Shown in pieces: positions 1 through 63,173 of a DNA stretch of 63,173 bases (its first letter is position 1; every line of letters begins with the position of its first letter). A program made the translations under genes and the position numbers. Source of the DNA: Alphaproteobacteria bacterium (lineage in GTDB: Bacteria > Pseudomonadota > Alphaproteobacteria > RF32 > CAG-239); contig JAFUYI010000006.1 of assembly GCA_017470585.1 (NCBI GenBank), forward strand, positions 1-63,173, given 5' to 3'. Below the pieces are notes generated by a model, which had not been told where the DNA came from, made no database searches, and was given only the letters and a program-made list of their open reading frames with translations.

Positions 1-32
1 CTAGGAGAAAGAGGGGCGTTCCTACTCTCCTT

Positions 33-72
33 GTCACCCCTCCGAGCGAGGAACGAGCGAGGTCATGGGGTC
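33..72. repeat. Dispersed repeat element (GTCACCCCTCCGAGCGAGGAACGAGCGAGGTCATGGGGTC)
   Basis: A near-identical copy lies in inverted orientation at 29412-29451. Both copies sit upstream of a paralog-cassette promoter (L1 and L6). Confidence 0.7.
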
Positions 73-173
73 TCCCGATTATAAGGGGCGGTGCCTAAAT
101 TTCAGGAGATGCCTTGACCACCTGTGGAGGCATGACGGCGGGAGGAAGGCAAAAAAGGGAAGAAGCAAAAAGT

Positions 174-185
174 GCAAAATTTTGC
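174..185. promoter_or_regulatory. Perfect 12-bp palindrome GCAAAATTTTGC abutting the -35 box of the L1 promoter (possible operator)
   Basis: The same palindrome occupies the same position relative to the -35 box of the L6 promoter (29248-29259). Confidence 0.35.
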
Positions 186-450
186 TTTACATTACTGATT
201 TTATATGCTAGGATAAAATTGAAGTGAGCGAAAAGCCGCTTTGAGGTGTCAGAACCTCTTTCGTGGTGTCTAAAAGACATAAAATGCTTCTGGCTTGATT
301 ATGGTCGGAAGGCAGGGGAATATAAAGAATACCTTGCACTATTCCACGAAATAGTTCTGAACTTCCGACCACCTCGCGGCTCTAAAAAGCCAACAGGTGG
401 TTTCTTTTTTAAGTTAACAAAAAAAAGAAATTATAAAGGGAGTATAGAAA
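186..450 (+). promoter_or_regulatory. Promoter and structured 5' leader, copy L1 (controls paralog P1)
   Basis: -35 TTTACA 186-191, 17-nt spacer, -10 TAGGAT 209-214. The leader starts at about 221 (GAAGTGAGCG). P1 arms are GAGGTG-TCAGAAC-CCTC-TTTCGTGG (243-266) and CCACGAAA-TA-GTTCTGA (344-360). Other helices: P2 TGTCT/AGACA, P3 CTTCTGGC/GTCGGAAG, P4 GCAGG/CTTGC. These are followed by ACTTCCGACC-ACCTC, the terminator at 368-410 and the SD AAGGGAG. Confidence 0.75.
368..410 (+). terminator. Intrinsic terminator (attenuator) inside leader L1
   Basis: Stem ACCACCT/AGGTGGT with an inner GGCT/AGCC pairing, followed by TTTCTTTTTT. It lies 40 nt upstream of the ATG. Confidence 0.7.
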
Positions 451-921
451 ATGAATAAATATATTTTAATGCTTGGCGTTGCCGGAGTTGCTCTTGGCAG
501 TTACGCAGCCTACGCGGGCAACTCGGCAACAATGACCGTAACAGCCACAATAGCTCATGATGTGAGCATAAATATTGAACAGGAAATGAGTTGCGGAACA
601 ATTACCATTGACCCATCGCAAAGTTTCGGTGCATGGGATTGCAATGATGATGATACTTCAAAAAACGGAGGTGTGATGTCCAAGAGCGGGACAAGAATTG
701 GCAAGATAAGTGCCAATGTTCCGGCAAGCGGATGGCATTGGACCATTACCAAAACCGATTTTCCTTCTCCGTTGGCATGGGCTGGAGGAACACCTGTAAT
801 ATCTGAGAATATTCAATCTGACGGTTTTTATCATGTATATGCATACATTGAATATAACACTGTTCCAGCAGAAGACGATTACAGTGCCACAATAACCGTA
901 AGTTATACTCCAGAAAGTTAG
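451..921 (+). CDS. Secreted DUF4402-like (pilin-like) protein, paralog P1
   Basis: 156 aa. Signal peptide MNKYILMLGVAGVALGSYAAYA, then GNSATMTVTATIAHDVS. C-terminus ..ATITVSYTPES. Belongs to the subtype without the CGGL motif. Confidence 0.9.
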   Translation: MNKYILMLGVAGVALGSYAAYAGNSATMTVTATIAHDVSINIEQEMSCGTITIDPSQSFGAWDCNDDDTSKNGGVMSKSGTRIGKISANVPASGWHWTITKTDFPSPLAWAGGTPVISENIQSDGFYHVYAYIEYNTVPAEDDYSATITVSYTPES

Positions 922-945
922 TATGAATCTGTGGTTCATCAAAAA

Positions 946-978
946 CTCGGGCGGAGGGGTAAATACTCTCCGCCCGAG
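946..978. terminator. Bidirectional hairpin terminator between P1 and bamE
   Basis: CTCGGGCGGAG (946-956) pairs with CTCCGCCCGAG (968-978). Flanked by A-rich and T-rich runs between two convergent genes. Confidence 0.75.
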
Positions 979-997
979 GGCTGTTTTGATTTTTATC

Positions 998-1462
998 TTA
1001 ATTATCCCTTATAGGATTTTTGTTTGAGTTGCCGAAAGGCAGATATTGTCCGACACCGCCGAAATATTTTTGGAAAAATCCTTCTTTTTGTTCCGGATTC
1101 GGGGTTTGTTCTTGAGCAATTTCAATCTCTCCGCCTTGTGTCTTATCAAGTCTTTCTATGGCACTGATTTTGCCTTCGGGATTAAATTTTACCACCAAAA
1201 CGTTGCGGTCAATCTCTTCGGGTGCCAAAAATGCCACCTGTTTTATTTCCGAGGACATATAAATCCATGTGTCTTTATCCAATGTAACCACGCTTGAGGG
1301 GGAGCCTAAAAGCTCTAAAACATCCTGTTTGCTCTGTCCCTTAAAGAGCATATTTATTTTTTCTTCCGAAGGCATATTGCCGGTGTGGCTTACAAAAATG
1401 TCGCTGCTGCAAGCCGCAAAAAACATTATGGAACTCAATAAAAACATTTTGCTTATTGACAT
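998..1462 (-). CDS. bamE: Outer membrane protein assembly factor BamE (SmpA/OmlA lipoprotein)
   Basis: Lipobox ..IMFFAAC, then the SmpA/OmlA-like core GQSKQDVLELLGSPS..DTWIY. The ATG at 1462 is preferred over the TTG at 1468. Confidence 0.85.
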   Translation of the reverse strand: MSISKMFLLSSIMFFAACSSDIFVSHTGNMPSEEKINMLFKGQSKQDVLELLGSPSSVVTLDKDTWIYMSSEIKQVAFLAPEEIDRNVLVVKFNPEGKISAIERLDKTQGGEIEIAQEQTPNPEQKEGFFQKYFGGVGQYLPFGNSNKNPIRDN

Positions 1463-1517
1463 TGACAAATATCCTTATATGTTAATCTCTCAAGATTATA
1501 GCACAAGGAAAAAATTT

Positions 1518-2036
1518 ATGCAAAAAGAATTTTCATACCCTTTAATTGTTGCGGAAATTCCGCAAAAAGAACAGCATTATCATATCATCGCCGATGAAAA
1601 ACAAAAAAAATCTTTGGCGCATATCTTAAAAATTCCCGAAGTCAGGGAATTAAAAGCCGATTTTAACCTTAAATCCGATTATAAAACATCGCTCCTTTAT
1701 ATTAACGGGCATATTTCATCCGCATTGGTTTTGCAAAGCGTAATCACGTTAGAAAATTTCTCTAAAAATTATGATTTTGATTTTGAACTTGTTTTTGATA
1801 CCAGAGCCACACTCGATACTCAAAAAGAGGAGGGCAAAGAATGGGATGATAACACTCCGGAAATAGTTATCGGAGGAATGATTGATTTGGGCGATATTGC
1901 CGTTGAGCAGATTGCACTTCGTTTGGATGATTACCCGCGGCAAGACGGTGAAGAGTTTAATTTTAAATCCGAGTTTGATGATAACGACATTAAAAAAGAA
2001 AATCCTTTTGCAGTTTTGGCAAGTTTGAAAAAATAG
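1518..2036 (+). CDS. YceD/DUF177 family protein
   Basis: Acidic C-terminal region ..IDLGDIAVEQIALRLDDYPR.. typical of DUF177. ATG at 1518 with AAGGA upstream. The longer ORF starting at 1269 overlaps bamE. Confidence 0.75.
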   Translation: MQKEFSYPLIVAEIPQKEQHYHIIADEKQKKSLAHILKIPEVRELKADFNLKSDYKTSLLYINGHISSALVLQSVITLENFSKNYDFDFELVFDTRATLDTQKEEGKEWDDNTPEIVIGGMIDLGDIAVEQIALRLDDYPRQDGEEFNFKSEFDDNDIKKENPFAVLASLKK

Positions 2037-2117
2037 GCAAAGGGAAAATTTTATTTTATTGACGTTTGATAAAAACAATACTAATATCACGGCAGTTTTG
2101 ATAAGGGATTTTTGATT

Positions 2118-3293
2118 ATGAAAATAATGTTTATCCGCAACCGTAACGTGTTGAATACCAAATGGCTGGTGCAATACATCAACGCTTTGCAGCAGGCTCG
2201 CCCCGATTATGAAATAGAGGTTGTCTGCGATACTTATAAAAAAGTCGGCAGTGAATTGACGTTTGATGAGAAAGTCAGGCTTATCAATCTAGACGGCAAA
2301 ACCGATAATCCGTTGATTAACATATTTCACCGTATCCGCTGCAAAATAACTCCCGGTTGGTTCCGCCATAAAAAACTCATCGAAAAAGAAAATCCCGATG
2401 TGATTGTGTGCTATTTTCCGACCGATTTGTTTAATGTTACAATGTTTCAGCACCACAACATCCCGATTATAATGATGTTGCATAATGTCCCTGATGTAAT
2501 ACTGGGAAAATATAAAAATAATCCTATTGATGCAACCTTTGACGATTTACACAAAGAGATTCAACCTTTGCGCTGGTTTCATCATCAAACATTCAAACAA
2601 GTGAGTGTATGGCAGGTTTTGCTTTCATCATTTAAACCGCTATTGGACAAAGAATTTGCTCCTAAAAAAATTGTTGCCATTCCTAATATGGTGCAGCAAT
2701 TATCCCCGCAAGATTATGCCGATTTATCGGTAGAAAAGAAAAAAATCATTTATGTTGCCCGCATTGAACGCGATGTTAAACGTCAGCACCGCTTGGTTGA
2801 AGCTTTCGGCAAAGTTGCCAAAGATTTCCCAGATTGGAGTGTAGAATTTTGGGGATTGCATAAATACCCGAAATATGGTGAAGAAATTATGGCAATCGCT
2901 CATTACTACAACATCCAAGATCGCGTTTTCATTAAAGGCTATACTACTGATATTCTTTCAGTATATAAAAATGCGGACATCCACGCATTCCCCAGCAAAT
3001 ATGAGGGGTTTGGCTTGGGCATTGCCGATGGACAGGCATCAGGACTTCCCACACTTGGTTTTGCCGAAGCACCGGCTGTCAATGAACTTATCATCGACGG
3101 ACACAACGGATTTTTAGCTTCCGATATGGAAGACTTTGCCGACAAATTAGCAATTCTTATGAAAGATAAGGAGTTGCGCATAAAATTCGGGCGTAATGCA
3201 ATTGAAGATGTCAAAGCCTTTGCCCCCGATAATGTGATTCGGATGTGGACGAAACTTCTTGATGAAACCGTTGCGGAGAAGCAAAATGCCTAA
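2118..3293 (+). CDS. Glycosyltransferase family 4 (GT-B, E-x7-E)
   Basis: Motif PSKYEGFGLGIADGQASGLPTLGF..NELIIDGHNGFL. ATG at 2118, 9 nt after AAGGGA. Confidence 0.85.
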   Translation: MKIMFIRNRNVLNTKWLVQYINALQQARPDYEIEVVCDTYKKVGSELTFDEKVRLINLDGKTDNPLINIFHRIRCKITPGWFRHKKLIEKENPDVIVCYFPTDLFNVTMFQHHNIPIIMMLHNVPDVILGKYKNNPIDATFDDLHKEIQPLRWFHHQTFKQVSVWQVLLSSFKPLLDKEFAPKKIVAIPNMVQQLSPQDYADLSVEKKKIIYVARIERDVKRQHRLVEAFGKVAKDFPDWSVEFWGLHKYPKYGEEIMAIAHYYNIQDRVFIKGYTTDILSVYKNADIHAFPSKYEGFGLGIADGQASGLPTLGFAEAPAVNELIIDGHNGFLASDMEDFADKLAILMKDKELRIKFGRNAIEDVKAFAPDNVIRMWTKLLDETVAEKQNA

Positions 3294-4260
3294 AGTATCC
3301 GTTTTAATGCCGGTTTATAAAACCAATCCGCAGCATTTGCGCGAGGCAATTGATAGCATTTTGTCGCAAACTTTCAAAGATTTTGAATTTTTGATTTTAG
3401 ATGACTGCCCGACAGACCACTCCGTGGAAGAAATCATTAAAACCTATTCCGACCCGCGCATAAAATATTTGCGCAATGATAAAAACATGGGCATATCGGG
3501 GGCCAGAAACAAGCTTATTGATTTGTCAAGCGGTGAATATTTGGCGGTGATGGACCATGATGATATATCGCTTGAAAATCGCTTTATCCGTGAGGTTGAA
3601 TATCTTGATAAGCACCGCGATGTCGGTGTGGTTTCCGTGCGGTTTACCCAATTCCCCGGCAACTACAAGGTAAATCCCATCCCCTATTCCGATCATCAGA
3701 TAAAATTAGCCTTAATGCGAACCTGTGCCATGATTCACCCCGGCGCGATGATTAGAAAATCGGTACTGATTGACAATAATATTCGTTATGAAGCGGAGTT
3801 CAGTCCCTCGGAAGATTACGCTATGTTCTGCCGTCTTATCCGCTATACCAATTTTTACAACTTTCCGGAGATTTTGTTCAAATATCGCAGACACCATACC
3901 AACACATCAAAATTGCAGGCCAAAGAAATGGTTGATTCCTCGCACCGCATCCATGCTTTTGTTAAGCGTGAGAATCCGGAGCTTTTTCAGGAATTTTTGA
4001 ATAAAGCGACACATACCAACCGTTTTTGCCTGTTTGACGGCATACCGCTGTTGACTTATGTTATGCACAAAGAGGACACAAAAGCGTTGCTGTTTGACTT
4101 TATTCCTCTTTTTTCCACCAAAACCAATGACCGGATAACCAAAGTTTCGATTTTGGGGTTGCCGTTGTTTGCCGTACACGCCAACGAATACAAAACCCGA
4201 GTTTTGCTGTTTAACTTAATTCCCGTCTTGTGTTACAAAAAACAAATTAAGTTGCGCTAA
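3286..4260 (+). CDS. Glycosyltransferase family 2
   Basis: N-terminus MPKVSVLMPVYKTNPQHLREAIDSILSQTFKDFEFLILDDCPTD..MDHDD. The start overlaps the upstream stop codon by 8 nt. Confidence 0.88.
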   Translation: MPKVSVLMPVYKTNPQHLREAIDSILSQTFKDFEFLILDDCPTDHSVEEIIKTYSDPRIKYLRNDKNMGISGARNKLIDLSSGEYLAVMDHDDISLENRFIREVEYLDKHRDVGVVSVRFTQFPGNYKVNPIPYSDHQIKLALMRTCAMIHPGAMIRKSVLIDNNIRYEAEFSPSEDYAMFCRLIRYTNFYNFPEILFKYRRHHTNTSKLQAKEMVDSSHRIHAFVKRENPELFQEFLNKATHTNRFCLFDGIPLLTYVMHKEDTKALLFDFIPLFSTKTNDRITKVSILGLPLFAVHANEYKTRVLLFNLIPVLCYKKQIKLR

Positions 4261-5150
4261 TTAAAGGAATATCCGCGCAGCAAATCTTGTGTTGCCATGG
4301 CTTTTTTGCCTTGGCGTTGGATTTCTTTTATTTCTATCGCGCCGTTTTTGCAGCCGACAAACAAACGAGATGCCCGTTGAATAATTTCGCCGGCAGGGAT
4401 TTTTTCATTGCCGGTAATTGCCCGCAGAATCTTAAAACGTTCTCCTTTATGTTCAAAGTAAACCGCCGGGTAGGGGTTAAACGCCATAATTTTATGCACC
4501 AGCTCTTCGGCACTCATTGAACAATCAAGCAGACTTTCTTCTTTTTCAATTTTGGCGGCATAACAACTCAATTCGTTGTCTTGCGCCTGCGGAGTGATTT
4601 TATCCCAATCACGCAGGGTTTTTAAGACCAAATCTGCTCCCATTAGAGCCAACTTGTCGTGTAAATCTCCTCCGGTTGTTTCCGCGGTTATTTTTATTTC
4701 GCCTTTAAGGAGCATATCTCCGGTATCAAGTCCGGCATCCATTTTCATAATCGTAATCCCGCTTTTGTCATCGCCCGCCTCAATCGCACGCTGTATGGGG
4801 GCAGCTCCCCGCCATCTCGGGAGTAAAGAAGCGTGAATGTTTATACAGCCCAAGGGATAGGCTTCCAGTACCTTTTGCGGCAAAATCAAACCATACGCCG
4901 CCACAACGGCAATGTCGGCTTTCAATTCGGCAAACTTGTGCTGTTCTTCTTCGCTGCGCAGGGTTTTGGGAGTTCTTACTTCAATCCCCCTTTCTTCAGC
5001 CCAGAGGTGAACCGGAGTTTTAAGTATTTTGTTGCCGCGTCCTGAGATTTTCGGTTCTTTGGTATATACCGCTAAAATCTCATGCTCGGAAGAAATTGCT
5101 TTCAAAGCCTCCAAAGCAAATTCCGGTGTTCCCATAAAAACGATTTTCAT
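4257..5150 (-). CDS. fmt: Methionyl-tRNA formyltransferase
   Basis: MKIVFMGTPEFA..INIHASLLPRWRGAAPIQRAI. ATGA overlap with def. Confidence 0.96.
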   Translation of the reverse strand: MKIVFMGTPEFALEALKAISSEHEILAVYTKEPKISGRGNKILKTPVHLWAEERGIEVRTPKTLRSEEEQHKFAELKADIAVVAAYGLILPQKVLEAYPLGCINIHASLLPRWRGAAPIQRAIEAGDDKSGITIMKMDAGLDTGDMLLKGEIKITAETTGGDLHDKLALMGADLVLKTLRDWDKITPQAQDNELSCYAAKIEKEESLLDCSMSAEELVHKIMAFNPYPAVYFEHKGERFKILRAITGNEKIPAGEIIQRASRLFVGCKNGAIEIKEIQRQGKKAMATQDLLRGYSFN

Positions 5151-5671
5151 TGATTTTCCTCCTCGCGGCGCAGTTTTTGCAGTTTTTTTATCAATATCTG
5201 TCTTTTTAGGCGGCTGATACGATCAATATACAAAATCCCGTCCAAATGGTCTATTTCGTGCTGTAAGGCAATGGATAAAAGACCATCTGCCGTCATCTCT
5301 CTTTCTTCCCCGTTATAGTCCTGATAATGCACTCTTACTTCCAAATAACGTGTTACCTCGGCTCTTTGCTCGGGAACCGACAAACAACCCTCAAATTGAG
5401 AACTTTCTTCTTGTGAATGCCATACAATCTCGGGGTTTACCAAATAAAGAGGACGGGGGGATTCTCCCTCGTCGGGATGAGCTGTGTCAATCACTATGAT
5501 GCGCTTTGATATTCCCACTTGCGGAGCAGCCAATCCGACGCCCTGCGCGGCATACATTGTTTCAAGCATATCATCCAAGAGTTTTTGCAAGCTGCCGTCA
5601 ACCTTTTCTACGCGGGAGGCGATTTGTTTTAAAATCGGGTGCGGATATTCAAAAATCGGTAATTTTGCCAT
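5147..5671 (-). CDS. def: Peptide deformylase
   Basis: Motifs GVGLAAPQVG, EGCLSVP and HEIDHLDG. Confidence 0.97.
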   Translation of the reverse strand: MAKLPIFEYPHPILKQIASRVEKVDGSLQKLLDDMLETMYAAQGVGLAAPQVGISKRIIVIDTAHPDEGESPRPLYLVNPEIVWHSQEESSQFEGCLSVPEQRAEVTRYLEVRVHYQDYNGEEREMTADGLLSIALQHEIDHLDGILYIDRISRLKRQILIKKLQKLRREEENQ

Positions 5672-5672
5672 T

Positions 5673-6158
5673 TTACGCCCTTATCTGCTTGGCAATCTGA
5701 TCCAAAAGGGCGTTGACCATTTTGGGTTCGTTTTTATTATAAAACGCGTATGCCATATCAACATATTCTTGAATTATAACTTTGACATCAACATCGTAAT
5801 TATTGGCGATTTCATACATGGCACACAGTAAAAGAGCCTGCAAAGTTCCATCGCAGTGGTCAAGCGATCTGCCGGAGGATAAAAACGAATTGAGCGATTT
5901 TTCCAAATCTTCTTTGGTCTTGTGAACACCTCTTACCAAATTTTCAAAGTAAGCTTTATCCATCGGCTCGACCATAACCATTTCTTCTTTGCCCAATTCC
6001 GTTTCATCAACGACATAGCGTCCGATTTCACCGTTTGCAAACTCGCGGATAACTTCTTCCACCGCCTCTCCCGAAAATGAAATTGTATAGGTTGCCTGCA
6101 CGGCGGCAAGCCTCGCGGAGCTTTTCATTTTTATTTTTTCGGAAACAAATTTTGCCAT
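5673..6158 (-). CDS. nusB: Transcription antitermination factor NusB
   Basis: ARLAAVQATY...ALLLCAMYE pattern. ATG at 6158 with AAGGA 9 nt upstream. Confidence 0.9.
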   Translation of the reverse strand: MAKFVSEKIKMKSSARLAAVQATYTISFSGEAVEEVIREFANGEIGRYVVDETELGKEEMVMVEPMDKAYFENLVRGVHKTKEDLEKSLNSFLSSGRSLDHCDGTLQALLLCAMYEIANNYDVDVKVIIQEYVDMAYAFYNKNEPKMVNALLDQIAKQIRA

Positions 6159-6169
6159 TTTCAAATCCT

Positions 6170-6640
6170 TCAGTGATTGCTGTTTTTTGCCAATTCATCA
6201 ATTTTATTTACAAATTCCTCAAAATCGCCGGCGGTGCGGAAATCTTTATAAACCGAGGCAAAGCGAATATACGCCACTTTATCGAGATTTGCAAGAGCAT
6301 CCATGGCATATTTACCGATAAGTGTTGAGGAAATTTCCGCCTCTCCCGAGCTTTCAAGCTGACGTTGAATGGAATTTACGATTTTTTCAACCCTTTCGGG
6401 GGTAATCGGACGCTTGCGCACTGCCAACTGAATCGAACGCGCCAGTTTGTCGCGGTCAAAACGCACTTTCTCGCCGTTTTTTTTAACCACGGTAAGCTCG
6501 CGCAGCATAACCCTTTCAAAAGTCGTAAACCTTGAACCACACTCCGGACATTCCCGACGGCGGCGGATAGAGGTATTATCCTCACTCAAACGCGAATCTT
6601 TAACTTGGCTTTCAATACATCCGCAAAACGGACACTTCAT
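6170..6640 (-). CDS. nrdR: Transcriptional repressor NrdR
   Basis: [24 protein letters not shown] zinc ribbon plus an ATP-cone domain. Confidence 0.96.
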
Positions 6641-6643
6641 TTT

Positions 6644-7960
6644 TTATCCTTTCAGCAAAACCTCGGTTACTTTGTAAAGTTGTGATGAATATCTTGCTCC
6701 CTTTATAAGGACAATATCGTTATTTTGCAACAATTTATTTTGCAAAAATTGCGCTAATCCCTCTTTATCGGCAAAATAATATTGAGTAATGCGGGGAGGA
6801 AGCATTTTTAACATATCTTTCATTTCTTCCTTAACCCCGATGACAATATCAATTTTGCTTTTCGCTAACAACTCTCCTATGGCAATATGTTCTGCCTTCG
6901 AGGTGTTGCCCAATTCCGCCATTTTGCCTAAAACGGCAATTTTGCGCCCCTGACAGGGCAAGGCATCCAAAGCCTTAACGGCAATTTTCATTGCTTCGGG
7001 TTGTCCCGAATAACTGTCATCAATAAGTGTGTAAGTTCCGCCGCCGTTTAAGGGCAGAAGGTGTTTTTTGCCTCTTCCGTCCAAGGCTCCGAAAGATTTC
7101 AGAGCCGAAGAAGCCTTTGTTTGGTCAAGTCCCAAAGCTTTAACGACTTCCAAAGCCGCCCATGCGTTATAACGCTGAATCTCTCCGTCTTGTTTGAGTT
7201 CCAAAACTCCGTTATAATGATGTTCGGAGCCGAATTTGACGACTTTGGCATTATGTTCCAAAGCTCTTTTCTCTAAAACTTCAGCAAAATTAGTATCCTC
7301 GTTGATTATGGCGGTACCGTTTGGGGGAAGCCCCTCAAAAATTTCTGCTTTGGCTTCGGCAATGCCTTCAAAATTTTCAAAAAATTCGATGTGCATTGGA
7401 TAAACATTGGTAATTAAAGCAATATCCGGTTTTACATGGCGCGTAAGAGCGGCTATTTCGCCTTTGGAACTCATTCCCATTTCAATAACGGCAAATTGTG
7501 CATCCATGGGCATTTCAAGCAAACTTTGCGGTACGCCGATGTGGTTGTTGTGATTGCCTTGCGTGGCGTATGTTTTGGCAAAAACGGACAAGGCGCATTT
7601 TATTTCCTCTTTGGTTGTGGTTTTGCCGGCACTTCCGGTCAAACCGATAACTTTTCCCTTGAAACGTGAACGGTTATAAGCCCCCAGTTTGCCGTAAGCC
7701 TCAACAGTGTTGTTTACCTTAATTTGGCAATTTTGGTTAACCCCGTCAACAAAACGTTCCACCACGGCCAACTCGCAACCGTTGTCAATGGCGGTTTTGA
7801 CAAAGTTATGACCGTCAAAATTTTCTCCCTTGATGGCGACAAACAAAGTCCCCGCGGCGGCTTTGCGGCTGTCGGTTACGATCTCGTTGATAACACAATT
7901 TTTTACTTTTGCGGCGGGATTTAGAATTTCCGTCAATTTTTGCGAAGTTATTTCTTCCAT
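6644..7960 (-). CDS. murF: UDP-N-acetylmuramoyl-tripeptide--D-alanyl-D-alanine ligase
   Basis: VIGLTGSAGKTTTKE P-loop and a Mur ligase C-terminal domain. It lies far from the mraY-ftsZ cluster. Confidence 0.93.
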   Translation of the reverse strand: MEEITSQKLTEILNPAAKVKNCVINEIVTDSRKAAAGTLFVAIKGENFDGHNFVKTAIDNGCELAVVERFVDGVNQNCQIKVNNTVEAYGKLGAYNRSRFKGKVIGLTGSAGKTTTKEEIKCALSVFAKTYATQGNHNNHIGVPQSLLEMPMDAQFAVIEMGMSSKGEIAALTRHVKPDIALITNVYPMHIEFFENFEGIAEAKAEIFEGLPPNGTAIINEDTNFAEVLEKRALEHNAKVVKFGSEHHYNGVLELKQDGEIQRYNAWAALEVVKALGLDQTKASSALKSFGALDGRGKKHLLPLNGGGTYTLIDDSYSGQPEAMKIAVKALDALPCQGRKIAVLGKMAELGNTSKAEHIAIGELLAKSKIDIVIGVKEEMKDMLKMLPPRITQYYFADKEGLAQFLQNKLLQNNDIVLIKGARYSSQLYKVTEVLLKG

Positions 7961-8082
7961 TTTCCGATTCCCGATAAAAACAATAATTATCTTATTAGTT
8001 CTTAAAAATGAAAATTTTATTACTTCGAAAAATAAATGTTATCAAGCTAGGAGTATGCGGTGTTTTTTATTTATTGAACGGA

Positions 8083-8622
8083 TCAATCAGGTTGGTGAAT
8101 TTTGTTTTTATATCGTAAAATTAAGTTACGTTGTTCTTGCTGAACTTCGCTTTCACCGACAAGAGCTACAATAAAGAGTATAAGCCAAATAAGCGGAATC
8201 CACCCCATAAACAGGTTGGCTGTGAATATTTTATCGGCATTTTTGTTATAGCGAGCTAGCCTTGCCGGAAACATATATATGTGCAAGGCAATCCACGCAA
8301 GTGTAATTCCGATAATCAAAAGAGAAATAAAAGACAGAATAATTGAGATAATCTCCTCTGTGGCGTAACTTGTATCTTGTGCAACTAAATATCTTTTAAT
8401 AACAAAACCGTCTTCGTTATAGCTTCTTACTTTTACCCATTCACCTTTATCTTCCAGCAATTCAACAAATTCGCCGGATTTTAATTTTTTCAGTATTTGA
8501 CAGTCCGTTCCCGCACAAGAGCGTAAGTTCAATACCTCCGTATTAACATAATAAGTTTTGGCATTGGCTGTATTACAAAAAAATAATGCCAAACAAAGTA
8601 AAATTAACTTCATATAGTGCAT
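8083..8622 (-). CDS. Membrane protein: SH3b-like domain fused to a superinfection-immunity-like (Imm) TM domain
   Basis: Signal peptide MKLILLCLALFFCNTANA. SH3b-like region YYVNTEVLNLRS..GEWVKV. C-terminal FPARLARYNKNADKIFTANLFMGWIPLIWL. The start is either 8622 or 8613. Confidence 0.6.
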   Translation of the reverse strand: MHYMKLILLCLALFFCNTANAKTYYVNTEVLNLRSCAGTDCQILKKLKSGEFVELLEDKGEWVKVRSYNEDGFVIKRYLVAQDTSYATEEIISIILSFISLLIIGITLAWIALHIYMFPARLARYNKNADKIFTANLFMGWIPLIWLILFIVALVGESEVQQEQRNLILRYKNKIHQPD

Positions 8623-8653
8623 TGATAAAATTCTCCGACCGCAATCTAAAAAA

Positions 8654-9076
8654 TCAAAACATTTCAAGCATTGCCTTTGCCTCATCGCTTAAACGCTCCG
8701 GCGACCAAGACGGTTCCCATACCAAATTAACAGTGGCAACACCCACGCCGTCCAAAGCCGCAATCGCGGCGGCTGCCTGCCCCGGAAGAACTCCCGCAAC
8801 CGGACAGGTCGGAGCGGTTAAAGTCATATCAACTTCAACATCGCCGTTGTCAAGCTGGCGAATATCATAAACCAAACCCAAATCGTAAATGTTAATCATA
8901 ATTTCGGGATCGCATATTGTGCGTAAGGCTTCAATAATTTGCTCCTTGGCGGCTTTTTCTGCATTGCTTGGAAGAGGAGTTCCCTCTTTTACGCTAAATT
9001 CCTCAACCGGAGTTTGTTCGGCAAATGCCTGCAATAATGCGGCTTCATTATCATCAATATTTTGTTCTTCACTCAT
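8654..9076 (-). CDS. sufT: DUF59/SufT-like Fe-S assembly protein
   Basis: ..DPEIMINIYDLGLVYD..MTLTAPTCPVAG.. (MIP18/DUF59 signature). It is the last gene of the suf operon. Confidence 0.85.
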   Translation of the reverse strand: MSEEQNIDDNEAALLQAFAEQTPVEEFSVKEGTPLPSNAEKAAKEQIIEALRTICDPEIMINIYDLGLVYDIRQLDNGDVEVDMTLTAPTCPVAGVLPGQAAAAIAALDGVGVATVNLVWEPSWSPERLSDEAKAMLEMF

Positions 9077-9089
9077 CTTCTTAAACCTG

Positions 9090-10304
9090 CTAAAAAAATG
9101 TTTTAACCTTTTTAAGGGCGGCAATAAATCTGTCAATGTCTTCATAATCGGTATAAAGCCCCAAAGAGGCACGCGCCAACGAGGTGTATCCCATCCGGTT
9201 GACTATCGGCTGCGCGCAGTGATGTCCGGTGCGGATAGCAACACCTTCTTTATCCAAAATAAAGGCGACATCTTGGGGGTGAATATTCCCCAAAGCAAAA
9301 GAGAACACACCTCCTTTATCAGGAGCAGTGCCGATGATTTTTAAATCACTTATTTCGGCAAGCCCCTTATTCATATAGGCTATCAGTTCTTTTTCGTGTG
9401 TTTCAATGTTCTTCATACCGATGGCCTGTAAATACTGCAAGGCAACTCCAAGTCCTACCGCTTGCACAATCGCCGGAGTGCCTGCTTCAAAACGCGCCGG
9501 AGGAGCGGCGAATGTGGTTTTTTCATAAGTTACGTTTTCAACCATATCTCCGCCGAATTGATAAGGCGGCATTTGGTTTAACAGCTCATAACGCCCGTAT
9601 AAACAACCGATACCGCTGGGGGCGTATAGTTTATGCCCCGAGAAAGCCATAAAATCACAAGCGATGTCTTGAACATCGGTCGGAGTATGAACAATACTCT
9701 GGCAGGCATCAACCAAACATAAGGCTCCGGCAAGATGAGCGGCACGGGCAATTTCTTTAACCGGAAAAATTGTTCCCAAAACATTGGACATACCGGTAAC
9801 TGCAACCATTTTAACTTTAGGATTCAAAAGATTGTAAAAATTCTCAATGTCAACACTGCCATCGTCATTGACCTTAAAAAAGCGCAAAACCGCACCGGTT
9901 TTTTGGCAAACATTCTGCCACGGAACAAGGTTGCCGTGATGTTCGGCTTGAGATAGTAAAACCTCATCTCCTTCTTTGAGGTTGCTCATTCCCCACGAGG
10001 CGGCAACAAGGTTTATGGCCTCGGTGGCAGAACGTGTAAAAACAATCTCATTTTCACTTTCGGCATTGATAAAGTTTTGTATTATGCGGCGGGCGTTTTC
10101 ATAAGCCTCGGTTGCCGCCTCGGATAAATAATAACTGCCGCGGTGGACATTGGCATAGCTTTCAGAATACATCTTGAGTGTTGCATCAATTACGGCTTGA
10201 GGTTTTTGCGCCGATGCCGCCGTATCTAAAAATGTGTTGGGATGACCGTTAATCTCTAATGATAAAATCGGAAAATCCGCCCGAATTTTTTTTATATCAT
10301 ACAT
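9090..10304 (-). CDS. sufS: Cysteine desulfurase SufS
   Basis: MYDIKKIRADFPIL.., FSGHKLYAPSGIG (PLP lysine) and RTGHHCAQP. The start overlaps the sufD stop by 8 nt. Confidence 0.95.
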   Translation of the reverse strand: MYDIKKIRADFPILSLEINGHPNTFLDTAASAQKPQAVIDATLKMYSESYANVHRGSYYLSEAATEAYENARRIIQNFINAESENEIVFTRSATEAINLVAASWGMSNLKEGDEVLLSQAEHHGNLVPWQNVCQKTGAVLRFFKVNDDGSVDIENFYNLLNPKVKMVAVTGMSNVLGTIFPVKEIARAAHLAGALCLVDACQSIVHTPTDVQDIACDFMAFSGHKLYAPSGIGCLYGRYELLNQMPPYQFGGDMVENVTYEKTTFAAPPARFEAGTPAIVQAVGLGVALQYLQAIGMKNIETHEKELIAYMNKGLAEISDLKIIGTAPDKGGVFSFALGNIHPQDVAFILDKEGVAIRTGHHCAQPIVNRMGYTSLARASLGLYTDYEDIDRFIAALKKVKTFF

Positions 10305-11640
10305 TGGCTGCAATCCATTCTTTGATTTGCTCGTTATCAATACGGTTGATTGCCTCCAGCAAATAGGCATCAATTAAAATCTGTTTGGCTTCTTCTTCTC
10401 CGATACCGCGGGAACGCATATAAAAAAGCTGATTTTGGTCAAGTTCTCCGCAAGCCGCACCATGCGAACACTTAACATTGTCGGCATAAATTTCCAACTC
10501 GGGTTTGACATCAATTTCCGCGGTGTCCGAGAGTAAAAGCGCACGGTGCAATTGATGTCCTTCGGTTTCCTGCGCATCTTTAGATATGCTTATTTTACCT
10601 TGGAAAACGCCTTTGCCCTGACCGCTCGCAACGCCTTTTACCAACTGATCGGAAGATGTTTTTGGGGATAAATGTGCAATATCGGTGGTCGTGTCCAAAG
10701 TTGTTTGAACGTTAGCGATATAGGCGGCATCAACCTGTGCTTTAGCCTTTTCCTGCAAAAGGTCAACTTTGGTCTCATTGCGCCCCAAATTTGCCCCTCT
10801 TTGCAGGCAAAAACTTTTATAAAAAGCATTTTCACGCACATTGGCATAATTAAGCGCGATATGAACCGCGTTGTTTCCCTCGTTTTGGAAGGTGTAATGC
10901 TTGATATTTGATTGAAAAGCCAAATAAAATTCATTAACCGTGTTGTTAAAATAACACCCGCCGTCGTTTCCGTAATAATACTCAACTATTTCAAGAGAAG
11001 ATTTTTTGCCGATAACAAAAACATTGCGGATATTGCTGACAAGAGATTCTTCGGTTTGCGTGTGATAAATAAACATCAACGGTTTTTGTAAGCTTACATC
11101 GGCATCAATCTTGACAAATAACCCCTCTTCAAGCATGGCGGTATTGAGTGCGGCAAACGGATATTGAGCTAAATCAATGTATTTACCGACATAATTTTTG
11201 GCTTCTCCCTCAATAACAGCCTGCATTAAAGTCATAACCTCAATGCCTGCGGGAAGAGCCGGATACAGCGGCATAAATTTACCGTTGTAAAAATGGATTT
11301 GGTAGGCATCAAAAGGCAAGTCAAGGTAAAGTTCAGGCTTATGAGAACATTGGCAATGACCATTACAGCCGCAACCGTCGTGTTCATGATGATGTTCACA
11401 CCCGCACCCGCAATCGCAGTCGCAGTCGCAATCATCATCCGGACAGCCCTCCAATTCTTCCAAAAATTTGGACGGCGAATATACAAAGTCATCGCGTTTT
11501 AGGGAAGAAAGCTTGGTATATTTCCAAGGCTCAAATTTAACGTTCGGCAGGAAAAAAGCCTCCTTTGCACGGGAACGCAAGCCCTCAAGCCACGGAATAT
11601 CGGCTCCGAATAAGGCAGTGTCTGATAATAGTTCCGACAT
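10297..11640 (-). CDS. sufD: Fe-S cluster assembly protein SufD (with an N-terminal Cys/His-rich insert)
   Basis: C-terminal SufD signature ..[34 protein letters not shown]. An insert is present at aa 66-100. Confidence 0.93.
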   Translation of the reverse strand: MSELLSDTALFGADIPWLEGLRSRAKEAFFLPNVKFEPWKYTKLSSLKRDDFVYSPSKFLEELEGCPDDDCDCDCDCGCGCEHHHEHDGCGCNGHCQCSHKPELYLDLPFDAYQIHFYNGKFMPLYPALPAGIEVMTLMQAVIEGEAKNYVGKYIDLAQYPFAALNTAMLEEGLFVKIDADVSLQKPLMFIYHTQTEESLVSNIRNVFVIGKKSSLEIVEYYYGNDGGCYFNNTVNEFYLAFQSNIKHYTFQNEGNNAVHIALNYANVRENAFYKSFCLQRGANLGRNETKVDLLQEKAKAQVDAAYIANVQTTLDTTTDIAHLSPKTSSDQLVKGVASGQGKGVFQGKISISKDAQETEGHQLHRALLLSDTAEIDVKPELEIYADNVKCSHGAACGELDQNQLFYMRSRGIGEEEAKQILIDAYLLEAINRIDNEQIKEWIAANV

Positions 11641-12398
11641 TATTGCTCCTTTGTGTAAGCGGCATAGCCGTTTTGTTCAATTTCTTCGGACAAGCTGCTG
11701 TTGCCTGATTTAACAATATGCCCGTCGGCAAAAACGTGTACAAAATCGGGCTTGATGTAGGTTAAAAGTTTTTGATAATGGGTAATGATTAACAAAGCGC
11801 GGTGTTCGTTCATCAAATCATTTACCCCTTTTGATACAACTTTTATTGCATCAATATCAAGTCCGGAATCTGCCTCGTCCAAAATGGCAAGCGATGGTTT
11901 AAGGATTGTCATCTGCAAGGCTTCCAGACGTTTTTTTTCTCCTCCCGAAAAACCGACATTTACGGGGCGTTTGAGCATTTCAAAATCAATGCCCGATTCC
12001 TTGGCAACTTCTTTTAACAGTTTGATAAATTCCATAGTGTCCAGTTCCGGCTCACCGTTATACTGTCTTTTAGCATTAAGTGCGTGTTTTAAAAAGCTTG
12101 TAACCGGAACGCCGGGGATTTCCACCGGATATTGCATAATCAAAAACAGTCCCTCACGCGCCCTTTCTTCAACCGGCATTTTAAGTAAATCCCTGCCCTT
12201 AAACAGTATATTCCCGGAAGTCACTTCATATCCCGGTTTTCCGGTTAAGACATAAGATAAAGTTGATTTTCCGGCACCGTTTGGTCCCATAATCGCATGA
12301 ACTTCGCCCTCGTTAATCGTGAGGTTGAAGTTTTTGATAATTTCCTTACCGGCAACTTTAGCGCAAAGGTTTTCAATTTTCAGCAGTACATTGCTCAT
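11640..12398 (-). CDS. sufC: Fe-S cluster assembly ATPase SufC
   Basis: Walker A GPNGAGKST, ABC signature FSGGEKKR, and ILDEADSGLD. ATG at 12398. Confidence 0.96.
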   Translation of the reverse strand: MSNVLLKIENLCAKVAGKEIIKNFNLTINEGEVHAIMGPNGAGKSTLSYVLTGKPGYEVTSGNILFKGRDLLKMPVEERAREGLFLIMQYPVEIPGVPVTSFLKHALNAKRQYNGEPELDTMEFIKLLKEVAKESGIDFEMLKRPVNVGFSGGEKKRLEALQMTILKPSLAILDEADSGLDIDAIKVVSKGVNDLMNEHRALLIITHYQKLLTYIKPDFVHVFADGHIVKSGNSSLSEEIEQNGYAAYTKEQ

Positions 12399-12425
12399 TA
12401 TTTTTTGTTCTCCCATTCATCAAGA
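12398..12425. repeat. 28-bp direct repeat, copy 1 (TTATTTTTTGTTCTCCCATTCATCAAGA)
   Basis: Identical to 13177-13204. A degenerate third copy starts near 12565. This copy contains the sufC start codon and RBS. Confidence 0.9.
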
Positions 12426-12456
12426 TTCCGCTTGTCATCACGTCCCCTAATCTGTC

Positions 12457-12787
12457 ATGCCGAACTTGTTTCGGCATCTCTTTTAGATCCTGAAACAAGT
12501 TCAGGATGACATCCGATGTCTCTTTTATAAGATCCTGAAACAAGTTCAGTATGACACTTGTGTTATTTCTTGTTCTCCAACTTCTACTCATCAAGACTCC
12601 GCTTGTCATCAACTTCCCGATTGTCATCACGTCCCCTAATCTGTCATGCCGAACTTGTTTCGGCATCTCTTTTAGATCCTGAAACAAGTTCAGGATGACA
12701 TTCGATGTCTCTTTTATAAGATCCTGAAACAAGTTCAGGATGACATTCGGTGCCTTTTTTGTAAGATCCTTTAATGGAGTTCAGGAT
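12457..12787. repeat. Array of REP-like 21-bp palindromic units in two ~170-200 bp tandem blocks
   Basis: ATGCCGAACTTGTTTCGGCAT at 12457-12477 and 12646-12666. ATCCTGAAACAAGTTCAGGAT at 12487-12507, 12532-12552, 12676-12696 and 12721-12741. A degenerate unit at 12766-12787. Confidence 0.85.
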
Positions 12788-12830
12788 GACACTTGTGTTG
12801 ATACCTGCAACATTTATATCATTAATAACA

Positions 12831-13124
12831 TCAAAATTCAACAAGTTCATCATACAAATCCTTAAATTCAGGATTACTTCCTTTTATCAAATTGAGCTTC
12901 CAGTCACGGTGCCAATTTTTAATTTGTTTCTCCCTTTTTATCGCTTCATCAACATCGTTATAAATCTCATAATATACCAACATATCTACGTTATATTTCT
13001 TTGTAAAGCCGTCGAATATCTTGTTTTTATGTTCAAAAATACGTTTAATAAGATTCCCTGTTACTCCCGTATAAATAACACTTTTATTTTGATTCATTAG
13101 CATATAGGTATAATATTGTTTCAT
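12831..13124 (-). CDS. GIY-YIG nuclease family protein
   Basis: 97 aa. YYTYMLMNQNKSVIYTGVTGNLIKRIFEHK..EAIKREKQIKNW. Confidence 0.85.
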   Translation of the reverse strand: MKQYYTYMLMNQNKSVIYTGVTGNLIKRIFEHKNKIFDGFTKKYNVDMLVYYEIYNDVDEAIKREKQIKNWHRDWKLNLIKGSNPEFKDLYDELVEF

Positions 13125-13176
13125 TATATTAATCCTTTACAGGATGATATTTGTATTGACACTTGCGACATTTGTG

Positions 13177-13204
13177 TTATTTTTTGTTCTCCCATTCATC
13201 AAGA
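13177..13204. repeat. 28-bp direct repeat, copy 2
   Basis: Identical to 12398-12425. It forms the 3' end (..LDEWENKK*) of the small ORF. Confidence 0.9.
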
Positions 13205-13452
13205 CGGCGGTCAATCTTTTTTAGTTTTTCTTTTTTGTATTCGGCAACGCGATCTGCAATATTATAACAAATTTTCAGCTGTTCAAGCATAATTTCCACA
13301 TCGGCGGTTTCTTCAATGATTTCGTCAATATTATCTTTTTGGCGGTTAATATTTTTCAAAATTTCTTTGGTCAATTCGCTCATTTCTTCAATTACTTGCA
13401 GCATCTGCGGTGCTTTGCCCCACACTTTGACTGCACGTTCAAAAGTATTCAT
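13177..13452 (-). CDS. Small all-helical protein, MazG-like NTP pyrophosphohydrolase fold suspected
   Basis: 91 aa. ..EEMSELTKEI..EETADVEIMLEQL.. resembles the EExxE/D helices of MazG-like proteins. The start overlaps the sufB stop (TAATG). Confidence 0.5.
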   Translation of the reverse strand: MNTFERAVKVWGKAPQMLQVIEEMSELTKEILKNINRQKDNIDEIIEETADVEIMLEQLKICYNIADRVAEYKKEKLKKIDRRLDEWENKK

Positions 13453-14906
13453 TATCCTACACTCCCCTCTAAACTGATATTGATTAGTTTTGCCGCTTCA
13501 ATGGCAAATTCCATCGGCAGCTGCTGCATAACTTCCTTACAAAAACCGCTGACAATAAGGCTTATGGCGTTTTCTTCACTGATACCGCGGGAACGCATAT
13601 AAAAAAGCTGTTCATCGCTGATTTTTGAGGTTGTCGCCTCGTGTTCAAGCCGTGCGGTTTTGCTTTTGTTTTCAACATAAGGAACCGTGTGCGAACCGCA
13701 GGTTGAACCTATTAACAAACTGTCGCATTGCGAATAGTTGCGGGCATTGGCGGCAGTCGAGGCAATACGCACCAAACCGCGGTAAGTCTGGTTGGAAAAT
13801 CCGGCTGAAATACCTTTGGAAATTATGCGCGATGAAGTGTTTTTTCCTATATGAATCATCTTGGTGCCGGTGTCGGCTTGCTGATAGTTGTTGGTAAGAG
13901 CAACCGAATAAAACTCGCCGACCGAATTATCTCCCTGCAAGATGCAACTCGGGTATTTCCAAGTTACGGCGGAGCCGGTTTCAACCTGTGTCCACGAAAC
14001 TTTAGAGTTAACGCCGCGGCAGGAAGCGCGTTTTGTTACAAAGTTATAAACACCGCCCTTGCCGTTTTTGTCGCCGGGGTACCAGTTTTGCACTGTGGAA
14101 TATTTCACCTCGGCATTGTTTAATACAACAATTTCAACTATTGCCGCATGGAGTTGATTTTCATCGCGTTGAGGAGCGGTGCAACCCTCCAGATAAGAAA
14201 CATAACTGTCATCATCGGCAATAATCAAAGTGCGCTCAAACTGACCGGTATTTTTGGCATTGATGCGAAAATAGGTCGAAAGTTCCATCGGGCAGCGCAC
14301 GCCCTTGGGGATATAAACAAACGACCCGTCGGTAAATACCGCGGAATTGAGGCAGGCAAAGAAGTTGTCCGTGTATGGCACGACCGAACCTAAGTACTGT
14401 TTAACCAAGTCGGGATGATTGCGCACCGCCTCTGATATAGAGCAGAAAATAACGCCTTTTTCGGCTAATTTGGCGCGGTATGTGGTAGCCACAGAAACGC
14501 TGTCAAAAACGGCATCAACCGCAACCACACCGGCGAGTGCCTCCTGTTCCTTTAAGGGGATTCCCAGTTTGTCATAGGTTTTCAAAAGCTCCGGGTTTAC
14601 CTCATCAAGGCTTTTGGGGGCAGCCTTCTGTTTGGGTGCAGAATAGTAATATAAATCCTGATAATCAATTTTATCGTAAGTCAATTTTGCCCAAGCAGGC
14701 TCGGTCATGGTCTGCCAAAACTCAAACGCTTTCAAACGTCGTTCCAAAAGCCAATCAGGCTCCCCCTTTTTAGCGGAAATCAGGCGAATAATATCGGCTG
14801 ATAAACCTTTAGGAGCGGTGTCGGAATCAATATCGGTAACAAAGCCGTATTTGTACTTGTCGCCGCTTTCATCAATTATCTGTTTTATTTCTGCCTTATC
14901 GTTCAT
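13452..14906 (-). CDS. sufB: Fe-S cluster assembly protein SufB
   Basis: 484 aa. ..[26 protein letters not shown].. and the full-length SufB pattern. Confidence 0.97.
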
Positions 14907-14988
14907 CTGTTATTTGTCCTTATTTGAGCGAATTTACTTTTATTGCTTTAAAATTGCAAGGAATATTTTAATTTTTTGCATTTTTTTA

Positions 14989-15242
14989 TTTACATTGCCG
15001 TTTTTTTATGTTAACTTGAAAAGCGAAGTGAGTGAAAAACCGCTTTGAGGTGTGGAAACCTCTTCTGGGACGTTTAGAAAAACGCAAAACTTCTGGCTGA
15101 TTATGGCCGGAAGGTCGGGGAATATAAAGAATACCCGGCACTGTCTCCCAGAGCAGTTTCCAACTTCCGACCACCTCGCGGGTTTTAATGCCCAGAAGGT
15201 GGTTTTTCTTTATAACGTTAATAAAAGAAGGAAGTTTATAAA
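14989..15242 (+). promoter_or_regulatory. Promoter and structured 5' leader, copy L2 (controls P2)
   Basis: -35 TTTACA 14989-14994, 17 nt, -10 TAACTT 15012-15017. P1 arms TGGAAAC (15053-59) and TCTGGGA (15064-70) pair with TCCCAGA (15146-52) and GTTTCCA (15156-62). P4 is GTCGG/CCGGC. Confidence 0.75.
15170..15210 (+). terminator. Intrinsic terminator (attenuator) inside leader L2
   Basis: ACCACCT/AGGTGGT stem followed by TTTTTCTTT. Confidence 0.7.
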
Positions 15243-15782
15243 ATGAAAAATTATATTTTAATGCTGGGGGTTGCAAGCGTTGCTTTAGGCTCTTACTGTG
15301 CCTATGCAGGAAATTCCGCCACAATGACCGTTACCGCAACAATAGCCCACGATGTAAGCTTGACCAAAACAAGAGATTTAAGCCTTGGCACCATTACCAT
15401 AAATCCGGCAACAGAGGAGGAAACCTATTGGTTCTACAGCGATTCGGGTGTTTATCGTTTAGATTATGGAGATGGTATTGTGTCCGCTTCTAATGCTACT
15501 GTCGGTACTTTTACTGCTAATATCCCAAATCCTTCAGCTTGCAACACGGGAACCGAATCTTGCGGAGGATTAAGTATTACCGGAAACTATGAGGGGTATA
15601 TTGATAACCTCTTTGGCGGAAGTGATGGTGGTAATTCCTGTGATTTTCATATTAAGTACAGCGGAACGGAAAACAGCTTTAATGTGTTTCCTGATCATTG
15701 TTGGATAGATGAAAACAAAATGTCTTCCGTCACCACCGGTTCGCATACCGGAACTTTGACTATTTCCTATACTCCGAGCTGA
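15243..15782 (+). CDS. Secreted DUF4402-like protein, paralog P2
   Basis: 179 aa. ..SYCAYA|GNSATMTVTATIAHDVSL, GTITINP, GTFTANIPNPSAC..CGGL, ..GTLTISYTPS. Confidence 0.92.
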   Translation: MKNYILMLGVASVALGSYCAYAGNSATMTVTATIAHDVSLTKTRDLSLGTITINPATEEETYWFYSDSGVYRLDYGDGIVSASNATVGTFTANIPNPSACNTGTESCGGLSITGNYEGYIDNLFGGSDGGNSCDFHIKYSGTENSFNVFPDHCWIDENKMSSVTTGSHTGTLTISYTPS

Positions 15783-15807
15783 AACAAAATCATAAGGAAC
15801 ACCAAAA

Positions 15808-15828
15808 GGGCGGAGATTAACTCCGCCC
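15808..15828. terminator. Bidirectional hairpin between P2 and htpG
   Basis: GGGCGGAG-ATTAA-CTCCGCCC between two convergent genes. Confidence 0.65.
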
Positions 15829-15840
15829 CGTAAATAAATG

Positions 15841-17679
15841 CTAAAAAGTTTTCAGCAAATACTCGCTTACCGCGCTGACGTAAAATGCCGGATCGCTTAT
15901 CGGTTCGCCCTCGGCAATTTTGGCTTGGTCAAGCAATATCTTGGCGATTTTGGCAATTTCTTCCTTGTTCTTTTCGTCCTCCATTGCCTCGCTCATCTTG
16001 ATAATTAACGGATGATAGGGGTTTACTTCCAAAATGCGGTTGGAATTAAAGGCGGTTTGTTGCTGATGATTGCGCATCAAACGTTCAAGATGAATGCTCA
16101 TCTGCCCGCTTTCAACATTTAAGGCAACAGGAGCGGAAGTCAGTTTTTCGGTTGGTTGAACCTTGCCGAGTTCATCTTTGAATAATTCGCCCATAAAATT
16201 AAGGAGTTTATCAAAACTGCCCTCATCGGCCTTTGCCCCATCGCGGGTTATTTGCCAATTTTCATCGGCTTGGGAAATATGTTTAATCGGTTTTCCCTTA
16301 TAATTAGCTAAAGTCTGTGTCCAAAACTCATCAATCGGATCGATCAACAGCAAGACTTCGCGACCGTTTTTCTTAAAAATTTCCAACTGCGGATTATTGC
16401 TTAAAACTTTGACATCATCTCCGGTGATATAGTAAACGGCGTTTTGGTCTTTCGGCATACGTTTGATATAATCATCCAAAGAGGTTAGCTTGTTTTCATC
16501 GTTTGTGGAATAAAACAAAGAAAGTCCGGCGATTTCTGCGCGGTTGGAATAGTCTTCATAAATTCCCTCTTTGAACGCTGTGCCGAAATTCTGCCAGAAC
16601 TTTAGGTAATCTTCATAGTTTTCCATACGTTTTTTCAAATCTTTCAGGAGCCTTCCGACAATACCGTTGCGGATTTTAGCAATAAGGGCATTTTGCTGCA
16701 GCATTTCCCGCGAGATATTAAGCGGCAAATCAGAAGAATCAACGATTCCCTTAACAAAACGTAAGTAATTGGGCATTAAATCTTCAACCTTATCGGAAAT
16801 AAACACCCTGTTTACATAGAGTTTTAAGCTTTGCTTGCGGTCGGGCTGGAAAAGATCATAAGGCTGTGTGGAGGGAATAAACAATAAAGAAGTATATTCC
16901 ATACTTCCCTCGGCCTTAAAGTGCAGGGTCAGCCACGGATCGTCAAAATTATGCGAAATGTGTTGATAAAAATCTTTATACTGCTCGGGGGTTATTTCGC
17001 TTTTGTTTTTGACCCACAATGCCGAAGCGGTATTAACAACCTCTCTTCCCGCCTCGCCTAAATCAAGCTCAATGGGATAGTTGATATGATCGGAATAAGT
17101 GCGAATAAGGTGACGCAGATAAATCGTATCGGTAAAGTTTTTATCTTCAGGTTTGAGATAAAGTTTAATCTCAAACCCGATGGATTCTTTTTGGTCAGGC
17201 TCAATTTCAAAACCGTCAACACCGTTTGAAATCCACTTATAAGCTTCTTCTTCGCCGGCTTTTTTGGTGATAATTTCCACCTTGTCGGCAACCATAAACG
17301 CCGAGTAAAACCCAACTCCGAACTGCCCGATTAAATCGGCAGCCGCGCCGTTTTCTTTCATATTGGCAATAAAATCCGAAGTGCCGGACTTGGCAATTAC
17401 GCCCAAGTGATTGATAAGATCATCTTTGTTCATCCCGATTCCGTTGTCGCTGACGGTTAAGGTATTGTTTTTTTCATCGGGTGTTACGGTTATTTTAAGC
17501 TCACCGTTATTTACGGCAATATCCGGTTTGGTAAGCATTAAATATTTTAACTTATCGCAGGCATCCGAAGCGTTGGAAATCAATTCCCGCAGAAAAATAT
17601 ATTTTTCCGAGTAAAGCGAGTTAACCACAATGTTTAACATCTTATTGACTTCGGCCTGAAAGCTCATTTTTTCGCTCAT
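15841..17679 (-). CDS. htpG: Molecular chaperone HtpG (Hsp90)
   Basis: FQAEVNKMLNIVVNSLYSEKYIFLRELISNASDACDK. RBS AAGGAGAG. Confidence 0.97.
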   Translation of the reverse strand: MSEKMSFQAEVNKMLNIVVNSLYSEKYIFLRELISNASDACDKLKYLMLTKPDIAVNNGELKITVTPDEKNNTLTVSDNGIGMNKDDLINHLGVIAKSGTSDFIANMKENGAAADLIGQFGVGFYSAFMVADKVEIITKKAGEEEAYKWISNGVDGFEIEPDQKESIGFEIKLYLKPEDKNFTDTIYLRHLIRTYSDHINYPIELDLGEAGREVVNTASALWVKNKSEITPEQYKDFYQHISHNFDDPWLTLHFKAEGSMEYTSLLFIPSTQPYDLFQPDRKQSLKLYVNRVFISDKVEDLMPNYLRFVKGIVDSSDLPLNISREMLQQNALIAKIRNGIVGRLLKDLKKRMENYEDYLKFWQNFGTAFKEGIYEDYSNRAEIAGLSLFYSTNDENKLTSLDDYIKRMPKDQNAVYYITGDDVKVLSNNPQLEIFKKNGREVLLLIDPIDEFWTQTLANYKGKPIKHISQADENWQITRDGAKADEGSFDKLLNFMGELFKDELGKVQPTEKLTSAPVALNVESGQMSIHLERLMRNHQQQTAFNSNRILEVNPYHPLIIKMSEAMEDEKNKEEIAKIAKILLDQAKIAEGEPISDPAFYVSAVSEYLLKTF

Positions 17680-17821
17680 TTATCTCTCCTTATGCAGATT
17701 TTTTTAATATATGGGATTTTTAAAACGCAATCGCAAGTGCGTTTTGTAATTTTTTACTTGATTTTATCTTAAATATGGTTAGATTGAGGGCTGAATAATA
17801 ATCTTATAGAGGAGATAAACC

Positions 17822-18061
17822 ATGGTTTCTGTCGTTAATGACAACTGCATTAAATGCAAATCTTGCGCTGACGTATGTCCGGTTGACGCTTTCCACGAAG
17901 GCGAAACCCAATTGGTAGTTGATCCGGATACCTGCATCAGCTGCGGCGTTTGCATTTCCGAATGCCCGCAAGAAGCAATCAGCCCCGAAGAAGAGGCCGA
18001 TCCGCATTGGGTTGCGTTTAATGCCGAGAATGCCAAAAAATGGCCGAACGCTAACGAATAA
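17822..18061 (+). CDS. 2x[4Fe-4S] ferredoxin
   Basis: 79 aa. [12 protein letters not shown] and [12 protein letters not shown] motifs. Confidence 0.93.
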
Positions 18062-18065
18062 AAAC

Positions 18066-18091
18066 AAGGGAGGATATTTCCTCCCTTTTTT
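18066..18091 (+). terminator. Intrinsic terminator of the ferredoxin gene
   Basis: AAGGGAGG-ATATTT-CCTCCCTT followed by TTTTG. Confidence 0.8.
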
Positions 18092-18130
18092 GTTATACTA
18101 AAAAAATAAATATTTTTTATAACTTTTTGC

Positions 18131-18402
18131 TTGATTGACAATAAAACCTATGATATAGTTACTTTGAAACAGGGAAATCCTGTTTTGGGGTGTGATGACC
18201 TCGCAATTGACGTTTATAAAGAAAAACGTAAAAATTCTTCCTGCTATAAAATGGCCGGAAGGTCGGGAAATAGGGGATAACCTAATACTCGGCACTGGTT
18301 CAATTGTCAGTCATCAACTTCCGACCACCTCTAGGGTTTATGCCTCAAAAGGTGGTTTTCTTTTAATGTTAACAAAAAAGAATTATAAAGGAAGTAAGAA
18401 AG
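18131..18402 (+). promoter_or_regulatory. Promoter and structured 5' leader, copy L3 (controls P3)
   Basis: -35 TTGATT 18131-36, 17 nt, -10 TATAGT 18154-59. P0 is AAACAGG/CCTGTTT. P1 arms TGATGAC..CAATTGA pair with TCAATTG..GTCATCA. P2 is ACGTTT/AAACGT. Confidence 0.75.
18324..18364 (+). terminator. Intrinsic terminator (attenuator) inside leader L3
   Basis: ACCACCT/AGGTGGT stem followed by TTTTCTTTT. The loop sequence is identical to that of L7. Confidence 0.7.
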
Positions 18403-18924
18403 ATGAACAAATATATTTTAATGATAGGTCTTGCAAGCGTTGCCCTTGGCTCGTATTGTGCGTATGCGGGAAATTCGGCAACAATGACCGTTACCGCCAC
18501 GATTGCCCACGACGTGAGCTTGAGTGTTACGCAAGATTTAGACCTTGGCACCATTACCATCAATCCGGCATTTGACGGAGCAGCTACAGTGTGGCATTAC
18601 AGAGCTTCGGGAGTAATTAGTTTCGATCCTCAAGGAGCTATCGTATCGGCAGGAAACGCAACAGTTGGCACTTTTACTGCTAATATTCCTAATCCGGCCG
18701 ATTGTGATGGAACTGCTGACTGCGGAGGATTGAGTGTTGATGATACTATTGGCAATTTCTTCGGCGGAAGTGATTATACTAATAATTGTGACTTTCAAAT
18801 TCAATACAGCGGATCAGCTAATACATTTAAGGTTTATCCTGATGTTTGCTATATAGGCGATATATCCAAAGTCACTACCGGCACGCATTCGCATACTTTA
18901 ACCATCTCTTACAATCCGGAATAA
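18403..18924 (+). CDS. Secreted DUF4402-like protein, paralog P3
   Basis: 173 aa. Same N-terminal strand, GTITINP, CDGTADCGGL, ..HTLTISYNPE. Confidence 0.92.
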   Translation: MNKYILMIGLASVALGSYCAYAGNSATMTVTATIAHDVSLSVTQDLDLGTITINPAFDGAATVWHYRASGVISFDPQGAIVSAGNATVGTFTANIPNPADCDGTADCGGLSVDDTIGNFFGGSDYTNNCDFQIQYSGSANTFKVYPDVCYIGDISKVTTGTHSHTLTISYNPE

Positions 18925-18987
18925 AAATAAAGATAAAAAATAAACTTCCTGTAACGATGAACAGCCGGCGGGATTCGCCGGCTGTTC
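18893..18987. repeat. Left arm of the ~95-bp inverted repeat (P3 3' end plus terminator hairpin 18957-18989)
   Basis: Near-identical to the reverse complement of 20813-20907. The two arms differ mainly in the hairpin loop. Confidence 0.85.
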
Positions 18988-19008
18988 ATTTTTGGTAAAG
19001 CAAACTTT

Positions 19009-20118
<1,110 letters not shown>

Positions 20119-20252
20119 TTATGAAACGCATTATGCCAAAAAGAAGTTACAAAAACATTAACGCCGCCAACGAAAATTAAGCTCAAAATGTATTGACAAA
20201 GCACATAATTTGACTTATATTGTAATTACAATCTGATTGCGAAGAGGTGAAA

Positions 20253-20525
20253 ATGGTTAATTTAACAGTGAGAATAGACGAGAATTTGAAAGCCGATGCC
20301 GAAGCTGTATTGGCGCGTTTGGGTTTGACGGTATCAGATGCGGTGCGACTGTTTTTGGCACAAATCAGAAATACACGGAGCATACCTTTTGAACTGAAAG
20401 TTTATGACGAGCCAAACGAGAATTTGGAAAAAATTATAACTGAGGCGGAAAAAGAAAATAAAGCCGGCAAATTGCCATCTTTCAAATCGGTTGAAGATTT
20501 GGTCGGCTATTTAAATGAGAATTAA
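20253..20525 (+). CDS. Type II antitoxin, RelB/DinJ family
   Basis: MVNLTVRIDENLKADAEAVLARLGLTVSDAVRLFLAQI (ribbon-helix-helix). RBS GAAGAGG. Confidence 0.88.
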   Translation: MVNLTVRIDENLKADAEAVLARLGLTVSDAVRLFLAQIRNTRSIPFELKVYDEPNENLEKIITEAEKENKAGKLPSFKSVEDLVGYLNEN

Positions 20526-20802
20526 AATGTATGTACTAAAACCATCAACTCAATTTAAAAAGGATTATAAATTGTGCCAAAAGCGCGGCTGTAATATGGC
20601 TAAAATGCACGCCGTTTTTGAGATTTTATCATCAGGTAAGATGATTCCGGCGGAGTATCATGACCACCCTTTGGGCGGCAAATATAAAGGATACAGGGAT
20701 TTACATATTGAGCCTGATTGGGTGTTGATTTATAAAGTGGAAGGAAATAGTATTGTGTTGCTGACTGCAACGGGAACGCATGCCGATTTATTCAAGAAAT
20801 AG
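20515..20802 (+). CDS. yafQ: Type II toxin, YafQ/RelE family mRNA interferase
   Basis: ..FKKDYKLCQKRG..YHDHPLGGKYKGYRDLHIEPDWVLIYK..GTHADLF. An alternative start is at 20527. Confidence 0.88.
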   Translation: MRIKMYVLKPSTQFKKDYKLCQKRGCNMAKMHAVFEILSSGKMIPAEYHDHPLGGKYKGYRDLHIEPDWVLIYKVEGNSIVLLTATGTHADLFKK

Positions 20803-20812
20803 TGCTAAAAAC

Positions 20813-20907
20813 GAACAGCCGGCGGAAAACGCCGGCTGTTCATCGTTACAGGAAGTTTATTTTTTATCTTTATTTTTATTCCGGACTGTAAGAGATGGTA
20901 AAAGTAT
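20813..20907. repeat. Right arm of the ~95-bp inverted repeat (terminator hairpin 20813-20841 plus P4 3' end)
   Basis: Reverse complement of 18893-18987. Confidence 0.85.
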
Positions 20908-21400
20908 ACGAACGCGAGCCGGGAGTGACTGTAGATGCATCTTCTATTATGCAACCATCAGGCATCACCTCAAAGCTATTTCCACTTCCGTATTTGTTGT
21001 AAATAGCAAACCAGCAATAATTGCTATTATCACTGCCAAAAATTTTAACCACGCCACCCTCCTCTAGCTGTAGTCCTCCGCACGACCAATTTGCCATATT
21101 GCAATCTTCCGGATTGGGGATATTGGCGGTAAAAGTACCGATGGTGGCATTATCTGCAGAAACAACTGCATATCCAGTGTCATAACTAGGCACACCCGCA
21201 TTATAATACCACTCTGTATCCGTTCCGGCATAAGCTGGGTTAATGGTAATTGTACCCATATTTATATCGCCGGTTTTGGTAAGGCTAACATCGTGGGCAA
21301 TTGTGGCGGTTACGGTCATTGTTGCCGAATTTCCGGCGTAGGCACAATAAGAACCAAGGGCAACCCCTGCAACACCGAGCATTAAAATATATTTGTTCAT
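20876..21400 (-). CDS. Secreted DUF4402-like protein, paralog P4
   Basis: 174 aa. Same N-terminal strand, GTITINP, CNMANWSCGGL, ..YTFTISYSPE. Confidence 0.92.
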   Translation of the reverse strand: MNKYILMLGVAGVALGSYCAYAGNSATMTVTATIAHDVSLTKTGDINMGTITINPAYAGTDTEWYYNAGVPSYDTGYAVVSADNATIGTFTANIPNPEDCNMANWSCGGLQLEEGGVVKIFGSDNSNYCWFAIYNKYGSGNSFEVMPDGCIIEDASTVTPGSRSYTFTISYSPE

Positions 21401-21670
21401 ATTCTTTACTTCCTTTATAATTTTCTTTTTCTGTTAACACTAAAAAGAAAACCACCTTTGGGCGTAAAACCCTGAAGGCGGTTGGAAGCTCAAAACTACT
21501 AACTGATGTAGTGCAAGGTATTCTTTATATTCCCCTGCCTTCCAACCATAAAGATCGGATATATACCGATTTACGTTTCGGTACAAACGTCAGTTACGAG
21601 GTTTTGAGACCTCAAAGCGGTTTTTCACTCGCTTCAAAGTCAATATAACATAAGTTTTATTGATTGGCAA
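21401..21670 (-). promoter_or_regulatory. Promoter and structured 5' leader, copy L5 (controls P4)
   Basis: On the minus strand: -35 TTGCCA (21665-70), 17 nt, -10 TATATT (21642-47). The leader starts at about 21635 (GAAGCGAGTG). P1 arms CTCAAAAC..TAACTGA pair with TCAGTTA..GTTTTGAG. There is an extra hairpin ATCGG/CCGAT. Confidence 0.75.
21442..21482 (-). terminator. Intrinsic terminator (attenuator) inside leader L5
   Basis: RNA ACCGCCT/AGGTGGT (one G-U pair) followed by TTTTCTTTTT. Confidence 0.65.
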
Positions 21671-21778
21671 GCAAAAAGTTATAAAAAAATTATAAAAATT
21701 AGCTCGTTGCCAAAAATATATATTGACAAATTTTGTCCAAAATGGTACCTTAAAACAGGTTTAACCTTGAGGTGCATT

Positions 21779-22732
21779 ATGAAAAAAACTTTATTGGGAT
21801 TGGCATTGCTTGCCGGATTAAGCACAGATACAAAAGCCGAAGAAATATTAAATGCGGGTTTGACATCCGATTCGCCTAAAACCGAGCAACGATCCGACAG
21901 TACGGTTTCGGTGTGCGGCAGTTATCAGGGAGTTAATTTTGAGGTTGACCGCAAAACACATAAAGTTTCTTTTCCATCACTTGATGATAAAAAGAAATTC
22001 AGCACATTGGTTGAGGATTTTGCCGCTCGCCGTCAAATGCCCGTAAAGGTGGCAAAAGATATTGCCGAACGCTTGGCGGCCGTGCAGATTATCAAAAAAT
22101 ACGCCGACCCGAAACAGACGCAGTTTGCGGCTTCCGATGAGGAATTTGCCAAACAGCTCACCAAAGATGCGCAATATATTAAAACCCATGGCGCACAAGC
22201 TTTTTATGACAATATTATGAGTAAAAAAAGCACAACCGTAGATTTTGAACAGGCAAGGCAGAACCTTGTGCATAACAAGACCTACCGCGCCTCGCCGTCG
22301 GTTTCCTATCAGGTTTCTGGGAAGGGTGAAGTAGTTATTCTTGATGCCCGTCCCGACGGGAGGGTCATTCAGTCCTTAATGCCCCATTATGAAAGAGAAA
22401 ATTCGGATAAGGTGTCCAAATATGGTATTTATATCGCCTATAAGGACGATAAAGGAATGTATCATTGCGGCGGCAGCATTGCCAGAACTGCAAATGCGGC
22501 GCATTTGGCTGAAACAGCGGCATTAAATAACCTTTATGTAACCGATGTTATCGCCTCTCATATTGCTTCCCGTCAAGCTCAAGGTGAAGTTTTAACCTCG
22601 GGCGAGGAGGCGGTTTTAAGACTCAATGCCCAACTTTTAAAAAAGCACGGCATTATGCACGATAAAAACGGTTCTCTTATTCGTACTCCGCAAAACACTT
22701 CCAAATCACGGCATAAAACACAAAGTTATTAA
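21779..22732 (+). CDS. Secreted hypothetical protein
   Basis: Signal peptide MKKTLLGLALLAGLSTDTKA. RBS GAGGTG. I recognise no family. Confidence 0.7.
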   Translation: MKKTLLGLALLAGLSTDTKAEEILNAGLTSDSPKTEQRSDSTVSVCGSYQGVNFEVDRKTHKVSFPSLDDKKKFSTLVEDFAARRQMPVKVAKDIAERLAAVQIIKKYADPKQTQFAASDEEFAKQLTKDAQYIKTHGAQAFYDNIMSKKSTTVDFEQARQNLVHNKTYRASPSVSYQVSGKGEVVILDARPDGRVIQSLMPHYERENSDKVSKYGIYIAYKDDKGMYHCGGSIARTANAAHLAETAALNNLYVTDVIASHIASRQAQGEVLTSGEEAVLRLNAQLLKKHGIMHDKNGSLIRTPQNTSKSRHKTQSY

Positions 22733-23083
22733 AAAACACGCACATTTTTAAAAATAGATGTTGTAATTTATTTTTAATTGTTATATCTTGCAGGGCGTTA
22801 TAAGCCGTTTGGTCGGCCTTGCCGGGTGGGTAAAGTGTTGAAAATATAGGCCTGCAAGCGTTGACCGCCGCCGTTTTTCATTGCGAAAAGCGTGCTTTGA
22901 GGCTTGTAACAATTGGTTTTTAAACCGGAGAGAATTTTGATTTTATATGAGAGAACCAAACAAATAAGTAAGCAATATCCGTTCTCTTTATAAAAAAGGA
23001 TTAAAATACCGCGGTATGACCGCAAGAAAAAATTCTGTCCGTATTTTAATACCGCGGATAATGCGGTTTACGGAGTTAGTAGT

Positions 23084-25495
23084 ATGACAAAAAGAATGTT
23101 GATTGACGATACCCAGCCGGAAGAAACAAGGGTTGTGGTGATGGACGGTGCCAAGATTGAAGATGTTGAGTTTGAATCGAGTTTTCGCCGTCAGATTAAG
23201 GGAAATATTTATCTTGCCAAAGTGATGAGGATTGAACCCTCACTGCAGGCCGCTTTTGTGGATTATGGCGGAAATCGTCACGGTTTTTTGGCTTTCGGGG
23301 AAATACATCCCGATTATTATAATGTTTCGGATGAGGTTTTGCACGCCTGCGAGCAGGAAGCAGACGAGATTATCGAAAATAAAAAGCAGATAGCAAAGGA
23401 ACGCGAGATTGAACGCACCCGCCGTGCGGAAGCAAGAGCCGCCCGCCGTGCCAAATATTTGGCGGAAATGGAGGCTCTCAAGCAAGAAGAGGACAAAAAG
23501 CAAGAAGCCGCGGCAGATGAGAACAAAGAAGAGCAAGCTCCGCTTAATGATGATACCTCATCTTCACAGGATGAGCTTGCCATTGAGGTTGTTTTGCCCG
23601 ATGCAACAAATGCTCCCGCACATCCTCGCCGCGGCAGAAGAGCCAAAAAAGCCCTTACGGAAGACAATGCAGAGGCAAAAGAAAATAAAGAAGCTCCCGT
23701 TTCGGAAGAAGAAAACGATGAAGCCAAAACACAAGAGCAGGCACCGCGCCGCGGGCGCAGGCGCAAAGCCCCCAAAACTTTAAGCGACAGCGAGGGAATA
23801 GAGGCAGGGGATACCATCAGCGATAATGATAAGATAAGCGATGAAATCCCCGAGAAAGAGGAAGTAAGCCGCGGCAATGCCAATGATGACGATATTGCGC
23901 TTGATGATGAAGATGAGGCGGATGAAGATTGGGAAGCCCAGAAAAAGCTTCTTACCATGCGCAAGCTTTTCCATTGCAGCCATATTCAGGAAGTAATCCG
24001 CGAAGGGCAGTTGATGTTGGTGCAGGTGGTTAAAGAAGAACGCGGCAATAAAGGGGCGGCATTGACCACTTATTTATCGCTTGCGGGCAGATATTGCGTT
24101 TTGATGCCCAACCGCATTAAAAGCGGCGGTGTATCGCGTAAAATCACCAATGCCCAAGACCGCAAACGTTTGAAAAACATTATCGGCGAACTGCCGATGG
24201 CTCAAGAAATGTCCATCATCGTCCGCACTGCCGGCGAAGAAAAGACCAAAGCCGATATTATCCGTGATTACAATTACTTAATCCGCACATGGAATCAAAT
24301 CCGCATAGACTCGCTTAAACTCAAAGCTCCGGCATTGATTTACGAAGAGGGTAACCTCATCAAACGCGCTCTGCGAGATATGTTTACCAAAGAGATTTCA
24401 GAAATTATAGTTGACGGTGAAAGTGCTTTCAAATCGGCGCGCAGTTTTATGAAAATTTTGTCGCCGCATAATATGAAAAAGCTGAAATCCTGTAAGCCGG
24501 GAGAAGCTCCGTTGTTTCAACGTTTCCAAGTTGAAAGCCAGCTTGATAAGCTCCATAATCCCAATGTTTCGCTTGCCTCCGGCGGTTATTTGGTCATTAA
24601 CCCGACCGAGGCTCTTGTGTCCATTGATGTAAACTCCGGACGCGCCACCAAGGAAAGCGACTTGGAGGAAACCGCGCTTAAAACCAATTTGGAAGCGGCG
24701 GATGAGATTGCCAGACAATTAAAAATGCGCAACCTCGCCGGACTTATCGTGATTGATTTTATTGATATGGAAGATCCGCACAATAATTTAGCGATTGAAA
24801 AGCGGATGAAAGAGGCAATGAAAAACGACCGCGCCCGTGTACAGATAAGCAAAATGAGCTGTTTCGGGTTGCTGGAAATTTCAAGACAACGTTTGCATTC
24901 TTCGTTTTTGGAGAGCAATTATTTGGTTTGCCCGCACTGCCACGGACGCGGAATTATCCGTACTTTAAGCTCGGGTGCCATGTCTATCCTGCGTGTTTTG
25001 GAAGAAGAGGGAATGCGCGGACGTTCTTCTGTTGTCAATATTTACATTCCGCAGGATTATGTTGCTTATTTATTGAATCAGAAGCGGCAAGCTTTAAGCG
25101 AAATTGAAAAACGCTATAATATGAGTATTATCATCAGTGCCGATCCGGCAATCAAAAATATTTCCGATTATCGGCTTGAACGCACCAAAAACACCAATTC
25201 CGGCGATGAGGATAAAACAACGGTTATCCGCAGTTATGAAGAGGAGGAAAGAGAGAATACCAAGCAGACAGAGCAGGATTTTGCCAAATCAGAGGAGGAA
25301 AACACATCTCCTGCCGAGCAAGAAGAGCATCACTATCGCCGCAAGGGACGGCGCAATCGTTTTGAACGTCGCCGCGGTCGCCGTGATTTTGAAGAAAAAA
25401 AACCGCAGGAAATAAAAGAAGAACCGCAAAACGAGCCTTTAGAAGAGCAACCGAAAAAGAAGGTGTCTTGGTGGAAAAGGCTTATCAACGGATAA
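23084..25495 (+). CDS. rne: Ribonuclease E
   Basis: MLIDDTQPEETRVVV..GNIYLAKVMRIEPSLQAAFVDYGGNRHGFL (S1 domain). A charged insert, then the catalytic core and Zn-link CPHCHGRG. Arg-rich C-terminus. Confidence 0.95.
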   Translation: MTKRMLIDDTQPEETRVVVMDGAKIEDVEFESSFRRQIKGNIYLAKVMRIEPSLQAAFVDYGGNRHGFLAFGEIHPDYYNVSDEVLHACEQEADEIIENKKQIAKEREIERTRRAEARAARRAKYLAEMEALKQEEDKKQEAAADENKEEQAPLNDDTSSSQDELAIEVVLPDATNAPAHPRRGRRAKKALTEDNAEAKENKEAPVSEEENDEAKTQEQAPRRGRRRKAPKTLSDSEGIEAGDTISDNDKISDEIPEKEEVSRGNANDDDIALDDEDEADEDWEAQKKLLTMRKLFHCSHIQEVIREGQLMLVQVVKEERGNKGAALTTYLSLAGRYCVLMPNRIKSGGVSRKITNAQDRKRLKNIIGELPMAQEMSIIVRTAGEEKTKADIIRDYNYLIRTWNQIRIDSLKLKAPALIYEEGNLIKRALRDMFTKEISEIIVDGESAFKSARSFMKILSPHNMKKLKSCKPGEAPLFQRFQVESQLDKLHNPNVSLASGGYLVINPTEALVSIDVNSGRATKESDLEETALKTNLEAADEIARQLKMRNLAGLIVIDFIDMEDPHNNLAIEKRMKEAMKNDRARVQISKMSCFGLLEISRQRLHSSFLESNYLVCPHCHGRGIIRTLSSGAMSILRVLEEEGMRGRSSVVNIYIPQDYVAYLLNQKRQALSEIEKRYNMSIIISADPAIKNISDYRLERTKNTNSGDEDKTTVIRSYEEEERENTKQTEQDFAKSEEENTSPAEQEEHHYRRKGRRNRFERRRGRRDFEEKKPQEIKEEPQNEPLEEQPKKKVSWWKRLING

Positions 25496-25506
25496 AATTT
25501 TTATTT

Positions 25507-26826
25507 ATGATTGCTTTGCTATGGGCGTTCATGCTGCCCATAGCATCGTCTTTTGCCTTATCATTGATTTCCGATGAGGAAACGGAAGTGTTTTTAGCTG
25601 AAACCGTGCGCCCTCTTTTTTTGGCGGCAGGGCTTTCTTTTGATACAAGACGGATTTTTATTGTCAATGACAAAGCCTTAAACGCGTTTGTCAGTGATGG
25701 CAATAATATGTTTGTAACCTCAGGAACCATAATGAACGCAGACAGCCAAAACGAGCTTATGGGAGTTTTGGCGCACGAAACCGGTCATATTGAGGGCGGA
25801 CATATCTTACGTCATAAAATCAAGACCAGAGAAGTCGAAACAATAAGCCTTGCTTCCATGCTTTTGGGCGGTGCGGCAGGATTGGCGGCAGGGCGCGCCG
25901 ATGTGAGTTTGGCGGCGATTTTGGGGGCGCAGGGGCAAGCGTATGCCAGCCTTTTATCCTATCAGGTAAGCGAAGAGCGCAGTGCCGACGAAGCGGCGGT
26001 GAAACTCTTAAAACAAGTCAATCAATCTCCGCGCGGACTTTTTAATTTTATGAAAAAAATCCAAAAACAAAATACTTTGCAGGGGATTGAGGAAAGCAGT
26101 TATTTTCGCACCCATCCGGTAACAAGCGAACGTCTGTCTTTTTTGGAAAAGGCAACCCGTGATTATAAAGGTAATCCCGCAGGCAGAGAAGAAAATGATT
26201 TTTTGCGCGTTAAGGCAAAATTGTATGCGTATATAAGTGAGCCTAAAAAAACTTTTATTAAATACAAAGAAAATGACACTTCGATTCCCGCCCGATATGC
26301 TCGGACAATCGCTCATTTTAAGCAACTGAAAATGAAAGAGGCTCTTGCTGACATTCAAGGGTTGATTGAAGAAGAACCGAACAATCCCTATTTCTGGGAA
26401 TTAAAAGGGCAGATGTTGCTTGAAACCTCGCGCATTGCTCCGGCAGTTGAGGCTTATCGGCAGGCTTTGAAATTGCATCCCGATTCGGCAATTTTCAAGC
26501 TTAATTTGGCGCAGGCATTGTTGGAAAACTCGCCTGATGAGGCAACTCAAGGACAGATTGTCAATCTTCTTAATCAAGTTTTGATATACAATCCGAACAG
26601 TTATGCGTGGATATTGCTTTCTCGGGCATACGGTCTGCAAAAAGATGCGGCGGGTTATAATTATGCGGCGGCGCAGGCAAGCTTTTTAAGCGGAGATTTA
26701 CGCTTGGCAAAAAAACAGCTTCAACAGGCACTGCAATCCTCACCCTCGCAGGCAATTCGTCTTAAAGCCGATGATCTTATGCAGCGTATATCGGATGAAG
26801 AGAAAAAATCTGCGCAATCCCGCTGA
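25507..26826 (+). CDS. M48 family metalloprotease with TPR repeats (BepA-like)
   Basis: HETGHIEGGH zinc motif and a C-terminal TPR-like region. The start is uncertain (TTG at 25468 or ATG at 25507). Confidence 0.85.
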   Translation: MIALLWAFMLPIASSFALSLISDEETEVFLAETVRPLFLAAGLSFDTRRIFIVNDKALNAFVSDGNNMFVTSGTIMNADSQNELMGVLAHETGHIEGGHILRHKIKTREVETISLASMLLGGAAGLAAGRADVSLAAILGAQGQAYASLLSYQVSEERSADEAAVKLLKQVNQSPRGLFNFMKKIQKQNTLQGIEESSYFRTHPVTSERLSFLEKATRDYKGNPAGREENDFLRVKAKLYAYISEPKKTFIKYKENDTSIPARYARTIAHFKQLKMKEALADIQGLIEEEPNNPYFWELKGQMLLETSRIAPAVEAYRQALKLHPDSAIFKLNLAQALLENSPDEATQGQIVNLLNQVLIYNPNSYAWILLSRAYGLQKDAAGYNYAAAQASFLSGDLRLAKKQLQQALQSSPSQAIRLKADDLMQRISDEEKKSAQSR

Positions 26827-26834
26827 TTTTTTAC

Positions 26835-27100
26835 TTGATTTAAGCAAAAAACTGTTTTAGTATGAATCTTGAAGTGAAGAATTTTCACTTTGAGGTGTGA
26901 CAGCCCCTATCAAAGCGTTTTTAAGAAAAACGTAAAAATTCTTCCTGCTATAATGGTTGGAAGGCAAAGGAATAAGAGATACCTCAAATACTTTGCACTG
27001 TTCTTTGATACAGCTGTCAACTTCCAGCCACCTCGCGGAGTACATCTCCAACGGGTGGTTTCTTTTTATAACCGCAAAGAAACCATAAAAGGAAGTTTAG
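26835..27100 (+). promoter_or_regulatory. Promoter and structured 5' leader, copy L4 (controls divergent paralog P5)
   Basis: -35 TTGATT 26835-40, 17 nt, -10 TAGTAT 26858-63. P0 is AAGTGAA/TTCACTT. P1 arms TGACAGC..TATCAAAG pair with CTTTGATA..GCTGTCA. P4 is GCAAA/TTTGC with a distal GAG/CTC hairpin. Confidence 0.75.
27028..27067 (+). terminator. Intrinsic terminator (attenuator) inside leader L4
   Basis: CCACC/GGTGG stem with an inner GGAG/CTCC pairing, followed by TTTCTTTTT. Confidence 0.65.
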
Positions 27101-27655
27101 ATGACAAACAAAACTTTTTTAATTCTTTTATTATTAGGCGTATCATATACCGCCTATAATGTAAGCGCAGTGTCCGAAAATTTTGCAATCTCCACTACTA
27201 TCGACCACGAAATTGTTTTAAGCAATTTCAAAACCGCAAGTGCGGATGCAAATTTAGATGTAACCGGAAATATAAGCCTCGGCACAATTTACATTAACCC
27301 CAACGGAACCGAAGAGTCTTGGTGGTCTTATGATGATGCGGGGCAGGTTGCTGGTTTGAACGGAGATATTGTTGTTAAAGCTGATAACATCAATTTCGGT
27401 ACCTTTAGCGCAAATGTTTCCAATCCGCAAGCTTGCAACGGAAAAAGTACATCTTGTGCGGGTTTATCCACTCGGAGACATGTCGTGATGTTCGGGGCAA
27501 CGTATTGGTATGATAGTTATTGTAATTTTTACATAAAATACAGCGGGAGCGGCAATGTATTTAAGGTATTCCCGCATTGCATAATATACCATGTTTCATC
27601 TGTCAGCAGAGGCTATCACAGCCAGACTTTTGACATCTCCTATACGGCGGAATAA
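27101..27655 (+). CDS. Divergent member of the DUF4402-like family, paralog P5
   Basis: 184 aa. Keeps GTIYINP, GTFSANVSNPQAC..C.GL and ..TFDISYTAE. The signal peptide and N-terminal strand differ (VSENFAISTTIDHEIVL). Confidence 0.88.
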   Translation: MTNKTFLILLLLGVSYTAYNVSAVSENFAISTTIDHEIVLSNFKTASADANLDVTGNISLGTIYINPNGTEESWWSYDDAGQVAGLNGDIVVKADNINFGTFSANVSNPQACNGKSTSCAGLSTRRHVVMFGATYWYDSYCNFYIKYSGSGNVFKVFPHCIIYHVSSVSRGYHSQTFDISYTAE

Positions 27656-27722
27656 ATTTTCATAAAAAGGGTTTATTTTTTGGATAGCTTTGATTATATC
27701 TGCAGGCAAAAAGGAGAAAATT

Positions 27723-28403
27723 ATGCCCGTAAAACCGAAAATAAGCCGCCGTCCCTACCACAACAAAGGTCTTTTATACCGTTTTTGGAAGTTCTTATTA
27801 AGTGATACCATGGCCTTTATGATGGGTATTTTAGCCATTATCATCGGTTATTATCAATTTTATATATCGCGCCCGATTTTGGAATATTCCACCGTAACCG
27901 GCAAGCTTATTTCATCTTCAGCCCCCGATTCGGGGCTTCACCTGCATATTAACGGGACTAACTACCAAAATATCTATAAATCAACCGTATCACTTACCAA
28001 TAACGGCGAAGAAGCACTTTCGGGAGAAGATGTTTCTCCTTTGGGGCATGATCCGATTCGTATTCCCATCCCGCAGAATGTTAAAATATTGTATTACGGC
28101 ATTGATTATGACAACACCTCGCCCGAGGTTGATGCCAAGCTTTTGCGTGAAGATAAAGATATTGTTATCAAATTCGGCTATCTAAATCCCGGAAATTCCA
28201 TTGCCGTTAATCTTTTCAGCGAACAGGATTTTGAAAATTATAAGGTTGTCGGCTCGGCGGTCGGAGTTAATCAAATCACCAAAAGCTTAAATAATCATCA
28301 AAGCCGTAAAATTCTGGTTTTGGGCATAATGCTGATTTTATCGTGCTATATTCTTTTTACATTGCTTTATTTTCATAAGCACCGCCGCTTGCCTCGGATA
28401 TAA
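27723..28403 (+). CDS. Membrane protein, unknown function (N- and C-terminal TM helices)
   Basis: RBS AAGGAG 8 nt upstream. TM segments MAFMMGILAIIIGYY and ILVLGIMLILSCYILFTLLYF. Probably co-transcribed with P5. Confidence 0.7.
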   Translation: MPVKPKISRRPYHNKGLLYRFWKFLLSDTMAFMMGILAIIIGYYQFYISRPILEYSTVTGKLISSSAPDSGLHLHINGTNYQNIYKSTVSLTNNGEEALSGEDVSPLGHDPIRIPIPQNVKILYYGIDYDNTSPEVDAKLLREDKDIVIKFGYLNPGNSIAVNLFSEQDFENYKVVGSAVGVNQITKSLNNHQSRKILVLGIMLILSCYILFTLLYFHKHRRLPRI

Positions 28404-28416
28404 AATTTTTTAGGCC

Positions 28417-28449
28417 GAAAAAAACTCCGCCAAATTGACGGAGTTTTTT
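28417..28449. terminator. Bidirectional intrinsic terminator
   Basis: AAAAAAACTCCG-CCAAATTGA-CGGAGTTTTTT between convergent genes. Confidence 0.85.
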
Positions 28450-28459
28450 CTAAATAGGC

Positions 28460-28996
28460 TTAACTCGGGTTATACTCAATGGTCAACGTTCCCGAATGCG
28501 AGCCGGCGGTAACGGAAGAGATATTGGATATCCAGCAATTTTGAGGAAATATCTTGAAGACATTTCTGCTTCCGCTATATTGAATATAAAAGGAACAGGC
28601 ATTACTCTCATCATTTCCGCCAAAGAAATTAGAAATATCATAGGAGTCATTTCCTGTTACACTCAATCCTCCACAGGAATTATTGAAAACATTGCAATCT
28701 TCCGGATTGGGAATATTAGCAGTAAAAGTACCGACTGTGACATTAGGAGCAGACACAAGCGCACCTTGAGAGGCAACAGATATTCCGGCACTGTCATAAC
28801 CCCAATCTGTATCATTACCATCATAAGCTGGGTTAATGGTAATTGTACCCATATCTATATCTTGAATAACGCTCAAACTAACATCGTGGGCGATTGTTGC
28901 GGTAACGGTCATTGTGGCGGAATTGCCGGCGTAGGCACAGTATGAACCTATGGAAACTGCGGCAACGCCGAGTAATAAAATATATTTTTTCATCAT
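28460..28996 (-). CDS. Secreted DUF4402-like protein, paralog P6
   Basis: 178 aa. Same N-terminal strand, GTITINP, CNVFNNSCGGL, ..GTLTIEYNPS. Confidence 0.92.
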   Translation of the reverse strand: MMKKYILLLGVAAVSIGSYCAYAGNSATMTVTATIAHDVSLSVIQDIDMGTITINPAYDGNDTDWGYDSAGISVASQGALVSAPNVTVGTFTANIPNPEDCNVFNNSCGGLSVTGNDSYDISNFFGGNDESNACSFYIQYSGSRNVFKIFPQNCWISNISSVTAGSHSGTLTIEYNPS

Positions 28997-29247
28997 CTAA
29001 ACTTCCTTATCTATTGTTAACAAAGAAAATCACCCCGACAAATAGACGAGGTGATTGGAAGTTTCAGACTGTCATGTATAACAGTGTATGGTATTTGGTT
29101 GAAACCTTATTTCCATACCTTCCAACCATAATACGGTCAGAAGTAGTTTTATGTCTTTGCGGACAATACATGAGAGGTCTGAAAACCTCAAAGTGACCTT
29201 TCATTCACTTCATTTTCTACCCTAGCATAAAAAATCTTTTATGTAAA
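28997..29247 (-). promoter_or_regulatory. Promoter and structured 5' leader, copy L6 (controls P6)
   Basis: On the minus strand: -35 TTTACA (29242-47), 17 nt, -10 TAGGGT (29219-24). The leader starts at about 29211. P1 arms TTTCAGAC..TCATGTAT pair with ATACATGA..GTCTGAAA. P4 is GTATGG/CCATAC with a distal GGTT/AACC hairpin. The palindrome GCAAAATTTTGC lies at 29248-29259. Confidence 0.75.
29022..29055 (-). terminator. Intrinsic terminator (attenuator) inside leader L6
   Basis: RNA ATCACC/GGTGAT stem followed by TTTTCTTTG. Confidence 0.6.
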
Positions 29248-29333
29248 GCAAAATTTTGCACTTTTTGCTTTTCCTTTTTTTACTTCTCCTCCCGAGGTCA
29301 AGCCACCAATTGTCATCAATCCCGCCCCTTGTC

Positions 29334-29384
29334 GTCCTGAACTTGTTTCAGGACCTCTAACCTAGATGCTGAAACAAGTTCAGC
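29334..29384. repeat. Two REP-like palindromic units (same family as in the suf insertion)
   Basis: GTCCTGAACTTGTTTCAGGAC at 29334-29354 and GCTGAAACAAGTTCAGC at 29368-29384. Confidence 0.8.
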
Positions 29385-29411
29385 AAGACAAGCGGGGACT
29401 TGATGTCAAAA

Positions 29412-29451
29412 GACCCAATGACCTCGTTCGTTCCTCGCTCGGAGGGGTGAC
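29412..29451. repeat. Inverted copy of the dispersed element at 33-72
   Basis: GACCCAATGACCTCGTTCGTTCCTCGCTCGGAGGGGTGAC is the reverse complement of 33-72 with 2 mismatches. Confidence 0.75.
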
Positions 29452-29545
29452 GAGGAGGGAAAAATCTCAAAAACAGATGCTGAAACTTTGACATTGGGGT
29501 GATTATCGGGTTAAATTCGATGATGATATAGGCTGCTTTGGCAAG

Positions 29546-29579
29546 CAAAAAACTCCGGCTTTGCAGTCGGAGTTTTTTT
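29546..29579. terminator. Intrinsic terminator downstream of gyrA (bidirectional shape)
   Basis: AAAAAACTCCG-GCTTTGCAGT-CGGAGTTTTTTT. Confidence 0.85.
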
Positions 29580-29597
29580 GTTGAAAAGAAGATAAAA

Positions 29598-32432
29598 CTA
29601 ATCGTCTTTTTCTTGAGTTTCCGGCTCATTAACCTCGTCGATGTTGAGGTCGCTGTCATCGGCAACGCTCATCCCCAAAACTTCAGAACCGGTTTCATTT
29701 TCCAGTTCTTCTTCGTCTTCGGAGTCAGCATCAAGCCAAGTTACCGAAACAACCTTTTCGCTTTCAGCGGTGCGGAACAAGATAACACCTTGTGTCTTAC
29801 GTCCGGCAATACGGATATCTTCAACCGGCATACGGATAAGTTTGCCGCCGTCGGTTACCATCATAATTTGGTTGTCGTTCTCAATCGGGAATGAGCTGAC
29901 GACTTCTTTATTACGAGGAGACATCTCCATGTTGGCAATGCCTGTTCCGCCGCGACCGGTTACGCGATATTCATAAGAAGACGAGCGTTTGCCATAACCG
30001 GTGCAGGTAACAGTCAAGATAAACTGTTCATTGGCCTGCATTTCGGCAAATTTTTCTGCAGTCAACAAGTTAAGCAGACCTGTATCTTCGGCCTTAATGC
30101 CGGCTTCGCCGCCGTGTTCGGCTTCCATACGTTTAATAGCAGAAACAATTTTGGTGTACTCATCGCGCTCTTCAGATGTAGCATCGCTGTGGTTTAATAC
30201 CGACATTGAAATAACTTCGTCTTTGTCCGCAAGTTTGATACCACGAACACCAACCGAATTACGTCCGACAAAAACACGAACTTCGGTAACCGGGAAACGT
30301 ATGCATTTACCGCTACGGGTTGCCAACATTACGTCATCTTTTTCGGTACAGATACGAACGTTAATCAGCTTGTCGTTGTCATCGAGCTTCATCGCAATTT
30401 TACCGTTGGACTGAATGTTTACAAAGTCCATCAGGCTATTGCGGCGAACCATACCGCTCTTGGTCGCAAACATGATTGACAAGTTCTTGCAGTCGGCTTC
30501 TTTTTCCGGCAACGGCATAATGGTGGTAATGTTCTCGCCCTCGTCCAGCGGAAGTAAGTTTACAAACGGCTTGCCCTTTGAGGTAGGCGATCCAAGCGGA
30601 AGTTTGTAAACTTTGAGCTTGTAAACCAAACCTTTGGAAGAGAAGAACAAAACCGGCGTATGCGTTGAGGTTACAAACAAGCGAGATACAAAATCTTCCT
30701 CTTTGGTGGTCATACCCGACTTGCCTTTGCCGCCGCGTTTTTGCGCTTTGTAGGCATTGAGCGGAACGCGTTTGATATAGCCGGCCTCGGTTACGGTAAC
30801 GACCATATCTTCACGCTGAATAAGAGATTCAACATCTTGCTCAAACTCAAATTCTTCAATCTTGGTCAAGCGCGGAGTTGCGTATTCGTCTTTAATGGCT
30901 ACCAATTCATCACGCATAATGCCATAGAGTTTTTCACGGCTTCCCAAAATCGAGAGGCATTCTTTGATTTCATCACCCAAGTTATACAACTCTTGGTGAA
31001 TTTTATCACGCTCCAAACCGGTCAAACGCTGCAATCTCAAGTCCAAAATGGCTTTGGCTTGCGCTTCGGACAAGTGATAATGCCCGTTTTCAACCTTGCG
31101 GTCAGGCTCGTCAATCAAAATAACCAAAGGCTCAACATCGCCGGCAGGCCATGCCCTTGCTAATAGAGCATCTTTGGCTTCTTGCGGAGACGGTGCGGTA
31201 CGAATAAGTTCAATTACGGGGTCAATGTTTTCAACCGCGATTGCAAGACCAACCAATGTGTGCGCCCTGTCGCGCGCTTTGTTCAGTTCATAAATGGTGC
31301 GGCGGCGGATAACTTCTTCCCTAAACTCAATGAAAGCCGAGATAATGTCTTTTAAGTTAAGCATCATTGGGCGACCGCCGTTGATAGCAAGCATATTCAT
31401 ACCAAAACTGGTCTGCAAAGGTGTGAGTTTGTAGAGTTGATTCAAAATTACATCGGCCTGAACGTCTTTTTTGACCTCAATAACTACGCGAACACCCTGA
31501 CGGTCAGACTCATCTCGGATATCGGAAATGCCTTCAACTTTCTTTTCTTTAACCAGCTCGGCAATACGCTGAACCATAGCGGCTTTGTTGACTTGATAAG
31601 GAATTTCGTGAACAATGATGGCCTCTTTATCCTTGCGGATTTCTTCGATGGTGCATTTTGCACGCATAACCACAGAACCGCGGCCGGTGTAATATGCCGA
31701 TTTGGCACCGCTTTGCCCCAAAATTAAGCCGCCGGTCGGAAAATCAGGTCCGGGGACATAATGAATAAGCTCATCAATGGTAATATCCGGATTGTCAATA
31801 TATGCACAGCAAGCTGAAATTACCTCGCCCAAGTTGTGCGGCGGAATATTGGTAGCCATACCGACGGCAATACCATTGGTGCCGTTAACGAGCAAGTTAG
31901 GATAACGAGCAGGCAAAACAACAGGCTCTTGCAAGCTCTCATCATAGTTAGGCATAAAGTCAACTGTATCTTTGTCAATGTCTTCAATCAACGCATGGGC
32001 AACTTTGGCAAGTCTGGCCTCTGTATAACGCATAGCCGCTGCACCATCACCATCCATTGAACCAAAGTTTCCTTGTCCGTCAACCATCGGCACACGCATG
32101 GCAAACGGTTGCGCCATACGAACCATTGCATTATAAACCGAACTGTCGCCATGGGGGTGATATTTACCCAAAACATCACCGACGATACGGGCTGATTTAC
32201 GGAACGGGCGATTGTAGTCATAACCATTCTCAAACATTGAATAGATGATACGGCGGTGAACCGGCTTTAAGCCGTCGCGAACATCGGGAAGCGCACGGGA
32301 AACGATAACGCTCATTGCGTAGTCAAGATAAGAACGGCGCATTTCTTCCGATATGTCAACCGGAGTAATGTCTTGCGCGGGCTTATCAACGGCATTGGCA
32401 AGGACGTTTTCTTTGCTGTTTTCTTCTGTCAT
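29598..32432 (-). CDS. gyrA: DNA gyrase subunit A
   Basis: 944 aa. ..[34 protein letters not shown].. Acidic C-terminal tail. Confidence 0.98.
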
Positions 32433-32673
32433 TTTTTTACCTTATTATCGTTTTAACTTTTGCGTGATACTAACAGAAACTTTAAAAAATAACCATTTTT
32501 TTATGCGACTTATCCCCTTAAAAAATGCCGATTTTCTCTCTACGGGGCTAAAATGTGCCTTAAAATTGAAATTTATTAAATTCCATCTTAAAAAGTTAAC
32601 GGCATTTTATCCCAAAAACACACAGACGGGGATTTTTCCTCCCCGCCTGATTTGATTATTGAGTAATTTGTTT

Positions 32674-33195
32674 TTAACTTGCGGTATAAGAAATGGTGAT
32701 GGTTTGTTCATGTGTTCCGGCAACGGTGGACTCTGGAGACTCAAAACCACAACTACTCGGCACAACTTTAAATCTGTTTGAGCTGTCGTGGACTATGTAA
32801 AAACTGCATGCATTACTGTCTTCAGGATTGCCGCTTAAAATACCAAATATTTCACTCGGCACACTCAAACCTCCGCAAGTATAACTTGAGCCGTCACAAG
32901 CCGAAGGATTGGCAATGTTGGCGGTAAAAGTCCCCGGAGTTGCTGATGTTGCCGCAATTATGGAATCATTTTTACTTTTAACCGTTCCGTCCAAGTTATA
33001 AGATACACTACCTATACTCATATCTGCCGGATTGATGGTGATTGTACCGATATTTAAATCGGTAACGCCGCCAAGGCTCACATCATGGGCAATTGTCGCG
33101 GTAACGGTCATTGTTGCCGAATTTCCCGCATACGCACAATACGAGCCAAGGGCAATTCCTGCAACGCCGAGTAATAAAATATAATTTTTTATCAT
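32674..33195 (-). CDS. Secreted DUF4402-like protein, paralog P7
   Basis: 173 aa. Same N-terminal strand, GTITINP, CDGSSYTCGGL, ..QTITISYTAS. Confidence 0.92.
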   Translation of the reverse strand: MIKNYILLLGVAGIALGSYCAYAGNSATMTVTATIAHDVSLGGVTDLNIGTITINPADMSIGSVSYNLDGTVKSKNDSIIAATSATPGTFTANIANPSACDGSSYTCGGLSVPSEIFGILSGNPEDSNACSFYIVHDSSNRFKVVPSSCGFESPESTVAGTHEQTITISYTAS

Positions 33196-33444
33196 CTAAA
33201 CTTCCTTATCTATTGTTAACAAAGAAAACCACCTTTTGAGGCATAAACCCTAGAGGTGGTCGGAAGCTCGAAACTGTGATGTAAAACAGTGCCGGGTATT
33301 CTTTATATTTCCCGACCTTCCAACCATAGCACGGTTAGAAACAATTTTATGTCTTGCCTGACATTACATCAGAGGCTTCGAGACCTCAAAGCGGTTTTTC
33401 ACTCACTTCAAAAAAAATATACCATAAGTTCTATGCAAAATCAA
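33196..33444 (-). promoter_or_regulatory. Promoter and structured 5' leader, copy L7 (controls P7)
   Basis: On the minus strand: -35 TTGATT (33439-44), 17 nt, -10 TATATT (33416-21). The leader starts at about 33409. P1 arms CTCGAAGC..TGATGTAA pair with TTACATCA..GTTTCGAG. The SD and spacer are identical to those of L6. Confidence 0.75.
33221..33260 (-). terminator. Intrinsic terminator (attenuator) inside leader L7
   Basis: RNA ACCACCT/AGGTGGT stem followed by TTTTCTTTG. Confidence 0.7.
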
Positions 33445-33622
33445 GCAAAAAGTTTTAGGCTTTAAAAAAATTTTTGATATTATGCAAAAAAAGCTTGAAA
33501 AATAAATATTTGCGTGTATAAAAAAGCTTAATTTGCGGCAAGGCGCGTTGCCGCAAAGGTTTTAACCCCGCGCAAGTCCGTCCGCAGCACAGCGGAAATG
33601 GCATTTTAACAAAGATTTTTTT

Positions 33623-35299
33623 ATGAATACAGAATTTCAAATTCCCGAGACCGACGAAGTATTTGCCGACCTGCTTAATGAAGAAATGGACGGCAAGAGT
33701 TTGATGGGTTCGGTTGTAAAGGGAACCATTGTCAAAATTACCCCCGACTTCATTATGGTTGATGTCGGACTGAAATCCGAAGGCCGTATTCCGGTTCGTG
33801 AGTTCGGACAAAATCCCGAATTGAATATCGGCGATACCGTTGAGGTTTATATTGACCGTTACGAAGACAGAGACGGCAATATTGTTTTGTCGCGCGAAAA
33901 GGCTCGCCGTGAAGAAGCATGGCAGGATTTGGAAAAAGCTATGAACGCCGGCGAACGTATCAACGGTGTTATCTTCGGACGTGTTAAGGGCGGCTTTACC
34001 GTTGATTTGAACGGTGCTATTGCTTTCTTGCCCGGTTCACAGATTGATATTCGCCCGATACGCGATATTTCGCCGTTGATGGGTATTTCACAGCCGTTCC
34101 AAATTTTGAAAATGGATAAATTAAGAGGCAATATCGTTGTTTCGCGCCGTGTCGTTTTGGAAGAAACCAGAGCCGAATCCAGAGCCGAACTCATTGATGC
34201 CATTAAAGAAGGCTCTGTTCTTGACGGTGTTGTCAAAAACATTACCGATTACGGTGCGTTCATTGACTTGGGCGGTGTTGACGGATTGTTGCACGTTACC
34301 GATATTTCTTGGAAACGTATTAACCATCCTGCCGAAGTTTTGACTATCGGTCAGAACGTTAAAGTTCAGGTTATCAAATTCAATGAAGACAATCAGCGTA
34401 TCAGCTTGGGAATGAAACAGCTCGAGAGCGATCCGTGGCAGAATGTTGAAGAAAAATTCCATGTCGGCGATGTCTGCAAAGGTAAAGTTACCAACATTAC
34501 CGATTACGGTGCGTTCGTTGAATTGGAAGACGGCATCGAAGGTTTGGTTCACGTTTCCGAAATGAGCTGGACACGCAAAAATGTTCACCCCGGCAAAATC
34601 GTTTCCACTTCGCAAGAAGTTGAGGTTAAGGTTTTGGAAGTTGATTCGGAAAAGAGAAGAATCAGCCTCGGCATTAAACAATGCACCGAGAATCCTTGGG
34701 CTGCCTATTTGGAAGAACATCCTCTCGGCTCGGTTATTGAAGGTAAAATCAAAAATATCACCGAGTTTGGTTTGTTCATTGGATTGAACGATGAAATTGA
34801 CGGTATGATTCACCTCTCCGATATTTCTTGGGATAAATCCGGTGAAGAAGCCGTTAAGGACTACACCAAGGGACAAGAAATTCAAGCCAAAATCATTGAT
34901 GTTGACGTTGAAAAAGAACGTATCAGTTTAGGTATTAAACAGTTGACCGAAGATGCCAACGCCTCGGCTTTCGAGGGCTTGAATAAAGGCGACAACGTTA
35001 AAGCCAGCGTTACGGAAGTAACCGAAGACGGCTTGAATGTCGAAGTTAACGGCGTTGCCGGAACCATTAAGAAGTCAGACCTTGCCCGCGAGAAATCCGG
35101 ACAGGATTTGAACCGCTTTAAGGCCGGCGATGAAGTTGAAGCTAAAATCACCGTTGCCGATAAAAAGAAAGGCAAATTGGTGCTGTCTATCAAAGCTTTA
35201 GAAATCGAAGAAGAGAAGAAAGCCTTGGAGGAATACTCCAATACCACTTCCGGCTCTACTTTGGGCGAAGCTTTGGGCGAAGCTTTGAAGAAAAAATAA
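33623..35299 (+). CDS. rpsA: 30S ribosomal protein S1
   Basis: 558 aa with six S1 repeats (..G.V..ITDYGAFI.L..G..GL.H.S..SW..). Confidence 0.97.
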   Translation: MNTEFQIPETDEVFADLLNEEMDGKSLMGSVVKGTIVKITPDFIMVDVGLKSEGRIPVREFGQNPELNIGDTVEVYIDRYEDRDGNIVLSREKARREEAWQDLEKAMNAGERINGVIFGRVKGGFTVDLNGAIAFLPGSQIDIRPIRDISPLMGISQPFQILKMDKLRGNIVVSRRVVLEETRAESRAELIDAIKEGSVLDGVVKNITDYGAFIDLGGVDGLLHVTDISWKRINHPAEVLTIGQNVKVQVIKFNEDNQRISLGMKQLESDPWQNVEEKFHVGDVCKGKVTNITDYGAFVELEDGIEGLVHVSEMSWTRKNVHPGKIVSTSQEVEVKVLEVDSEKRRISLGIKQCTENPWAAYLEEHPLGSVIEGKIKNITEFGLFIGLNDEIDGMIHLSDISWDKSGEEAVKDYTKGQEIQAKIIDVDVEKERISLGIKQLTEDANASAFEGLNKGDNVKASVTEVTEDGLNVEVNGVAGTIKKSDLAREKSGQDLNRFKAGDEVEAKITVADKKKGKLVLSIKALEIEEEKKALEEYSNTTSGSTLGEALGEALKKK

Positions 35300-35318
35300 T
35301 CGTACCGATTTTTTTTAA

Positions 35319-35339
35319 GGCGGGGATAAACTCCCCGCC
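35319..35339 (+). terminator. Hairpin downstream of rpsA
   Basis: GGCGGGGA-TAAAC-TCCCCGCC followed by TGATTTGTTT. Confidence 0.6.
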
Positions 35340-35721
35340 TGATTTGTTTATAAAATATATTCAATTGTTATATCGTCGCTAAAAGTACCTGATTGCGGTA
35401 CGGTATTATCATTCCATTGAATAAAATCAAATTGAAATTTAAATTTATTACCGGAATCATAAGCAATAAATGCTTCAATTTAATTGATCAGTTTTTTTAA
35501 TATTCTTCGGAGATTTTTTACATGACTACAATAGGTTAGCGGCTTGGATTTAATTTGAGATAACCTTATAAAAAATTGGTTTTATAGCCTTTCTTCAGGG
35601 GGGATTTATTTTTTATTTTGCTTGATTTTTGTGTGCGGGTATAAGTTAAGGATATTTTTTGTTATAAAAAATATTTACAAAAAAATAAAATGTGTTATTA
35701 TCAAATCATAATCAAATTTTT

Positions 35722-36018
35722 ATGTCTATGATTGCTTTAATATTCACATTTTTCATCGGCTGTTTAATGCTGGGACTGTTAAAGGGTATCCTTATGGGGA
35801 TTGACGGTCTTTTTGATTTTTACGGCGGAATTATGGGAACAATTATCGCGCTTATTATCAACACCGGGCAGTGGTGTGTTATTTGCTTTGCTGCCGGGCT
35901 TATTATCCCGTATATTGATTTTAAGCTGGGGTTGATTCTGGGACCGATTTATTGTCTTTATTGCTGGATTTTTAACCACGAAAACAAGTTTCTTACTTGG
36001 TGGTTTAATGCCGATTAA
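35722..36018 (+). CDS. Small integral membrane protein, unknown function
   Basis: About 98 aa with 3 hydrophobic segments. The start is uncertain (GTG at 35692, ATG at 35722 or 35728). Confidence 0.45.
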   Translation: MSMIALIFTFFIGCLMLGLLKGILMGIDGLFDFYGGIMGTIIALIINTGQWCVICFAAGLIIPYIDFKLGLILGPIYCLYCWIFNHENKFLTWWFNAD

Positions 36019-36036
36019 AAAAAAGGTTGCCGCTTT

Positions 36037-37233
36037 TTACAAAGCTGCAACCTTTTCTTCTTTAAGTAAAAGAGCGGATATTTTTTGCGCTGCTTCAATT
36101 CCTGAGGCCAACGCTTCAACCAAGGTTGAACCGCCGGTTTTGCAATCTCCGGCATAAACTATGCGGTCGCTGTCTTCAAAATGCGGTGATGAGGAGCCGA
36201 TAGCCTTGATTACAATATCAAAATCGGGACGCATAATCTGTGTTCCGGCGATTTCGCGAAGTCTTCCGTCGTCAAAATAATTCTTGCAGGTCAAAAGATT
36301 TAGTTTACCGTTATCGCCTTTTGTTACTCCTTTGATTCCGGTCATGGTGGTAATATCAATCATATCATCAAGCAGATTTTGCCGTTCTTCGCCGGTAATC
36401 CGCATATCAGATATTCTGCGGCGGACAAACATTTCCACATTTTTTGCCCCCATTGTCCTCGCCGTCAGCGCACAATCAACCGCAACCGCGCCGCCGCCGA
36501 TAATTGCCGCGTTGCCGCCGGAAATATTGTATTTCTGCGGGGCTTTCAGATAATCAACATAAGAAATTGCCAGATCTTCGCCGGCAACTCCCAAATCAAC
36601 CGTATTCGGTTCGCCGGAGGCAATAATCAAAGCATCATAGCCATCATCAAGTAATTTTTGAGGGGTTTTAATGCGGGAGTTGAGAAACACCTCGGTTAAA
36701 GGCGAATTTTTAATAAACTCCCAATCTTTTTCTATCACTTCGCTCGGCAACCTCATATCCGGAATAAGATTCAAGGCACCGCCGACTTTGTCGTCGGCTT
36801 CAAAAATCACAACCTTAAAACTATGTTCAATAAGTTTGGCGGCGGCGGCAATGCCTGCCGGTCCGGCTCCGATTACGGCGATTTTATATCCGTTACTTTT
36901 TGGGGAGGAGGGCAAAACGGCGGTATTGCGGTATTTTTCCATAATCAAGGCTTGAACCTTGGGAATATTTATCGGAAAATCAAGATTGGCACGAGTGCAG
37001 GCTTTCATACAGAATTTATCCGGACATATCAGACCGCAGGTTTCTCCCATAGGATTAGATCGAGTAATCACCTCAACCGCTCCGGTAAAATCTCCGGCTT
37101 TGGCCTTGGCAATAAAATCATGCGGATTGCAATGCACGGGGCAGGCTTGCATACAGGGTTGATTGCGGCAATTCAAACAGCGGTTTATTTCCGCTTTGAA
37201 TTGCGCTGATGAAAGATAAAGCGATTTATTCAT
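36037..37233 (-). CDS. NAD(P)H-dependent FAD/Fe-S oxidoreductase, GltD/PreT-like
   Basis: Cys clusters CLNCRNQPCMQACP and CGLICPDKFCMKAC. Dinucleotide fold KIAVIGAGPAGIAAA. The start overlaps the upstream gene by 8 nt. Confidence 0.85.
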   Translation of the reverse strand: MNKSLYLSSAQFKAEINRCLNCRNQPCMQACPVHCNPHDFIAKAKAGDFTGAVEVITRSNPMGETCGLICPDKFCMKACTRANLDFPINIPKVQALIMEKYRNTAVLPSSPKSNGYKIAVIGAGPAGIAAAAKLIEHSFKVVIFEADDKVGGALNLIPDMRLPSEVIEKDWEFIKNSPLTEVFLNSRIKTPQKLLDDGYDALIIASGEPNTVDLGVAGEDLAISYVDYLKAPQKYNISGGNAAIIGGGAVAVDCALTARTMGAKNVEMFVRRRISDMRITGEERQNLLDDMIDITTMTGIKGVTKGDNGKLNLLTCKNYFDDGRLREIAGTQIMRPDFDIVIKAIGSSSPHFEDSDRIVYAGDCKTGGSTLVEALASGIEAAQKISALLLKEEKVAAL

Positions 37234-37486
37234 GAGACTTTTCCAAAACGGCAGCAATGCCTTGCGCTAATTGGTCGGCACATGATGTTTTCTTGCCGCC
37301 GCAGTCATTGCCTTTGAGTATTGCAACGGTTTTTTGAGCGTTGCTTCCTTCCAACAGTTTGGCAATAGCGGCGGTATTGCCGGGGCATCCGCCGTAAAAT
37401 TTGATGTTATGGAGCTTGCCGTCTTCCAAAGAAAAAGAAATACGTTTCGGGCAAACGCCGTTGGTTTCAATGGTATAGTCTTTCAT
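37226..37486 (-). CDS. TSCPD-domain small protein (TIGR03905-like)
   Basis: 86 aa. ..NGVCPKRISFSLEDGKLHNIKFYGGCPGN..GNDCGGKKTSCADQLA. Confidence 0.75.
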   Translation of the reverse strand: MKDYTIETNGVCPKRISFSLEDGKLHNIKFYGGCPGNTAAIAKLLEGSNAQKTVAILKGNDCGGKKTSCADQLAQGIAAVLEKSHE

Positions 37487-37599
37487 TTTTCACGATTCTT
37501 TTGTTAAATTTTTGTTTTCCGTATGCTATCACTTTGGAATTTAATATCAAGAGCAACCCTCAAACCTTTAACAACTTTGTGAGAAGAAATCTTTAAAAA

Positions 37600-37626
37600 G
37601 CGGAGAGGTTAAAATTTCCTCTCCGC
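37600..37626 (-). terminator. Intrinsic terminator of P8
   Basis: Minus-strand RNA GCGGAGAGG-AAATTTTAA-CCTCTCCGC followed by TTTTT. Confidence 0.8.
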
Positions 37627-37637
37627 CTGATTTATGA

Positions 37638-38111
37638 TTACGGATGATAGGTAATCATAATGCTGCCGAAGTCATGCGTTCCCGCGCTCGGCGCACCGCC
37701 GGAATAGTTTATTTGATAATCAACATCAAATTCGTTATCTGTTCCTGTAGTTACTACACTAAAACCATTAATCCTTAACGTATCATGAGTAAGCTCACTC
37801 GGCGATATGGTAAAACTGTTTTCTGCGGCATATTCATCATCGGGAACCGTTGCCGTAAATGCTCCCCGAACGGCTGTGCACATTCCTAAATAATTTTCGG
37901 GATTGCTATCCCCTGCAGTACACCAACCTTCCCCAATACTTGTTACCGCCGGATCGACCACTGCGTAAATGTCAATATCATTAACCTTGGTTAAGCTTAC
38001 ATCGTGAGCAATGGTTGCGGTAACGCTCATTGTCGCCGAGTTGCCGGCATAGGCACAATATGAGCCTAGAGCAACCGCGGCAACGCCAAGTAATAAAATA
38101 TATTTGTTCAT
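37638..38111 (-). CDS. Secreted DUF4402-like protein, paralog P8
   Basis: 157 aa. GNSATMSVTATIAHDVSL. Divergent body, ..GSIMITYHP. Belongs to the subtype without CGGL. Confidence 0.9.
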   Translation of the reverse strand: MNKYILLLGVAAVALGSYCAYAGNSATMSVTATIAHDVSLTKVNDIDIYAVVDPAVTSIGEGWCTAGDSNPENYLGMCTAVRGAFTATVPDDEYAAENSFTISPSELTHDTLRINGFSVVTTGTDNEFDVDYQINYSGGAPSAGTHDFGSIMITYHP

Positions 38112-38381
38112 ATTAAAACTTCCTTTCTTTAGTTTATTATAACTTTAATAAAAGAAACCACCTCTTGGAGTATTTCTCCGCGAGGTGGTCGGAAGTTCAC
38201 AACTATCAGTTATAATAGTCCTGCGTATTTGTGAAATCACTTATTTCGCAAGCTTCCGACCATAAGCCGGATACAAACCAAATAACGTTTTGGTAAACGA
38301 TAGCTGAGAGGTTGTGACACCTCAAAGCAGAATTTTCCCTGCTTCGATTTTTAAGCTAGCATAAAAAATCTTTTATGTCAA
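38112..38381 (-). promoter_or_regulatory. Promoter and structured 5' leader, copy L8 (controls P8)
   Basis: On the minus strand: -35 TTGACA (38376-81), 17 nt, -10 TAGCTT (38353-58). P0 is AAGCAG/CTGCTT. P1 arms TCACAAC..TCAGCTA pair with TAACTGA..GTTGTGA (one mismatch). P4 is CTTGCG/CGCAGG with a distal GTGA/TCAC hairpin. Confidence 0.72.
38151..38189 (-). terminator. Intrinsic terminator (attenuator) inside leader L8
   Basis: RNA ACCACCT/AGGTGGT stem with an inner GGAG/CTCC pairing, followed by TTTCTTTT. Confidence 0.7.
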
Positions 38382-38421
38382 AGAAAATTTATATTTTTTT
38401 TATTCGCGATCGATTCGCCGA

Positions 38422-38516
38422 TAAAAAATGCGCCTTGCATTTTGGGCTGCAAGGCGCAGTCTTCTGCCGGTAAGTTGATTGGGGGTCAAGACTGTGAATG
38501 GCAGAAAACTGACTTC
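38422..38516 (-). ncRNA. Candidate ~95-nt small RNA (orphan promoter plus terminator)
   Basis: On the minus strand: -35 TTGCGT (38541-46), 17 nt, -10 TAAAAT (38518-23). Hairpin TCTGCC..GGCAGA. Strong terminator TGCGCCTTGCA-GCCCAAAA-TGCAAGGCGCA followed by TTTTTT. There is no ORF. Confidence 0.3.
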
Positions 38517-38623
38517 ATTTTATATTAAATTTTCAAATAACGCAAGGGCATATTTTTTTTAGTGGAAAAATATTTTTTCTTGTACTAAAATCAAAGACGA
38601 ACACAATGATTAACGGGGGATAA

Positions 38624-39403
38624 ATGAAAATCGGTGTTTTTGATTCCGGCTTGGGAGGATTGGTAATTACCAAAGCTTTTATATCCGAATTAAAGGAATA
38701 TGATTATTTATATTACGGCGATTCGGCACATCTTCCGTACGGTGATAAAACTTCCGGTCAAATTTTAAAATACACTCTGCAATCCCTGCGGTATATGATA
38801 GCACAAGACTGCAAGCTGATTATAATGGCGTGCAATACGGCAACGGCGGTAACTTTGCGCTATGTTCAACAGCGATTTATTCCCGCATTTGCTCCTCAAG
38901 TTAAGGTATTAGGGGTGGTTATCCCAACCGTTGAAGTTGCCGCTCAAGACGGAGCAAAAAAAATCGGCGTGGTGGCAACCTCGGCAACTATTCGTTCGCA
39001 CATCTATCAAACCGAACTCTTAAAAATCAATCCTGCTTTGCAAATCAAGGAAATTGCCGCCCCGGAATTGGTGCCGCTGATTGAAAAAAATAAATTTTCC
39101 TATGCCGCCGAGTTTGTAAAAGAATATTGCCGCACATTTGCCGATTGCGACAGCCTGATTTTGGGCTGTACGCATTATCCGCTGCTGAAAACTTATTTCC
39201 GGAGTTTTTTGCCGGATGTAAAAATTGTCTCACAAGATGAATTGATGTCCCAAAAACTCCGTGATTATCTTTTCCGCCATCCGGAGATTGAAAAATTTTT
39301 GGGCAAAAATTATCAGCGCATATTTAAGGTTAGTTCGCTTAATCTGCACTCTCGCAAGGTGGCTTCCCGACTTTTCCCCGAAATTGTTCTGTTAAAAGCT
39401 TAA
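38624..39403 (+). CDS. murI: Glutamate racemase
   Basis: IGVFDSGLGGL..ACNTA..LGCTHYPLL. Confidence 0.95.
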   Translation: MKIGVFDSGLGGLVITKAFISELKEYDYLYYGDSAHLPYGDKTSGQILKYTLQSLRYMIAQDCKLIIMACNTATAVTLRYVQQRFIPAFAPQVKVLGVVIPTVEVAAQDGAKKIGVVATSATIRSHIYQTELLKINPALQIKEIAAPELVPLIEKNKFSYAAEFVKEYCRTFADCDSLILGCTHYPLLKTYFRSFLPDVKIVSQDELMSQKLRDYLFRHPEIEKFLGKNYQRIFKVSSLNLHSRKVASRLFPEIVLLKA

Positions 39404-39473
39404 AACCTTGTCTTGCCAAACGGATTTTTTTTATCTATTTATAAGTATCAATATTTTTTATAAGGATTAAAAT

Positions 39474-39998
39474 ATGACAACCATTTTATGCGTTCGCAAA
39501 GACGGCGAGGTCGTTATGGCCGGTGACGGACAGGCAACCTTGGGGGAGACGGTTATTTTTAAGTCCCATTCCGTTAAAGTCCGCCGTATCGGTAATTCCC
39601 AAATTATTGCCGGATTCGCCGGTACTGCCGCCGATGGTATAACCTTAATCGAGCGTTTGGAAGCAAAGCTTGAAAAACACGCCTACCAGCTCAAACGCGC
39701 CGCCGTGGAACTTGCCAAAGATTGGCGTACCGATAAATATTTGCGCCAATTGCAGGCTTTTATGATTGTTGCCGATAAAGATGTATCGCTTGTTATTTCC
39801 GGCACCGGAGAAGTAATGGAACCCGATGACGGCATTATCGGTATCGGCTCGGGCGGCAACTATGCCTTCGCCGCGGCAAAAGCCTTGATCGACATTCCGC
39901 AGATGAAAGCTGAAGAAATCGCCCGTAAAGCATTAAAAATTGCCGGCGATATAGATGTTTACACCAACCATAATATAACTGTTGAAAAGGTTTCATAA
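39474..39998 (+). CDS. hslV: ATP-dependent protease subunit HslV
   Basis: [24 protein letters not shown] (N-terminal Thr active site). Confidence 0.97.
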
Positions 39999-40001
39999 AA
40001 A

Positions 40002-41318
40002 ATGAGCAAGACTAATTTTACACCCCGCGAGATTGTTTCGGAATTAGACCGCTATATCATCGGGCAGGATGATGCTAAAAAAGCAGTGGCCATCGCTTTG
40101 CGTAACCGCTGGCGGCGTATGCTGGTTGAAGAAAGCTTACGCGAGGAAATCGTTCCGAAGAATATTTTAATGATAGGACCTACCGGAGTTGGAAAAACTG
40201 AAATATCCCGTCGTTTGGCAAAATTAGCACAGGCTCCGTTTATCAAGGTTGAGGCGACCAAATTTACCGAAATCGGCTATGTCGGGCGGGATGTGGAATC
40301 AATTATCCGCGACCTTTTGGACATTGCTATTGCCCAAAACAAGCAAAGACTTCGTAAAGAAGTTGAGAAAAAAGCCGTCGTTTCAACCGAAGAACGTCTG
40401 GTTGAAGCTCTGGTGGGACTGTCTTCCGGAGAGGAAACCAAAGAAAAATTCCGCAGGCTTCTGCGTGAGGAAAAATTGGAGGACAAAAATATTGAAATCG
40501 CACTTATCGACAATCAAAGCAATTCCATGGCTATGACCGATATTCCGGGAATGCCCGGCGCGTCAATGGGAATGATAAATTTGGGCGATATTTTGGGAAA
40601 ATCCATGGGCGAAAGGTACAAAACCCGCAGTATGAGTGTTGCAGATGCCAGAAAAGCGGTTATGCAGGAAGAGTGCGACAAGTTGATTGATGATGAGAAA
40701 GCCATTTCTGATTCGATTAAAGATGTTGAAAATGACGGCATAGTTTTTATTGATGAAATTGATAAAATCTGCGCTCATGATGACCGCCGCAGAGGTGATG
40801 TCGCCACAGAGGGCGTACAGCGCGATCTGTTGCCGCTTATCGAAGGCACGACGGTTGCCACCAAACACGGTATGGTTAAAACCGACCATATTTTATTTAT
40901 ATGTTCGGGGGCTTTCCATCTCTCCAAACCTGCCGATTTACTGCCGGAATTGCAGGGAAGACTGCCGATAAGGGTGGAATTGAATGCCTTAAAACACGAT
41001 GATTTTGTGCGGATTTTAACCGAACCGGAAGCAAACCTTATTGCCCAGTATAAAGCATTGCTCAAAACCGAGAATGTGGAGTTGGAATTTTTGCCGGAGG
41101 CGATTGATAAAATTGCCGATGTGGCGGTGCAGATTAACGAAAATGTTGAAAATATCGGCGCACGCCGCTTACACACCGTGTTGGAAATTTTGCTTGAGGA
41201 TATAAGCTTTTGCGCCTCGGATAAGAGCGGACAGAAAGTGGTTATCACGCCCGAAACGGTTGATGAAAAATTATCCCGCTATACTCAAGCCGGCGATTTA
41301 TCAAAGTTTATCCTTTAA
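40002..41318 (+). CDS. hslU: ATP-dependent protease ATPase subunit HslU
   Basis: [43 protein letters not shown]. Confidence 0.97.
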
Positions 41319-42403
41319 TGCGTCGTTTGGGAATTTATATTCATTGGCCGTATTGCAAAAGCAAATGTCCGTATTGCGGATTTTTCAGCCGTGTGCAAAC
41401 CTTAGCCGATGAGGATGAGATTATTGCCTCCTACCTTGAGGACTTGCGGTTTTACCGTGCATTCAATGATGAGTATAAAGTCGCAAGCATATTTTTCGGG
41501 GGAGGCACCCCATCGCTTATGGCACCGAGAAATATCGCCCGATTGATTGATGAAATTATGAGCCTTTGGAAGACAGATGATAATTTAGAAATATCATTGG
41601 AGGCTAACCCCAATACCAATCATCAAAATTTATTTTCAGACCTTCAAAAAGCCGGTGTCAACAGACTATCCTTGGGAGTGCAGGCTCTTGACGATGAGGG
41701 ATTGAAAATTTTGGGACGCACCCATAATTATCGGCAGGCTTTGGATTCGATTGCCGAAATAAAGGAAATTTTTTTAAACCACTCTATGGACCTTATTTAT
41801 GCAAGACCTCATCAAAGCTTATCTTCTTGGCAAAAAGAGCTGGAGAAAGCTTGCGGATTTGGTCTAAAGCATTTATCGCTTTATCAATTAACGATTGAGG
41901 AAAATACCGAATTTTTCCGCCGCGGGATTAAAAGCATTGATGATGAATTATCTCTTGAATTTTATCGTATTGCTCGGGAAATTACGGCACAGTACGGTTA
42001 TAATTGCTATGAGGTTTCAAATTATGCTCTTCAAGGCTTTGAGTGCAGGCACAATCTCGGTTATTGGCAGGGCTGTGACTATGTGGGAGTGGGAGAGGGA
42101 GCCGTCGGACGGATAAGAAACAAGGAACAATTTTTTCATCTTGAACACCGCAGGCACTTGGTGCCGTTAAGCACAAAGGAGAGGGCGGAAGAACTGCTGA
42201 TTATGGGACTGCGCTTAAAAACCGGATTGAATAAAAAACTTTTCTTTCAGCAATGCGGGATAAACTTGTCGGAAATCATTGACCATAATAAAACAGCAAT
42301 TCTGGAAGAGGAGGGGTTTCTTTACAATTTTCAAGACAAACTTTGCTTGAGCGATAAAGGCTATAATCTCATTGATTATATCGTTGCACAAATTATAAAA
42401 TAA
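41318..42403 (+). CDS. hemW: Radical SAM heme chaperone HemW (HemN-like)
   Basis: YIHWPYCKSKCPYCGF (CxxxCxxC). TAATG overlap with hslU. Confidence 0.9.
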   Translation: MRRLGIYIHWPYCKSKCPYCGFFSRVQTLADEDEIIASYLEDLRFYRAFNDEYKVASIFFGGGTPSLMAPRNIARLIDEIMSLWKTDDNLEISLEANPNTNHQNLFSDLQKAGVNRLSLGVQALDDEGLKILGRTHNYRQALDSIAEIKEIFLNHSMDLIYARPHQSLSSWQKELEKACGFGLKHLSLYQLTIEENTEFFRRGIKSIDDELSLEFYRIAREITAQYGYNCYEVSNYALQGFECRHNLGYWQGCDYVGVGEGAVGRIRNKEQFFHLEHRRHLVPLSTKERAEELLIMGLRLKTGLNKKLFFQQCGINLSEIIDHNKTAILEEEGFLYNFQDKLCLSDKGYNLIDYIVAQIIK

Positions 42404-42427
42404 TCCCCTCCGCTTCTTATTTTCCCA

Positions 42428-42901
42428 TTAACTCGGAGTATAAGTAAAACGAACGGTTGAAGTATAGGTCGCTTCAGCAGGTACGGATTCGTATTTAATA
42501 CGCCCCTCAACAGGACAAGTGGTCGCTGTGCATTCAGCAGTGTGTACTCTAGGATCATTTTCATTGTGCCACGATACCGGTGCGGCAAAAGGGGTAACAA
42601 TTTCTTTTGTGAAACTGAAACCCGAAGCCGGAAAAGTCCCGACAATAGTTCCATACTGATCATCGGTTATTGATAATACTCCACCATCAAAGGTAGCCTG
42701 GACTATGCCAACGGCAATATTTCCTTCCGCGATACTCGGGTTGATGGTAACAGTGCCGAAGCTTAAAGGCTGTCCGACCGATAAACTCACATCGTGAGCA
42801 ATCGTTGCCGTTACGGTCATTGTTGCCGAATTGGTGGCATATGCGCAATATGAACCAAGCGCGACTGTTGCAACGCCTAACATTAAAAAATATTTATTCA
42901 T
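42428..42901 (-). CDS. Secreted DUF4402-like protein, paralog P9
   Basis: 157 aa. TNSATMTVTATIAHDVSL, GTVTINP, ..TVRFTYTPS. Belongs to the subtype without CGGL. Confidence 0.9.
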   Translation of the reverse strand: MNKYFLMLGVATVALGSYCAYATNSATMTVTATIAHDVSLSVGQPLSFGTVTINPSIAEGNIAVGIVQATFDGGVLSITDDQYGTIVGTFPASGFSFTKEIVTPFAAPVSWHNENDPRVHTAECTATTCPVEGRIKYESVPAEATYTSTVRFTYTPS

Positions 42902-43160
42902 TACAAAAACTTCCTTTTTTTATTAAAGTTATAATAAAGAAACCACCTTTTGGCTCTTGAAAGCCGCGAGGTGGCTGGAAGCTGACAACTGTTGTAAGGA
43001 ACAGTGTCGGGTATTCTTTATATTCCCCGACCTTCCAACCATAGAACGGTTAGAAGCAATTTTCTGTCTTGTTCGGACACCTTACAAGAGGCTGTCAGAC
43101 CTCAAAACGAAATTTTCTCCGTTTCGGAATTAAACTAGCACATTTTTAAACTTAAATCAA
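42902..43160 (-). promoter_or_regulatory. Promoter and structured 5' leader, copy L9 (controls P9)
   Basis: On the minus strand: -35 TTGATT (43155-60), 17 nt, -10 TAGTTT (43132-37). P0 is AAACG/CGTTT. P1 arms CTGACAGC..TTGTAAGG pair with CCTTACAA..GTTGTCAG (one G-U). P4 is GTCGG/CCGAC. Confidence 0.75.
42934..42975 (-). terminator. Intrinsic terminator (attenuator) inside leader L9
   Basis: RNA CCACCT/AGGTGG stem with an inner GGCT/AGCC pairing, followed by TTTCTTTATT. Confidence 0.65.
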
Positions 43161-43192
43161 GCAAAAAAATTAAATATCTTTATATAATGTCA

Positions 43193-43224
43193 AAAACCCG
43201 CGGGAGAATGTTCCCGCGGGTTTT
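43193..43224 (-). terminator. Intrinsic terminator downstream of ftsZ
   Basis: AAAACCCGCGGGA-loop-TCCCGCGGGTTTT. It is symmetric, so it could act in both directions. Confidence 0.85.
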
Positions 43225-43239
43225 AGTGAAAGAGTTTTT

Positions 43240-44916
43240 TTATTTCCGACGCAAGAACGAGGGAATATCAAGATTGTTTTTTTCTTCATCGCTGTTAAAC
43301 GACGGCGTAACAGGTTCTTGATAATGCTGTTCCTGTTCCAGTTTCTTTTTGCGGTTTCGTTTGGCAATGGAGAATCCGGTTACACGTTCAATCAATGTCG
43401 GTGTATATTCTTCCTCCTCATTGACAATCAGCTTTTCGCTTTCTTCAATCCGCGGTGCGGGAGCGAAAATCTGCGGATTATCGGCAAACAATTCCGGCTC
43501 TTCCTCATCCATAAAATGCGGTGTATTCTTGGAAGAGAAATTGTTGCTCTGTGATAACAGCGCGTTTTCAAACTGCTCATCTATATCATTATGTTCGCCT
43601 TTATTGATTACGGCGTTAAACAAAGATGAAGCTTGAGGAATATCGTTGATAACAGCGGAAGTATCATCGGAAGAGGTTTCATTGTTGAGTAAATCATCAA
43701 TCACCGCGGTCGGCTCTTTGTTTTCTTCATCGCTTTCCAAAGAGATGTCTTCAATCGGGGTTTCTTCTTCCTTGCTTTCTTCCGGGCTGACGGTATTGTT
43801 TTCTTCAATCGCGTTTTTAGCGGCGAATTTGGCCAAATGCGAGTCCATTTCCTCGCTGGGGGTTGTTATCAGCGAGCTTTCTTGGGCATAGCTTTCTTCC
43901 AAATAATTAACGGGTTTGGCTGAAGGCAAGGCGCGTGTTCCCATAGTGTCATCAATTCCGGTGGCAACGATGGAAACGCGGATTTTGCCGCTTAAATTAT
44001 CATCATAGCTGGAGCCGAAAATAATATTGGCGTCTTCTCCTACTTCTTCCTTAATGCGGTTGGCGGCTTCATCAACCTCAAACAAAGTCAAATCAGGTCC
44101 GCCGGTGATGTTAATCAAAACGCCCTTGGAACCGTTCATATTGCTGTTGTCAAGCAACGGATTGGACAAAGCCTGTTCGGCGGCGCGGATGGCTCTCTCA
44201 TCACCATCGGCCTCTCCTGTTCCCATAATAGCCTTGCCTTTATCCTGCATAATGCTCTTAATGTCGGCAAAATCAAGGTTGATAAGACCGGGCATCATCA
44301 TCAAATCGGTAATGGAACGAACGCCCGAATACAAAACGTTATCCGCTAATTTAAAAGCATCAACGAAAGTGGTGTTTTTGTCGGCAACGCGGAATAAGTT
44401 TTGGTTGGGGATAATGATTATACTGTCAACACAGGTAATAAACTCATCAACGGCCTTTTCGGCAGTCTGATAACGTTTTTTGCCCTCAAACTGGAACGGT
44501 TTGGTGATAACGCCTACGGTTAAGATACCTTTCTGCTTGGCGATACGGGCAATCACCGGAGCTGCACCTGAGCCGGTTCCGCCCCCCATTCCGGCGGTGA
44601 TGAATACCATGTTGGCACCTTCAAGTTCTTTTTCGATTTCGGCTTGAGCTTCTTCTGCGGCAGCGCGTCCGACCTCGGGGCAGGCTCCGGCTCCGAGACC
44701 GTGGGTTGTTTCGATTCCCAGCTGAATCTTGCGGCTGCACTTGGAGTTTTCCAAGGCTTGAGCATCGGTGTTGGCAACAATGAAATCAACGCCTTCAAGC
44801 TTTTTTTCAATCATATTGTTGACGGCATTTCCGCCTCCGCCGCCGACTCCTATTACGGAAATGCGCGGTTTGAGGGTTATCATATTGGTTTCTGGTACAG
44901 CTAGTGTAACGGGCAT
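43240..44916 (-). CDS. ftsZ: Cell division protein FtsZ
   Basis: ..[34 protein letters not shown].. Long acidic linker and C-terminal DIPSFLRRK peptide. Confidence 0.97.
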
Positions 44917-44994
44917 AGGTTCACTCCCAAATTTAATGGTGATAATCTTTTTGGCTCATAATATGCCAAAGTGTTTAAGGTTTAGTTACCAAAA

Positions 44995-46260
44995 TTAAAA
45001 ATTTTGCTTAATCCAGTTCATAATACGGTTAAATCTTGAACCGTCGTTGTTTAACGGCTTGGAAATAATTTTGTTGGGTTTTTTCTCGGTATAGTTCAAA
45101 ACAAACAATAAAAGTCCGATAACCGTTGAAAATGAGGGATCCTGAAAACGCGGATAACTTGAAATATCAAGAATATTTCCGATACTTCTGGGGCGCCCCA
45201 AGCGCACCTGCCGGTCAAAGGCCATTGAAGCAACATCGCGGATTCCCGTAAGCTGGCTGGTGCCTCCGGTCAAAACTATGCGATTGGTGCAAATGGCGTT
45301 GCCGCCCTCAATGAATTTATCTTTAACCATTTCAAAAATTTCTTCAATCCGCGAAGATATGATATGAATCAATTCGGACTTGGGAACTTGTTTAATGGAG
45401 CTGTCATCTTCTTCCCCGACCGGATAAACGTTAATCATTTCGTTTTTATCCTGCGTGGTTAAAAAAGCGCAGCCGTGCAAGGTTTTTAAGTGTTCGGCAT
45501 GGGCAAATGAGGTAAGCAGCCCCCACGCAATATCGTTGGTAACATTGTTGCCTCCGACCCCGAGAGATCCGAAATAGGTGGGGTGTCCGTGCTTAAAACT
45601 GGCAATGCTGGTTGTTCCGCCGCCAATATCTATAACGGTTGCGCCCAATTCTTTTTCGTCATCAACAAGACAGGCTAATCCCGAGGCATACGGCGAAATG
45701 ACTTTTTCGGCAATCTCGAGATGCGAATTGTCAAGCACGGTTTTGGTGTTGCGATAGGTTATATCAGGTACTAATCCCAGCAAGACATCAACCGATAAGT
45801 TTTCTCCGAAGAGATTGCGTGGGTCAATGGTTTCTTCGCCGTGATCAATCTTATAGCCCATCGGCAGGCAGTGGATAAGCTCATTGTTTTCCACATTTAT
45901 ACGGTAAATGCCTTTTTCAATGACTTTTTTAATTTCCAAATCGCTGATGGGTTTAGTCTTATTCAGGCTGATTTCCGCGGTGCGGTTGCGGCTCTTTATG
46001 TCTTTGCCGGAGATGTTGACGATAATTCTTTCCACTCTCTCGCTTGCCATCTGTTCGGCACTTTCAATCGCATCGCAGACCGAATAGGTTGCTTGCCGTA
46101 TATCGGTTACGATTCCGTTTTTTATGCCTTTTGAGGCATTATAGCCGAATCCCGCAATCGTTATTTTGCGGTCACGGCTTACTCTGGCAATAACGCAGCA
46201 CACCTTGGACGAACCGATGTCCAAAGCGGCAATTAAAGTCTGTCGATTAAAAGAATTCAT
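44995..46260 (-). CDS. ftsA: Cell division protein FtsA
   Basis: ..IAALDIGSSKVCCVIA..VIDIGGGTTSIA.. ATG at 46260 with GAGAGGGA upstream. The ORF is open up to 46296. Confidence 0.93.
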   Translation of the reverse strand: MNSFNRQTLIAALDIGSSKVCCVIARVSRDRKITIAGFGYNASKGIKNGIVTDIRQATYSVCDAIESAEQMASERVERIIVNISGKDIKSRNRTAEISLNKTKPISDLEIKKVIEKGIYRINVENNELIHCLPMGYKIDHGEETIDPRNLFGENLSVDVLLGLVPDITYRNTKTVLDNSHLEIAEKVISPYASGLACLVDDEKELGATVIDIGGGTTSIASFKHGHPTYFGSLGVGGNNVTNDIAWGLLTSFAHAEHLKTLHGCAFLTTQDKNEMINVYPVGEEDDSSIKQVPKSELIHIISSRIEEIFEMVKDKFIEGGNAICTNRIVLTGGTSQLTGIRDVASMAFDRQVRLGRPRSIGNILDISSYPRFQDPSFSTVIGLLLFVLNYTEKKPNKIISKPLNNDGSRFNRIMNWIKQNF

Positions 46261-46276
46261 TTCGCCGATTCCCTCT

Positions 46277-47161
46277 CTAAATCCCATGTTCCTCACTTTT
46301 GCGCAGTCCCGAGAACTCTTCCGCCGAGAGTTTGCGCGGTGTAACCAAAACCTTGTGGGAAAATCTTAAATCAATGATGGTTAATTTACGTTTAAGAAGT
46401 CCGCGGCTTTTGCTTAATTTGAGTAATTTTTTCCACGCCTTATCCGCTTTATTGGCGGGGAGTTTTACGGTTATGCCTTCTTCCAAGTCATCAAGGATTA
46501 TATTCCAGCGTCGTGCGGAAATAAAATTAACCGCCTTTACTCTTGCAAAAATCTCCTCGTTGGTTTTGATGATTTTTAACAGCTCGTTTAAGTTTTCGGG
46601 TGCGTTTCTTCCCACCACCAACAACAGAGGGATATTGGGGATTTTTTCGGTGTTGATTACATTTCCCTCGGTGTCAATGGGATAAAAACGGTTTTGGTGC
46701 TGCCAGATAGCCTGAATTTGCCGCTCAACCAAATTTATTTTGATGACATTGGGGAGATATGACCTCTCAACGACGGCTTTCTTGACCCAAGGCAGCTGTT
46801 CCAAATCAAGGCGTATCTGTTGGAGGTCGGGTGCAAAAATATTATCTCCGCGTCGAAGACCGACTACATTGTTTATTTCTTCAATCGGTGTTTTTGAGCG
46901 TCCGAAAACCAAAACATCATCAACCGTAAGCCCCAAACGTGTGGTTACTTCCAAAAAATAATCGGAAACGGAAGTTAATTTTTGGCTTACAAAGTTGGTT
47001 TTGACGATATATATTCCCAGAGATACCGCCCCGATAATTCCCAACAACAAAATATTGCCCAGTAAACGATACGGCCATAAGCGAGGCAGATAAACTTTCA
47101 GACTCTCATCTACCTTTTGCGCCGGAATAGTTTCCGTTATTTTTTTCTTAAAAAAACGCAT
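46277..47161 (-). CDS. ftsQ: Cell division protein FtsQ
   Basis: N-terminal TM helix, then POTRA and FtsQ-type domains. Located between murB and ftsA. Confidence 0.88.
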   Translation of the reverse strand: MRFFKKKITETIPAQKVDESLKVYLPRLWPYRLLGNILLLGIIGAVSLGIYIVKTNFVSQKLTSVSDYFLEVTTRLGLTVDDVLVFGRSKTPIEEINNVVGLRRGDNIFAPDLQQIRLDLEQLPWVKKAVVERSYLPNVIKINLVERQIQAIWQHQNRFYPIDTEGNVINTEKIPNIPLLLVVGRNAPENLNELLKIIKTNEEIFARVKAVNFISARRWNIILDDLEEGITVKLPANKADKAWKKLLKLSKSRGLLKRKLTIIDLRFSHKVLVTPRKLSAEEFSGLRKSEEHGI

Positions 47162-48082
47162 TTACTTTTCAACACCCACTTTTTTTATTTCCCATTCCAA
47201 AGTAATGTATGTTTTTTGTCTTACACGTTCAACTATCATATCTCCCAGTGTTTCAATATCTTTGGCGGTTGCGTTGCCATCGTTAATTAAAAAATTGCAA
47301 TGTTTTTCGGAAACTTTGGCACCTCCGACCTGAAGGTCCTGACAACCGGATTTTTTTATCAATTCCCATGCCCGCAAGCCTTGCGGATTCTTAAAAGTCG
47401 AACCGGCGGTTTTTTGGTTATAAGGCTGATTGGCTTTGCGGTAACGTTTATGCTCTTCAAGGGTTTGTTCAATCTCTTCTTTTGAAGAAACAAAAGCCTT
47501 GAAAGTAATGGATATAATAATCCAATCATCGGGAAAACAGCTGCTTCGGTATCCCAGTTCCAAATCTTTCACACCGATTTTCTTGATTTCTCCGGCTCCG
47601 TTTATGATGGTTGCCGCAACAATCACATCTTTGACCTCGCGGCCGAAACATCCGGCGTTGGTCTTAACCGAGCCGCCGATAACTCCGGGAATTGAACATA
47701 AAAATTCAAGCCCTCCCAAACGGTTGGCAATTAAATGTTTTTTTAATTCAATATTTCTTAAACCCGCGCCGCAGGTGATTTCATCATTTAGGACTTTGAC
47801 TTCCTTAAAAGCCGGAGCATCAAGCTTGATAACAACTCCCGGTATGCCTCCGTCGCGTACCAAAAGGTTGGAGCCGCCGCCAATTAAAAATACCGGTACA
47901 TTGCGCGGCCGTTCTCTCATAAAATGCGCCAAGTCCTCCGGCGATTTGGGAATATACATAATTTCGGCATCTCCTCCGACCCCGAACCATGTGTGTTTGG
48001 CCATATTTACATTGCACAAATATTTGCCCTTAACCCGCGGCAAAATTTTTAACAGCGGATTGGTTGTAAAAAAATTAAACAT
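47162..48082 (-). CDS. murB: UDP-N-acetylenolpyruvoylglucosamine reductase
   Basis: ..FLIGGGSNLLV..GAGEI..RSS..AGSTFKNP. Confidence 0.95.
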   Translation of the reverse strand: MFNFFTTNPLLKILPRVKGKYLCNVNMAKHTWFGVGGDAEIMYIPKSPEDLAHFMRERPRNVPVFLIGGGSNLLVRDGGIPGVVIKLDAPAFKEVKVLNDEITCGAGLRNIELKKHLIANRLGGLEFLCSIPGVIGGSVKTNAGCFGREVKDVIVAATIINGAGEIKKIGVKDLELGYRSSCFPDDWIIISITFKAFVSSKEEIEQTLEEHKRYRKANQPYNQKTAGSTFKNPQGLRAWELIKKSGCQDLQVGGAKVSEKHCNFLINDGNATAKDIETLGDMIVERVRQKTYITLEWEIKKVGVEK

Positions 48083-49196
48083 TGAGTGCTTCCCCTTTTA
48101 TGACTTTTTGCGTAACATCGGCAAGCCGCTTATCGGCATCAATAATAGCAAATTTTTTGGTGTTGGCGGAAAAATCGGCAAGTATTTTGGGAGCATTTAT
48201 GAGTTTTTGCAAGACATCGGCAAGCCTTTGTGCGCTGAAATCTTTTTGTTCTATAACCAGCCCTGCCTGATTGAAAATAAAATCGCGGGCGTTTGCCGAT
48301 TGGTGATTATCGGCGGCTGTCGGCAAAGGTACCAGAACGCAAGGTATTGCCGCCGCAGCTATTTCACTGATGCTGGAAGCCCCCGCCCGTGAAATTATCA
48401 GATGTCCGCAAGCATACAGTTCGGCCATATTATCAAAAAACGAATCAATGGTAACATTGGCGCATTTAAGTTCGGTGTATTTTTTTTGCAGTTCTTCAAC
48501 TTCCTCTTTGCGGCATTGCTGTACCACATCCAAACGCGCCTGCAGATTTTCCGGCAGTATTCTTATGACCTCGGGTATGACATCACCGAAAATTTTGGCT
48601 CCCTGTGAACCGCCGAAAATAAGAAGTTTGAAAAGCTTGTCCTCACCGGGCGGCGTATAGGTAAGGTTTGCCAAGTCGCTTATGGAGGCACGCACCGGCA
48701 TTCCGGTCAAAATTGATTTGTCTTCTCTTGCGTAAAGGGTGTTTTTGCTGCTCAAAGCCACGGCTGAAGCATATTTTTGCATAATCCGGTTAGTACGGCT
48801 CATAACGGCATTTTGCTCGTGGATGATAAGTTTTTTACGGCATATTGCCGCCGCCAAAGTGCAGGGAAAGGCGGCATATCCGCCAAACCCCACCACACAC
48901 AGCGGTTTATAGCGGATAATAATATATATTGATTGCAGAACTCCCAACGCCAGCTTAAACAGGCTTTTAATCTTAAACCATTTACTTTTGCCCATCACGG
49001 CACCGCTTAAAACCGCACGGTTTTCAATTTCGCCTAATTTGCCGCGGTAGTTGTTTAAGCCCCGCTTGTCGGTTACAAGCATTAAGCGAAAGCCGCGGCG
49101 GCTCAATTCCTGTGCCAAGGCTTCCGCCGGATAAACGTGTCCTCCGGTTCCGCCGGCAGTCAATATTATAAGAGGCTGTTTTTTATCAGACATCAT
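48075..49196 (-). CDS. murG: Undecaprenyldiphospho-muramoylpentapeptide beta-N-acetylglucosaminyltransferase
   Basis: ILTAGGTGGHVYPAEALA..ISRAGASSISE. The start is at 49196 or 49193. Confidence 0.95.
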   Translation of the reverse strand: MMSDKKQPLIILTAGGTGGHVYPAEALAQELSRRGFRLMLVTDKRGLNNYRGKLGEIENRAVLSGAVMGKSKWFKIKSLFKLALGVLQSIYIIIRYKPLCVVGFGGYAAFPCTLAAAICRKKLIIHEQNAVMSRTNRIMQKYASAVALSSKNTLYAREDKSILTGMPVRASISDLANLTYTPPGEDKLFKLLIFGGSQGAKIFGDVIPEVIRILPENLQARLDVVQQCRKEEVEELQKKYTELKCANVTIDSFFDNMAELYACGHLIISRAGASSISEIAAAAIPCVLVPLPTAADNHQSANARDFIFNQAGLVIEQKDFSAQRLADVLQKLINAPKILADFSANTKKFAIIDADKRLADVTQKVIKGEALNV

Positions 49197-50313
49197 CTTT
49201 ATCCTCCGCATGAACATTTTTTCTGGTGATGGCAATAAGCATACCCATTCCCAAAGCCGTGGCGATAATCGAGGAACCGCCGTAGGATATAAAAGGCAGG
49301 GTCATGCCCTTGGTGGGAATAAGGTGCAGGGTCGAGGCCATATTGATTATGGATTGCAATCCGAATGAGGCTGCCAATCCCGAGGCCGATAAAATAATAA
49401 AAAGGTTGTTATCCTTGCAGGACAATACCAGCGAGCGCACAACAATTACCGCATAGAGTATTATAATAAATAAGCATAAAAATACTCCGTATTCTTCGGC
49501 GGCAACCGCGTAGATAAAATCGGTGTGTGCATCGGGAATATGCGATCTTACAATTCCTTCTCCGGGACCGCGTCCGAAAAGATTTCCGCTTTGAAAGGCC
49601 TCAAGGGACTTTTTGACCTGAAAAGACAATTCGCCGTTAGAGGCAAAAAATTGGTGAAACCTTACCTGAAAATGCGGAAACAGAAAATATGCGGCAATCA
49701 GTCCGCCCATGCCCATCACGGCAAGCACCGCCACCAAAATTATAGGAAGCCCGCTCAAATAAAATTGAAATCCCCAAACCAAGGTGATAACGAAAGTCAT
49801 TCCCACATCGGGTTGAATTACAATCAATCCTGCGGTTAAACAGAATAAAAGAGTTGAAATCCAGTGTCCGGGAAATTCGCTGTGCTGCCGATGTCCGGCA
49901 AAAAGCCATGCCGCCGTAACAATGAAAAAAGGTTTCACAAACTCGGAGGGTTGGAGAGAAAATCCGCATAAACTTATCCAACGCGCCGCTCCCTTATTTG
50001 CCTCTCCGGTAATAAAAGTCAGCATTACCAGAAAAATGGCTACCAAATATCCCACCAAGGACATCCGGCGGATAATTTTCAGTCTTTGCATGGAGATAAA
50101 AATCATAACTCCGAAAGCAATCGGGGCAAAAAATAAATGCCGCTTAATGAAGTGATAGTTGCCGTAACCGATTCGTGTTGCCACGGCGGGAGAAGCTGAA
50201 AAAGTCAGAAAAATGCCTATGAGCATAAGTGCGCATATACATATCAATATAGTCTTATCTACCGTCCACCACCAGTTGGTCAAACGACTCCGATTGCTGT
50301 GCGAGCTTAACAT
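49186..50313 (-). CDS. ftsW: Peptidoglycan glycosyltransferase FtsW (SEDS family)
   Basis: Polytopic membrane protein. ..PDAHTDFIYAV..PTKGMTLPFISYGGSS. TGATG overlap with mraY. Confidence 0.93.
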   Translation of the reverse strand: MLSSHSNRSRLTNWWWTVDKTILICICALMLIGIFLTFSASPAVATRIGYGNYHFIKRHLFFAPIAFGVMIFISMQRLKIIRRMSLVGYLVAIFLVMLTFITGEANKGAARWISLCGFSLQPSEFVKPFFIVTAAWLFAGHRQHSEFPGHWISTLLFCLTAGLIVIQPDVGMTFVITLVWGFQFYLSGLPIILVAVLAVMGMGGLIAAYFLFPHFQVRFHQFFASNGELSFQVKKSLEAFQSGNLFGRGPGEGIVRSHIPDAHTDFIYAVAAEEYGVFLCLFIIILYAVIVVRSLVLSCKDNNLFIILSASGLAASFGLQSIINMASTLHLIPTKGMTLPFISYGGSSIIATALGMGMLIAITRKNVHAEDKDDV

Positions 50314-51338
50314 CAATTACCTCCCGTAACAAGTGCAAGCAAACTTAAAACCGCGGCCGCCCAAGCTATAATCCAAAATCTCATCACAACCAGAGTTTCA
50401 CTCCATCCCTTCTGTTCGAAATGGTGATGAATCGGAGCCATTAAGAAAACTCTTGTTTTGGTTCTTTTATACCAAAAAACCTGAATCATAACCGAAAGAG
50501 TTTCAATAACAAAAATTATTCCGGCAACGGCAAGCAATACTTCCTGTTTTAAAAGTACCGCGATGGTGCCGAGCAATGCTCCCAAGGCAAGCGAGCCGGT
50601 ATCTCCCATAAATATTTTGGCAGGTTTTGCGTTAAACCACAAAAATCCCATACAGGCACCGCAAACAGAAGAGCAAATAACGCTTATGCTCGGGAAAGGC
50701 AGAAAAGCATAATATCCGTATCCGACCACAAAAGCAATCACTCCGAAAACCGAAAATACGGGGATTAAAAGTCCTGCCGCCAGTCCGTCCAAACCATCGC
50801 TCAAATTTACGGCGTTGGATGTTCCGGCAATCACCAGCATAACAAAAGGAATATAAAAATACCACAAATTGAGTGTAAGGTTTAAAAAGGGGATTAAAAT
50901 GCTGAATTTCAAACTGGGGGAATAGTAATATACACTAAAGCAAGCTACCAACGCGGCAACCGTAAATTGAACGGCAAGTTTGGCTTTTGCGGTCATGGCA
51001 TCGGGGGTATGTTTTTTTACTTTGATGTAGTCATCAAAAAAACCCGTTGCCCCGAAAACACTCAATACCCCCAAACATACCCAGGTTGCGGTTTGGTGCC
51101 AGTCGGCAAAGAGCAGGGTTGAGATGATGACAGCGGCAATAATAAGCAATCCGCCCATAGTCGGCGTTCCTTTTTTTGCTATATGGCTTTGAGGGCCGCA
51201 ATCTCTTATCGGTTGCCCATCATGCTGCCAAGAGTGCATAAAGTTAATAAATTTAGTGCCGCAGGCAAGCATAATCAAAAGTGAGGCAAAAAACGCCGAA
51301 ACGTCGGCAGTGTAAGGATTTAAAAAGCTGTATAACAT
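50313..51338 (-). CDS. mraY: Phospho-N-acetylmuramoyl-pentapeptide-transferase
   Basis: MLYSFL.., ..KKGTPTMGGLLII.., NAVNLSDGLDGLA and MGDTGSLALG. ATG at 51338 is preferred over TTG at 51383. Confidence 0.95.
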   Translation of the reverse strand: MLYSFLNPYTADVSAFFASLLIMLACGTKFINFMHSWQHDGQPIRDCGPQSHIAKKGTPTMGGLLIIAAVIISTLLFADWHQTATWVCLGVLSVFGATGFFDDYIKVKKHTPDAMTAKAKLAVQFTVAALVACFSVYYYSPSLKFSILIPFLNLTLNLWYFYIPFVMLVIAGTSNAVNLSDGLDGLAAGLLIPVFSVFGVIAFVVGYGYYAFLPFPSISVICSSVCGACMGFLWFNAKPAKIFMGDTGSLALGALLGTIAVLLKQEVLLAVAGIIFVIETLSVMIQVFWYKRTKTRVFLMAPIHHHFEQKGWSETLVVMRFWIIAWAAAVLSLLALVTGGN

Positions 51339-51474
51339 CAGATTTTCCCGAATTTTATTATTTTCTGCCACAATAGCCGCCAATGTCTAAAAATTTGATT
51401 AAGATTGCGGCTTGAATTGCCGATAAGTCAAATTATTTAAAACTTTAAGCTTTAACCCCAAAGAAAGAAAAGAA

Positions 51475-52572
51475 ATGAAGAACAAAAAAATCGGATGGCT
51501 GGCGGGAGTTTTTGTAATTAGCGGCATTCTTTGGTATGCCGCATCATCTTTTAAGAAAGAAAATCCGCCGGAGTTAAAAGAAAAAGAGATTGAGGCCGTT
51601 GCCGTCAAAGCAGAAAATACACTCATTAAGAAGTCATATATCGGTTATGTTACCCCTGTAAACGCTGTTGATGTGCGCCCGCAAATAAGCGGTTTTATCA
51701 AAGAAGTTCTAATCTCCGGAGGACAAAAAGTTAAAGCCGGCGATAAGCTTTTGGTTATTGATCAAAGAAGTTATGAGGCAACACTTGAAGCCGTGTCGGC
51801 AGCGGCAGATAAAGCGTCTGCGGAATATCTTTTTGCCAAAGACTATTATGAGCGGGTGGAAAAAGCCGGAGATAAGGCTTTTTCTCTAAACGAAATCAAG
51901 GATGCCAAAACCAAATATCTGGCGGCACAGATGACATTAAAACAGGCTTTATCCGAGGTTAAAAAAGCCGAAGTTGATTTGAGCTATACCGTAATTTATG
52001 CCACTATTGACGGGATAAGCGGCAATATCGGGTTAAGCGTGGGCGATTATATTTCACCGCAGGCAAAGCTTTTTGAAATTATTCAAACCGATCCGATTCG
52101 CGTTGTGTTTTCCATCACCGATAAAGATTATTTAAGCGAAAGCAGACTTCCGAGAATGTTTGAAAACGAGAAAATAACCGTCACTCTTGCCGATGGCAGC
52201 ATATATCCTTATAAAGGGGTTTTCGGTTATGCCGACAATAAAATAGACCGTGCAACCAATGCCGTGGCAGTTTATGCCGATTTTGCCAACCCGAGAGGCG
52301 AGCTTATAAGCAATGCGTATGTTACGGTTGACATTGAAAAACAATACCGCGGCGTTGTAATTGCCAAAGATTTGGTTAACCTCAATCCGGAGGGCAATTT
52401 TGTTTATGTTGCGAAAAACGGCAAAATCAGCAGGCATACGGCGGAGATTGTGAGCGATTACGGCAATAATTATGTTTTAAACAATAATTTTACTGCAGAT
52501 ATGAGTTTGATTAAAAGCAAAATTACACCGCAAGACTTAATGCGCCCTTATAAAATAGTAAATCGCTCTTAA
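51475..52572 (+). CDS. Efflux RND transporter periplasmic adaptor subunit
   Basis: ..[34 protein letters not shown].. (biotinyl/lipoyl-like plus coiled coil). Confidence 0.9.
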
Positions 52573-52591
52573 AATCGGAGGTTGGATAAAG

Positions 52592-55500
52592 ATGTTTTCG
52601 CAGTATTTTATCAATCGCCCGCGTTTTGCCGCCGTCATCGCTATTGTGATGATAATGTTGGGATTGTTAGCCATTGCCGTCTTGCCGGTGTCGCAATATC
52701 CGCAGATAACTCCGCCGCAGGTCGTGGTTTCCGCTGCCTATCCCGGGGCAAGTGCGCAAGTCGTGGTTGATACAGTGGCAATTCCGATTGAAAACCAAAT
52801 CAACGGTGTTGAAAATATGCTGTATATGAGTTCAAGCGCAAATGATGAAGGGAGTTATAAATTAACCGTAACTTTTAAAATCGGAACCGATCCCGATATT
52901 GCACAGGTTAAAGTTCAGAACCGCCTCAATCAGGTAATGTCGCAACTTCCCGAAATTGTGCAGCAGCAAGGATTGGAAGTAACAACCCAAATATCAAATA
53001 TGTTGGCAATGCTGGTCTTGCGATCGCCAAATGAGAGCTTTGACAACCTTTATTTGAGTAACTTTGCCCACGCCAATCTTAAAAATCCCTTGGGACGTAT
53101 TGAGGGCGTGAGCAATGTGCAGATTTTCGGACCGCAATACAGTATGCGTGTTTGGCTCAATTCACCGAAAATTGCCTCATTAGGGTTAAACAGCACGGAC
53201 ATTATAAACAAGATAAAAATGCAAAATACACAGGCTTCATTGGGGAGTATCGGTTCCGCTCCTGCCGAGAGGGGCGAAAATATGGTTTTAAGCATAACCG
53301 CCAAGGGACTTTTAAACAGCGTTGAAGACTTTCGCAATATAACGGTTGCCACTTCTTCCGACGGCGGACTGGTTAAATTATCCGATGTTGCCAAAATTGA
53401 GCTGGGTGCCGACAGTTATACCATGAACGCTGCGTTTGATAATTCTCCGGCGGTGATAATGTCGTTAAGTCAGGCTCCGTCCTCCAATTCGCTGGAAATT
53501 ATGAAAGATGTTGCCGCAGAGATTGAGGAACTCTCTCAAACTTTCCCTGCGGATATGGAATTAAAAATTGCTTATGATTCAACTTCTTATGTTCGGGCTT
53601 CCATAGACGGTATTATTGAAACATTGGTTATTACTTTCCTGCTGGTGGTACTGGTAACTTATATTTTCTTGCAAAAAACCGCTACAACATTTATTCCTTT
53701 GATCACCATTCCGGTTTCATTGACGGCAACGTTTGCGGTTTTGTATGTTTTGGGGTTTGATATTAACATTTTAACCCTGTTTGCAATGATTTTGGCTATC
53801 GGCTTGGTGGTTGACGATGCCATAATTGTTGTGGAACGTGTGCAGTATCTGATGATTAGTGAAAAAATGGATTCACATGCCGCCTCCTTAAAGGCCATGA
53901 AACAAATCGGCAGCGCGGTGGTGGCAACGACTTTTGTGTTGCTCTCGATTTTTGTTCCGGTGGGACTGATGATAGGCATCACCGGCAAGATTTACCAGCA
54001 ATTTGCTGTTGCTATTTCGGCGGCAGTGGTCTTTTCGGCGTTCAATGCATTGACTTTGTCACCGGCACTGTGTGCCATTCTGCTCAAAAAAGACCATCCC
54101 GTTACCGGTATGCCGGCAAGATTTTTCTCTCTTTTTGACAAGACCATTGATTATTTTAAAAAACATTACTTGACTTTGGTTGAGTTTTTTGTTTCGCATA
54201 TTAAAATAACCGTTATCGTCACCATCATAGCCATAGCTTTGATGATTACCGGTTTGAGAATAATTCCGACATCATTTCTGCCGGAAGAGGACCAAGGCAT
54301 TATTTTCGGGGATATAAAACTTCCCGAAACCGCAAGTATGAATCAAACACAGGAATATCTCCAAAAAATCGGCGAAAAAGTGCAGAAAATTCCCGGAGTG
54401 GAATATTTTATAAGTGTTGCCGGATACAGTATGTTGGGAGGCTCCGGCGAAAATACCGCGCTTTTGGTGGCAGGCTTGAAGCCTTGGGATGAGCGCGACA
54501 GCGACGATATGTCGCTTGAAGCGATAAATCATAAATTAAGCTCCGAAATAGTTTCCGAAAACGGTACGGAAGTAAACTTTTTTGCTCCTCCGTCCATTCC
54601 CGGAATAGGTAACAGCGATGGTTTGAGCTTGGAATTTTTGGCTCTTGATGCTCAAGTTTCCTCAACGGAATTTTTTAACAATTTGGAGAAATTTTTGACC
54701 GCTCTCAATCAGAATCCCGCTCTTGATTATGCTTTCAGTGTATATGCCGATGATGCTCCGCATATTTACCTTGATATTGACCGCTTAAAACTTGAATCAT
54801 ACGGAATTGAGGTTGGAGATTTGTTCCAAGCTTTACAGAACAACCTCGGCTCGCGTTATGTTAACAATATAACTCTTTTCGGACAGGTTAATAAAGTTAT
54901 AGTGCAGGCTGATTTTGACTATCGCCGCGGGATTGAAGATGTTAAAAACCTTTACATTCGCTCATCTTCGGGGAATATGATTAAGCTGGAGAGTTTTGCC
55001 GATGTCAAAATTGCTTTATCACCCAAAATCATCAAACGCTATAATCAATATCAAGATGCTTCCGTTGTGGCACAAAGTGCAGCTTCCAAAAGCAGCGGCG
55101 AGGCAATCACCGCAGTCAAAGAAAGTGCCTCTCAAACCCTTAACCCCGAACAGTTCGGTATATCGTGGACGGGATTAAGCCTGCAGGAAGTTCAATCGCA
55201 AGGCTTGGTTTCATTTCTGATTATGCTTGCGCTTGCTTTCTGCTATTTGTTTTTGGTTGCGTTGTATGAAAGCTGGATGTTGGCGTTTGCGGTTATGTTC
55301 TCAACGATTTTTGCCATCTTGGGAGCCTTGTTCGGATTGTTTGTAACCAATCACCCGTTATCAATTTATGCCCAATTGGGATTGGTAATGTTAATAGGAT
55401 TAGCCGCCAAAAATGCGATTCTGATTGTTGAATTCAATAAAGACTACCGCGATAAGGGCGATTCAATACTGCAAGCCTCATTGAAAGGTGCCGGAGAACG

Positions 55501-55735
55501 TTTCCGCGCGGTTCTGATGACGGCTTTAACCTTTATTTTGGGCGTATTTCCCATGATTATCGCCCACGGTGCCGGTGCGGCAAGCCAGATAGCCATCGGT
55601 ACGGCTGTTTTCTATGGGATGATAGGGGCAACATTCGTGGGTATAATTTTTATTCCGGCATATTTTGCCTTGTTTGAACATATCAAAGAGTATTTTAACT
55701 CCGCAAAGGAGAGGGACAATGCTGAAAATCTGTAA
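52592..55735 (+). CDS. Efflux RND transporter permease (AcrB/HAE1 family)
   Basis: 1047 aa. [38 protein letters not shown]. Confidence 0.96.
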
Positions 55736-57095
55736 AATACTACCGCTTTTTTGGTTGATTTCCTGCACTCTCGGTCCGGAATATCAGGCTCAAGATTTTT
55801 TCGGCACTTCCGAGCCTCAAAATACAATCACGATTAGCCGGCAATGGTATAAAGTGTTTGCCGATGAAAAGCTTAATTCCTTGATTGAGGAGGCATTAAG
55901 ACGTTCACCCGATGTTAAAATCGCTATATCAAGATTACAACAGGCGAGGTATCTGCTGGAAATTAAAAAAGTTGATTATTTTCCTAAAGTTGACGGTGCT
56001 GCCGCCTATAATTATGCGTTTGCGCCCGAGTACGGCGAAACAGGCAGCTCCGGCAGTTATTTTAAACTCGGACTTGATGCGGTTTGGGAGCTTGATATAT
56101 GGGGTAAGGGGCGCAGGCAAACCCAAAGATATGCCGCCCTCTATCAGGCTTCAATAAATAATTTGGAAAACACATCTTTGACTTTGGCGGCTGAAGTTGC
56201 CAACAATTATGTTTTATTGCGCACCACGCAGGAACAACTGCGGATTGCCGAAGAAAACCTTAAAACCGAGCGGGAAATTTTACAGGCGGTACAAAAAAAA
56301 TACCAAAACGGTATGAGTGATGAAACGGCCTTACAACAGGCAGAATTTGCACTTCAGACTACTCAATCAACGATTCCTGTGCTTCAATACCGGAAATCGG
56401 CTTATGAAAATGCGATTTTGTTGCTTTGCGGCAGGATTCCCGATGATAAAAATGATTTGGAAAATATAAAGGGCGGACTTGATGTCAGAAACTTTCGGAT
56501 TGATTACCTTAAATTAAAGCAAACACCGCTGAATGTAATTCGTAACCGTCCCGATGTTAAAGCCGCCGAACAGCAGCTTATTGCCAAAAATGCCGCCATA
56601 GGTGAGGCAATAGCGGCAATGTTTCCCTCCGTCGGATTAAGCGCGCTCTTGGGACGGCAGGCGCATACGGTTAAATCTTTGGATAATTCCCGACAGGCTT
56701 CTTACGGATATGCCGCCGATATTACGACTCCGCTTTGGCATTGGGGAGAGATGCTGAAGCAGGTAAAATTAAGCCGTGCCGAGAAGGAAGAATATTTTTA
56801 TCTTTACCAAAACAGTGTGTTGACGGCGGCAAACGAACTGCAGAACAGTTTGAATGCCCTCGAACAGGAAATAAAGCGGCGGGAGCTGTTGCAAAAAGCC
56901 GCCTTGAGCATGGAAAAGATATTAAAAAGCCAACGTCTTAAATATGATGAAGGTTTAATTGAGTTCAGTGATCTGCTTTATTCCGAACAAAACCTTTTGA
57001 AATCCCGAGACGATTTGGCGCAAAGTTTCGGAGCGGTATGCCAAAATCTTATCGGATTCTATAAATCCGCCGGCGGAGGTATGGGTAATCCTTGA
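55719..57095 (+). CDS. Efflux transporter outer membrane factor lipoprotein (NodT family)
   Basis: Lipobox LFWLISC. Two OEP repeats. RBS AAGGAGAGGG. The start overlaps the pump gene by 17 nt. Confidence 0.9.
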
Positions 57096-57283
57096 AAAAA
57101 ACTTCGGGCAAAAACTTTCAAAAGCCCGCAACCGCCTAAAAATCAAGGCAATTTGTTTATAAGTGGGATTTTTTTATAAAAAAAGTATAATTTTTGTTGA
57201 CATCTTTTCAGATATAAGCCAAAATAAGCTCTGGGAAAATATAATTTAGACCGAATTTTATTTTTGAGAGAGCGAAGATAGAG

Positions 57284-58219
57284 ATGAAGATTAAGAACTT
57301 ATTGCCTTTGCTTGGAATATTAGGCGTTTTCGCATATCCTTGCCGCGCCGCCGTAACAACCGATTCGGTGACGGTGGATTTTGGTAAAATATATCAGCTT
57401 TTAAGTACGGCCTCAATTACTTTGGGGTATTCCGGAGAGCCTGCGCTTGCCGGAGCCGCTAAATCCTCAAGCTATACATACGCAGCCGGAACGGCGATTT
57501 TTAAGACGGACAACACAGACCCTGGCGTTGTTGAAACAATTGTTCCGAATGCGGAAACAGCAAGCGGCGTTATCAGCGGAACCAACTGCACCATAGAGGT
57601 TTCCAATGTTACTTTCAATCCGGCGGGTGTAGAGCTTACTGCGGCGGCGCAAACCCAAAACGTCACCGTCGGTGCCAAATTGAGCTTTTCCGGATTCTGC
57701 CGTGAAGGGACTTATAACGGAACTTTGAGCTTGCCTTATTCCATAACCCGAGGCGATTCTACTGCGGATGCTTCAACGCCGGTTAATATTCCCTTGACCA
57801 TCCAGATTGAGGAGCCGTTGAGCATTACCAAAGACAGCGAAATAAAATTCGGTAATGTTACCATTAACCCGATAAAGGCCGGAACGGTTGTTCTGTCTCC
57901 CGAAGGAACCGTTACCGCCAGTGACGGTATCAGTGTCGCCGGGGGAACGTATGCGGCGGGATCTGCTGTTATTAAGGGAGTCGGAGGCAGAACGGTTAAT
58001 ATCTCTCTTTCTGGTGATTCTGCGACTTTGAACGGAGTAAACGGCGGAACCATTATCGTGAACAATTTTAAAACCAGTCCTTCCGGTAGCTCGTTTACAT
58101 TGAGCGGGAGCGGGGCTGATGCCGAGCAAGAATTTAAAATCGGCGGTACCATGAATGTAGGAGTCGCTCAAAAGAAAGGCACCTACACCGGTAGTATAAC
58201 AGTTACTGTGGCTTATTAG
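57284..58219 (+). CDS. Secreted protein with two tandem DUF4402-like domains (candidate tip or major subunit)
   Basis: Signal peptide ..FAYPCRA|AVTT. Domain 2 is EIKFGNVTINP...GGTMNVGVAQKKGTYTGSITVTVAY. It shares the G(N/T)(V/I)TINP motif with the ten paralogs. Confidence 0.85.
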   Translation: MKIKNLLPLLGILGVFAYPCRAAVTTDSVTVDFGKIYQLLSTASITLGYSGEPALAGAAKSSSYTYAAGTAIFKTDNTDPGVVETIVPNAETASGVISGTNCTIEVSNVTFNPAGVELTAAAQTQNVTVGAKLSFSGFCREGTYNGTLSLPYSITRGDSTADASTPVNIPLTIQIEEPLSITKDSEIKFGNVTINPIKAGTVVLSPEGTVTASDGISVAGGTYAAGSAVIKGVGGRTVNISLSGDSATLNGVNGGTIIVNNFKTSPSGSSFTLSGSGADAEQEFKIGGTMNVGVAQKKGTYTGSITVTVAY

Positions 58220-58241
58220 TTTATAAGGAGAAAAAATTAAA

Positions 58242-59072
58242 ATGATAAAAAGACTTTTAATTACGTTGTTGTTGGTTAGTGCTTTTGCGACTCGTACGAG
58301 TGCCAATATCGGCGTTTTCCCGCAATCGGTAGATTTTGATGACAGTTCCAAAAAACGTTCTCAAACATTAAATGTTGTAAATCACTCGGATCACCCGCAG
58401 ACATACCGTGTCAGCGTTATCCAATATACTCAAGATGAAGACGGCAAATATACGGAAGTTGAAACAGCTCCGAATGCTGCCGCCAAATATCTGGTTTTTT
58501 CTCCGAAGCAATTCACGATTCGCCCCGGTAAAATTCAGGCTGTTCGCATTGCTCGTAAATCTCTCGGACAATTAAAAGACGGCGAATATGTATCGCACAT
58601 TAAAATCAGTGAAGTTGAAATGCCCAAAGTAAAGACTGCGGAAGATGAAAAGAAAGCCGCCGAGGCTAAAAAAGCCGCTGAAGAGGGCAATAATGAGGAA
58701 GCTGAAGATGAGGAAGAAACCGAAAGACAGCTTTCATTCTCTTTGAAGACGCTGTTTGCCATGAGTATTCCGGTTACTATCTATAAAGGTAATAATTTGG
58801 AACAAAAGACCTCTATTGAGAGTGTCAAGGTGAACGGCGATAAGGTTGATGTTGTATTAAAACGTCAAGGACAGATTTCATCGCGTGTAAACGTTGTTGT
58901 TTTGGACACTAAAGGCAATGAAATCGGCCGCAACGGTCCGTTGCGTATTTATACACCGAACGGAAAACGTAATGTATCCGTTCAACTGGACAAAGAAGCA
59001 AAAACTAAACCGGCTATTATAAGACTTGAAAATGCAGTTACAAAGAAAGAAATCCTGCAGAAACAAATCTAA
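58242..59072 (+). CDS. PapD-like periplasmic pilus chaperone
   Basis: Signal peptide, then IGVFPQSVDFDDSSKKRSQTLNVVNHSDHPQTYRVSV..FSPKQFTIRPGKIQAVRI.. A charged insert lies before the candidate G1 strand LSFSLKTLFAMSIPVTIY. Confidence 0.7.
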   Translation: MIKRLLITLLLVSAFATRTSANIGVFPQSVDFDDSSKKRSQTLNVVNHSDHPQTYRVSVIQYTQDEDGKYTEVETAPNAAAKYLVFSPKQFTIRPGKIQAVRIARKSLGQLKDGEYVSHIKISEVEMPKVKTAEDEKKAAEAKKAAEEGNNEEAEDEEETERQLSFSLKTLFAMSIPVTIYKGNNLEQKTSIESVKVNGDKVDVVLKRQGQISSRVNVVVLDTKGNEIGRNGPLRIYTPNGKRNVSVQLDKEAKTKPAIIRLENAVTKKEILQKQI

Positions 59073-62000
59073 ACTTCTGTTTAGACTGTTATTGCTGCTC
59101 TCTGCTCTGCCGTTGGTTGCACACGCGGAAGATGATACTGCCGTGCAGCCGCAGCAGGCGGAACCCGAGGCTGCGCCTCAAGAGATTGACAACTATGTTC
59201 CCGAAGATGAGGAGTTGATTTTTGAAACTTCGACTCAAGGTTACATGGAGGAAGATTATCTCTATGCGTACAACCAAAAAGGAAAGGTCTTTTTGCCTTT
59301 TTCACAGGTGTCGGCTTTTCTGGGTATTATGTATGATCAACAAAATAAGGTGCTTACCGCTTGGTACAGCAATGAACCTGCGCATAAGTACATCATTGAT
59401 CTCAATACCTACACCGCCAGTGATGACGGTAAGCCGGTCGCTTTTTCGGCATCGGACTATAAGTTCATTGAAGGAACAATGTTCTTCGATGTTAATTTTA
59501 TTTCGACATTGTTCGGATTTGAGACCAAGTACGACTTCTATGATATGAAGATTTCCTTTGACCGTGAACGCGAATTTCCGACCATGGTTAAACGTAATGC
59601 CGATGCTCGCCGTCAGAAGAGCCGAGGCGTTCAGTTCGCCGACCGCAGTTATAAGGACTACGAAAAAGATGAACGTTGGATCGGTTCTCCGGTGATTGAC
59701 TTGCAAGTCGGTAAAAACTGGTCGCATAACAAAGGCGGAAAAACCACCAATAGTGATAACTATGCGGTTAACATTTCAACCATTGCCGCCGGTGTCGATG
59801 TCAACAGCTATATTTCCGGATCTTCATCCGACGGACATAAACCTCGTTTCCGTTTTAACGGCGGACGTACGTTGCTTGATGACGGTGACACACCGCTGAA
59901 TTTGCGTCAATATAAGTTCGGTGATATTACCGGTATCGGCAGTTCTTACTTTACGGATGCCAGCTACGGACGCGGTGCCAGCTTCTCGAGCTTTAAAAAC
60001 TTGGTTTTGAGTGCGGATAAGACAATTGACATTGTCGGTCCCTTGGCGGAAGGATGGGAAGTTGAGCTGTATTGGAACGGGCAGTTGTTAGGTTATCGTC
60101 AAAACAGCATTAACGGCGAATATAACTTTGCTAAAATCCCTGTTTCCTACGGGTTGAACACATTTAAACTTGTTTTCTACGGTCCGTACGGTGAAGTCCG
60201 CACCGAAGAAAAACGTTACTACTCCGGTACTTCTCCGGTTCACAAGGGCGAGTTCGGCTATAATGTTGCCGCTTATCAGCCTTGGCGTTATTTGGTTGAA
60301 GAAAATGAGCCCAATACCTATGACGGCAAAGATATTCCTGTTTTAGACAGTACATTCTATTACGGTGCCACCGATGACTTGACGGTTATGGGCGGATATA
60401 CGCAAACTCCGGATGCCGAAACCAAAGAAGATACCCAGCATTTCGGTATGGCAGGTTTCCAATACGCCATCAAAGGTAGTTCGGTTCAATATAACTTGGA
60501 AACTAACCTTGATACCGAAAAGAGCGGACACCATGTTGAGTGGCAGGGTGATGTTTACATCGGAACGGTTTACGCTTCGTATGATAAATACAATTCTGTT
60601 CATTCGCCTGTATCATATTCCGGTAACGAGTACTTAAAAGACAAGACCGAGTTCCGTTTCAGCGGAAGCACTCCGTGGGCTTTGCCTTATTATGTAAGTT
60701 ACCGCACCGGAAAGAAAGAAAGCGGTGATGAAACTTACAAAGACATCGTTGCTCGTGTTTCCAAGAGCTTGGAGGGATGGTATCTCTCCTTGGAGGACAC
60801 TTATGATGCTCTGAATTACCGCAATGTTATCAGTCCGCGTGTTTATAATCACTGGGGCAACTTCTCTTGGGAAAACTCTCTTGAATATCGTTCCAACCCG
60901 GATCCGGATTTCACGGATTTTACTTCCAAGCTGACATGGCGTGAAGACCGCTATACTTATTATACAGCGCAATATCGCCGTGATTTGGAAGAAGATATGG
61001 ATTATTATTCGCTTTCCGGAGCGAGAATCTTCCCGTTCGGCGGTCTGTCTTTGACATTGCAGATGGATAAAAAGAAAAACTTCTCCAGTTATTTAACTTA
61101 TAATATCAGCTTTGCCAAAGAGCCTGGTCATGCCAATGTTATCACTTCGGCTAACTCCAAGTTGAGCGGCACGGGTTCAATCTATGTAACCTTGCACGAT
61201 GATGAGGGCAATCCTTTAGAGGGTGTCGGTTTGACAGCCAGCAACTTGGTTAAGGAAGTTTACACCGATGAAAACGGTGCGGCGTTCTTGACCGACTTGA
61301 GTGCTAATGAAAAGACCATTTTGACGGTTGATATGGAAACTTTGGAGGATGTATCCTTAAAGCCTGATGCCGAAGTTAAGAAATTGGTTTTGCGCCCCGG
61401 CACACTGCGTGAGATTGATATTTCATTCAGTCACTATGCGTCGGTTGAAGGACAAATTGCTAACCCGCACGGCAAACGCCTGTATGGTTACAAAGTTGCC
61501 GCTGTTGATGCGGAAGGCAACGAAGTTACTTCTAACTTCTCGGATTTGGAAGGTTACTTCATTGTCAGTGATGTTCCTTACGGTACTTATGACTTTATTG
61601 TTTCGAAGGACGGTAAGACCTTGGCGGAAATCAAGGATGTTAAGGTTGATGACATTGAAATTGCGCTTGATGATGTTTACACCAAAGAGGCAATGCGTCC
61701 CGGCAGCGGTATAGAAGCAGGAGCTTTGTTCGAGTCGGATGAAAGCGAGAACTACCTCACTACGACCAACCCGGATGAGGAAGAGGAAAATTCTGCGGCA
61801 GATGAAGATAATGCCAAAGAAGATAAGAGTACCTCTAACGACAGCTTCTATGATTATTGGCTCGGACACAATCAATGGAATATGGCGGAAAATAGAGACA
61901 CCGCTCCCGTAATCGGACAGACCCCGTATGTTGGACAATGCCTGCGCGAACCGAAAATGGTATCACAGCAAATCGGCATTACTCCGATCAACTTTGCCGA

Positions 62001-62376
62001 GGTTTACCAAAACAACGGCAAATGGCTCAAGTCTGCATCACGCAGTGCACCGGCAAAATGGATCGACGCACAGCGTTTGACACCGGCACGTTGGATAAAT
62101 GCTTATCGCTATACTCCGGCTCTGTGGATACACGCCGATCGCGAAACATCGGCTCGTTGGATAAATGCTTACCGTTATACTCCGGCGAGATGGATCAACG
62201 CTTTCCGTTACGCTCCGGCAGCATGGATTCATGCTTATCGCTATGCACCGGCAACATGGATTCAGGCGTACCGCTACGCACCTGCGGCATGGATACACGC
62301 CTACCGCTTTGCGCCGGCTCGTTGGATAAATGCGGATGCCGAGACCAAATCGGTTAAACGTCCGACCAAGGCATAA
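59032..62376 (+). CDS. Large outer-membrane usher-like protein with CarboxypepD_reg-like domains and a C-terminal 11-aa repeat array
   Basis: 1114 aa from the ATG at 59032. Signal peptide LLFRLLLLLSALPLVAHA. The Tyr/Gly-rich central part looks like a beta-barrel. Two segments resemble carboxypeptidase-regulatory-like domains (GSIYVTLHDDEGNPLEGV.., GQIANPHGKRLYGYKV..). The position after the chaperone gene supports an usher role. Confidence 0.6.
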   Translation: MQLQRKKSCRNKSKLLFRLLLLLSALPLVAHAEDDTAVQPQQAEPEAAPQEIDNYVPEDEELIFETSTQGYMEEDYLYAYNQKGKVFLPFSQVSAFLGIMYDQQNKVLTAWYSNEPAHKYIIDLNTYTASDDGKPVAFSASDYKFIEGTMFFDVNFISTLFGFETKYDFYDMKISFDREREFPTMVKRNADARRQKSRGVQFADRSYKDYEKDERWIGSPVIDLQVGKNWSHNKGGKTTNSDNYAVNISTIAAGVDVNSYISGSSSDGHKPRFRFNGGRTLLDDGDTPLNLRQYKFGDITGIGSSYFTDASYGRGASFSSFKNLVLSADKTIDIVGPLAEGWEVELYWNGQLLGYRQNSINGEYNFAKIPVSYGLNTFKLVFYGPYGEVRTEEKRYYSGTSPVHKGEFGYNVAAYQPWRYLVEENEPNTYDGKDIPVLDSTFYYGATDDLTVMGGYTQTPDAETKEDTQHFGMAGFQYAIKGSSVQYNLETNLDTEKSGHHVEWQGDVYIGTVYASYDKYNSVHSPVSYSGNEYLKDKTEFRFSGSTPWALPYYVSYRTGKKESGDETYKDIVARVSKSLEGWYLSLEDTYDALNYRNVISPRVYNHWGNFSWENSLEYRSNPDPDFTDFTSKLTWREDRYTYYTAQYRRDLEEDMDYYSLSGARIFPFGGLSLTLQMDKKKNFSSYLTYNISFAKEPGHANVITSANSKLSGTGSIYVTLHDDEGNPLEGVGLTASNLVKEVYTDENGAAFLTDLSANEKTILTVDMETLEDVSLKPDAEVKKLVLRPGTLREIDISFSHYASVEGQIANPHGKRLYGYKVAAVDAEGNEVTSNFSDLEGYFIVSDVPYGTYDFIVSKDGKTLAEIKDVKVDDIEIALDDVYTKEAMRPGSGIEAGALFESDESENYLTTTNPDEEEENSAADEDNAKEDKSTSNDSFYDYWLGHNQWNMAENRDTAPVIGQTPYVGQCLREPKMVSQQIGITPINFAEVYQNNGKWLKSASRSAPAKWIDAQRLTPARWINAYRYTPALWIHADRETSARWINAYRYTPARWINAFRYAPAAWIHAYRYAPATWIQAYRYAPAAWIHAYRFAPARWINADAETKSVKRPTKA
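62053..62349 (+). repeat. Nine in-frame 33-bp tandem repeats (consensus A-x-W-I-x-A-Y-R-Y-x-P)
   Basis: AKWIDAQRLTP ARWINAYRYTP ALWIHADRETS ARWINAYRYTP ARWINAFRYAP AAWIHAYRYAP ATWIQAYRYAP AAWIHAYRFAP ARWINADAETK. Confidence 0.95.
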
Positions 62377-62395
62377 GTTCTTGTGTTAATATCAG

Positions 62396-62423
62396 ACCCC
62401 TCGGAAAAATCCGAGGGGTTTTG
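62396..62423. terminator. Intrinsic terminator between the usher-like gene and P10
   Basis: ACCCCTCGG-AAAAAT-CCGAGGGGT followed by TTTG. Confidence 0.85.
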
Positions 62424-62454
62424 ATTATATAGAATTTATCACAGCTGATGTTTT

Positions 62455-63000
62455 TTAGCTTTCCGGAGTGTAAGAGATGGTCAAAGTTCCCGAATGCGAA
62501 CCGGGGGTAACTTTGGAAATTTTTCCCTCTAATATAGTGCAATCATAGCAACGTACCTCAAAGCCGTTTTCTGATCCACTGTATTTTAAAGCAAAGTTAC
62601 ATATACTAGTATTATCACTTCCTCCGAAAATATTAAGAATACCATTAGAACCATCATTTCCTTCAACCTTTAATCCTCCGCAATAATCAATTGGCGCATC
62701 GCAAGCTGACGGATTGGGGATATTAGCAGTAAAAGTGCCGATAGTTGCATTATCTGCTGTGACAAGGGCATCTCCATAGTCAACACTGGGTACACCAGAA
62801 TCGTTGTAACTCCATTCTGTTTCTTCGGTTGCTGACGGGTTAATGGTAATAGTTCCAAGGCTTATATCGCCGGTTTTGGTCAAACTCACATCATGAGCAA
62901 TCGTTGCCGTCACGGTCATTGTGGCGGAATTGCCTGCGTATGCGCAATAACTGCCTATGGAAACCGCGGCAATGCCGAGCATTAAAATATAATTTTTCAT
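62455..63000 (-). CDS. Secreted DUF4402-like protein, paralog P10
   Basis: 181 aa. Same N-terminal strand, GTITINP, CDAPIDYCGGL, ..GTLTISYTPES. Confidence 0.92.
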   Translation of the reverse strand: MKNYILMLGIAAVSIGSYCAYAGNSATMTVTATIAHDVSLTKTGDISLGTITINPSATEETEWSYNDSGVPSVDYGDALVTADNATIGTFTANIPNPSACDAPIDYCGGLKVEGNDGSNGILNIFGGSDNTSICNFALKYSGSENGFEVRCYDCTILEGKISKVTPGSHSGTLTISYTPES

Positions 63001-63173
63001 ATTAAAAACTTCCTTCTTTTATTAACGTCATAAAGAAAAACCACCTTTTGGGACGTATCCCGCGAGGTGGTCGGAAGCTCTAAACTGACACTTGAATCAG
63101 TGCAAAGTATTTGAGGTATCTCTTATTCCTTTGCCTTCCGGCCATTATAGCAGGAAGAATTTTTACGTTTTTC
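63001..63173 (-). promoter_or_regulatory. Structured 5' leader, copy L10 (its 5' part is cut off by the window edge)
   Basis: Contains P2 (..AAACGT), P3, P4 (GCAAA/TTTGC, identical to L4), 3' P1 arms ..TTCAAGTG..GTTTAGAG, then CTTCCGACCACCTC and the terminator. Confidence 0.7.
63032..63071 (-). terminator. Intrinsic terminator (attenuator) inside leader L10
   Basis: RNA ACCACCT/AGGTGGT stem followed by TTTTTCTTT. Confidence 0.7.

Follow-up and report, generated by a model that had tools for sequence, protein, structure and literature searches.

Several described systems control gene expression by masking a Shine-Dalgarno site (SD) or by forming a terminator through alternative RNA pairings, and these served as our points of comparison. 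In translational riboswitch platforms such as the E. coli thiM TPP riboswitch, the SD is masked by an anti-SD strand, which is alternatively held by an anti-anti-SD strand that is part of the closing helix of the sensor domain (PMC2018614). In trp-type attenuators and transcriptional riboswitches, overlapping 1:2, 2:3 and 3:4 pairings decide between terminator and antiterminator. c-di-GMP-I/II and cGAMP riboswitches are found upstream of pilin, adhesin and surface-protein genes, with many copies per genome. Finally, sRNA-Xcc1 (Rfam RF02221) is described as an integron-borne, trans-acting sRNA of beta-, gamma- and deltaproteobacteria, which in Xanthomonas integron cassettes also lies upstream of a gene, symE (bioRxiv 10.1101/2025.06.18.660453). 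Here, we describe a roughly 200-nt, heavily base-paired leader RNA that precedes every copy of a very large family of secreted, possibly pilin-like genes in a gut alphaproteobacterium, and other surface-protein genes in other gut bacteria. It reaches the threshold of no Rfam 15 family and is best read as a new riboswitch-like leader class, for which no trigger was identified. As in thiM, it contains an anti-SD (strand S3) and an anti-anti-SD (strand S2), but an additional layer, strand S1, competes for S2, the fold is unrelated, and neither TPP nor any other riboswitch family matches. In the lineage of the analysed DNA, S1:S2 together with S3 bound to the 3' arm of a terminator, versus S2:S3, reproduces the 1:2+3:4 versus 2:3 scheme of attenuators; however, no leader peptide was seen in the sequences read by eye, the decision cannot depend on ribosome stalling, and many homologues lack the terminator altogether. 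The regulon, with its pilins, adhesin-like and outer-membrane proteins, resembles that of the second-messenger riboswitches, yet no sequence or structure match to GEMM-I, c-di-GMP-II or any other Rfam riboswitch was found even at E <= 10, and a second-messenger ligand is pure conjecture.

We analysed a window of 63,173 nt (contig JAFUYI010000006.1, assembly GCA_017470585.1), in which a first-pass annotation had reported ten copies of a promoter-driven, structured 5' leader, each in front of a paralogous ORF. This observation was confirmed: all ten modules are present at the reported positions, and both nhmmer and a covariance model find exactly ten in the window, nine of which are complete while one is cut by the window end. 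The -35 boxes located by script start at 186, 14989, 18131, 26835, 21670, 29247, 33444, 38381 and 43160, identical to the earlier numbers, and all nine promoter-like sites have a 17-nt spacer and a TAnnnT -10 box. Eight of the nine carry a TGn extended -10, and all sit 27-29 nt upstream of the first conserved hairpin. Each promoter is followed by a leader of about 215 nt, a terminator, an SD and an ORF of 156-184 aa that belongs to one paralog family. The earlier interpretation, a new cis-regulatory RNA forming a four-way junction and acting as a riboswitch or attenuator, is partly supported: the leader is truly structured and has its own promoter, it forms a four-way junction in one fold, followed by an intrinsic terminator and then the SD, it is absent from Rfam at curated thresholds and it has riboswitch/attenuator-like logic, whereas several of its details, discussed below, required correction.

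Positions of the leader modules in the window and of the parts of module L2 (CM, covariance model; numbering is that of the 63,173-nt stretch)
Positions	Strand	Feature	Observations
186..450	+	Leader module L1 (promoter, leader, terminator and SD), upstream of ORF 451-921	nhmmer 2.3e-53; CM hit 240-372 at 136 bits; promoter TTTACA-17-TAGGAT; S2 303-311; S3 362-370
14989..15242	+	Leader module L2, upstream of ORF 15243-15782	CM hit 15044-15174, 128.9 bits
14989..15017	+	L2 promoter-like site: -35 TTTACA (14989-14994), 17-nt spacer, -10 TAACTT (15012-15017)	Same hexamers, spacing and distance to the RNA in all nine complete copies and in other lineages; inferred only, without transcription start data
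15025..15046	+	P0, 5'-terminal hairpin	Compensatory changes in 5 of 8 pairs among the window copies; present in most other lineages, absent in most CAUTSC01 copies
15047..15062	+	Hairpin Pa: GAGG 15047-50 pairs with CCUC 15059-62; its loop La, UGGAAA 15053-58, is the 5' strand of H1	Pa 98% paired, 3 of 4 pairs compensatory; H1 100% paired, 6 of 6 pairs compensatory
15063..15070	+	Linker, 5' strand of long-range helix H2 (UUCUGGGA)	Pairs with the hpB loop 15146-15153; cognate partners average 7.5 nt of perfect WC pairing, non-cognate partners 4.5 nt
15071..15084	+	P2 hairpin (CGUUU...AACG)	Pairs vary CG/UA and UA/CG among copies
15090..15098	+	S1 (CUUCUGGCU), competitor strand that pairs with S2 (P3 of the first-pass annotation)	Local S1:S2 hairpin predicted in 32 of 32 sequences; 93.6% paired, 14+14 compensatory cells at the two variable S2 positions
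15105..15113	+	S2 (GGCCGGAAG), SD mimic and central switch strand, preceded by the conserved AU	At least 97% conserved as aUGG..GGAAG; pairs alternatively with S1 or S3
15114..15139	+	hpA (P4 of the first-pass annotation): 6-bp stem enclosing the conserved internal loop G-R-AAUA / AAUAC, with an optional distal hairpin	Stem 99.6% paired, 5 of 6 pairs compensatory; the loop nucleotides are the only invariant ones that no pairing explains
15141..15156	+	hpB: stem CUGU/GCAG; loop (15145-15152) is the 3' strand of H2	3 of 4 stem pairs compensatory, in both the hand-curated alignment and a CM alignment whose model did not contain the stem
15157..15162	+	J (UUUCCA), 3' strand of H1	
15164..15172	+	S3 (CUUCCGACC), anti-SD and 5' foot of the terminator; pairs with S2 in the presumed ON fold	S2:S3 99.4% paired, 12+16 compensatory cells; together with A15163 pairs with GGAAGU 15230-15235
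15169..15211	+	Intrinsic terminator: hairpin whose 5' arm GACCACCUC overlaps S3, followed by a U-tract	Present in all ten window copies and in five other alphaproteobacterial copies; absent in CAUTSC01 and the termite-gut copies
15230..15235	+	SD region GGAAGU, complementary to ACUUCC of S3	With the S3-to-AUG segment folded alone, S3:SD pairs in 10 of 10 window copies and in most other lineages; in folds of the complete leaders, the S3 5' half pairs with downstream sequence at P >= 0.85 in 6 of 9 window copies
15243..15782	+	Regulated ORF, a 179-aa secreted paralog	
18131..18402	+	Leader module L3, upstream of ORF 18403-18924	
26835..27100	+	Leader module L4, upstream of ORF 27101-27655	
21401..21670	-	Leader module L5, upstream of ORF 20876-21400	
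28997..29247	-	Leader module L6, upstream of ORF 28460-28996	
33196..33444	-	Leader module L7, upstream of ORF 32674-33195	
38112..38381	-	Leader module L8, upstream of ORF 37638-38111	
42902..43160	-	Leader module L9, upstream of ORF 42428-42901	
63001..63173	-	Leader module L10, 5' part cut by the window end, upstream of ORF 62455-63000	CM positions 35-141, 79.9 bits

A significant match to an existing Rfam family had been named in advance as the outcome that would remove the novelty of the element, and we searched the window against Rfam 15. No family, cis-regulatory RNAs, T-box, leaders and riboswitches included, matched at the gathering score, and at E <= 10 only scattered sub-threshold hits appeared, of which none but sRNA-Xcc1 recurred. 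The Xcc1 matches scored 32.9, 31.1 and 28.1 bits in the window and 34.0, 32.6 and 27.0 bits at three loci elsewhere (L037, L011 and the second site of L016), six copies from three lineages in total, and thus lie below the gathering threshold of 53 bits. The resemblance is confined to the 3' core (S2-hpA-hpB-J-S3), which aligns over the whole 87-position model (positions 1-87) with the same three-way junction: a 9-bp closing helix, a first hairpin with an AAUA-rich loop, a second hairpin, a 6-nt junction strand and an unpaired, C-rich 3' tail. The closing helix (S2:S3), hpA and hpB each covary in our leaders. Xcc1 as modelled lacks the 5' half (P0, Pa, the H1/H2 partners, P2 and S1). The genomic setting also does not correspond to that of Xcc1, which lies in integron cassettes, transposons or plasmids upstream of symE-type genes, since our modules lie singly between chromosomal housekeeping genes (SufB, HtpG, RNase E, GyrA, S1, FtsZ) and upstream of exported proteins. 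No bona fide Xcc1 locus was examined for S1-like or anti-SD features; four symE plasmid loci, reached via SymE homologues, had none and carry SymR, isrA or Ssr1 matches instead and no Xcc1. The motif pattern had no match in IMG/VR, arguing against a viral origin. Literature searches on DUF4402, pilin riboswitch candidates and sRNA-Xcc1 found no description of the motif, although large catalogues of unnamed candidates such as PMC8040213 were not compared sequence by sequence.

Having found no catalogued family, we next asked how widely the element occurs. Fifty-two copies were found, 25 of them in 145 kb of this one genome and the rest in other Alphaproteobacteria MAGs, a proteobacterial MAG and termite-gut Deferribacteraceae, and orientation and spacing to the ORF are fixed in 52 of 52 copies. 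In the 145 kb, 25 leaders and 25 paralogs show a one-to-one association. The RNA is not tied to these paralogs, however, as it precedes type IVb pilins, an OMP, lipoproteins and LRR proteins in other bacteria. Although these downstream proteins are unrelated, nearly all carry export signals, which argues for a shared trans signal rather than autoregulation. The first-pass label 'DUF4402-like' for the paralogs is not supported: no Pfam family reached its curated cut-off, no DUF4402 hit was found at E <= 1, and the best sub-threshold hit was SCPU on one paralog only (E = 0.0013; 19.5 bits against a cut-off of 22.4). Of 283 homologues found, none of the 120 examined has a precomputed Pfam domain, and an AF2 model resembles Caf1, FimA and Csu pilins only weakly (E >= 0.04, TM 0.35-0.4).

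To test whether the leader is maintained as RNA structure, we examined folding energies and covariation. The L2 leader folds with a z-score of -5.5 against dinucleotide shuffles, and RNAalifold on nine copies gave 27 of 54 pairs with compensatory changes. On 38 leaders from at least six lineages, 99.6% of cells are paired and 29 of 39 pairs are compensatory. A lack of significant covariation had been put forward as grounds for dismissing the element, but 0 of 500 column shuffles reached the observed score. G.U pairs outnumber A.C cells by 100-153 to 3-5, so the structure belongs to the sense-strand RNA. The helices P0, P2, P3 and P4 of the first-pass annotation all show compensatory changes. 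Its long closing helix P1 is real in its inner parts, which we call H1 and H2 and which are perfectly Watson-Crick complementary runs of 6-8 nt and 7-10 nt in almost every copy, with 28-32 different sequences; these two long-range helices tie the 5' domain to the 3' three-way junction. In contrast, the outermost segment of P1 (GAGGU:ACUUC), which RNAalifold also predicted, shows no compensatory change, breaks in 8 of 32 sequences and was rejected; GAGG instead pairs locally with CCUC in the covarying hairpin Pa, whose loop forms H1. An extension of hpA by AG:CU, predicted by RNAalifold, was likewise rejected, since by our reading of the sequences rather than by a systematic count the termite-gut copies (CU to CC) break it but keep the hpB stem. 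Registers of S1, H2 and La in our alignment A5 were chosen by best complementarity, a bias that is only partly offset by the comparison of cognate and non-cognate H2 partners and by an independent check, in which Pa, S2:S3 and hpB were 95.9% paired, with covariation, on an alignment fitted to a model that did not contain them.

The blocks that the first-pass annotation had described as single-stranded (CUUUGAGGUG, UAUGGYYGGAAGG and ACUUCCRRCCACCUC) are base-paired strands, belonging to two mutually exclusive helices of which S2:S3 had been missed. The central strand S2 (GGNNGGAAG) is an SD mimic and pairs either with S1 just upstream or with S3 (CUUCCNNNC) about 50 nt downstream, and both alternatives covary at the same two S2 positions. 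S3 is an anti-SD, and sequestration of the SD by S3 is the most conserved output, while the terminator is present only in some lineages. All ten window copies have CCACCUC...GGUGG followed by a T-rich run such as TTTTCTTT, that is, a GC-rich hairpin immediately followed by a U-tract; a generic scanner misses these terminators because its loop limit is 8 nt. The expression platform thus varies under a constant sensor, with a terminator plus S3:SD in the window and in five other alphaproteobacterial copies, and S3:SD only, 26-46 nt from the AUG, in CAUTSC01 and termite-gut copies. Nested thermodynamic models, applied to the nine complete window copies, put the leaders in the S1:S2 state, read as OFF, at P = 0.75-1.0. 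However, these models do not include H1 and H2 together with S2:S3 and hence do not score the pseudoknotted alternative, so that the energy comparison leaves the balance between the two folds undecided and bistability is not demonstrated.

Collectively, these data lead us to propose, with moderate confidence, that the element is a cis-acting, riboswitch-like conformational switch in the 5' leader of genes for exported or surface proteins. In this model, transcription starts at the promoter of the module, and the RNA forms P0, Pa with its loop paired to J, the linker paired to the hpB loop, P2, and hpA with its conserved internal loop. Three near-repeats of SD/anti-SD sequence would then decide the output. 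When S1 holds S2, S3 would be free, its 5' half would pair with the real SD and, in the lineage of the window, its 3' half would also become the foot of the terminator, turning the gene OFF. When S2:S3 forms, it would close a junction of hpA, hpB and H1, leaving the SD free and depriving the terminator of its bottom 4 base pairs, turning the gene ON. Our analysis demonstrates that the helices exist, that the two pairings of S2 exclude each other, that S3 is complementary to the SD and that it overlaps the terminator, whereas it is an inference that cells actually toggle between the folds and that a signal decides which one wins. Our best guess for this signal is a small molecule or second messenger, possibly recognised with the help of the hpA loop and the junction, but the sequence gives neither the direction of control nor the identity of the signal, ligand binding was not assayed, and no transcript or probing data were included. 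The downstream genes give no metabolic clue and suggest no candidate ligand. Moreover, only about 11 nucleotides, those of the hpA loop, are conserved without a pairing explanation, which is few for a small-molecule pocket, although junction geometry could supply the rest, and S1:S2 could be merely a transient folding helper rather than one state of a regulated switch.

We considered whether the same two-state RNA might instead be flipped by a protein, either a global regulator of the CsrA, ProQ or Hfq type or a dedicated factor, recognising the hpA internal loop and/or the GGA-containing S2 and SD. The only unexplained invariant nucleotides form a symmetric internal loop of a kind that proteins often bind, surface proteins are typical targets of global post-transcriptional regulators, and high copy number per genome would suit titration of a protein. 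On the other hand, the GGA motifs lie inside helices rather than in hairpin loops, no candidate protein gene is linked to the modules in the window or loci examined, and the elaborate double long-range architecture exceeds what known CsrA-type sites need, so that we regard this alternative as unlikely, though it is the strongest of those considered. Less likely still is a constitutive structural 5' UTR, in which the fold would stabilise an abundant mRNA and set a fixed translation level, and S1:S2 would only shield the SD-like S2 co-transcriptionally until S3 is made. P0 sits at the predicted 5' end, stabilising 5' UTRs occur in genes for abundant surface or fibre proteins (ompA), and there is no ligand clue; yet an intrinsic terminator and an SD-sequestering helix inside a purely stabilising UTR would be self-defeating, S1 is maintained by compensatory change in every lineage, the predicted equilibrium state keeps S1:S2 and not S2:S3, and the platform type varies while the sensor is constant.

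The weak resemblance to sRNA-Xcc1 and the strong terminator of the window copies raised the question of whether transcription normally ends at the terminator and the ~190-nt product acts in trans, as has been claimed for sRNA-Xcc1, with the position upstream of the ORF being secondary. This appears improbable, given that many homologues have no terminator and run straight into the SD 26-46 nt later, that orientation and spacing to the ORF are fixed, that S3 is complementary to its own SD, and that no separate promoter-like site is conserved between terminator and ORF in our alignment A1. We consider it very unlikely that the conservation is a DNA-level or coding artefact, reflecting gene conversion, a mobile cassette shared by the paralogs or a leader peptide, even though the module duplicates together with the paralogs, the first ~40 codons of the ORF are also nearly invariant, and the AUG of the AUGG at S2 is invariant. 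Homogenisation cannot produce dozens of compensatory double changes, H1 and H2 are the least conserved parts (34-56% identity) and yet pair in nearly every copy, the G.U/A.C asymmetry points to sense-strand RNA, and the same RNA precedes unrelated genes in other phyla. With regard to a leader peptide, no purine-rich, SD-like stretch was seen upstream of this AUG, the only invariant one, in the sequences read, and its frame is broken by hpA insertions that are not multiples of three and ends after 9 codons in L3 and 17 in L1, as read by eye and not scanned systematically.

If it is a regulated switch, the element would be one of the most highly reiterated cis-regulatory RNAs in any genome, with 25 copies in 145 kb and probably more than 85 per genome, and would control the surface coat of uncultured gut symbionts from ruminants, rabbits and termites. 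It offers a clean, testable orphan-riboswitch candidate with a built-in read-out, since S1, S2 and S3 mutants make opposite predictions, it is a natural example of a three-layer SD-mimic switch, and it may shed light on the poorly understood sRNA-Xcc1 family. A covariance model of the motif would mark surface-protein genes in MAGs whose proteins have no Pfam domain. A further reading, which our data do not rule out but which we consider doubtful, is a new riboswitch class whose pseudoknotted sensor binds a cellular signal, for example a cyclic-dinucleotide-type second messenger or a host-derived cue, and which through the SD-mimic strand swap gates in one stroke a family of about 100 possibly pilin-like surface-protein genes (at least 5% of a small gut alphaproteobacterial genome), as well as type IVb pilins, OMPs and lipoproteins in other gut bacteria. 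In a still bolder variant, the copy-specific H1/H2 sequences would let individual copies flip independently, which would give RNA-level variation of the surface coat.

Not every copy conforms to the complete model. Two copies, L063, which lacks H1, and L069, which has a broken H1 and may be a chimeric contig, do not fit fully and were left out of alignment A5. A divergent copy at L016 (6525-6697), on the other hand, changes S2 and S3 together (GGAUG/CAUCC) and keeps H1, a 10-bp H2, an S1-like competitor and a terminator overlapping S3.

We first examined the ten copies of the module in the window, nine of which are complete and one of which is cut by the window end. The observation made in the first-pass annotation held, and all ten copies lie exactly where it had placed them. 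Each complete copy has a -35-like hexamer, a 17-nt spacer and a TAnnnT -10, with a TGn extension in eight of nine, and this promoter-like site always sits 27-29 nt upstream of the first conserved hairpin. A leader of ~215 nt follows, which ends in a GC-rich hairpin with a U-tract, then an A/U-rich spacer, the Shine-Dalgarno site (SD) AAGGAAGU and an ORF of 156-184 aa. The ORFs are paralogs that share a near-invariant signal peptide and first ~20 mature residues but have a variable body. The flanking genes are ordinary housekeeping genes, namely SufB, HtpG, a CcrM-like methylase, RNase E, GyrA, ribosomal protein S1 and FtsZ, and the modules are therefore scattered singly through a chromosome, most likely alphaproteobacterial. 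The closest database relatives of the paralogs are annotated 'MAG: Alphaproteobacteria bacterium', and the contig comes from the ENA metagenome assembly ERZ28654714. GC-rich palindromic hairpins flanked by A-runs and T-runs look like bidirectional terminators insulating the leader promoters from neighbouring genes; the one downstream of ftsZ gives weak His_leader hits on both strands. The coordinates of the ORFs and of the other features considered here are collected in the table.

Coordinates of the paralog ORFs, divergent leaders and neighbouring features
Sequence	Position	Strand	Feature
Window	451-921	+	Paralog ORF
Window	15243-15782	+	Paralog ORF
Window	18403-18924	+	Paralog ORF
Window	27101-27655	+	Paralog ORF
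Window	20876-21400	-	Paralog ORF
Window	28460-28996	-	Paralog ORF
Window	32674-33195	-	Paralog ORF
Window	37638-38111	-	Paralog ORF
Window	42428-42901	-	Paralog ORF
Window	62455-63000	-	Paralog ORF
Window	15053-15070 and 15146-15162		Example of the copy-specific strands of helices H1 and H2
Window	15047-15052 vs 15172-15177 (and equivalents)		GAGGUG (Pa 5' strand plus 2 nt) and terminator 5' arm CACCUC
Window	43188-43229 and 18066-18087		Palindromic hairpins AAAAACCCGCGGGAGAAUGUUCCCGCGGGUUUU, downstream of ftsZ, and AAGGGAGGATATTTCCTCCCTT
Window	57284-58219	+	ORF of 311 aa with a weak hit to the paralog HMM
L016 (Alphaproteobacteria MAG)	6525-6697	+	Second, divergent leader
L069 (1.2-kb contig from another sample)	266-462	+	Leader with broken H1
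L063 (metagenome copy)	4655-4800	-	Leader without detectable H1
L073 (another scaffold of the window's MAG)	1-743 and 1956-2593		VirB4/TrbE and HicAB toxin-antitoxin genes

A match to an existing Rfam family had been named in advance as the result that would take away the novelty of the RNA, but no Rfam 15 family reaches its gathering score anywhere in the window. When permissive thresholds were used, the only family that recurs is sRNA-Xcc1 (RF02221), which scores 28-33 bits on three window copies and 27-34 bits on copies from two other lineages, against a gathering score of 53. The match covers only the 3' third of the leader and proposes a three-way junction whose closing helix is GGYYGGAAG paired with CUUCCRRCC, which was the first hint of a pairing that the first-pass annotation had not seen.

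To find relatives elsewhere, we scanned GTDB genomes with a pattern restricted to the central strand S2 and the loops of hairpin hpA, and JGI metagenomes with a longer version of it, extended 3' into hpA and the start of hairpin hpB. True and chance matches were then sorted with nhmmer and a covariance model (CM). The true homologues are in three other 'Alphaproteobacteria bacterium' MAGs (roe deer, rabbit, and one of unstated source), in an 'uncultured proteobacterium' MAG (CAUTSC01) with at least 11 copies, in two termite-gut Deferribacteraceae MAGs, and on eight metagenome contigs, which group with the termite-gut Deferribacteraceae copies. None was found in IMG/VR. Further scaffolds of the window's own MAG were reached through paralog proteins and add 15 units, so that in 145 kb of this genome there are 25 paralogs and 25 leaders, one to one. 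The protein search lists, by our count, roughly 85 distinct paralogs carrying one locus-tag prefix (IJ689_); tag numbers run up to about 7975, which suggests about 1600 genes, and the family would then be at least 5% of the gene complement.

We next asked whether the leader shows the covarying base pairs on which the structural claim had been made to depend. RNAalifold on the nine window leaders gives 54 pairs, 27 of them with compensatory changes. Three independent alignments were then scored: a plain MAFFT alignment of 32 sequences (A4), an alignment of 38 sequences built from hand-parsed elements separated by artificial constant anchors (A5), and 44 matches (43 true and one weak probable false positive) aligned to a CM that encodes only the nested 'OFF' helices (A7). 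The supported helices are P0, a 5'-terminal hairpin; Pa, in which GAGG pairs with CCUC (98% paired, 3 of 4 pairs compensatory); H1, in which the six loop nucleotides of Pa pair with a segment J just 5' of strand S3 (100% paired, 6 of 6 pairs compensatory); H2, in which the linker after Pa pairs with the loop of hpB over 7-10 bp, all pairs being compensatory; P2; hpA, which is 99.6% paired; and hpB, with 3 of 4 pairs compensatory. Since the registers of H1 and H2 were chosen by complementarity, we added a control in which cognate and non-cognate partners were compared. Cognate partners give perfect Watson-Crick runs averaging 7.2 nt for H1 and 7.5 nt for H2, whereas mismatched partners give 4.3 and 4.5 nt. 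Pa, hpB and S2:S3 were absent from the CM, yet on its alignment they are still 95.9% paired, with covariation that no shuffle reaches. On the other hand, the outer part of the long closing helix P1 proposed in the first-pass annotation (GAGGU:ACUUC) fails, since it shows no double change and breaks in 8 sequences when the 5' G changes, whereas the same G covaries with the C of Pa. G.U cells outnumber A.C cells by 100-153 to 3-5, and the structure therefore belongs to the sense-strand RNA and not to DNA or an antisense transcript. The in silico analysis does not tell whether Pa and hpB coexist with full-length H1 and H2. Within one genome the H1 and H2 strands are almost private to each copy, at 34-56% pairwise identity with 14-15 distinct sequences of 16, while always pairing, and the neighbouring strands are 81-94% identical; this may be neutral drift, or selection against trans-pairing among many co-expressed leaders.

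The central strand S2 (GGNNGGAAG) has two perfect partners, S1, which lies 3-11 nt upstream and corresponds to the P3 helix of the first-pass annotation, and S3 (CUUCCNNNC), which lies about 50 nt downstream. The two variable S2 positions take six dinucleotide states across the lineages (UC, UU, CC, CU, CA and UA), and both S1 and S3 follow them. S1:S2 is 93.6% paired, with 14+14 compensatory cells, and S2:S3 is 99.4% paired, with 12+16. One strand cannot hold both partners at once, and selection therefore maintains two mutually exclusive folds. S3 has two further partners. Its 5' half, ACUUCC, is complementary to the SD of the gene, which is GGAAGU in the window and several MAGs, AGGGAG in CAUTSC01, and CUGGAGG or UGGGAG in termite-gut copies. 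When the S3-to-AUG segment was folded alone, S3 paired with the SD in 10 of 10 window copies and in most other lineages, and in folds of the complete leaders the S3 5' half pairs with downstream sequence at P >= 0.85 in 6 of 9 window copies. In the window and five other alphaproteobacterial copies, the 3' half of S3 is the foot of the intrinsic terminator. In five of the ten window copies, GAGGUG is also a perfect complement of the 5' arm of this terminator, CACCUC, which is a possible extra antiterminator pairing but is not conserved in lineages without a terminator.

In the logic that results, S1:S2 together with S3:SD and the terminator would mean OFF, whereas S2:S3 would free the SD and remove the bottom 4 bp of the terminator, which would mean ON. 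Nested thermodynamic models, which do not score the pseudoknotted ON fold, place all nine window leaders in the S1:S2 state (P = 0.75-1.0). The divergent L016 copy (CM 38.9 bits) changes S2 and S3 together to GGAUG and CAUCC, and keeps H1, a 10-bp H2, an S1-like competitor in a shifted register and a terminator overlapping S3. It lies upstream of a Cys-rich BspA-LRR secreted protein, and the family is therefore broader than our search pattern could find. Two copies deviate. L063, which groups with the termite-gut sequences, scores only 29.7 bits, has no detectable H1 and carries mismatches in both S2:S3 and S1:S2; it lies upstream of a 729-aa secreted protein and may be degenerating. In L069, the 3' part (hpB 3' strand and J) does not match its own Pa loop, so that H1 is broken, and this leader is either a chimeric short-read assembly of paralogs or a natural recombinant.

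We then addressed the question of what is regulated. Downstream genes differ by lineage and encode type IVb pilins (PilS_N/Bundlin, with a prepilin N-terminus), an OMP beta-barrel or opacity-type protein, BspA-type LRR proteins, RCC1-repeat, DUF2846 and Listeria-Bacteroides-repeat lipoproteins, and Cys-rich secreted paralogs. Nearly all carry export signals. The paralogs of the window have no Pfam domain. An AlphaFold model (pLDDT 84) is a beta-sandwich whose best PDB matches are weak (E >= 0.04, TM 0.35-0.4), and many of them, including the top eight, are chaperone-usher fibre subunits (Caf1, FimA, Csu, Saf and Pap). The invariant N-terminal NSATMTVTATIAHDVSL, which the paralogs share along with the signal peptide, resembles a chaperone-usher donor strand, although this point is inference, and no chaperone or usher gene was seen in the window or the loci examined.

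The helices, the two alternative partners of S2, the complementarity of S3 to the SD and its overlap with the terminator come from the analysis itself, whereas a regulated switch is what we infer from them. Our preferred reading, which we hold with moderate confidence, is a riboswitch-like leader in which a pseudoknotted sensor domain decides whether the SD mimic S2 is held by S1 or by the anti-SD S3. The interpretation of the first-pass annotation, a riboswitch-like or attenuator-like leader that, together with the long closing helix P1, fits a four-way junction followed by an intrinsic terminator and then the SD, is partly supported: its P3 is one arm of the switch, but S2:S3 was missed and the outer part of P1 fails. 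One constant sensor combined with different expression platforms, unrelated downstream proteins and a predicted default OFF state point to a regulated switch with a shared trans signal, rather than to autoregulation or a mere stabiliser, although the sequence gives neither the direction of control nor the identity of the signal. The only invariant nucleotides without a pairing explanation are the hpA internal loop (G-R-AAUA / AAUAC) and the AU before S2, which are candidates for the recognition site or for a tertiary contact. A protein-operated version of the same switch is possible but less likely, and we regard a constitutive structural UTR with S1 as a folding helper as doubtful. An independent Xcc1-like sRNA appears unlikely, and DNA-level or leader-peptide artefacts very unlikely.

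The logic is that of SD / anti-SD / anti-anti-SD platforms such as thiM (PMC2018614) and of 1:2/2:3/3:4 attenuators, but the fold matches no catalogued family. The 3' core may be a distant relative of sRNA-Xcc1, although it fails the threshold of that family and differs in genomic setting. Our literature search found no paper describing the motif, with large anonymous catalogues of candidate RNAs left outside its reach, and we therefore consider it a new class of switch-like leader that stands out for its double long-range architecture, its three-layer SD mimicry and its copy number. When SymE-family toxin genes on enterobacterial and Eleftheria plasmids were examined (loci L074-L077), they were found to carry antisense SymR, isrA or Ssr1-type RNAs and not sRNA-Xcc1, and the Xcc1-symE link reported for Xanthomonas integrons is therefore not general. 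In the window, the 311-aa ORF gives a weak hit (E = 7e-5) to the paralog HMM although no leader precedes it, and on scaffold L073 the VirB4/TrbE and HicAB genes lie next to leader-paralog units.

Follow-up and report, generated by a model that had tools for sequence, protein, structure and literature searches.

Three co-oriented, tightly packed genes on the plus strand of this DNA from an uncultured gut alphaproteobacterium raise the question of whether they encode a chaperone–usher (CU) pathway, and whether that pathway assembles the ten orphan proteins encoded by paralogous genes scattered over the window (the whole stretch of 63,173 nt that was analysed). Our analysis makes it probable that the locus is an operon of a sequence-divergent CU fibre-assembly pathway with subunits of the DUF4402 family. 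The three ORFs had the coordinates and lengths given in the earlier note (Table 1), and all the proteins carry Sec signal peptides. The subunit and chaperone genes are separated by 22 nt, and the first 41 nt of the usher gene lie within the chaperone gene; an alternative in-frame TTG start of the usher gene lies at 59026, two codons upstream of 59032. A window-wide search found a single homologue each of the chaperone and the usher, which confirmed that this is the sole assembly-type gene pair of the window. Among sequencing reads, only DNA runs from gut metagenomes contain the operon sequence.

Table 1. Features of the locus and its surroundings (DNA positions in the window; residues in the respective protein)
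Feature	DNA position	Strand	Length or residues	Remarks
Region 5′ of the operon	57096–57283	+	188 nt	intergenic
DUF4402 subunit gene	57284–58219	+	311 aa	
Subunit, signal peptide			1–22	
Subunit, domain 1			~23–165	
Subunit, linker strand			~166–178	
Subunit, domain 2			179–311	
Chaperone gene	58242–59072	+	276 aa	
Chaperone, acidic disordered insertion	58617–58757		126–172 (~45 residues)	between strands F1 and G1
Usher gene	59032–62376	+	1114 aa	
Usher, N-terminal domain			~55–180	
Usher, barrel			221–696	
Usher, plug			~324–398	
Usher, CTD1			~715–790	
Usher, CTD2			~791–880	
Usher, tail			881–1114	
Usher C-terminus, repeat array	62059–62340	+	1010–1103	8 full and 1 partial 11-residue units
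Convergent single-domain DUF4402-like paralog	62455–63000	-	181 aa	78 nt 3′ of the usher stop; proposed fibre subunit

In the intergenic region upstream of the operon, TTGACA is present, at 57197–57202 rather than at 57198–57203 as first reported, and is followed after 17 nt by CAAAAT. Promoter-like sites are not enriched in this region (12 versus 10.4 ± 3.0 expected from shuffles). An nhmmer search with the profile of the paralogs' structured leader detected ten copies across the window, all of them outside this region, and the triad therefore lacks the leader, as the earlier note had stated.

The AlphaFold2 model of the 276-aa protein consists of two β-sandwich domains (pLDDT 83.9). The top Foldseek matches of this model, over ~260 columns, were CfaA (4y2o, E 2.6e-11, TM 0.67 on the target), CsuC (5d6h, E 3.3e-11), Caf1M, YadV, DraB, FimC, FaeE, SafB, and PapD; ranks 10–14 include WxLIP, an Enterococcus protein. 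By its model, the protein has the fold of a CU periplasmic chaperone, with two domains, in agreement with its previous description as a PapD-like chaperone. At the sequence level, Pfam PapD_N passes marginally (24.0 bits versus a gathering cut-off of 23) and matches 12 of 17 chaperone homologues (best E 1.6e-6), and fn3_5 scores alike.

P88 of the chaperone is invariant and lies at the break between 2 short strands (residues 84–87 and 90–93); it may correspond to the proline described as the single residue that never varies among CU chaperones (PMC4654587). Also invariant among the homologues are K182 at the end of G1 and, in domain 2, R208 and Y237, which are 29 residues apart. The domain-1 strand F1 has H/R119 and no clear arginine. 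The subunit carboxylate is anchored by Arg8/Lys112 in classical chaperones, and by a domain-1 Arg together with a domain-2 Arg/Tyr pair in non-classical chaperones, as with the two-domain anchor of CfaA that includes Arg154/Tyr182 (PMC4654587). R208/Y237 recall the CfaA residues at the sequence level and may anchor the subunit C-terminal carboxylate as in non-classical chaperones; by contrast, the invariant domain-1 strand-F arginine of those chaperones has no obvious counterpart here.

For the 1114-aa protein, residues 55–880 were modeled confidently by AlphaFold2. A DSSP map of the model shows 6 strands (residues 221–319), a seven-strand insertion of ~75 residues (324–398), and 18 strands (408–696), that is to say, a barrel of 24 strands, counted on the secondary-structure list rather than on coordinates, with the plug between strands 6 and 7. 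The model fits the five-domain usher plan of a barrel, a plug, an N-terminal domain (residues 61–177 on this map), and 2 C-terminal β-sandwiches (PMC11459180); Pfam assigns other domain types, namely Cu_amine_oxidN1-like rather than PapC_N, and CarboxypepD_reg rather than PapC_C. The barrel with a plug expected from the earlier note was borne out by Foldseek, in which the top 18 PDB matches were all FimD/PapC (E 2e-29 to 6.5e-15, 700–900 columns): full-length FimD and PapC aligned over 880–900 columns, and their translocation domains matched with E 1.6e-17 (3ohn) and 2.4e-17 (2vqi).

Profile comparison gave the same picture. An hhalign alignment of a 47-member profile of the usher family with a profile of 7 classical ushers (FimD, Agg3C, MrkC, CstB, a Serratia usher, PefC, and FaeD) scored 98.4% (E 9e-15) over 614 colinear columns, with the plug motif aligned. 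Pfam Usher (PF00577), PapC_N, and PapC_C all miss the 1114-aa protein, and PF00577 gives no match to it at E ≤ 0.1. PF00577 is found at E < 0.01 in 1 of the 47 diverse family members, and its borderline matches in homologues are colinear (best, 27.5 bits in P0050, cut-off 27.1). Judged by model and profiles together, the protein is an usher in fold and remotely homologous to the classical ushers. Its N-terminal domain, which is Cu_amine_oxidN1-like in 13 of the 47 family members, is not PapC_N-like, so that docking may begin in a different way.

The 2 CarboxypepD_reg-type segments noticed earlier are present (residues ~725–766 and 806–876) and occupy the places of CTD1 and CTD2; with ~230 residues after them, they stop short of the C-terminus itself. 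Likewise, the extra length of the usher is real but consists of the disordered tail, and the family core of 846–910 aa is about the length of FimD. The usher does end in a repeat array, with the unit WI[NHQD]A[YFDQ]R[YFLE][TA][PS]A. and, at the DNA level, a 33-nt period (62083–62318); its pLDDT is <35. The disordered tail and the 11-residue repeat are absent from all 120 usher homologues, and this comparison indicates that they are lineage-specific. Many homologues bear other periplasmic tails (OmpA, SPOR, LysM, or acidic low-complexity sequence), of which those with OmpA, SPOR, or LysM suggest attachment to the cell wall.

The 311-aa protein matches Pfam DUF4402 (PF14352; E 4.7e-30, 105.3 bits, cut-off 25.2) in 2 stretches, includes FGNVTINP, and ends in GTYTGSITVTVAY, in accordance with its description as a secreted protein of 2 tandem DUF4402 domains. 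On a mature DUF4402 profile, domain 1 covers positions 19–133 and domain 2 covers positions 8–138; the N-terminal strand of the ten paralogs is absent from the first domain. Because it has no N-terminal extension strand, we propose the 311-aa protein as the tip or initiator subunit. Its two-domain layout is kept in relatives. No solved structure was matched by sequence with the DUF4402 profile; from the sequences, we infer that DUF4402 would adopt an incomplete Ig fold and that the N-terminal strand would act as the donor strand.

The ten paralogs are all real ORFs, each preceded by a conserved structured leader of ~230 nt. Pfam DUF4402 matched none of the ten at E ≤ 0.05. An hhalign comparison of the paralogs with operon-encoded DUF4402 proteins scored 96.7% (E 3.7e-10), and a DUF4402 profile without window sequences found 9 of the paralogs with signal peptides kept and 5 with signal peptides removed from both profile and ORFs; in neither form did it find a window ORF outside the family. 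The paralogs are, by these profile searches, divergent DUF4402 proteins. In a relative (L003), the gene in the position of the convergent paralog passes DUF4402 (26.2 versus 25.2 bits). The paralog at 42428–42901 has a sub-threshold match to the C-terminal strands of SCPU (PF05229; 19.5 bits, cut-off 22.4), beyond which no SCPU match was found among the subunits. The N-terminal and C-terminal strands of the paralogs are the best conserved: the N-terminal strand ATMTVTATIAHDVSL, which has alternating hydrophobic residues and lies outside the Pfam domain, shows 92% column identity versus 25–55% in the middle. The C-termini, Y-T-P-E(S), run beyond the C-terminal tyrosine typical of the DUF4402 family and could affect carboxylate anchoring.

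The gene order [DUF4402]n–chaperone–usher is found in 63 of 64 related loci, in at least 269 species, and the usher family comprises ~2,900 clusters at 50% identity. In as many of these loci, the chaperone gene is directly upstream of the usher gene and at least 1 DUF4402 gene lies no more than 8 kb away; the loci have a median of 3 such genes and a maximum of 6. Most relatives encode single-domain DUF4402 genes inside the operon: a Rickettsiales endosymbiont locus has 5 single-domain genes and 1 two-domain gene, and a Novosphingobium locus has 6 DUF4402 genes. In the closest relatives (L005–L007), the two-domain gene stands alone beside the chaperone and usher genes. We infer that the triad assembles the ten orphan paralogs, which comparative genomics supports well; since 63 kb of the genome was seen, other assembly loci could lie outside the window.

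An unlikely alternative is that the triad builds its own two-domain protein only, perhaps with the adjacent convergent paralog, and that the other 9 are independent secreted, periplasmic, or surface proteins of shared ancestry. The paralogs are weakly similar to bona fide DUF4402 proteins, their C-termini run past the terminal tyrosine of the family, and they are under their own leader-based regulation, which the triad does not share; moreover, in relatives this leader is also found 5′ of unrelated genes, namely a small helix-turn-helix-like ORF and a glycosyltransferase. However, a machine minus its major subunit would be odd when the operons of most relatives encode single-domain subunits, and the bare arrangement recurs in the closest relatives. 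In addition, the strands best conserved in the paralogs are those that should be conserved as donor and acceptor elements. Assembly of the paralogs by the triad remains our preferred reading.

Instead of discrete adhesive pili, the same machinery may make a polymer that is thin and flexible, a layer resembling a capsule, or an amorphous coat, as do the Caf1 system of the Yersinia F1 capsule and the spore coat protein U system of Myxococcus. Long-loop (FGL) chaperones make thin polyadhesins and capsules; the F1–G1 loop of the chaperone is exceptionally long, and Caf1M, together with the non-classical CsuC and CfaA, is among its best matches. We regard such a product as improbable, given that the conserved two-domain subunit without an N-terminal strand resembles a tip adhesin and so suggests an ordered fibre, although none of the present findings tells one fibre shape from another. 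Least credible by far is that the usher-like shape arose by convergence, in a porin or substrate-import channel beside an Ig-fold protein that is no chaperone. In its favour, HMMER profile searches of solved structures found neither an usher nor a chaperone, and hhalign against FimD alone or FimC alone was not significant. Against this reading stand the colinear profile–profile homology of the usher, the agreement of strand count and plug position with ushers, the specific fold matches of the chaperone, and the near-universal linkage to a chaperone and Ig-like subunits.

We regard the triad as a new form of CU pathway that has diverged in sequence. Comparison with FimD/PapC revealed that (i) the 24-strand barrel, the plug after strand 6, the N-terminal periplasmic domain, and the 2 C-terminal periplasmic sandwiches are shared, and the plug motif aligns (GxYxFxNIP...G.N.FKLVFYGP.GE versus VPPGPFxIxD...GdLxVxVxExDG); (ii) identity to classical ushers is ~13%; (iii) the N-terminal domain is Cu_amine_oxidN1-like and CTD2 scores CarboxypepD_reg, not PapC_C; and (iv) many family members add a periplasmic tail, which in the window member carries the 11-residue repeat. 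The archaic (sigma) systems (Acinetobacter Csu, Pseudomonas CupE, and Myxococcus Mcu/spore coat protein U) likewise have operons that encode an usher and a chaperone of the PapD fold along with small, β-rich, secreted subunits and a tip subunit of two domains, and they are broadly spread outside enterobacteria; CsuC is one of the 2 best structural matches of the chaperone, and the C-terminal strands of the SCPU pilin domain have a weak match, below the cut-off, in one paralog. By contrast, the subunits here are DUF4402 instead of SCPU, the usher is missed by PF00577, PapC_N, and PapC_C, and the proposed major-subunit genes are scattered around the genome in the lineage studied. Here the pilin domain is duplicated in tandem in the two-domain subunit, whose gene lies 5′ of the chaperone gene, whereas csuE follows the usher gene. 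The alternative (alpha, class 5) systems CFA/I and ECP are alike in that CfaA is the top structural match of the chaperone, and unlike in that no match exists at the sequence level. The earlier suggestion that the pathway is poorly characterised and of DUF4402 type, and not a classical pilus, held: the usher Pfam models are silent and the best chaperone matches are alternative and archaic. The family is widespread and carries no annotation as a pilus system, and it points to a likely role for DUF4402 and for the ten paralogs scattered over the window.

In the pathway that we propose, the chaperone would act in the periplasm, where its G1 strand (residues ~164–182) would cap DUF4402 subunits through donor-strand complementation. 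With no extension at its mature N-terminus, the two-domain protein would be the first to pass into the usher and would form the tip, and single-domain subunits would join next by donor-strand exchange via the N-terminal strand ATMTVTATIAHDVSL. As this strand is nearly invariant among the paralogs and their middles are variable, the ten may serve a single machine as alternative major subunits, each under its own regulation. The periplasmic tail of the usher would be a lineage-specific add-on.

More tentatively, and with doubt outweighing confidence, the family could be a previously unrecognised CU clade beyond the six described fimbrial clades, with a DUF4402 pilin, whose major-subunit genes in gut alphaproteobacteria left the operon to form a multigene family in which every copy has a riboswitch-like terminator leader of its own. 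If true, one machine could switch the composition of the fibres that it builds, with changes in antigen or in function.

The 1114-residue product of the third gene of the triad has no Usher, PapC_N or PapC_C match in Pfam, where only CarboxypepD_reg-type segments were found, and no match in NCBIfam. Nevertheless, we identify this protein as a true but remote usher homologue of the chaperone-usher (CU) pathway. An AlphaFold2 model built from 36 homologues is confident over residues 55–880. Its secondary structure, with strands counted from the DSSP list and not from coordinates, comprises a mixed α/β N-terminal domain, six long barrel strands, a compact insertion of seven strands, eighteen further long barrel strands, and two β-sandwiches. 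In the PapC structure, the plug likewise lies between strands 6 and 7. The modeled layout is that of the five-domain usher plan, which consists of an N-terminal domain, a 24-strand pore, a plug, and the C-terminal domains CTD1 and CTD2 (PMC11459180). Foldseek comparison of the model with the PDB returned FimD or PapC as all 18 best matches (E values from 2e-29 to 6.5e-15), with 700–900 columns aligned to the full-length chains; the matches that followed were unrelated sandwiches and porins (E ≥ 8e-11). This comparison, which the earlier note had named as a check, supports an usher with a plugged barrel.

Single-sequence and HMMER-profile searches of solved structures revealed no usher, chaperone or pilin; the transthyretin-like C-terminal sandwich alone was matched, to SdrD and NOMO. 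PF00577 was detected at E < 0.01 in 1 of 47 diverse members of the usher family, and a few homologues gave borderline but colinear matches to it (for example, 27.5 bits for the homologue P0050, the cut-off being 27.1). In hhalign, neither a single FimD sequence nor a single FimC sequence reached significance with the family profiles (3.4% and 1%, respectively). A profile of 7 ushers (FimD, Agg3C, MrkC, CstB, a Serratia usher, PefC, and FaeD) was required for the usher relationship to show, and it aligned with the 47-member family profile at a probability of 98.4% (E 9e-15, 614 colinear columns). The alignment begins where the N-terminal domain ends and continues across barrel and plug as far as CTD1, and the best-conserved block of the family, GWEVELY...G.Y.F.NIP...G.N.FKLVFYGP.GE, falls on the classical plug motif. 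The usher had been described as atypical and longer than FimD. Its carboxypeptidase-regulatory-like segments are real but occupy the CTD1 and CTD2 positions, and the excess length is tail, the family core having 846–910 residues compared with 878 in FimD.

This acidic, disordered tail (pLDDT below 35) terminates in the repeat array noticed earlier, which is composed of 8 full copies and 1 partial copy of an aromatic, proline-containing 11-residue unit (WINAYRYTPAR-like). The repeat was modeled with very low confidence and is absent in all 120 homologues examined. Usher C-termini are periplasmic, consistent with the periplasmic tails of many homologues, which carry OmpA, SPOR or LysM domains in place of the repeat and in which acidic repeats also occur there. 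The OmpA, SPOR and LysM tails suggest wall anchoring.

The middle gene product (276 residues) is a CU chaperone. In Pfam it matches PapD_N (24.0 bits, cut-off 23) and fn3_5 (29.3 bits, cut-off 27.6), and its model (pLDDT 83.9) has two β domains. Foldseek ranked two non-classical chaperones first, the alternative CfaA (2.6e-11) and the archaic CsuC (3.3e-11), followed by Caf1M, YadV, DraB, FimC, FaeE, SafB, and PapD; these alignments span approximately 260 columns, that is to say, both domains, and bear out the PapD-like fold proposed for this product. In domain 1, strands F1 (residues 114–125) and G1 (173–182), as read from the model, are separated by a disordered, highly acidic insertion rich in Lys, Glu, and Ala (approximately residues 126–172; 58617–58757, + strand), the length of which differs by more than 30 residues across close homologues. 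To our knowledge, this F1–G1 loop is far longer than that of any solved CU chaperone. The invariant P88 is located at the break between two short strands and may be the counterpart of a proline described as the sole residue that no CU chaperone varies (PMC4654587). The invariant R208 and Y237 of domain 2 recall the two-domain carboxylate anchor of non-classical chaperones (PMC4654587). We regard both resemblances as leads only.

The 311-residue product of the first gene matches Pfam DUF4402 in two stretches (E 4.7e-30) and is a tandem DUF4402 duplication, each half of which is closed by a G.Y.G...Y motif. A word-indexed search returned only one homologue (27% identity); two-domain relatives were therefore drawn from syntenic loci, and the two-domain layout is kept in them. 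A mature DUF4402 profile, built from operon-encoded proteins of other genomes and scored against the window, matches domain 2 over profile positions 8–138 and domain 1 over positions 19–133 only. Therefore, the 311-residue protein starts without the N-terminal strand that single-domain members have after the signal-peptide cleavage site and before the FG motif. A CU tip adhesin is a subunit without an N-terminal extension; this FimH/FimG logic of the tip subunit appears in PMC11459180.

The three packed reading frames are all present as first read, and each product starts with a Sec-type signal peptide (read from the sequence). Because genes 1 and 2 are separated by 22 nt and the chaperone and usher genes overlap by 41 nt, the triad looks like an operon. 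The TTGACA reported upstream is present, but at positions 57197–57202 and not 57198–57203, and promoter-like sites upstream of the triad show no enrichment compared with shuffled sequence. Directly upstream and co-oriented is an apparent RND efflux operon (51475–57095, + strand) with a 365-residue ORF, a 1047-residue ORF, and a 476-residue NodT-type outer-membrane factor; the last, the sole ORF of this operon compared with family libraries, matches TIGR01845 (E 9e-78). No clear terminator was found between this apparent operon and the fibre operon.

Positions of the fibre operon, the modeled usher segments and the leader copies (window positions unless a residue range or another locus is given)
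Feature	Position	Strand	Remark
Two-domain DUF4402 subunit gene	57284–58219	+	311 aa
Chaperone gene	58242–59072	+	276 aa
Usher gene	59032–62376	+	1114 aa; alternative start codon TTG, in frame, at 59026
Usher N-terminal domain	residues 61–177		model secondary structure
Usher first barrel strands	residues 221–319		model secondary structure
Usher insertion	residues 324–398		model secondary structure
Usher later barrel strands	residues 408–696		model secondary structure
Usher β-sandwiches	residues 715–790 and 791–880		model secondary structure
Usher tail	after residue 880		model
Repeat array	62059–62340 (usher residues 1010–1103)	+	11-residue unit
Leader copy	156–436	+	before paralog
Leader copy	14958–15240	+	before paralog
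Leader copy	18101–18392	+	before paralog
Leader copy	21414–21692	-	before paralog
Leader copy	26803–27101	+	before paralog
Leader copy	28998–29278	-	before paralog
Leader copy	33197–33476	-	before paralog
Leader copy	38114–38403	-	before paralog
Leader copy	42906–43188	-	before paralog
Leader copy	63003–63172	-	before paralog
Leader copy	L040:17536–17666	+	covariance-model copy in a related MAG
Leader copy	L036:22210–22351	-	covariance-model copy in a related MAG

The gene order is conserved. When one genome per species was surveyed, at least 269 genomes proved to contain relatives, and ORFs were called and profile-scored in the 80 loci listed. Among the 64 of these with at least 3 kb upstream, the chaperone gene is directly upstream of the usher gene in 63, and at least one DUF4402 gene lies within 8 kb in 63 (median 3, maximum 6). 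It recurs around distant usher homologues: one DUF4402 gene precedes the chaperone and usher genes in a Halopseudomonas MAG; in a Rickettsiales endosymbiont, these two genes follow five DUF4402 genes of the single-domain type and one two-domain gene (289 residues); and gut Alphaproteobacteria MAGs repeat the layout of the window, including the convergent small downstream gene. An exhaustive profile search placed 2,873 clusters at 50% identity in the usher family (E ≤ 1e-30). The closest relatives of the window locus are rumen and gut MAGs (63–67% identity), and cultured carriers include Novosphingobium sediminis, N. acidiphilum, Kiloniella majae, and Erythrobacter sp. GH1-10. Sequencing runs containing the window locus are DNA runs from gut metagenomes; no RNA run was found among them. 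Close operon homologues also occur in gut MAGs labelled Elusimicrobiota, Bacteroidales, and Elusimicrobium (L028, L035, and L078), with usher identities to the window of 33–38%, or 24% for L078; their placement in other phyla reflects either horizontal transfer or binning error. In nine loci of Novosphingobium and other sphingomonads (L048, L049, L051, L052, L060, L064, L075, L076, and L082), the chaperone gene is preceded by a tandem run of six DUF4402 genes. The usher ORFs of these loci seem approximately 300–400 residues longer N-terminally than the family core, which may be an artefact of first-start-codon choice.

All ten scattered paralogs proposed by the earlier note exist in the window, which within its 63 kb contains one chaperone homologue and one usher homologue. 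Their assignment to the DUF4402 family holds by profile comparison (hhalign against DUF4402, 96.7%, E 3.7e-10), but none reaches Pfam DUF4402 alone. A DUF4402 profile without window sequences found 9 of the 10 when signal peptides were kept, and 5 of the 10 when they were removed from both profile and ORFs; in neither run was a window ORF outside the DUF4402-like family matched. The paralogs were rejected as lipoproteins, the alignment showing a tyrosine before the cysteine and then an A-x-A signal-peptidase I site. Their best-conserved segment is the very N-terminal strand with which the 311-residue protein does not start, MTVTATIAHD (ATMTVTATIAHDVSL; 92% column identity), followed by the GTITINP and TLTISY strands, and the middle is 25–55% identical. 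This pattern would be expected if all ten fit one chaperone and mutual acceptor grooves with the variable surfaces exposed. In the closest relatives (L005–L007), the operon likewise has the two-domain gene only; dispersal of the major subunits is therefore a sub-lineage trait. Taken together, homology, synteny and sequence pattern make it most probable that the ten orphans are assembled by this triad.

The structured leader (~230 nt) that precedes the ten paralogs is absent upstream of 57284, in agreement with the first reading. In its core of approximately 145 nt, three stems precede an intrinsic terminator, with compensatory changes at 13 of 32 predicted pairs, and no Rfam family matched anywhere in the window, leader included. 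As for co-occurrence of leader and triad, a covariance model applied to 42 related loci gave two credible copies, in two MAGs: one, at 59 bits, lies before a 77-residue helix-turn-helix-like ORF, and the second, at 25.8 bits, before a family-2 glycosyltransferase. Since neither copy precedes a DUF4402 gene, the leader is not a marker of the pilin family. Found before unrelated genes, it has the look of an undescribed cis-regulatory RNA with a wider range of targets than DUF4402 genes.

Comparison with known CU systems revealed that (i) the subunits here are DUF4402 proteins and not Fimbrial or SCPU (one paralog has a sub-threshold SCPU match); (ii) 13 of 47 family members have an usher N-terminal domain similar to Cu_amine_oxidN1; and (iii) CTD2 scores as CarboxypepD_reg. 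The usher misses the Pfam usher models and the chaperone is nearest to non-classical ones, in line with the suggestion of a poorly characterised DUF4402-type pathway and not a classical pilus. In open full text, no paper was found that contains DUF4402 or PF14352, and broader searches returned no description of this usher or pilin family; a paper on a Microcystis tubular pilus proved unrelated. The mechanism class is well known, and within it we regard the system as a CU clade that is divergent in sequence and has a pilin family of its own.

DUF4402 is thereby assigned a concrete, testable role as a probable fibre subunit, and chaperone or usher roles are assigned to thousands of proteins labelled in source annotations "hypothetical", "carboxypeptidase regulatory-like" or "prealbumin-like". 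The CU pathway is extended to lineages in which it lacks annotation, namely Alphaproteobacteria of gut and rumen, sphingomonads, marine Gammaproteobacteria and two symbionts (a Rickettsiales endosymbiont and a member of Hepatincolaceae), and the cultured carriers make direct experiments possible. As a very distant relative whose ushers differ in the N-terminal domain and have wall-binding tails and whose chaperone has a very long F1–G1 loop, the system offers a comparison point for the essential features of ushers and chaperones. One machine with ten separately regulated subunit genes may constitute a surface-variation system in an abundant uncultured gut lineage.
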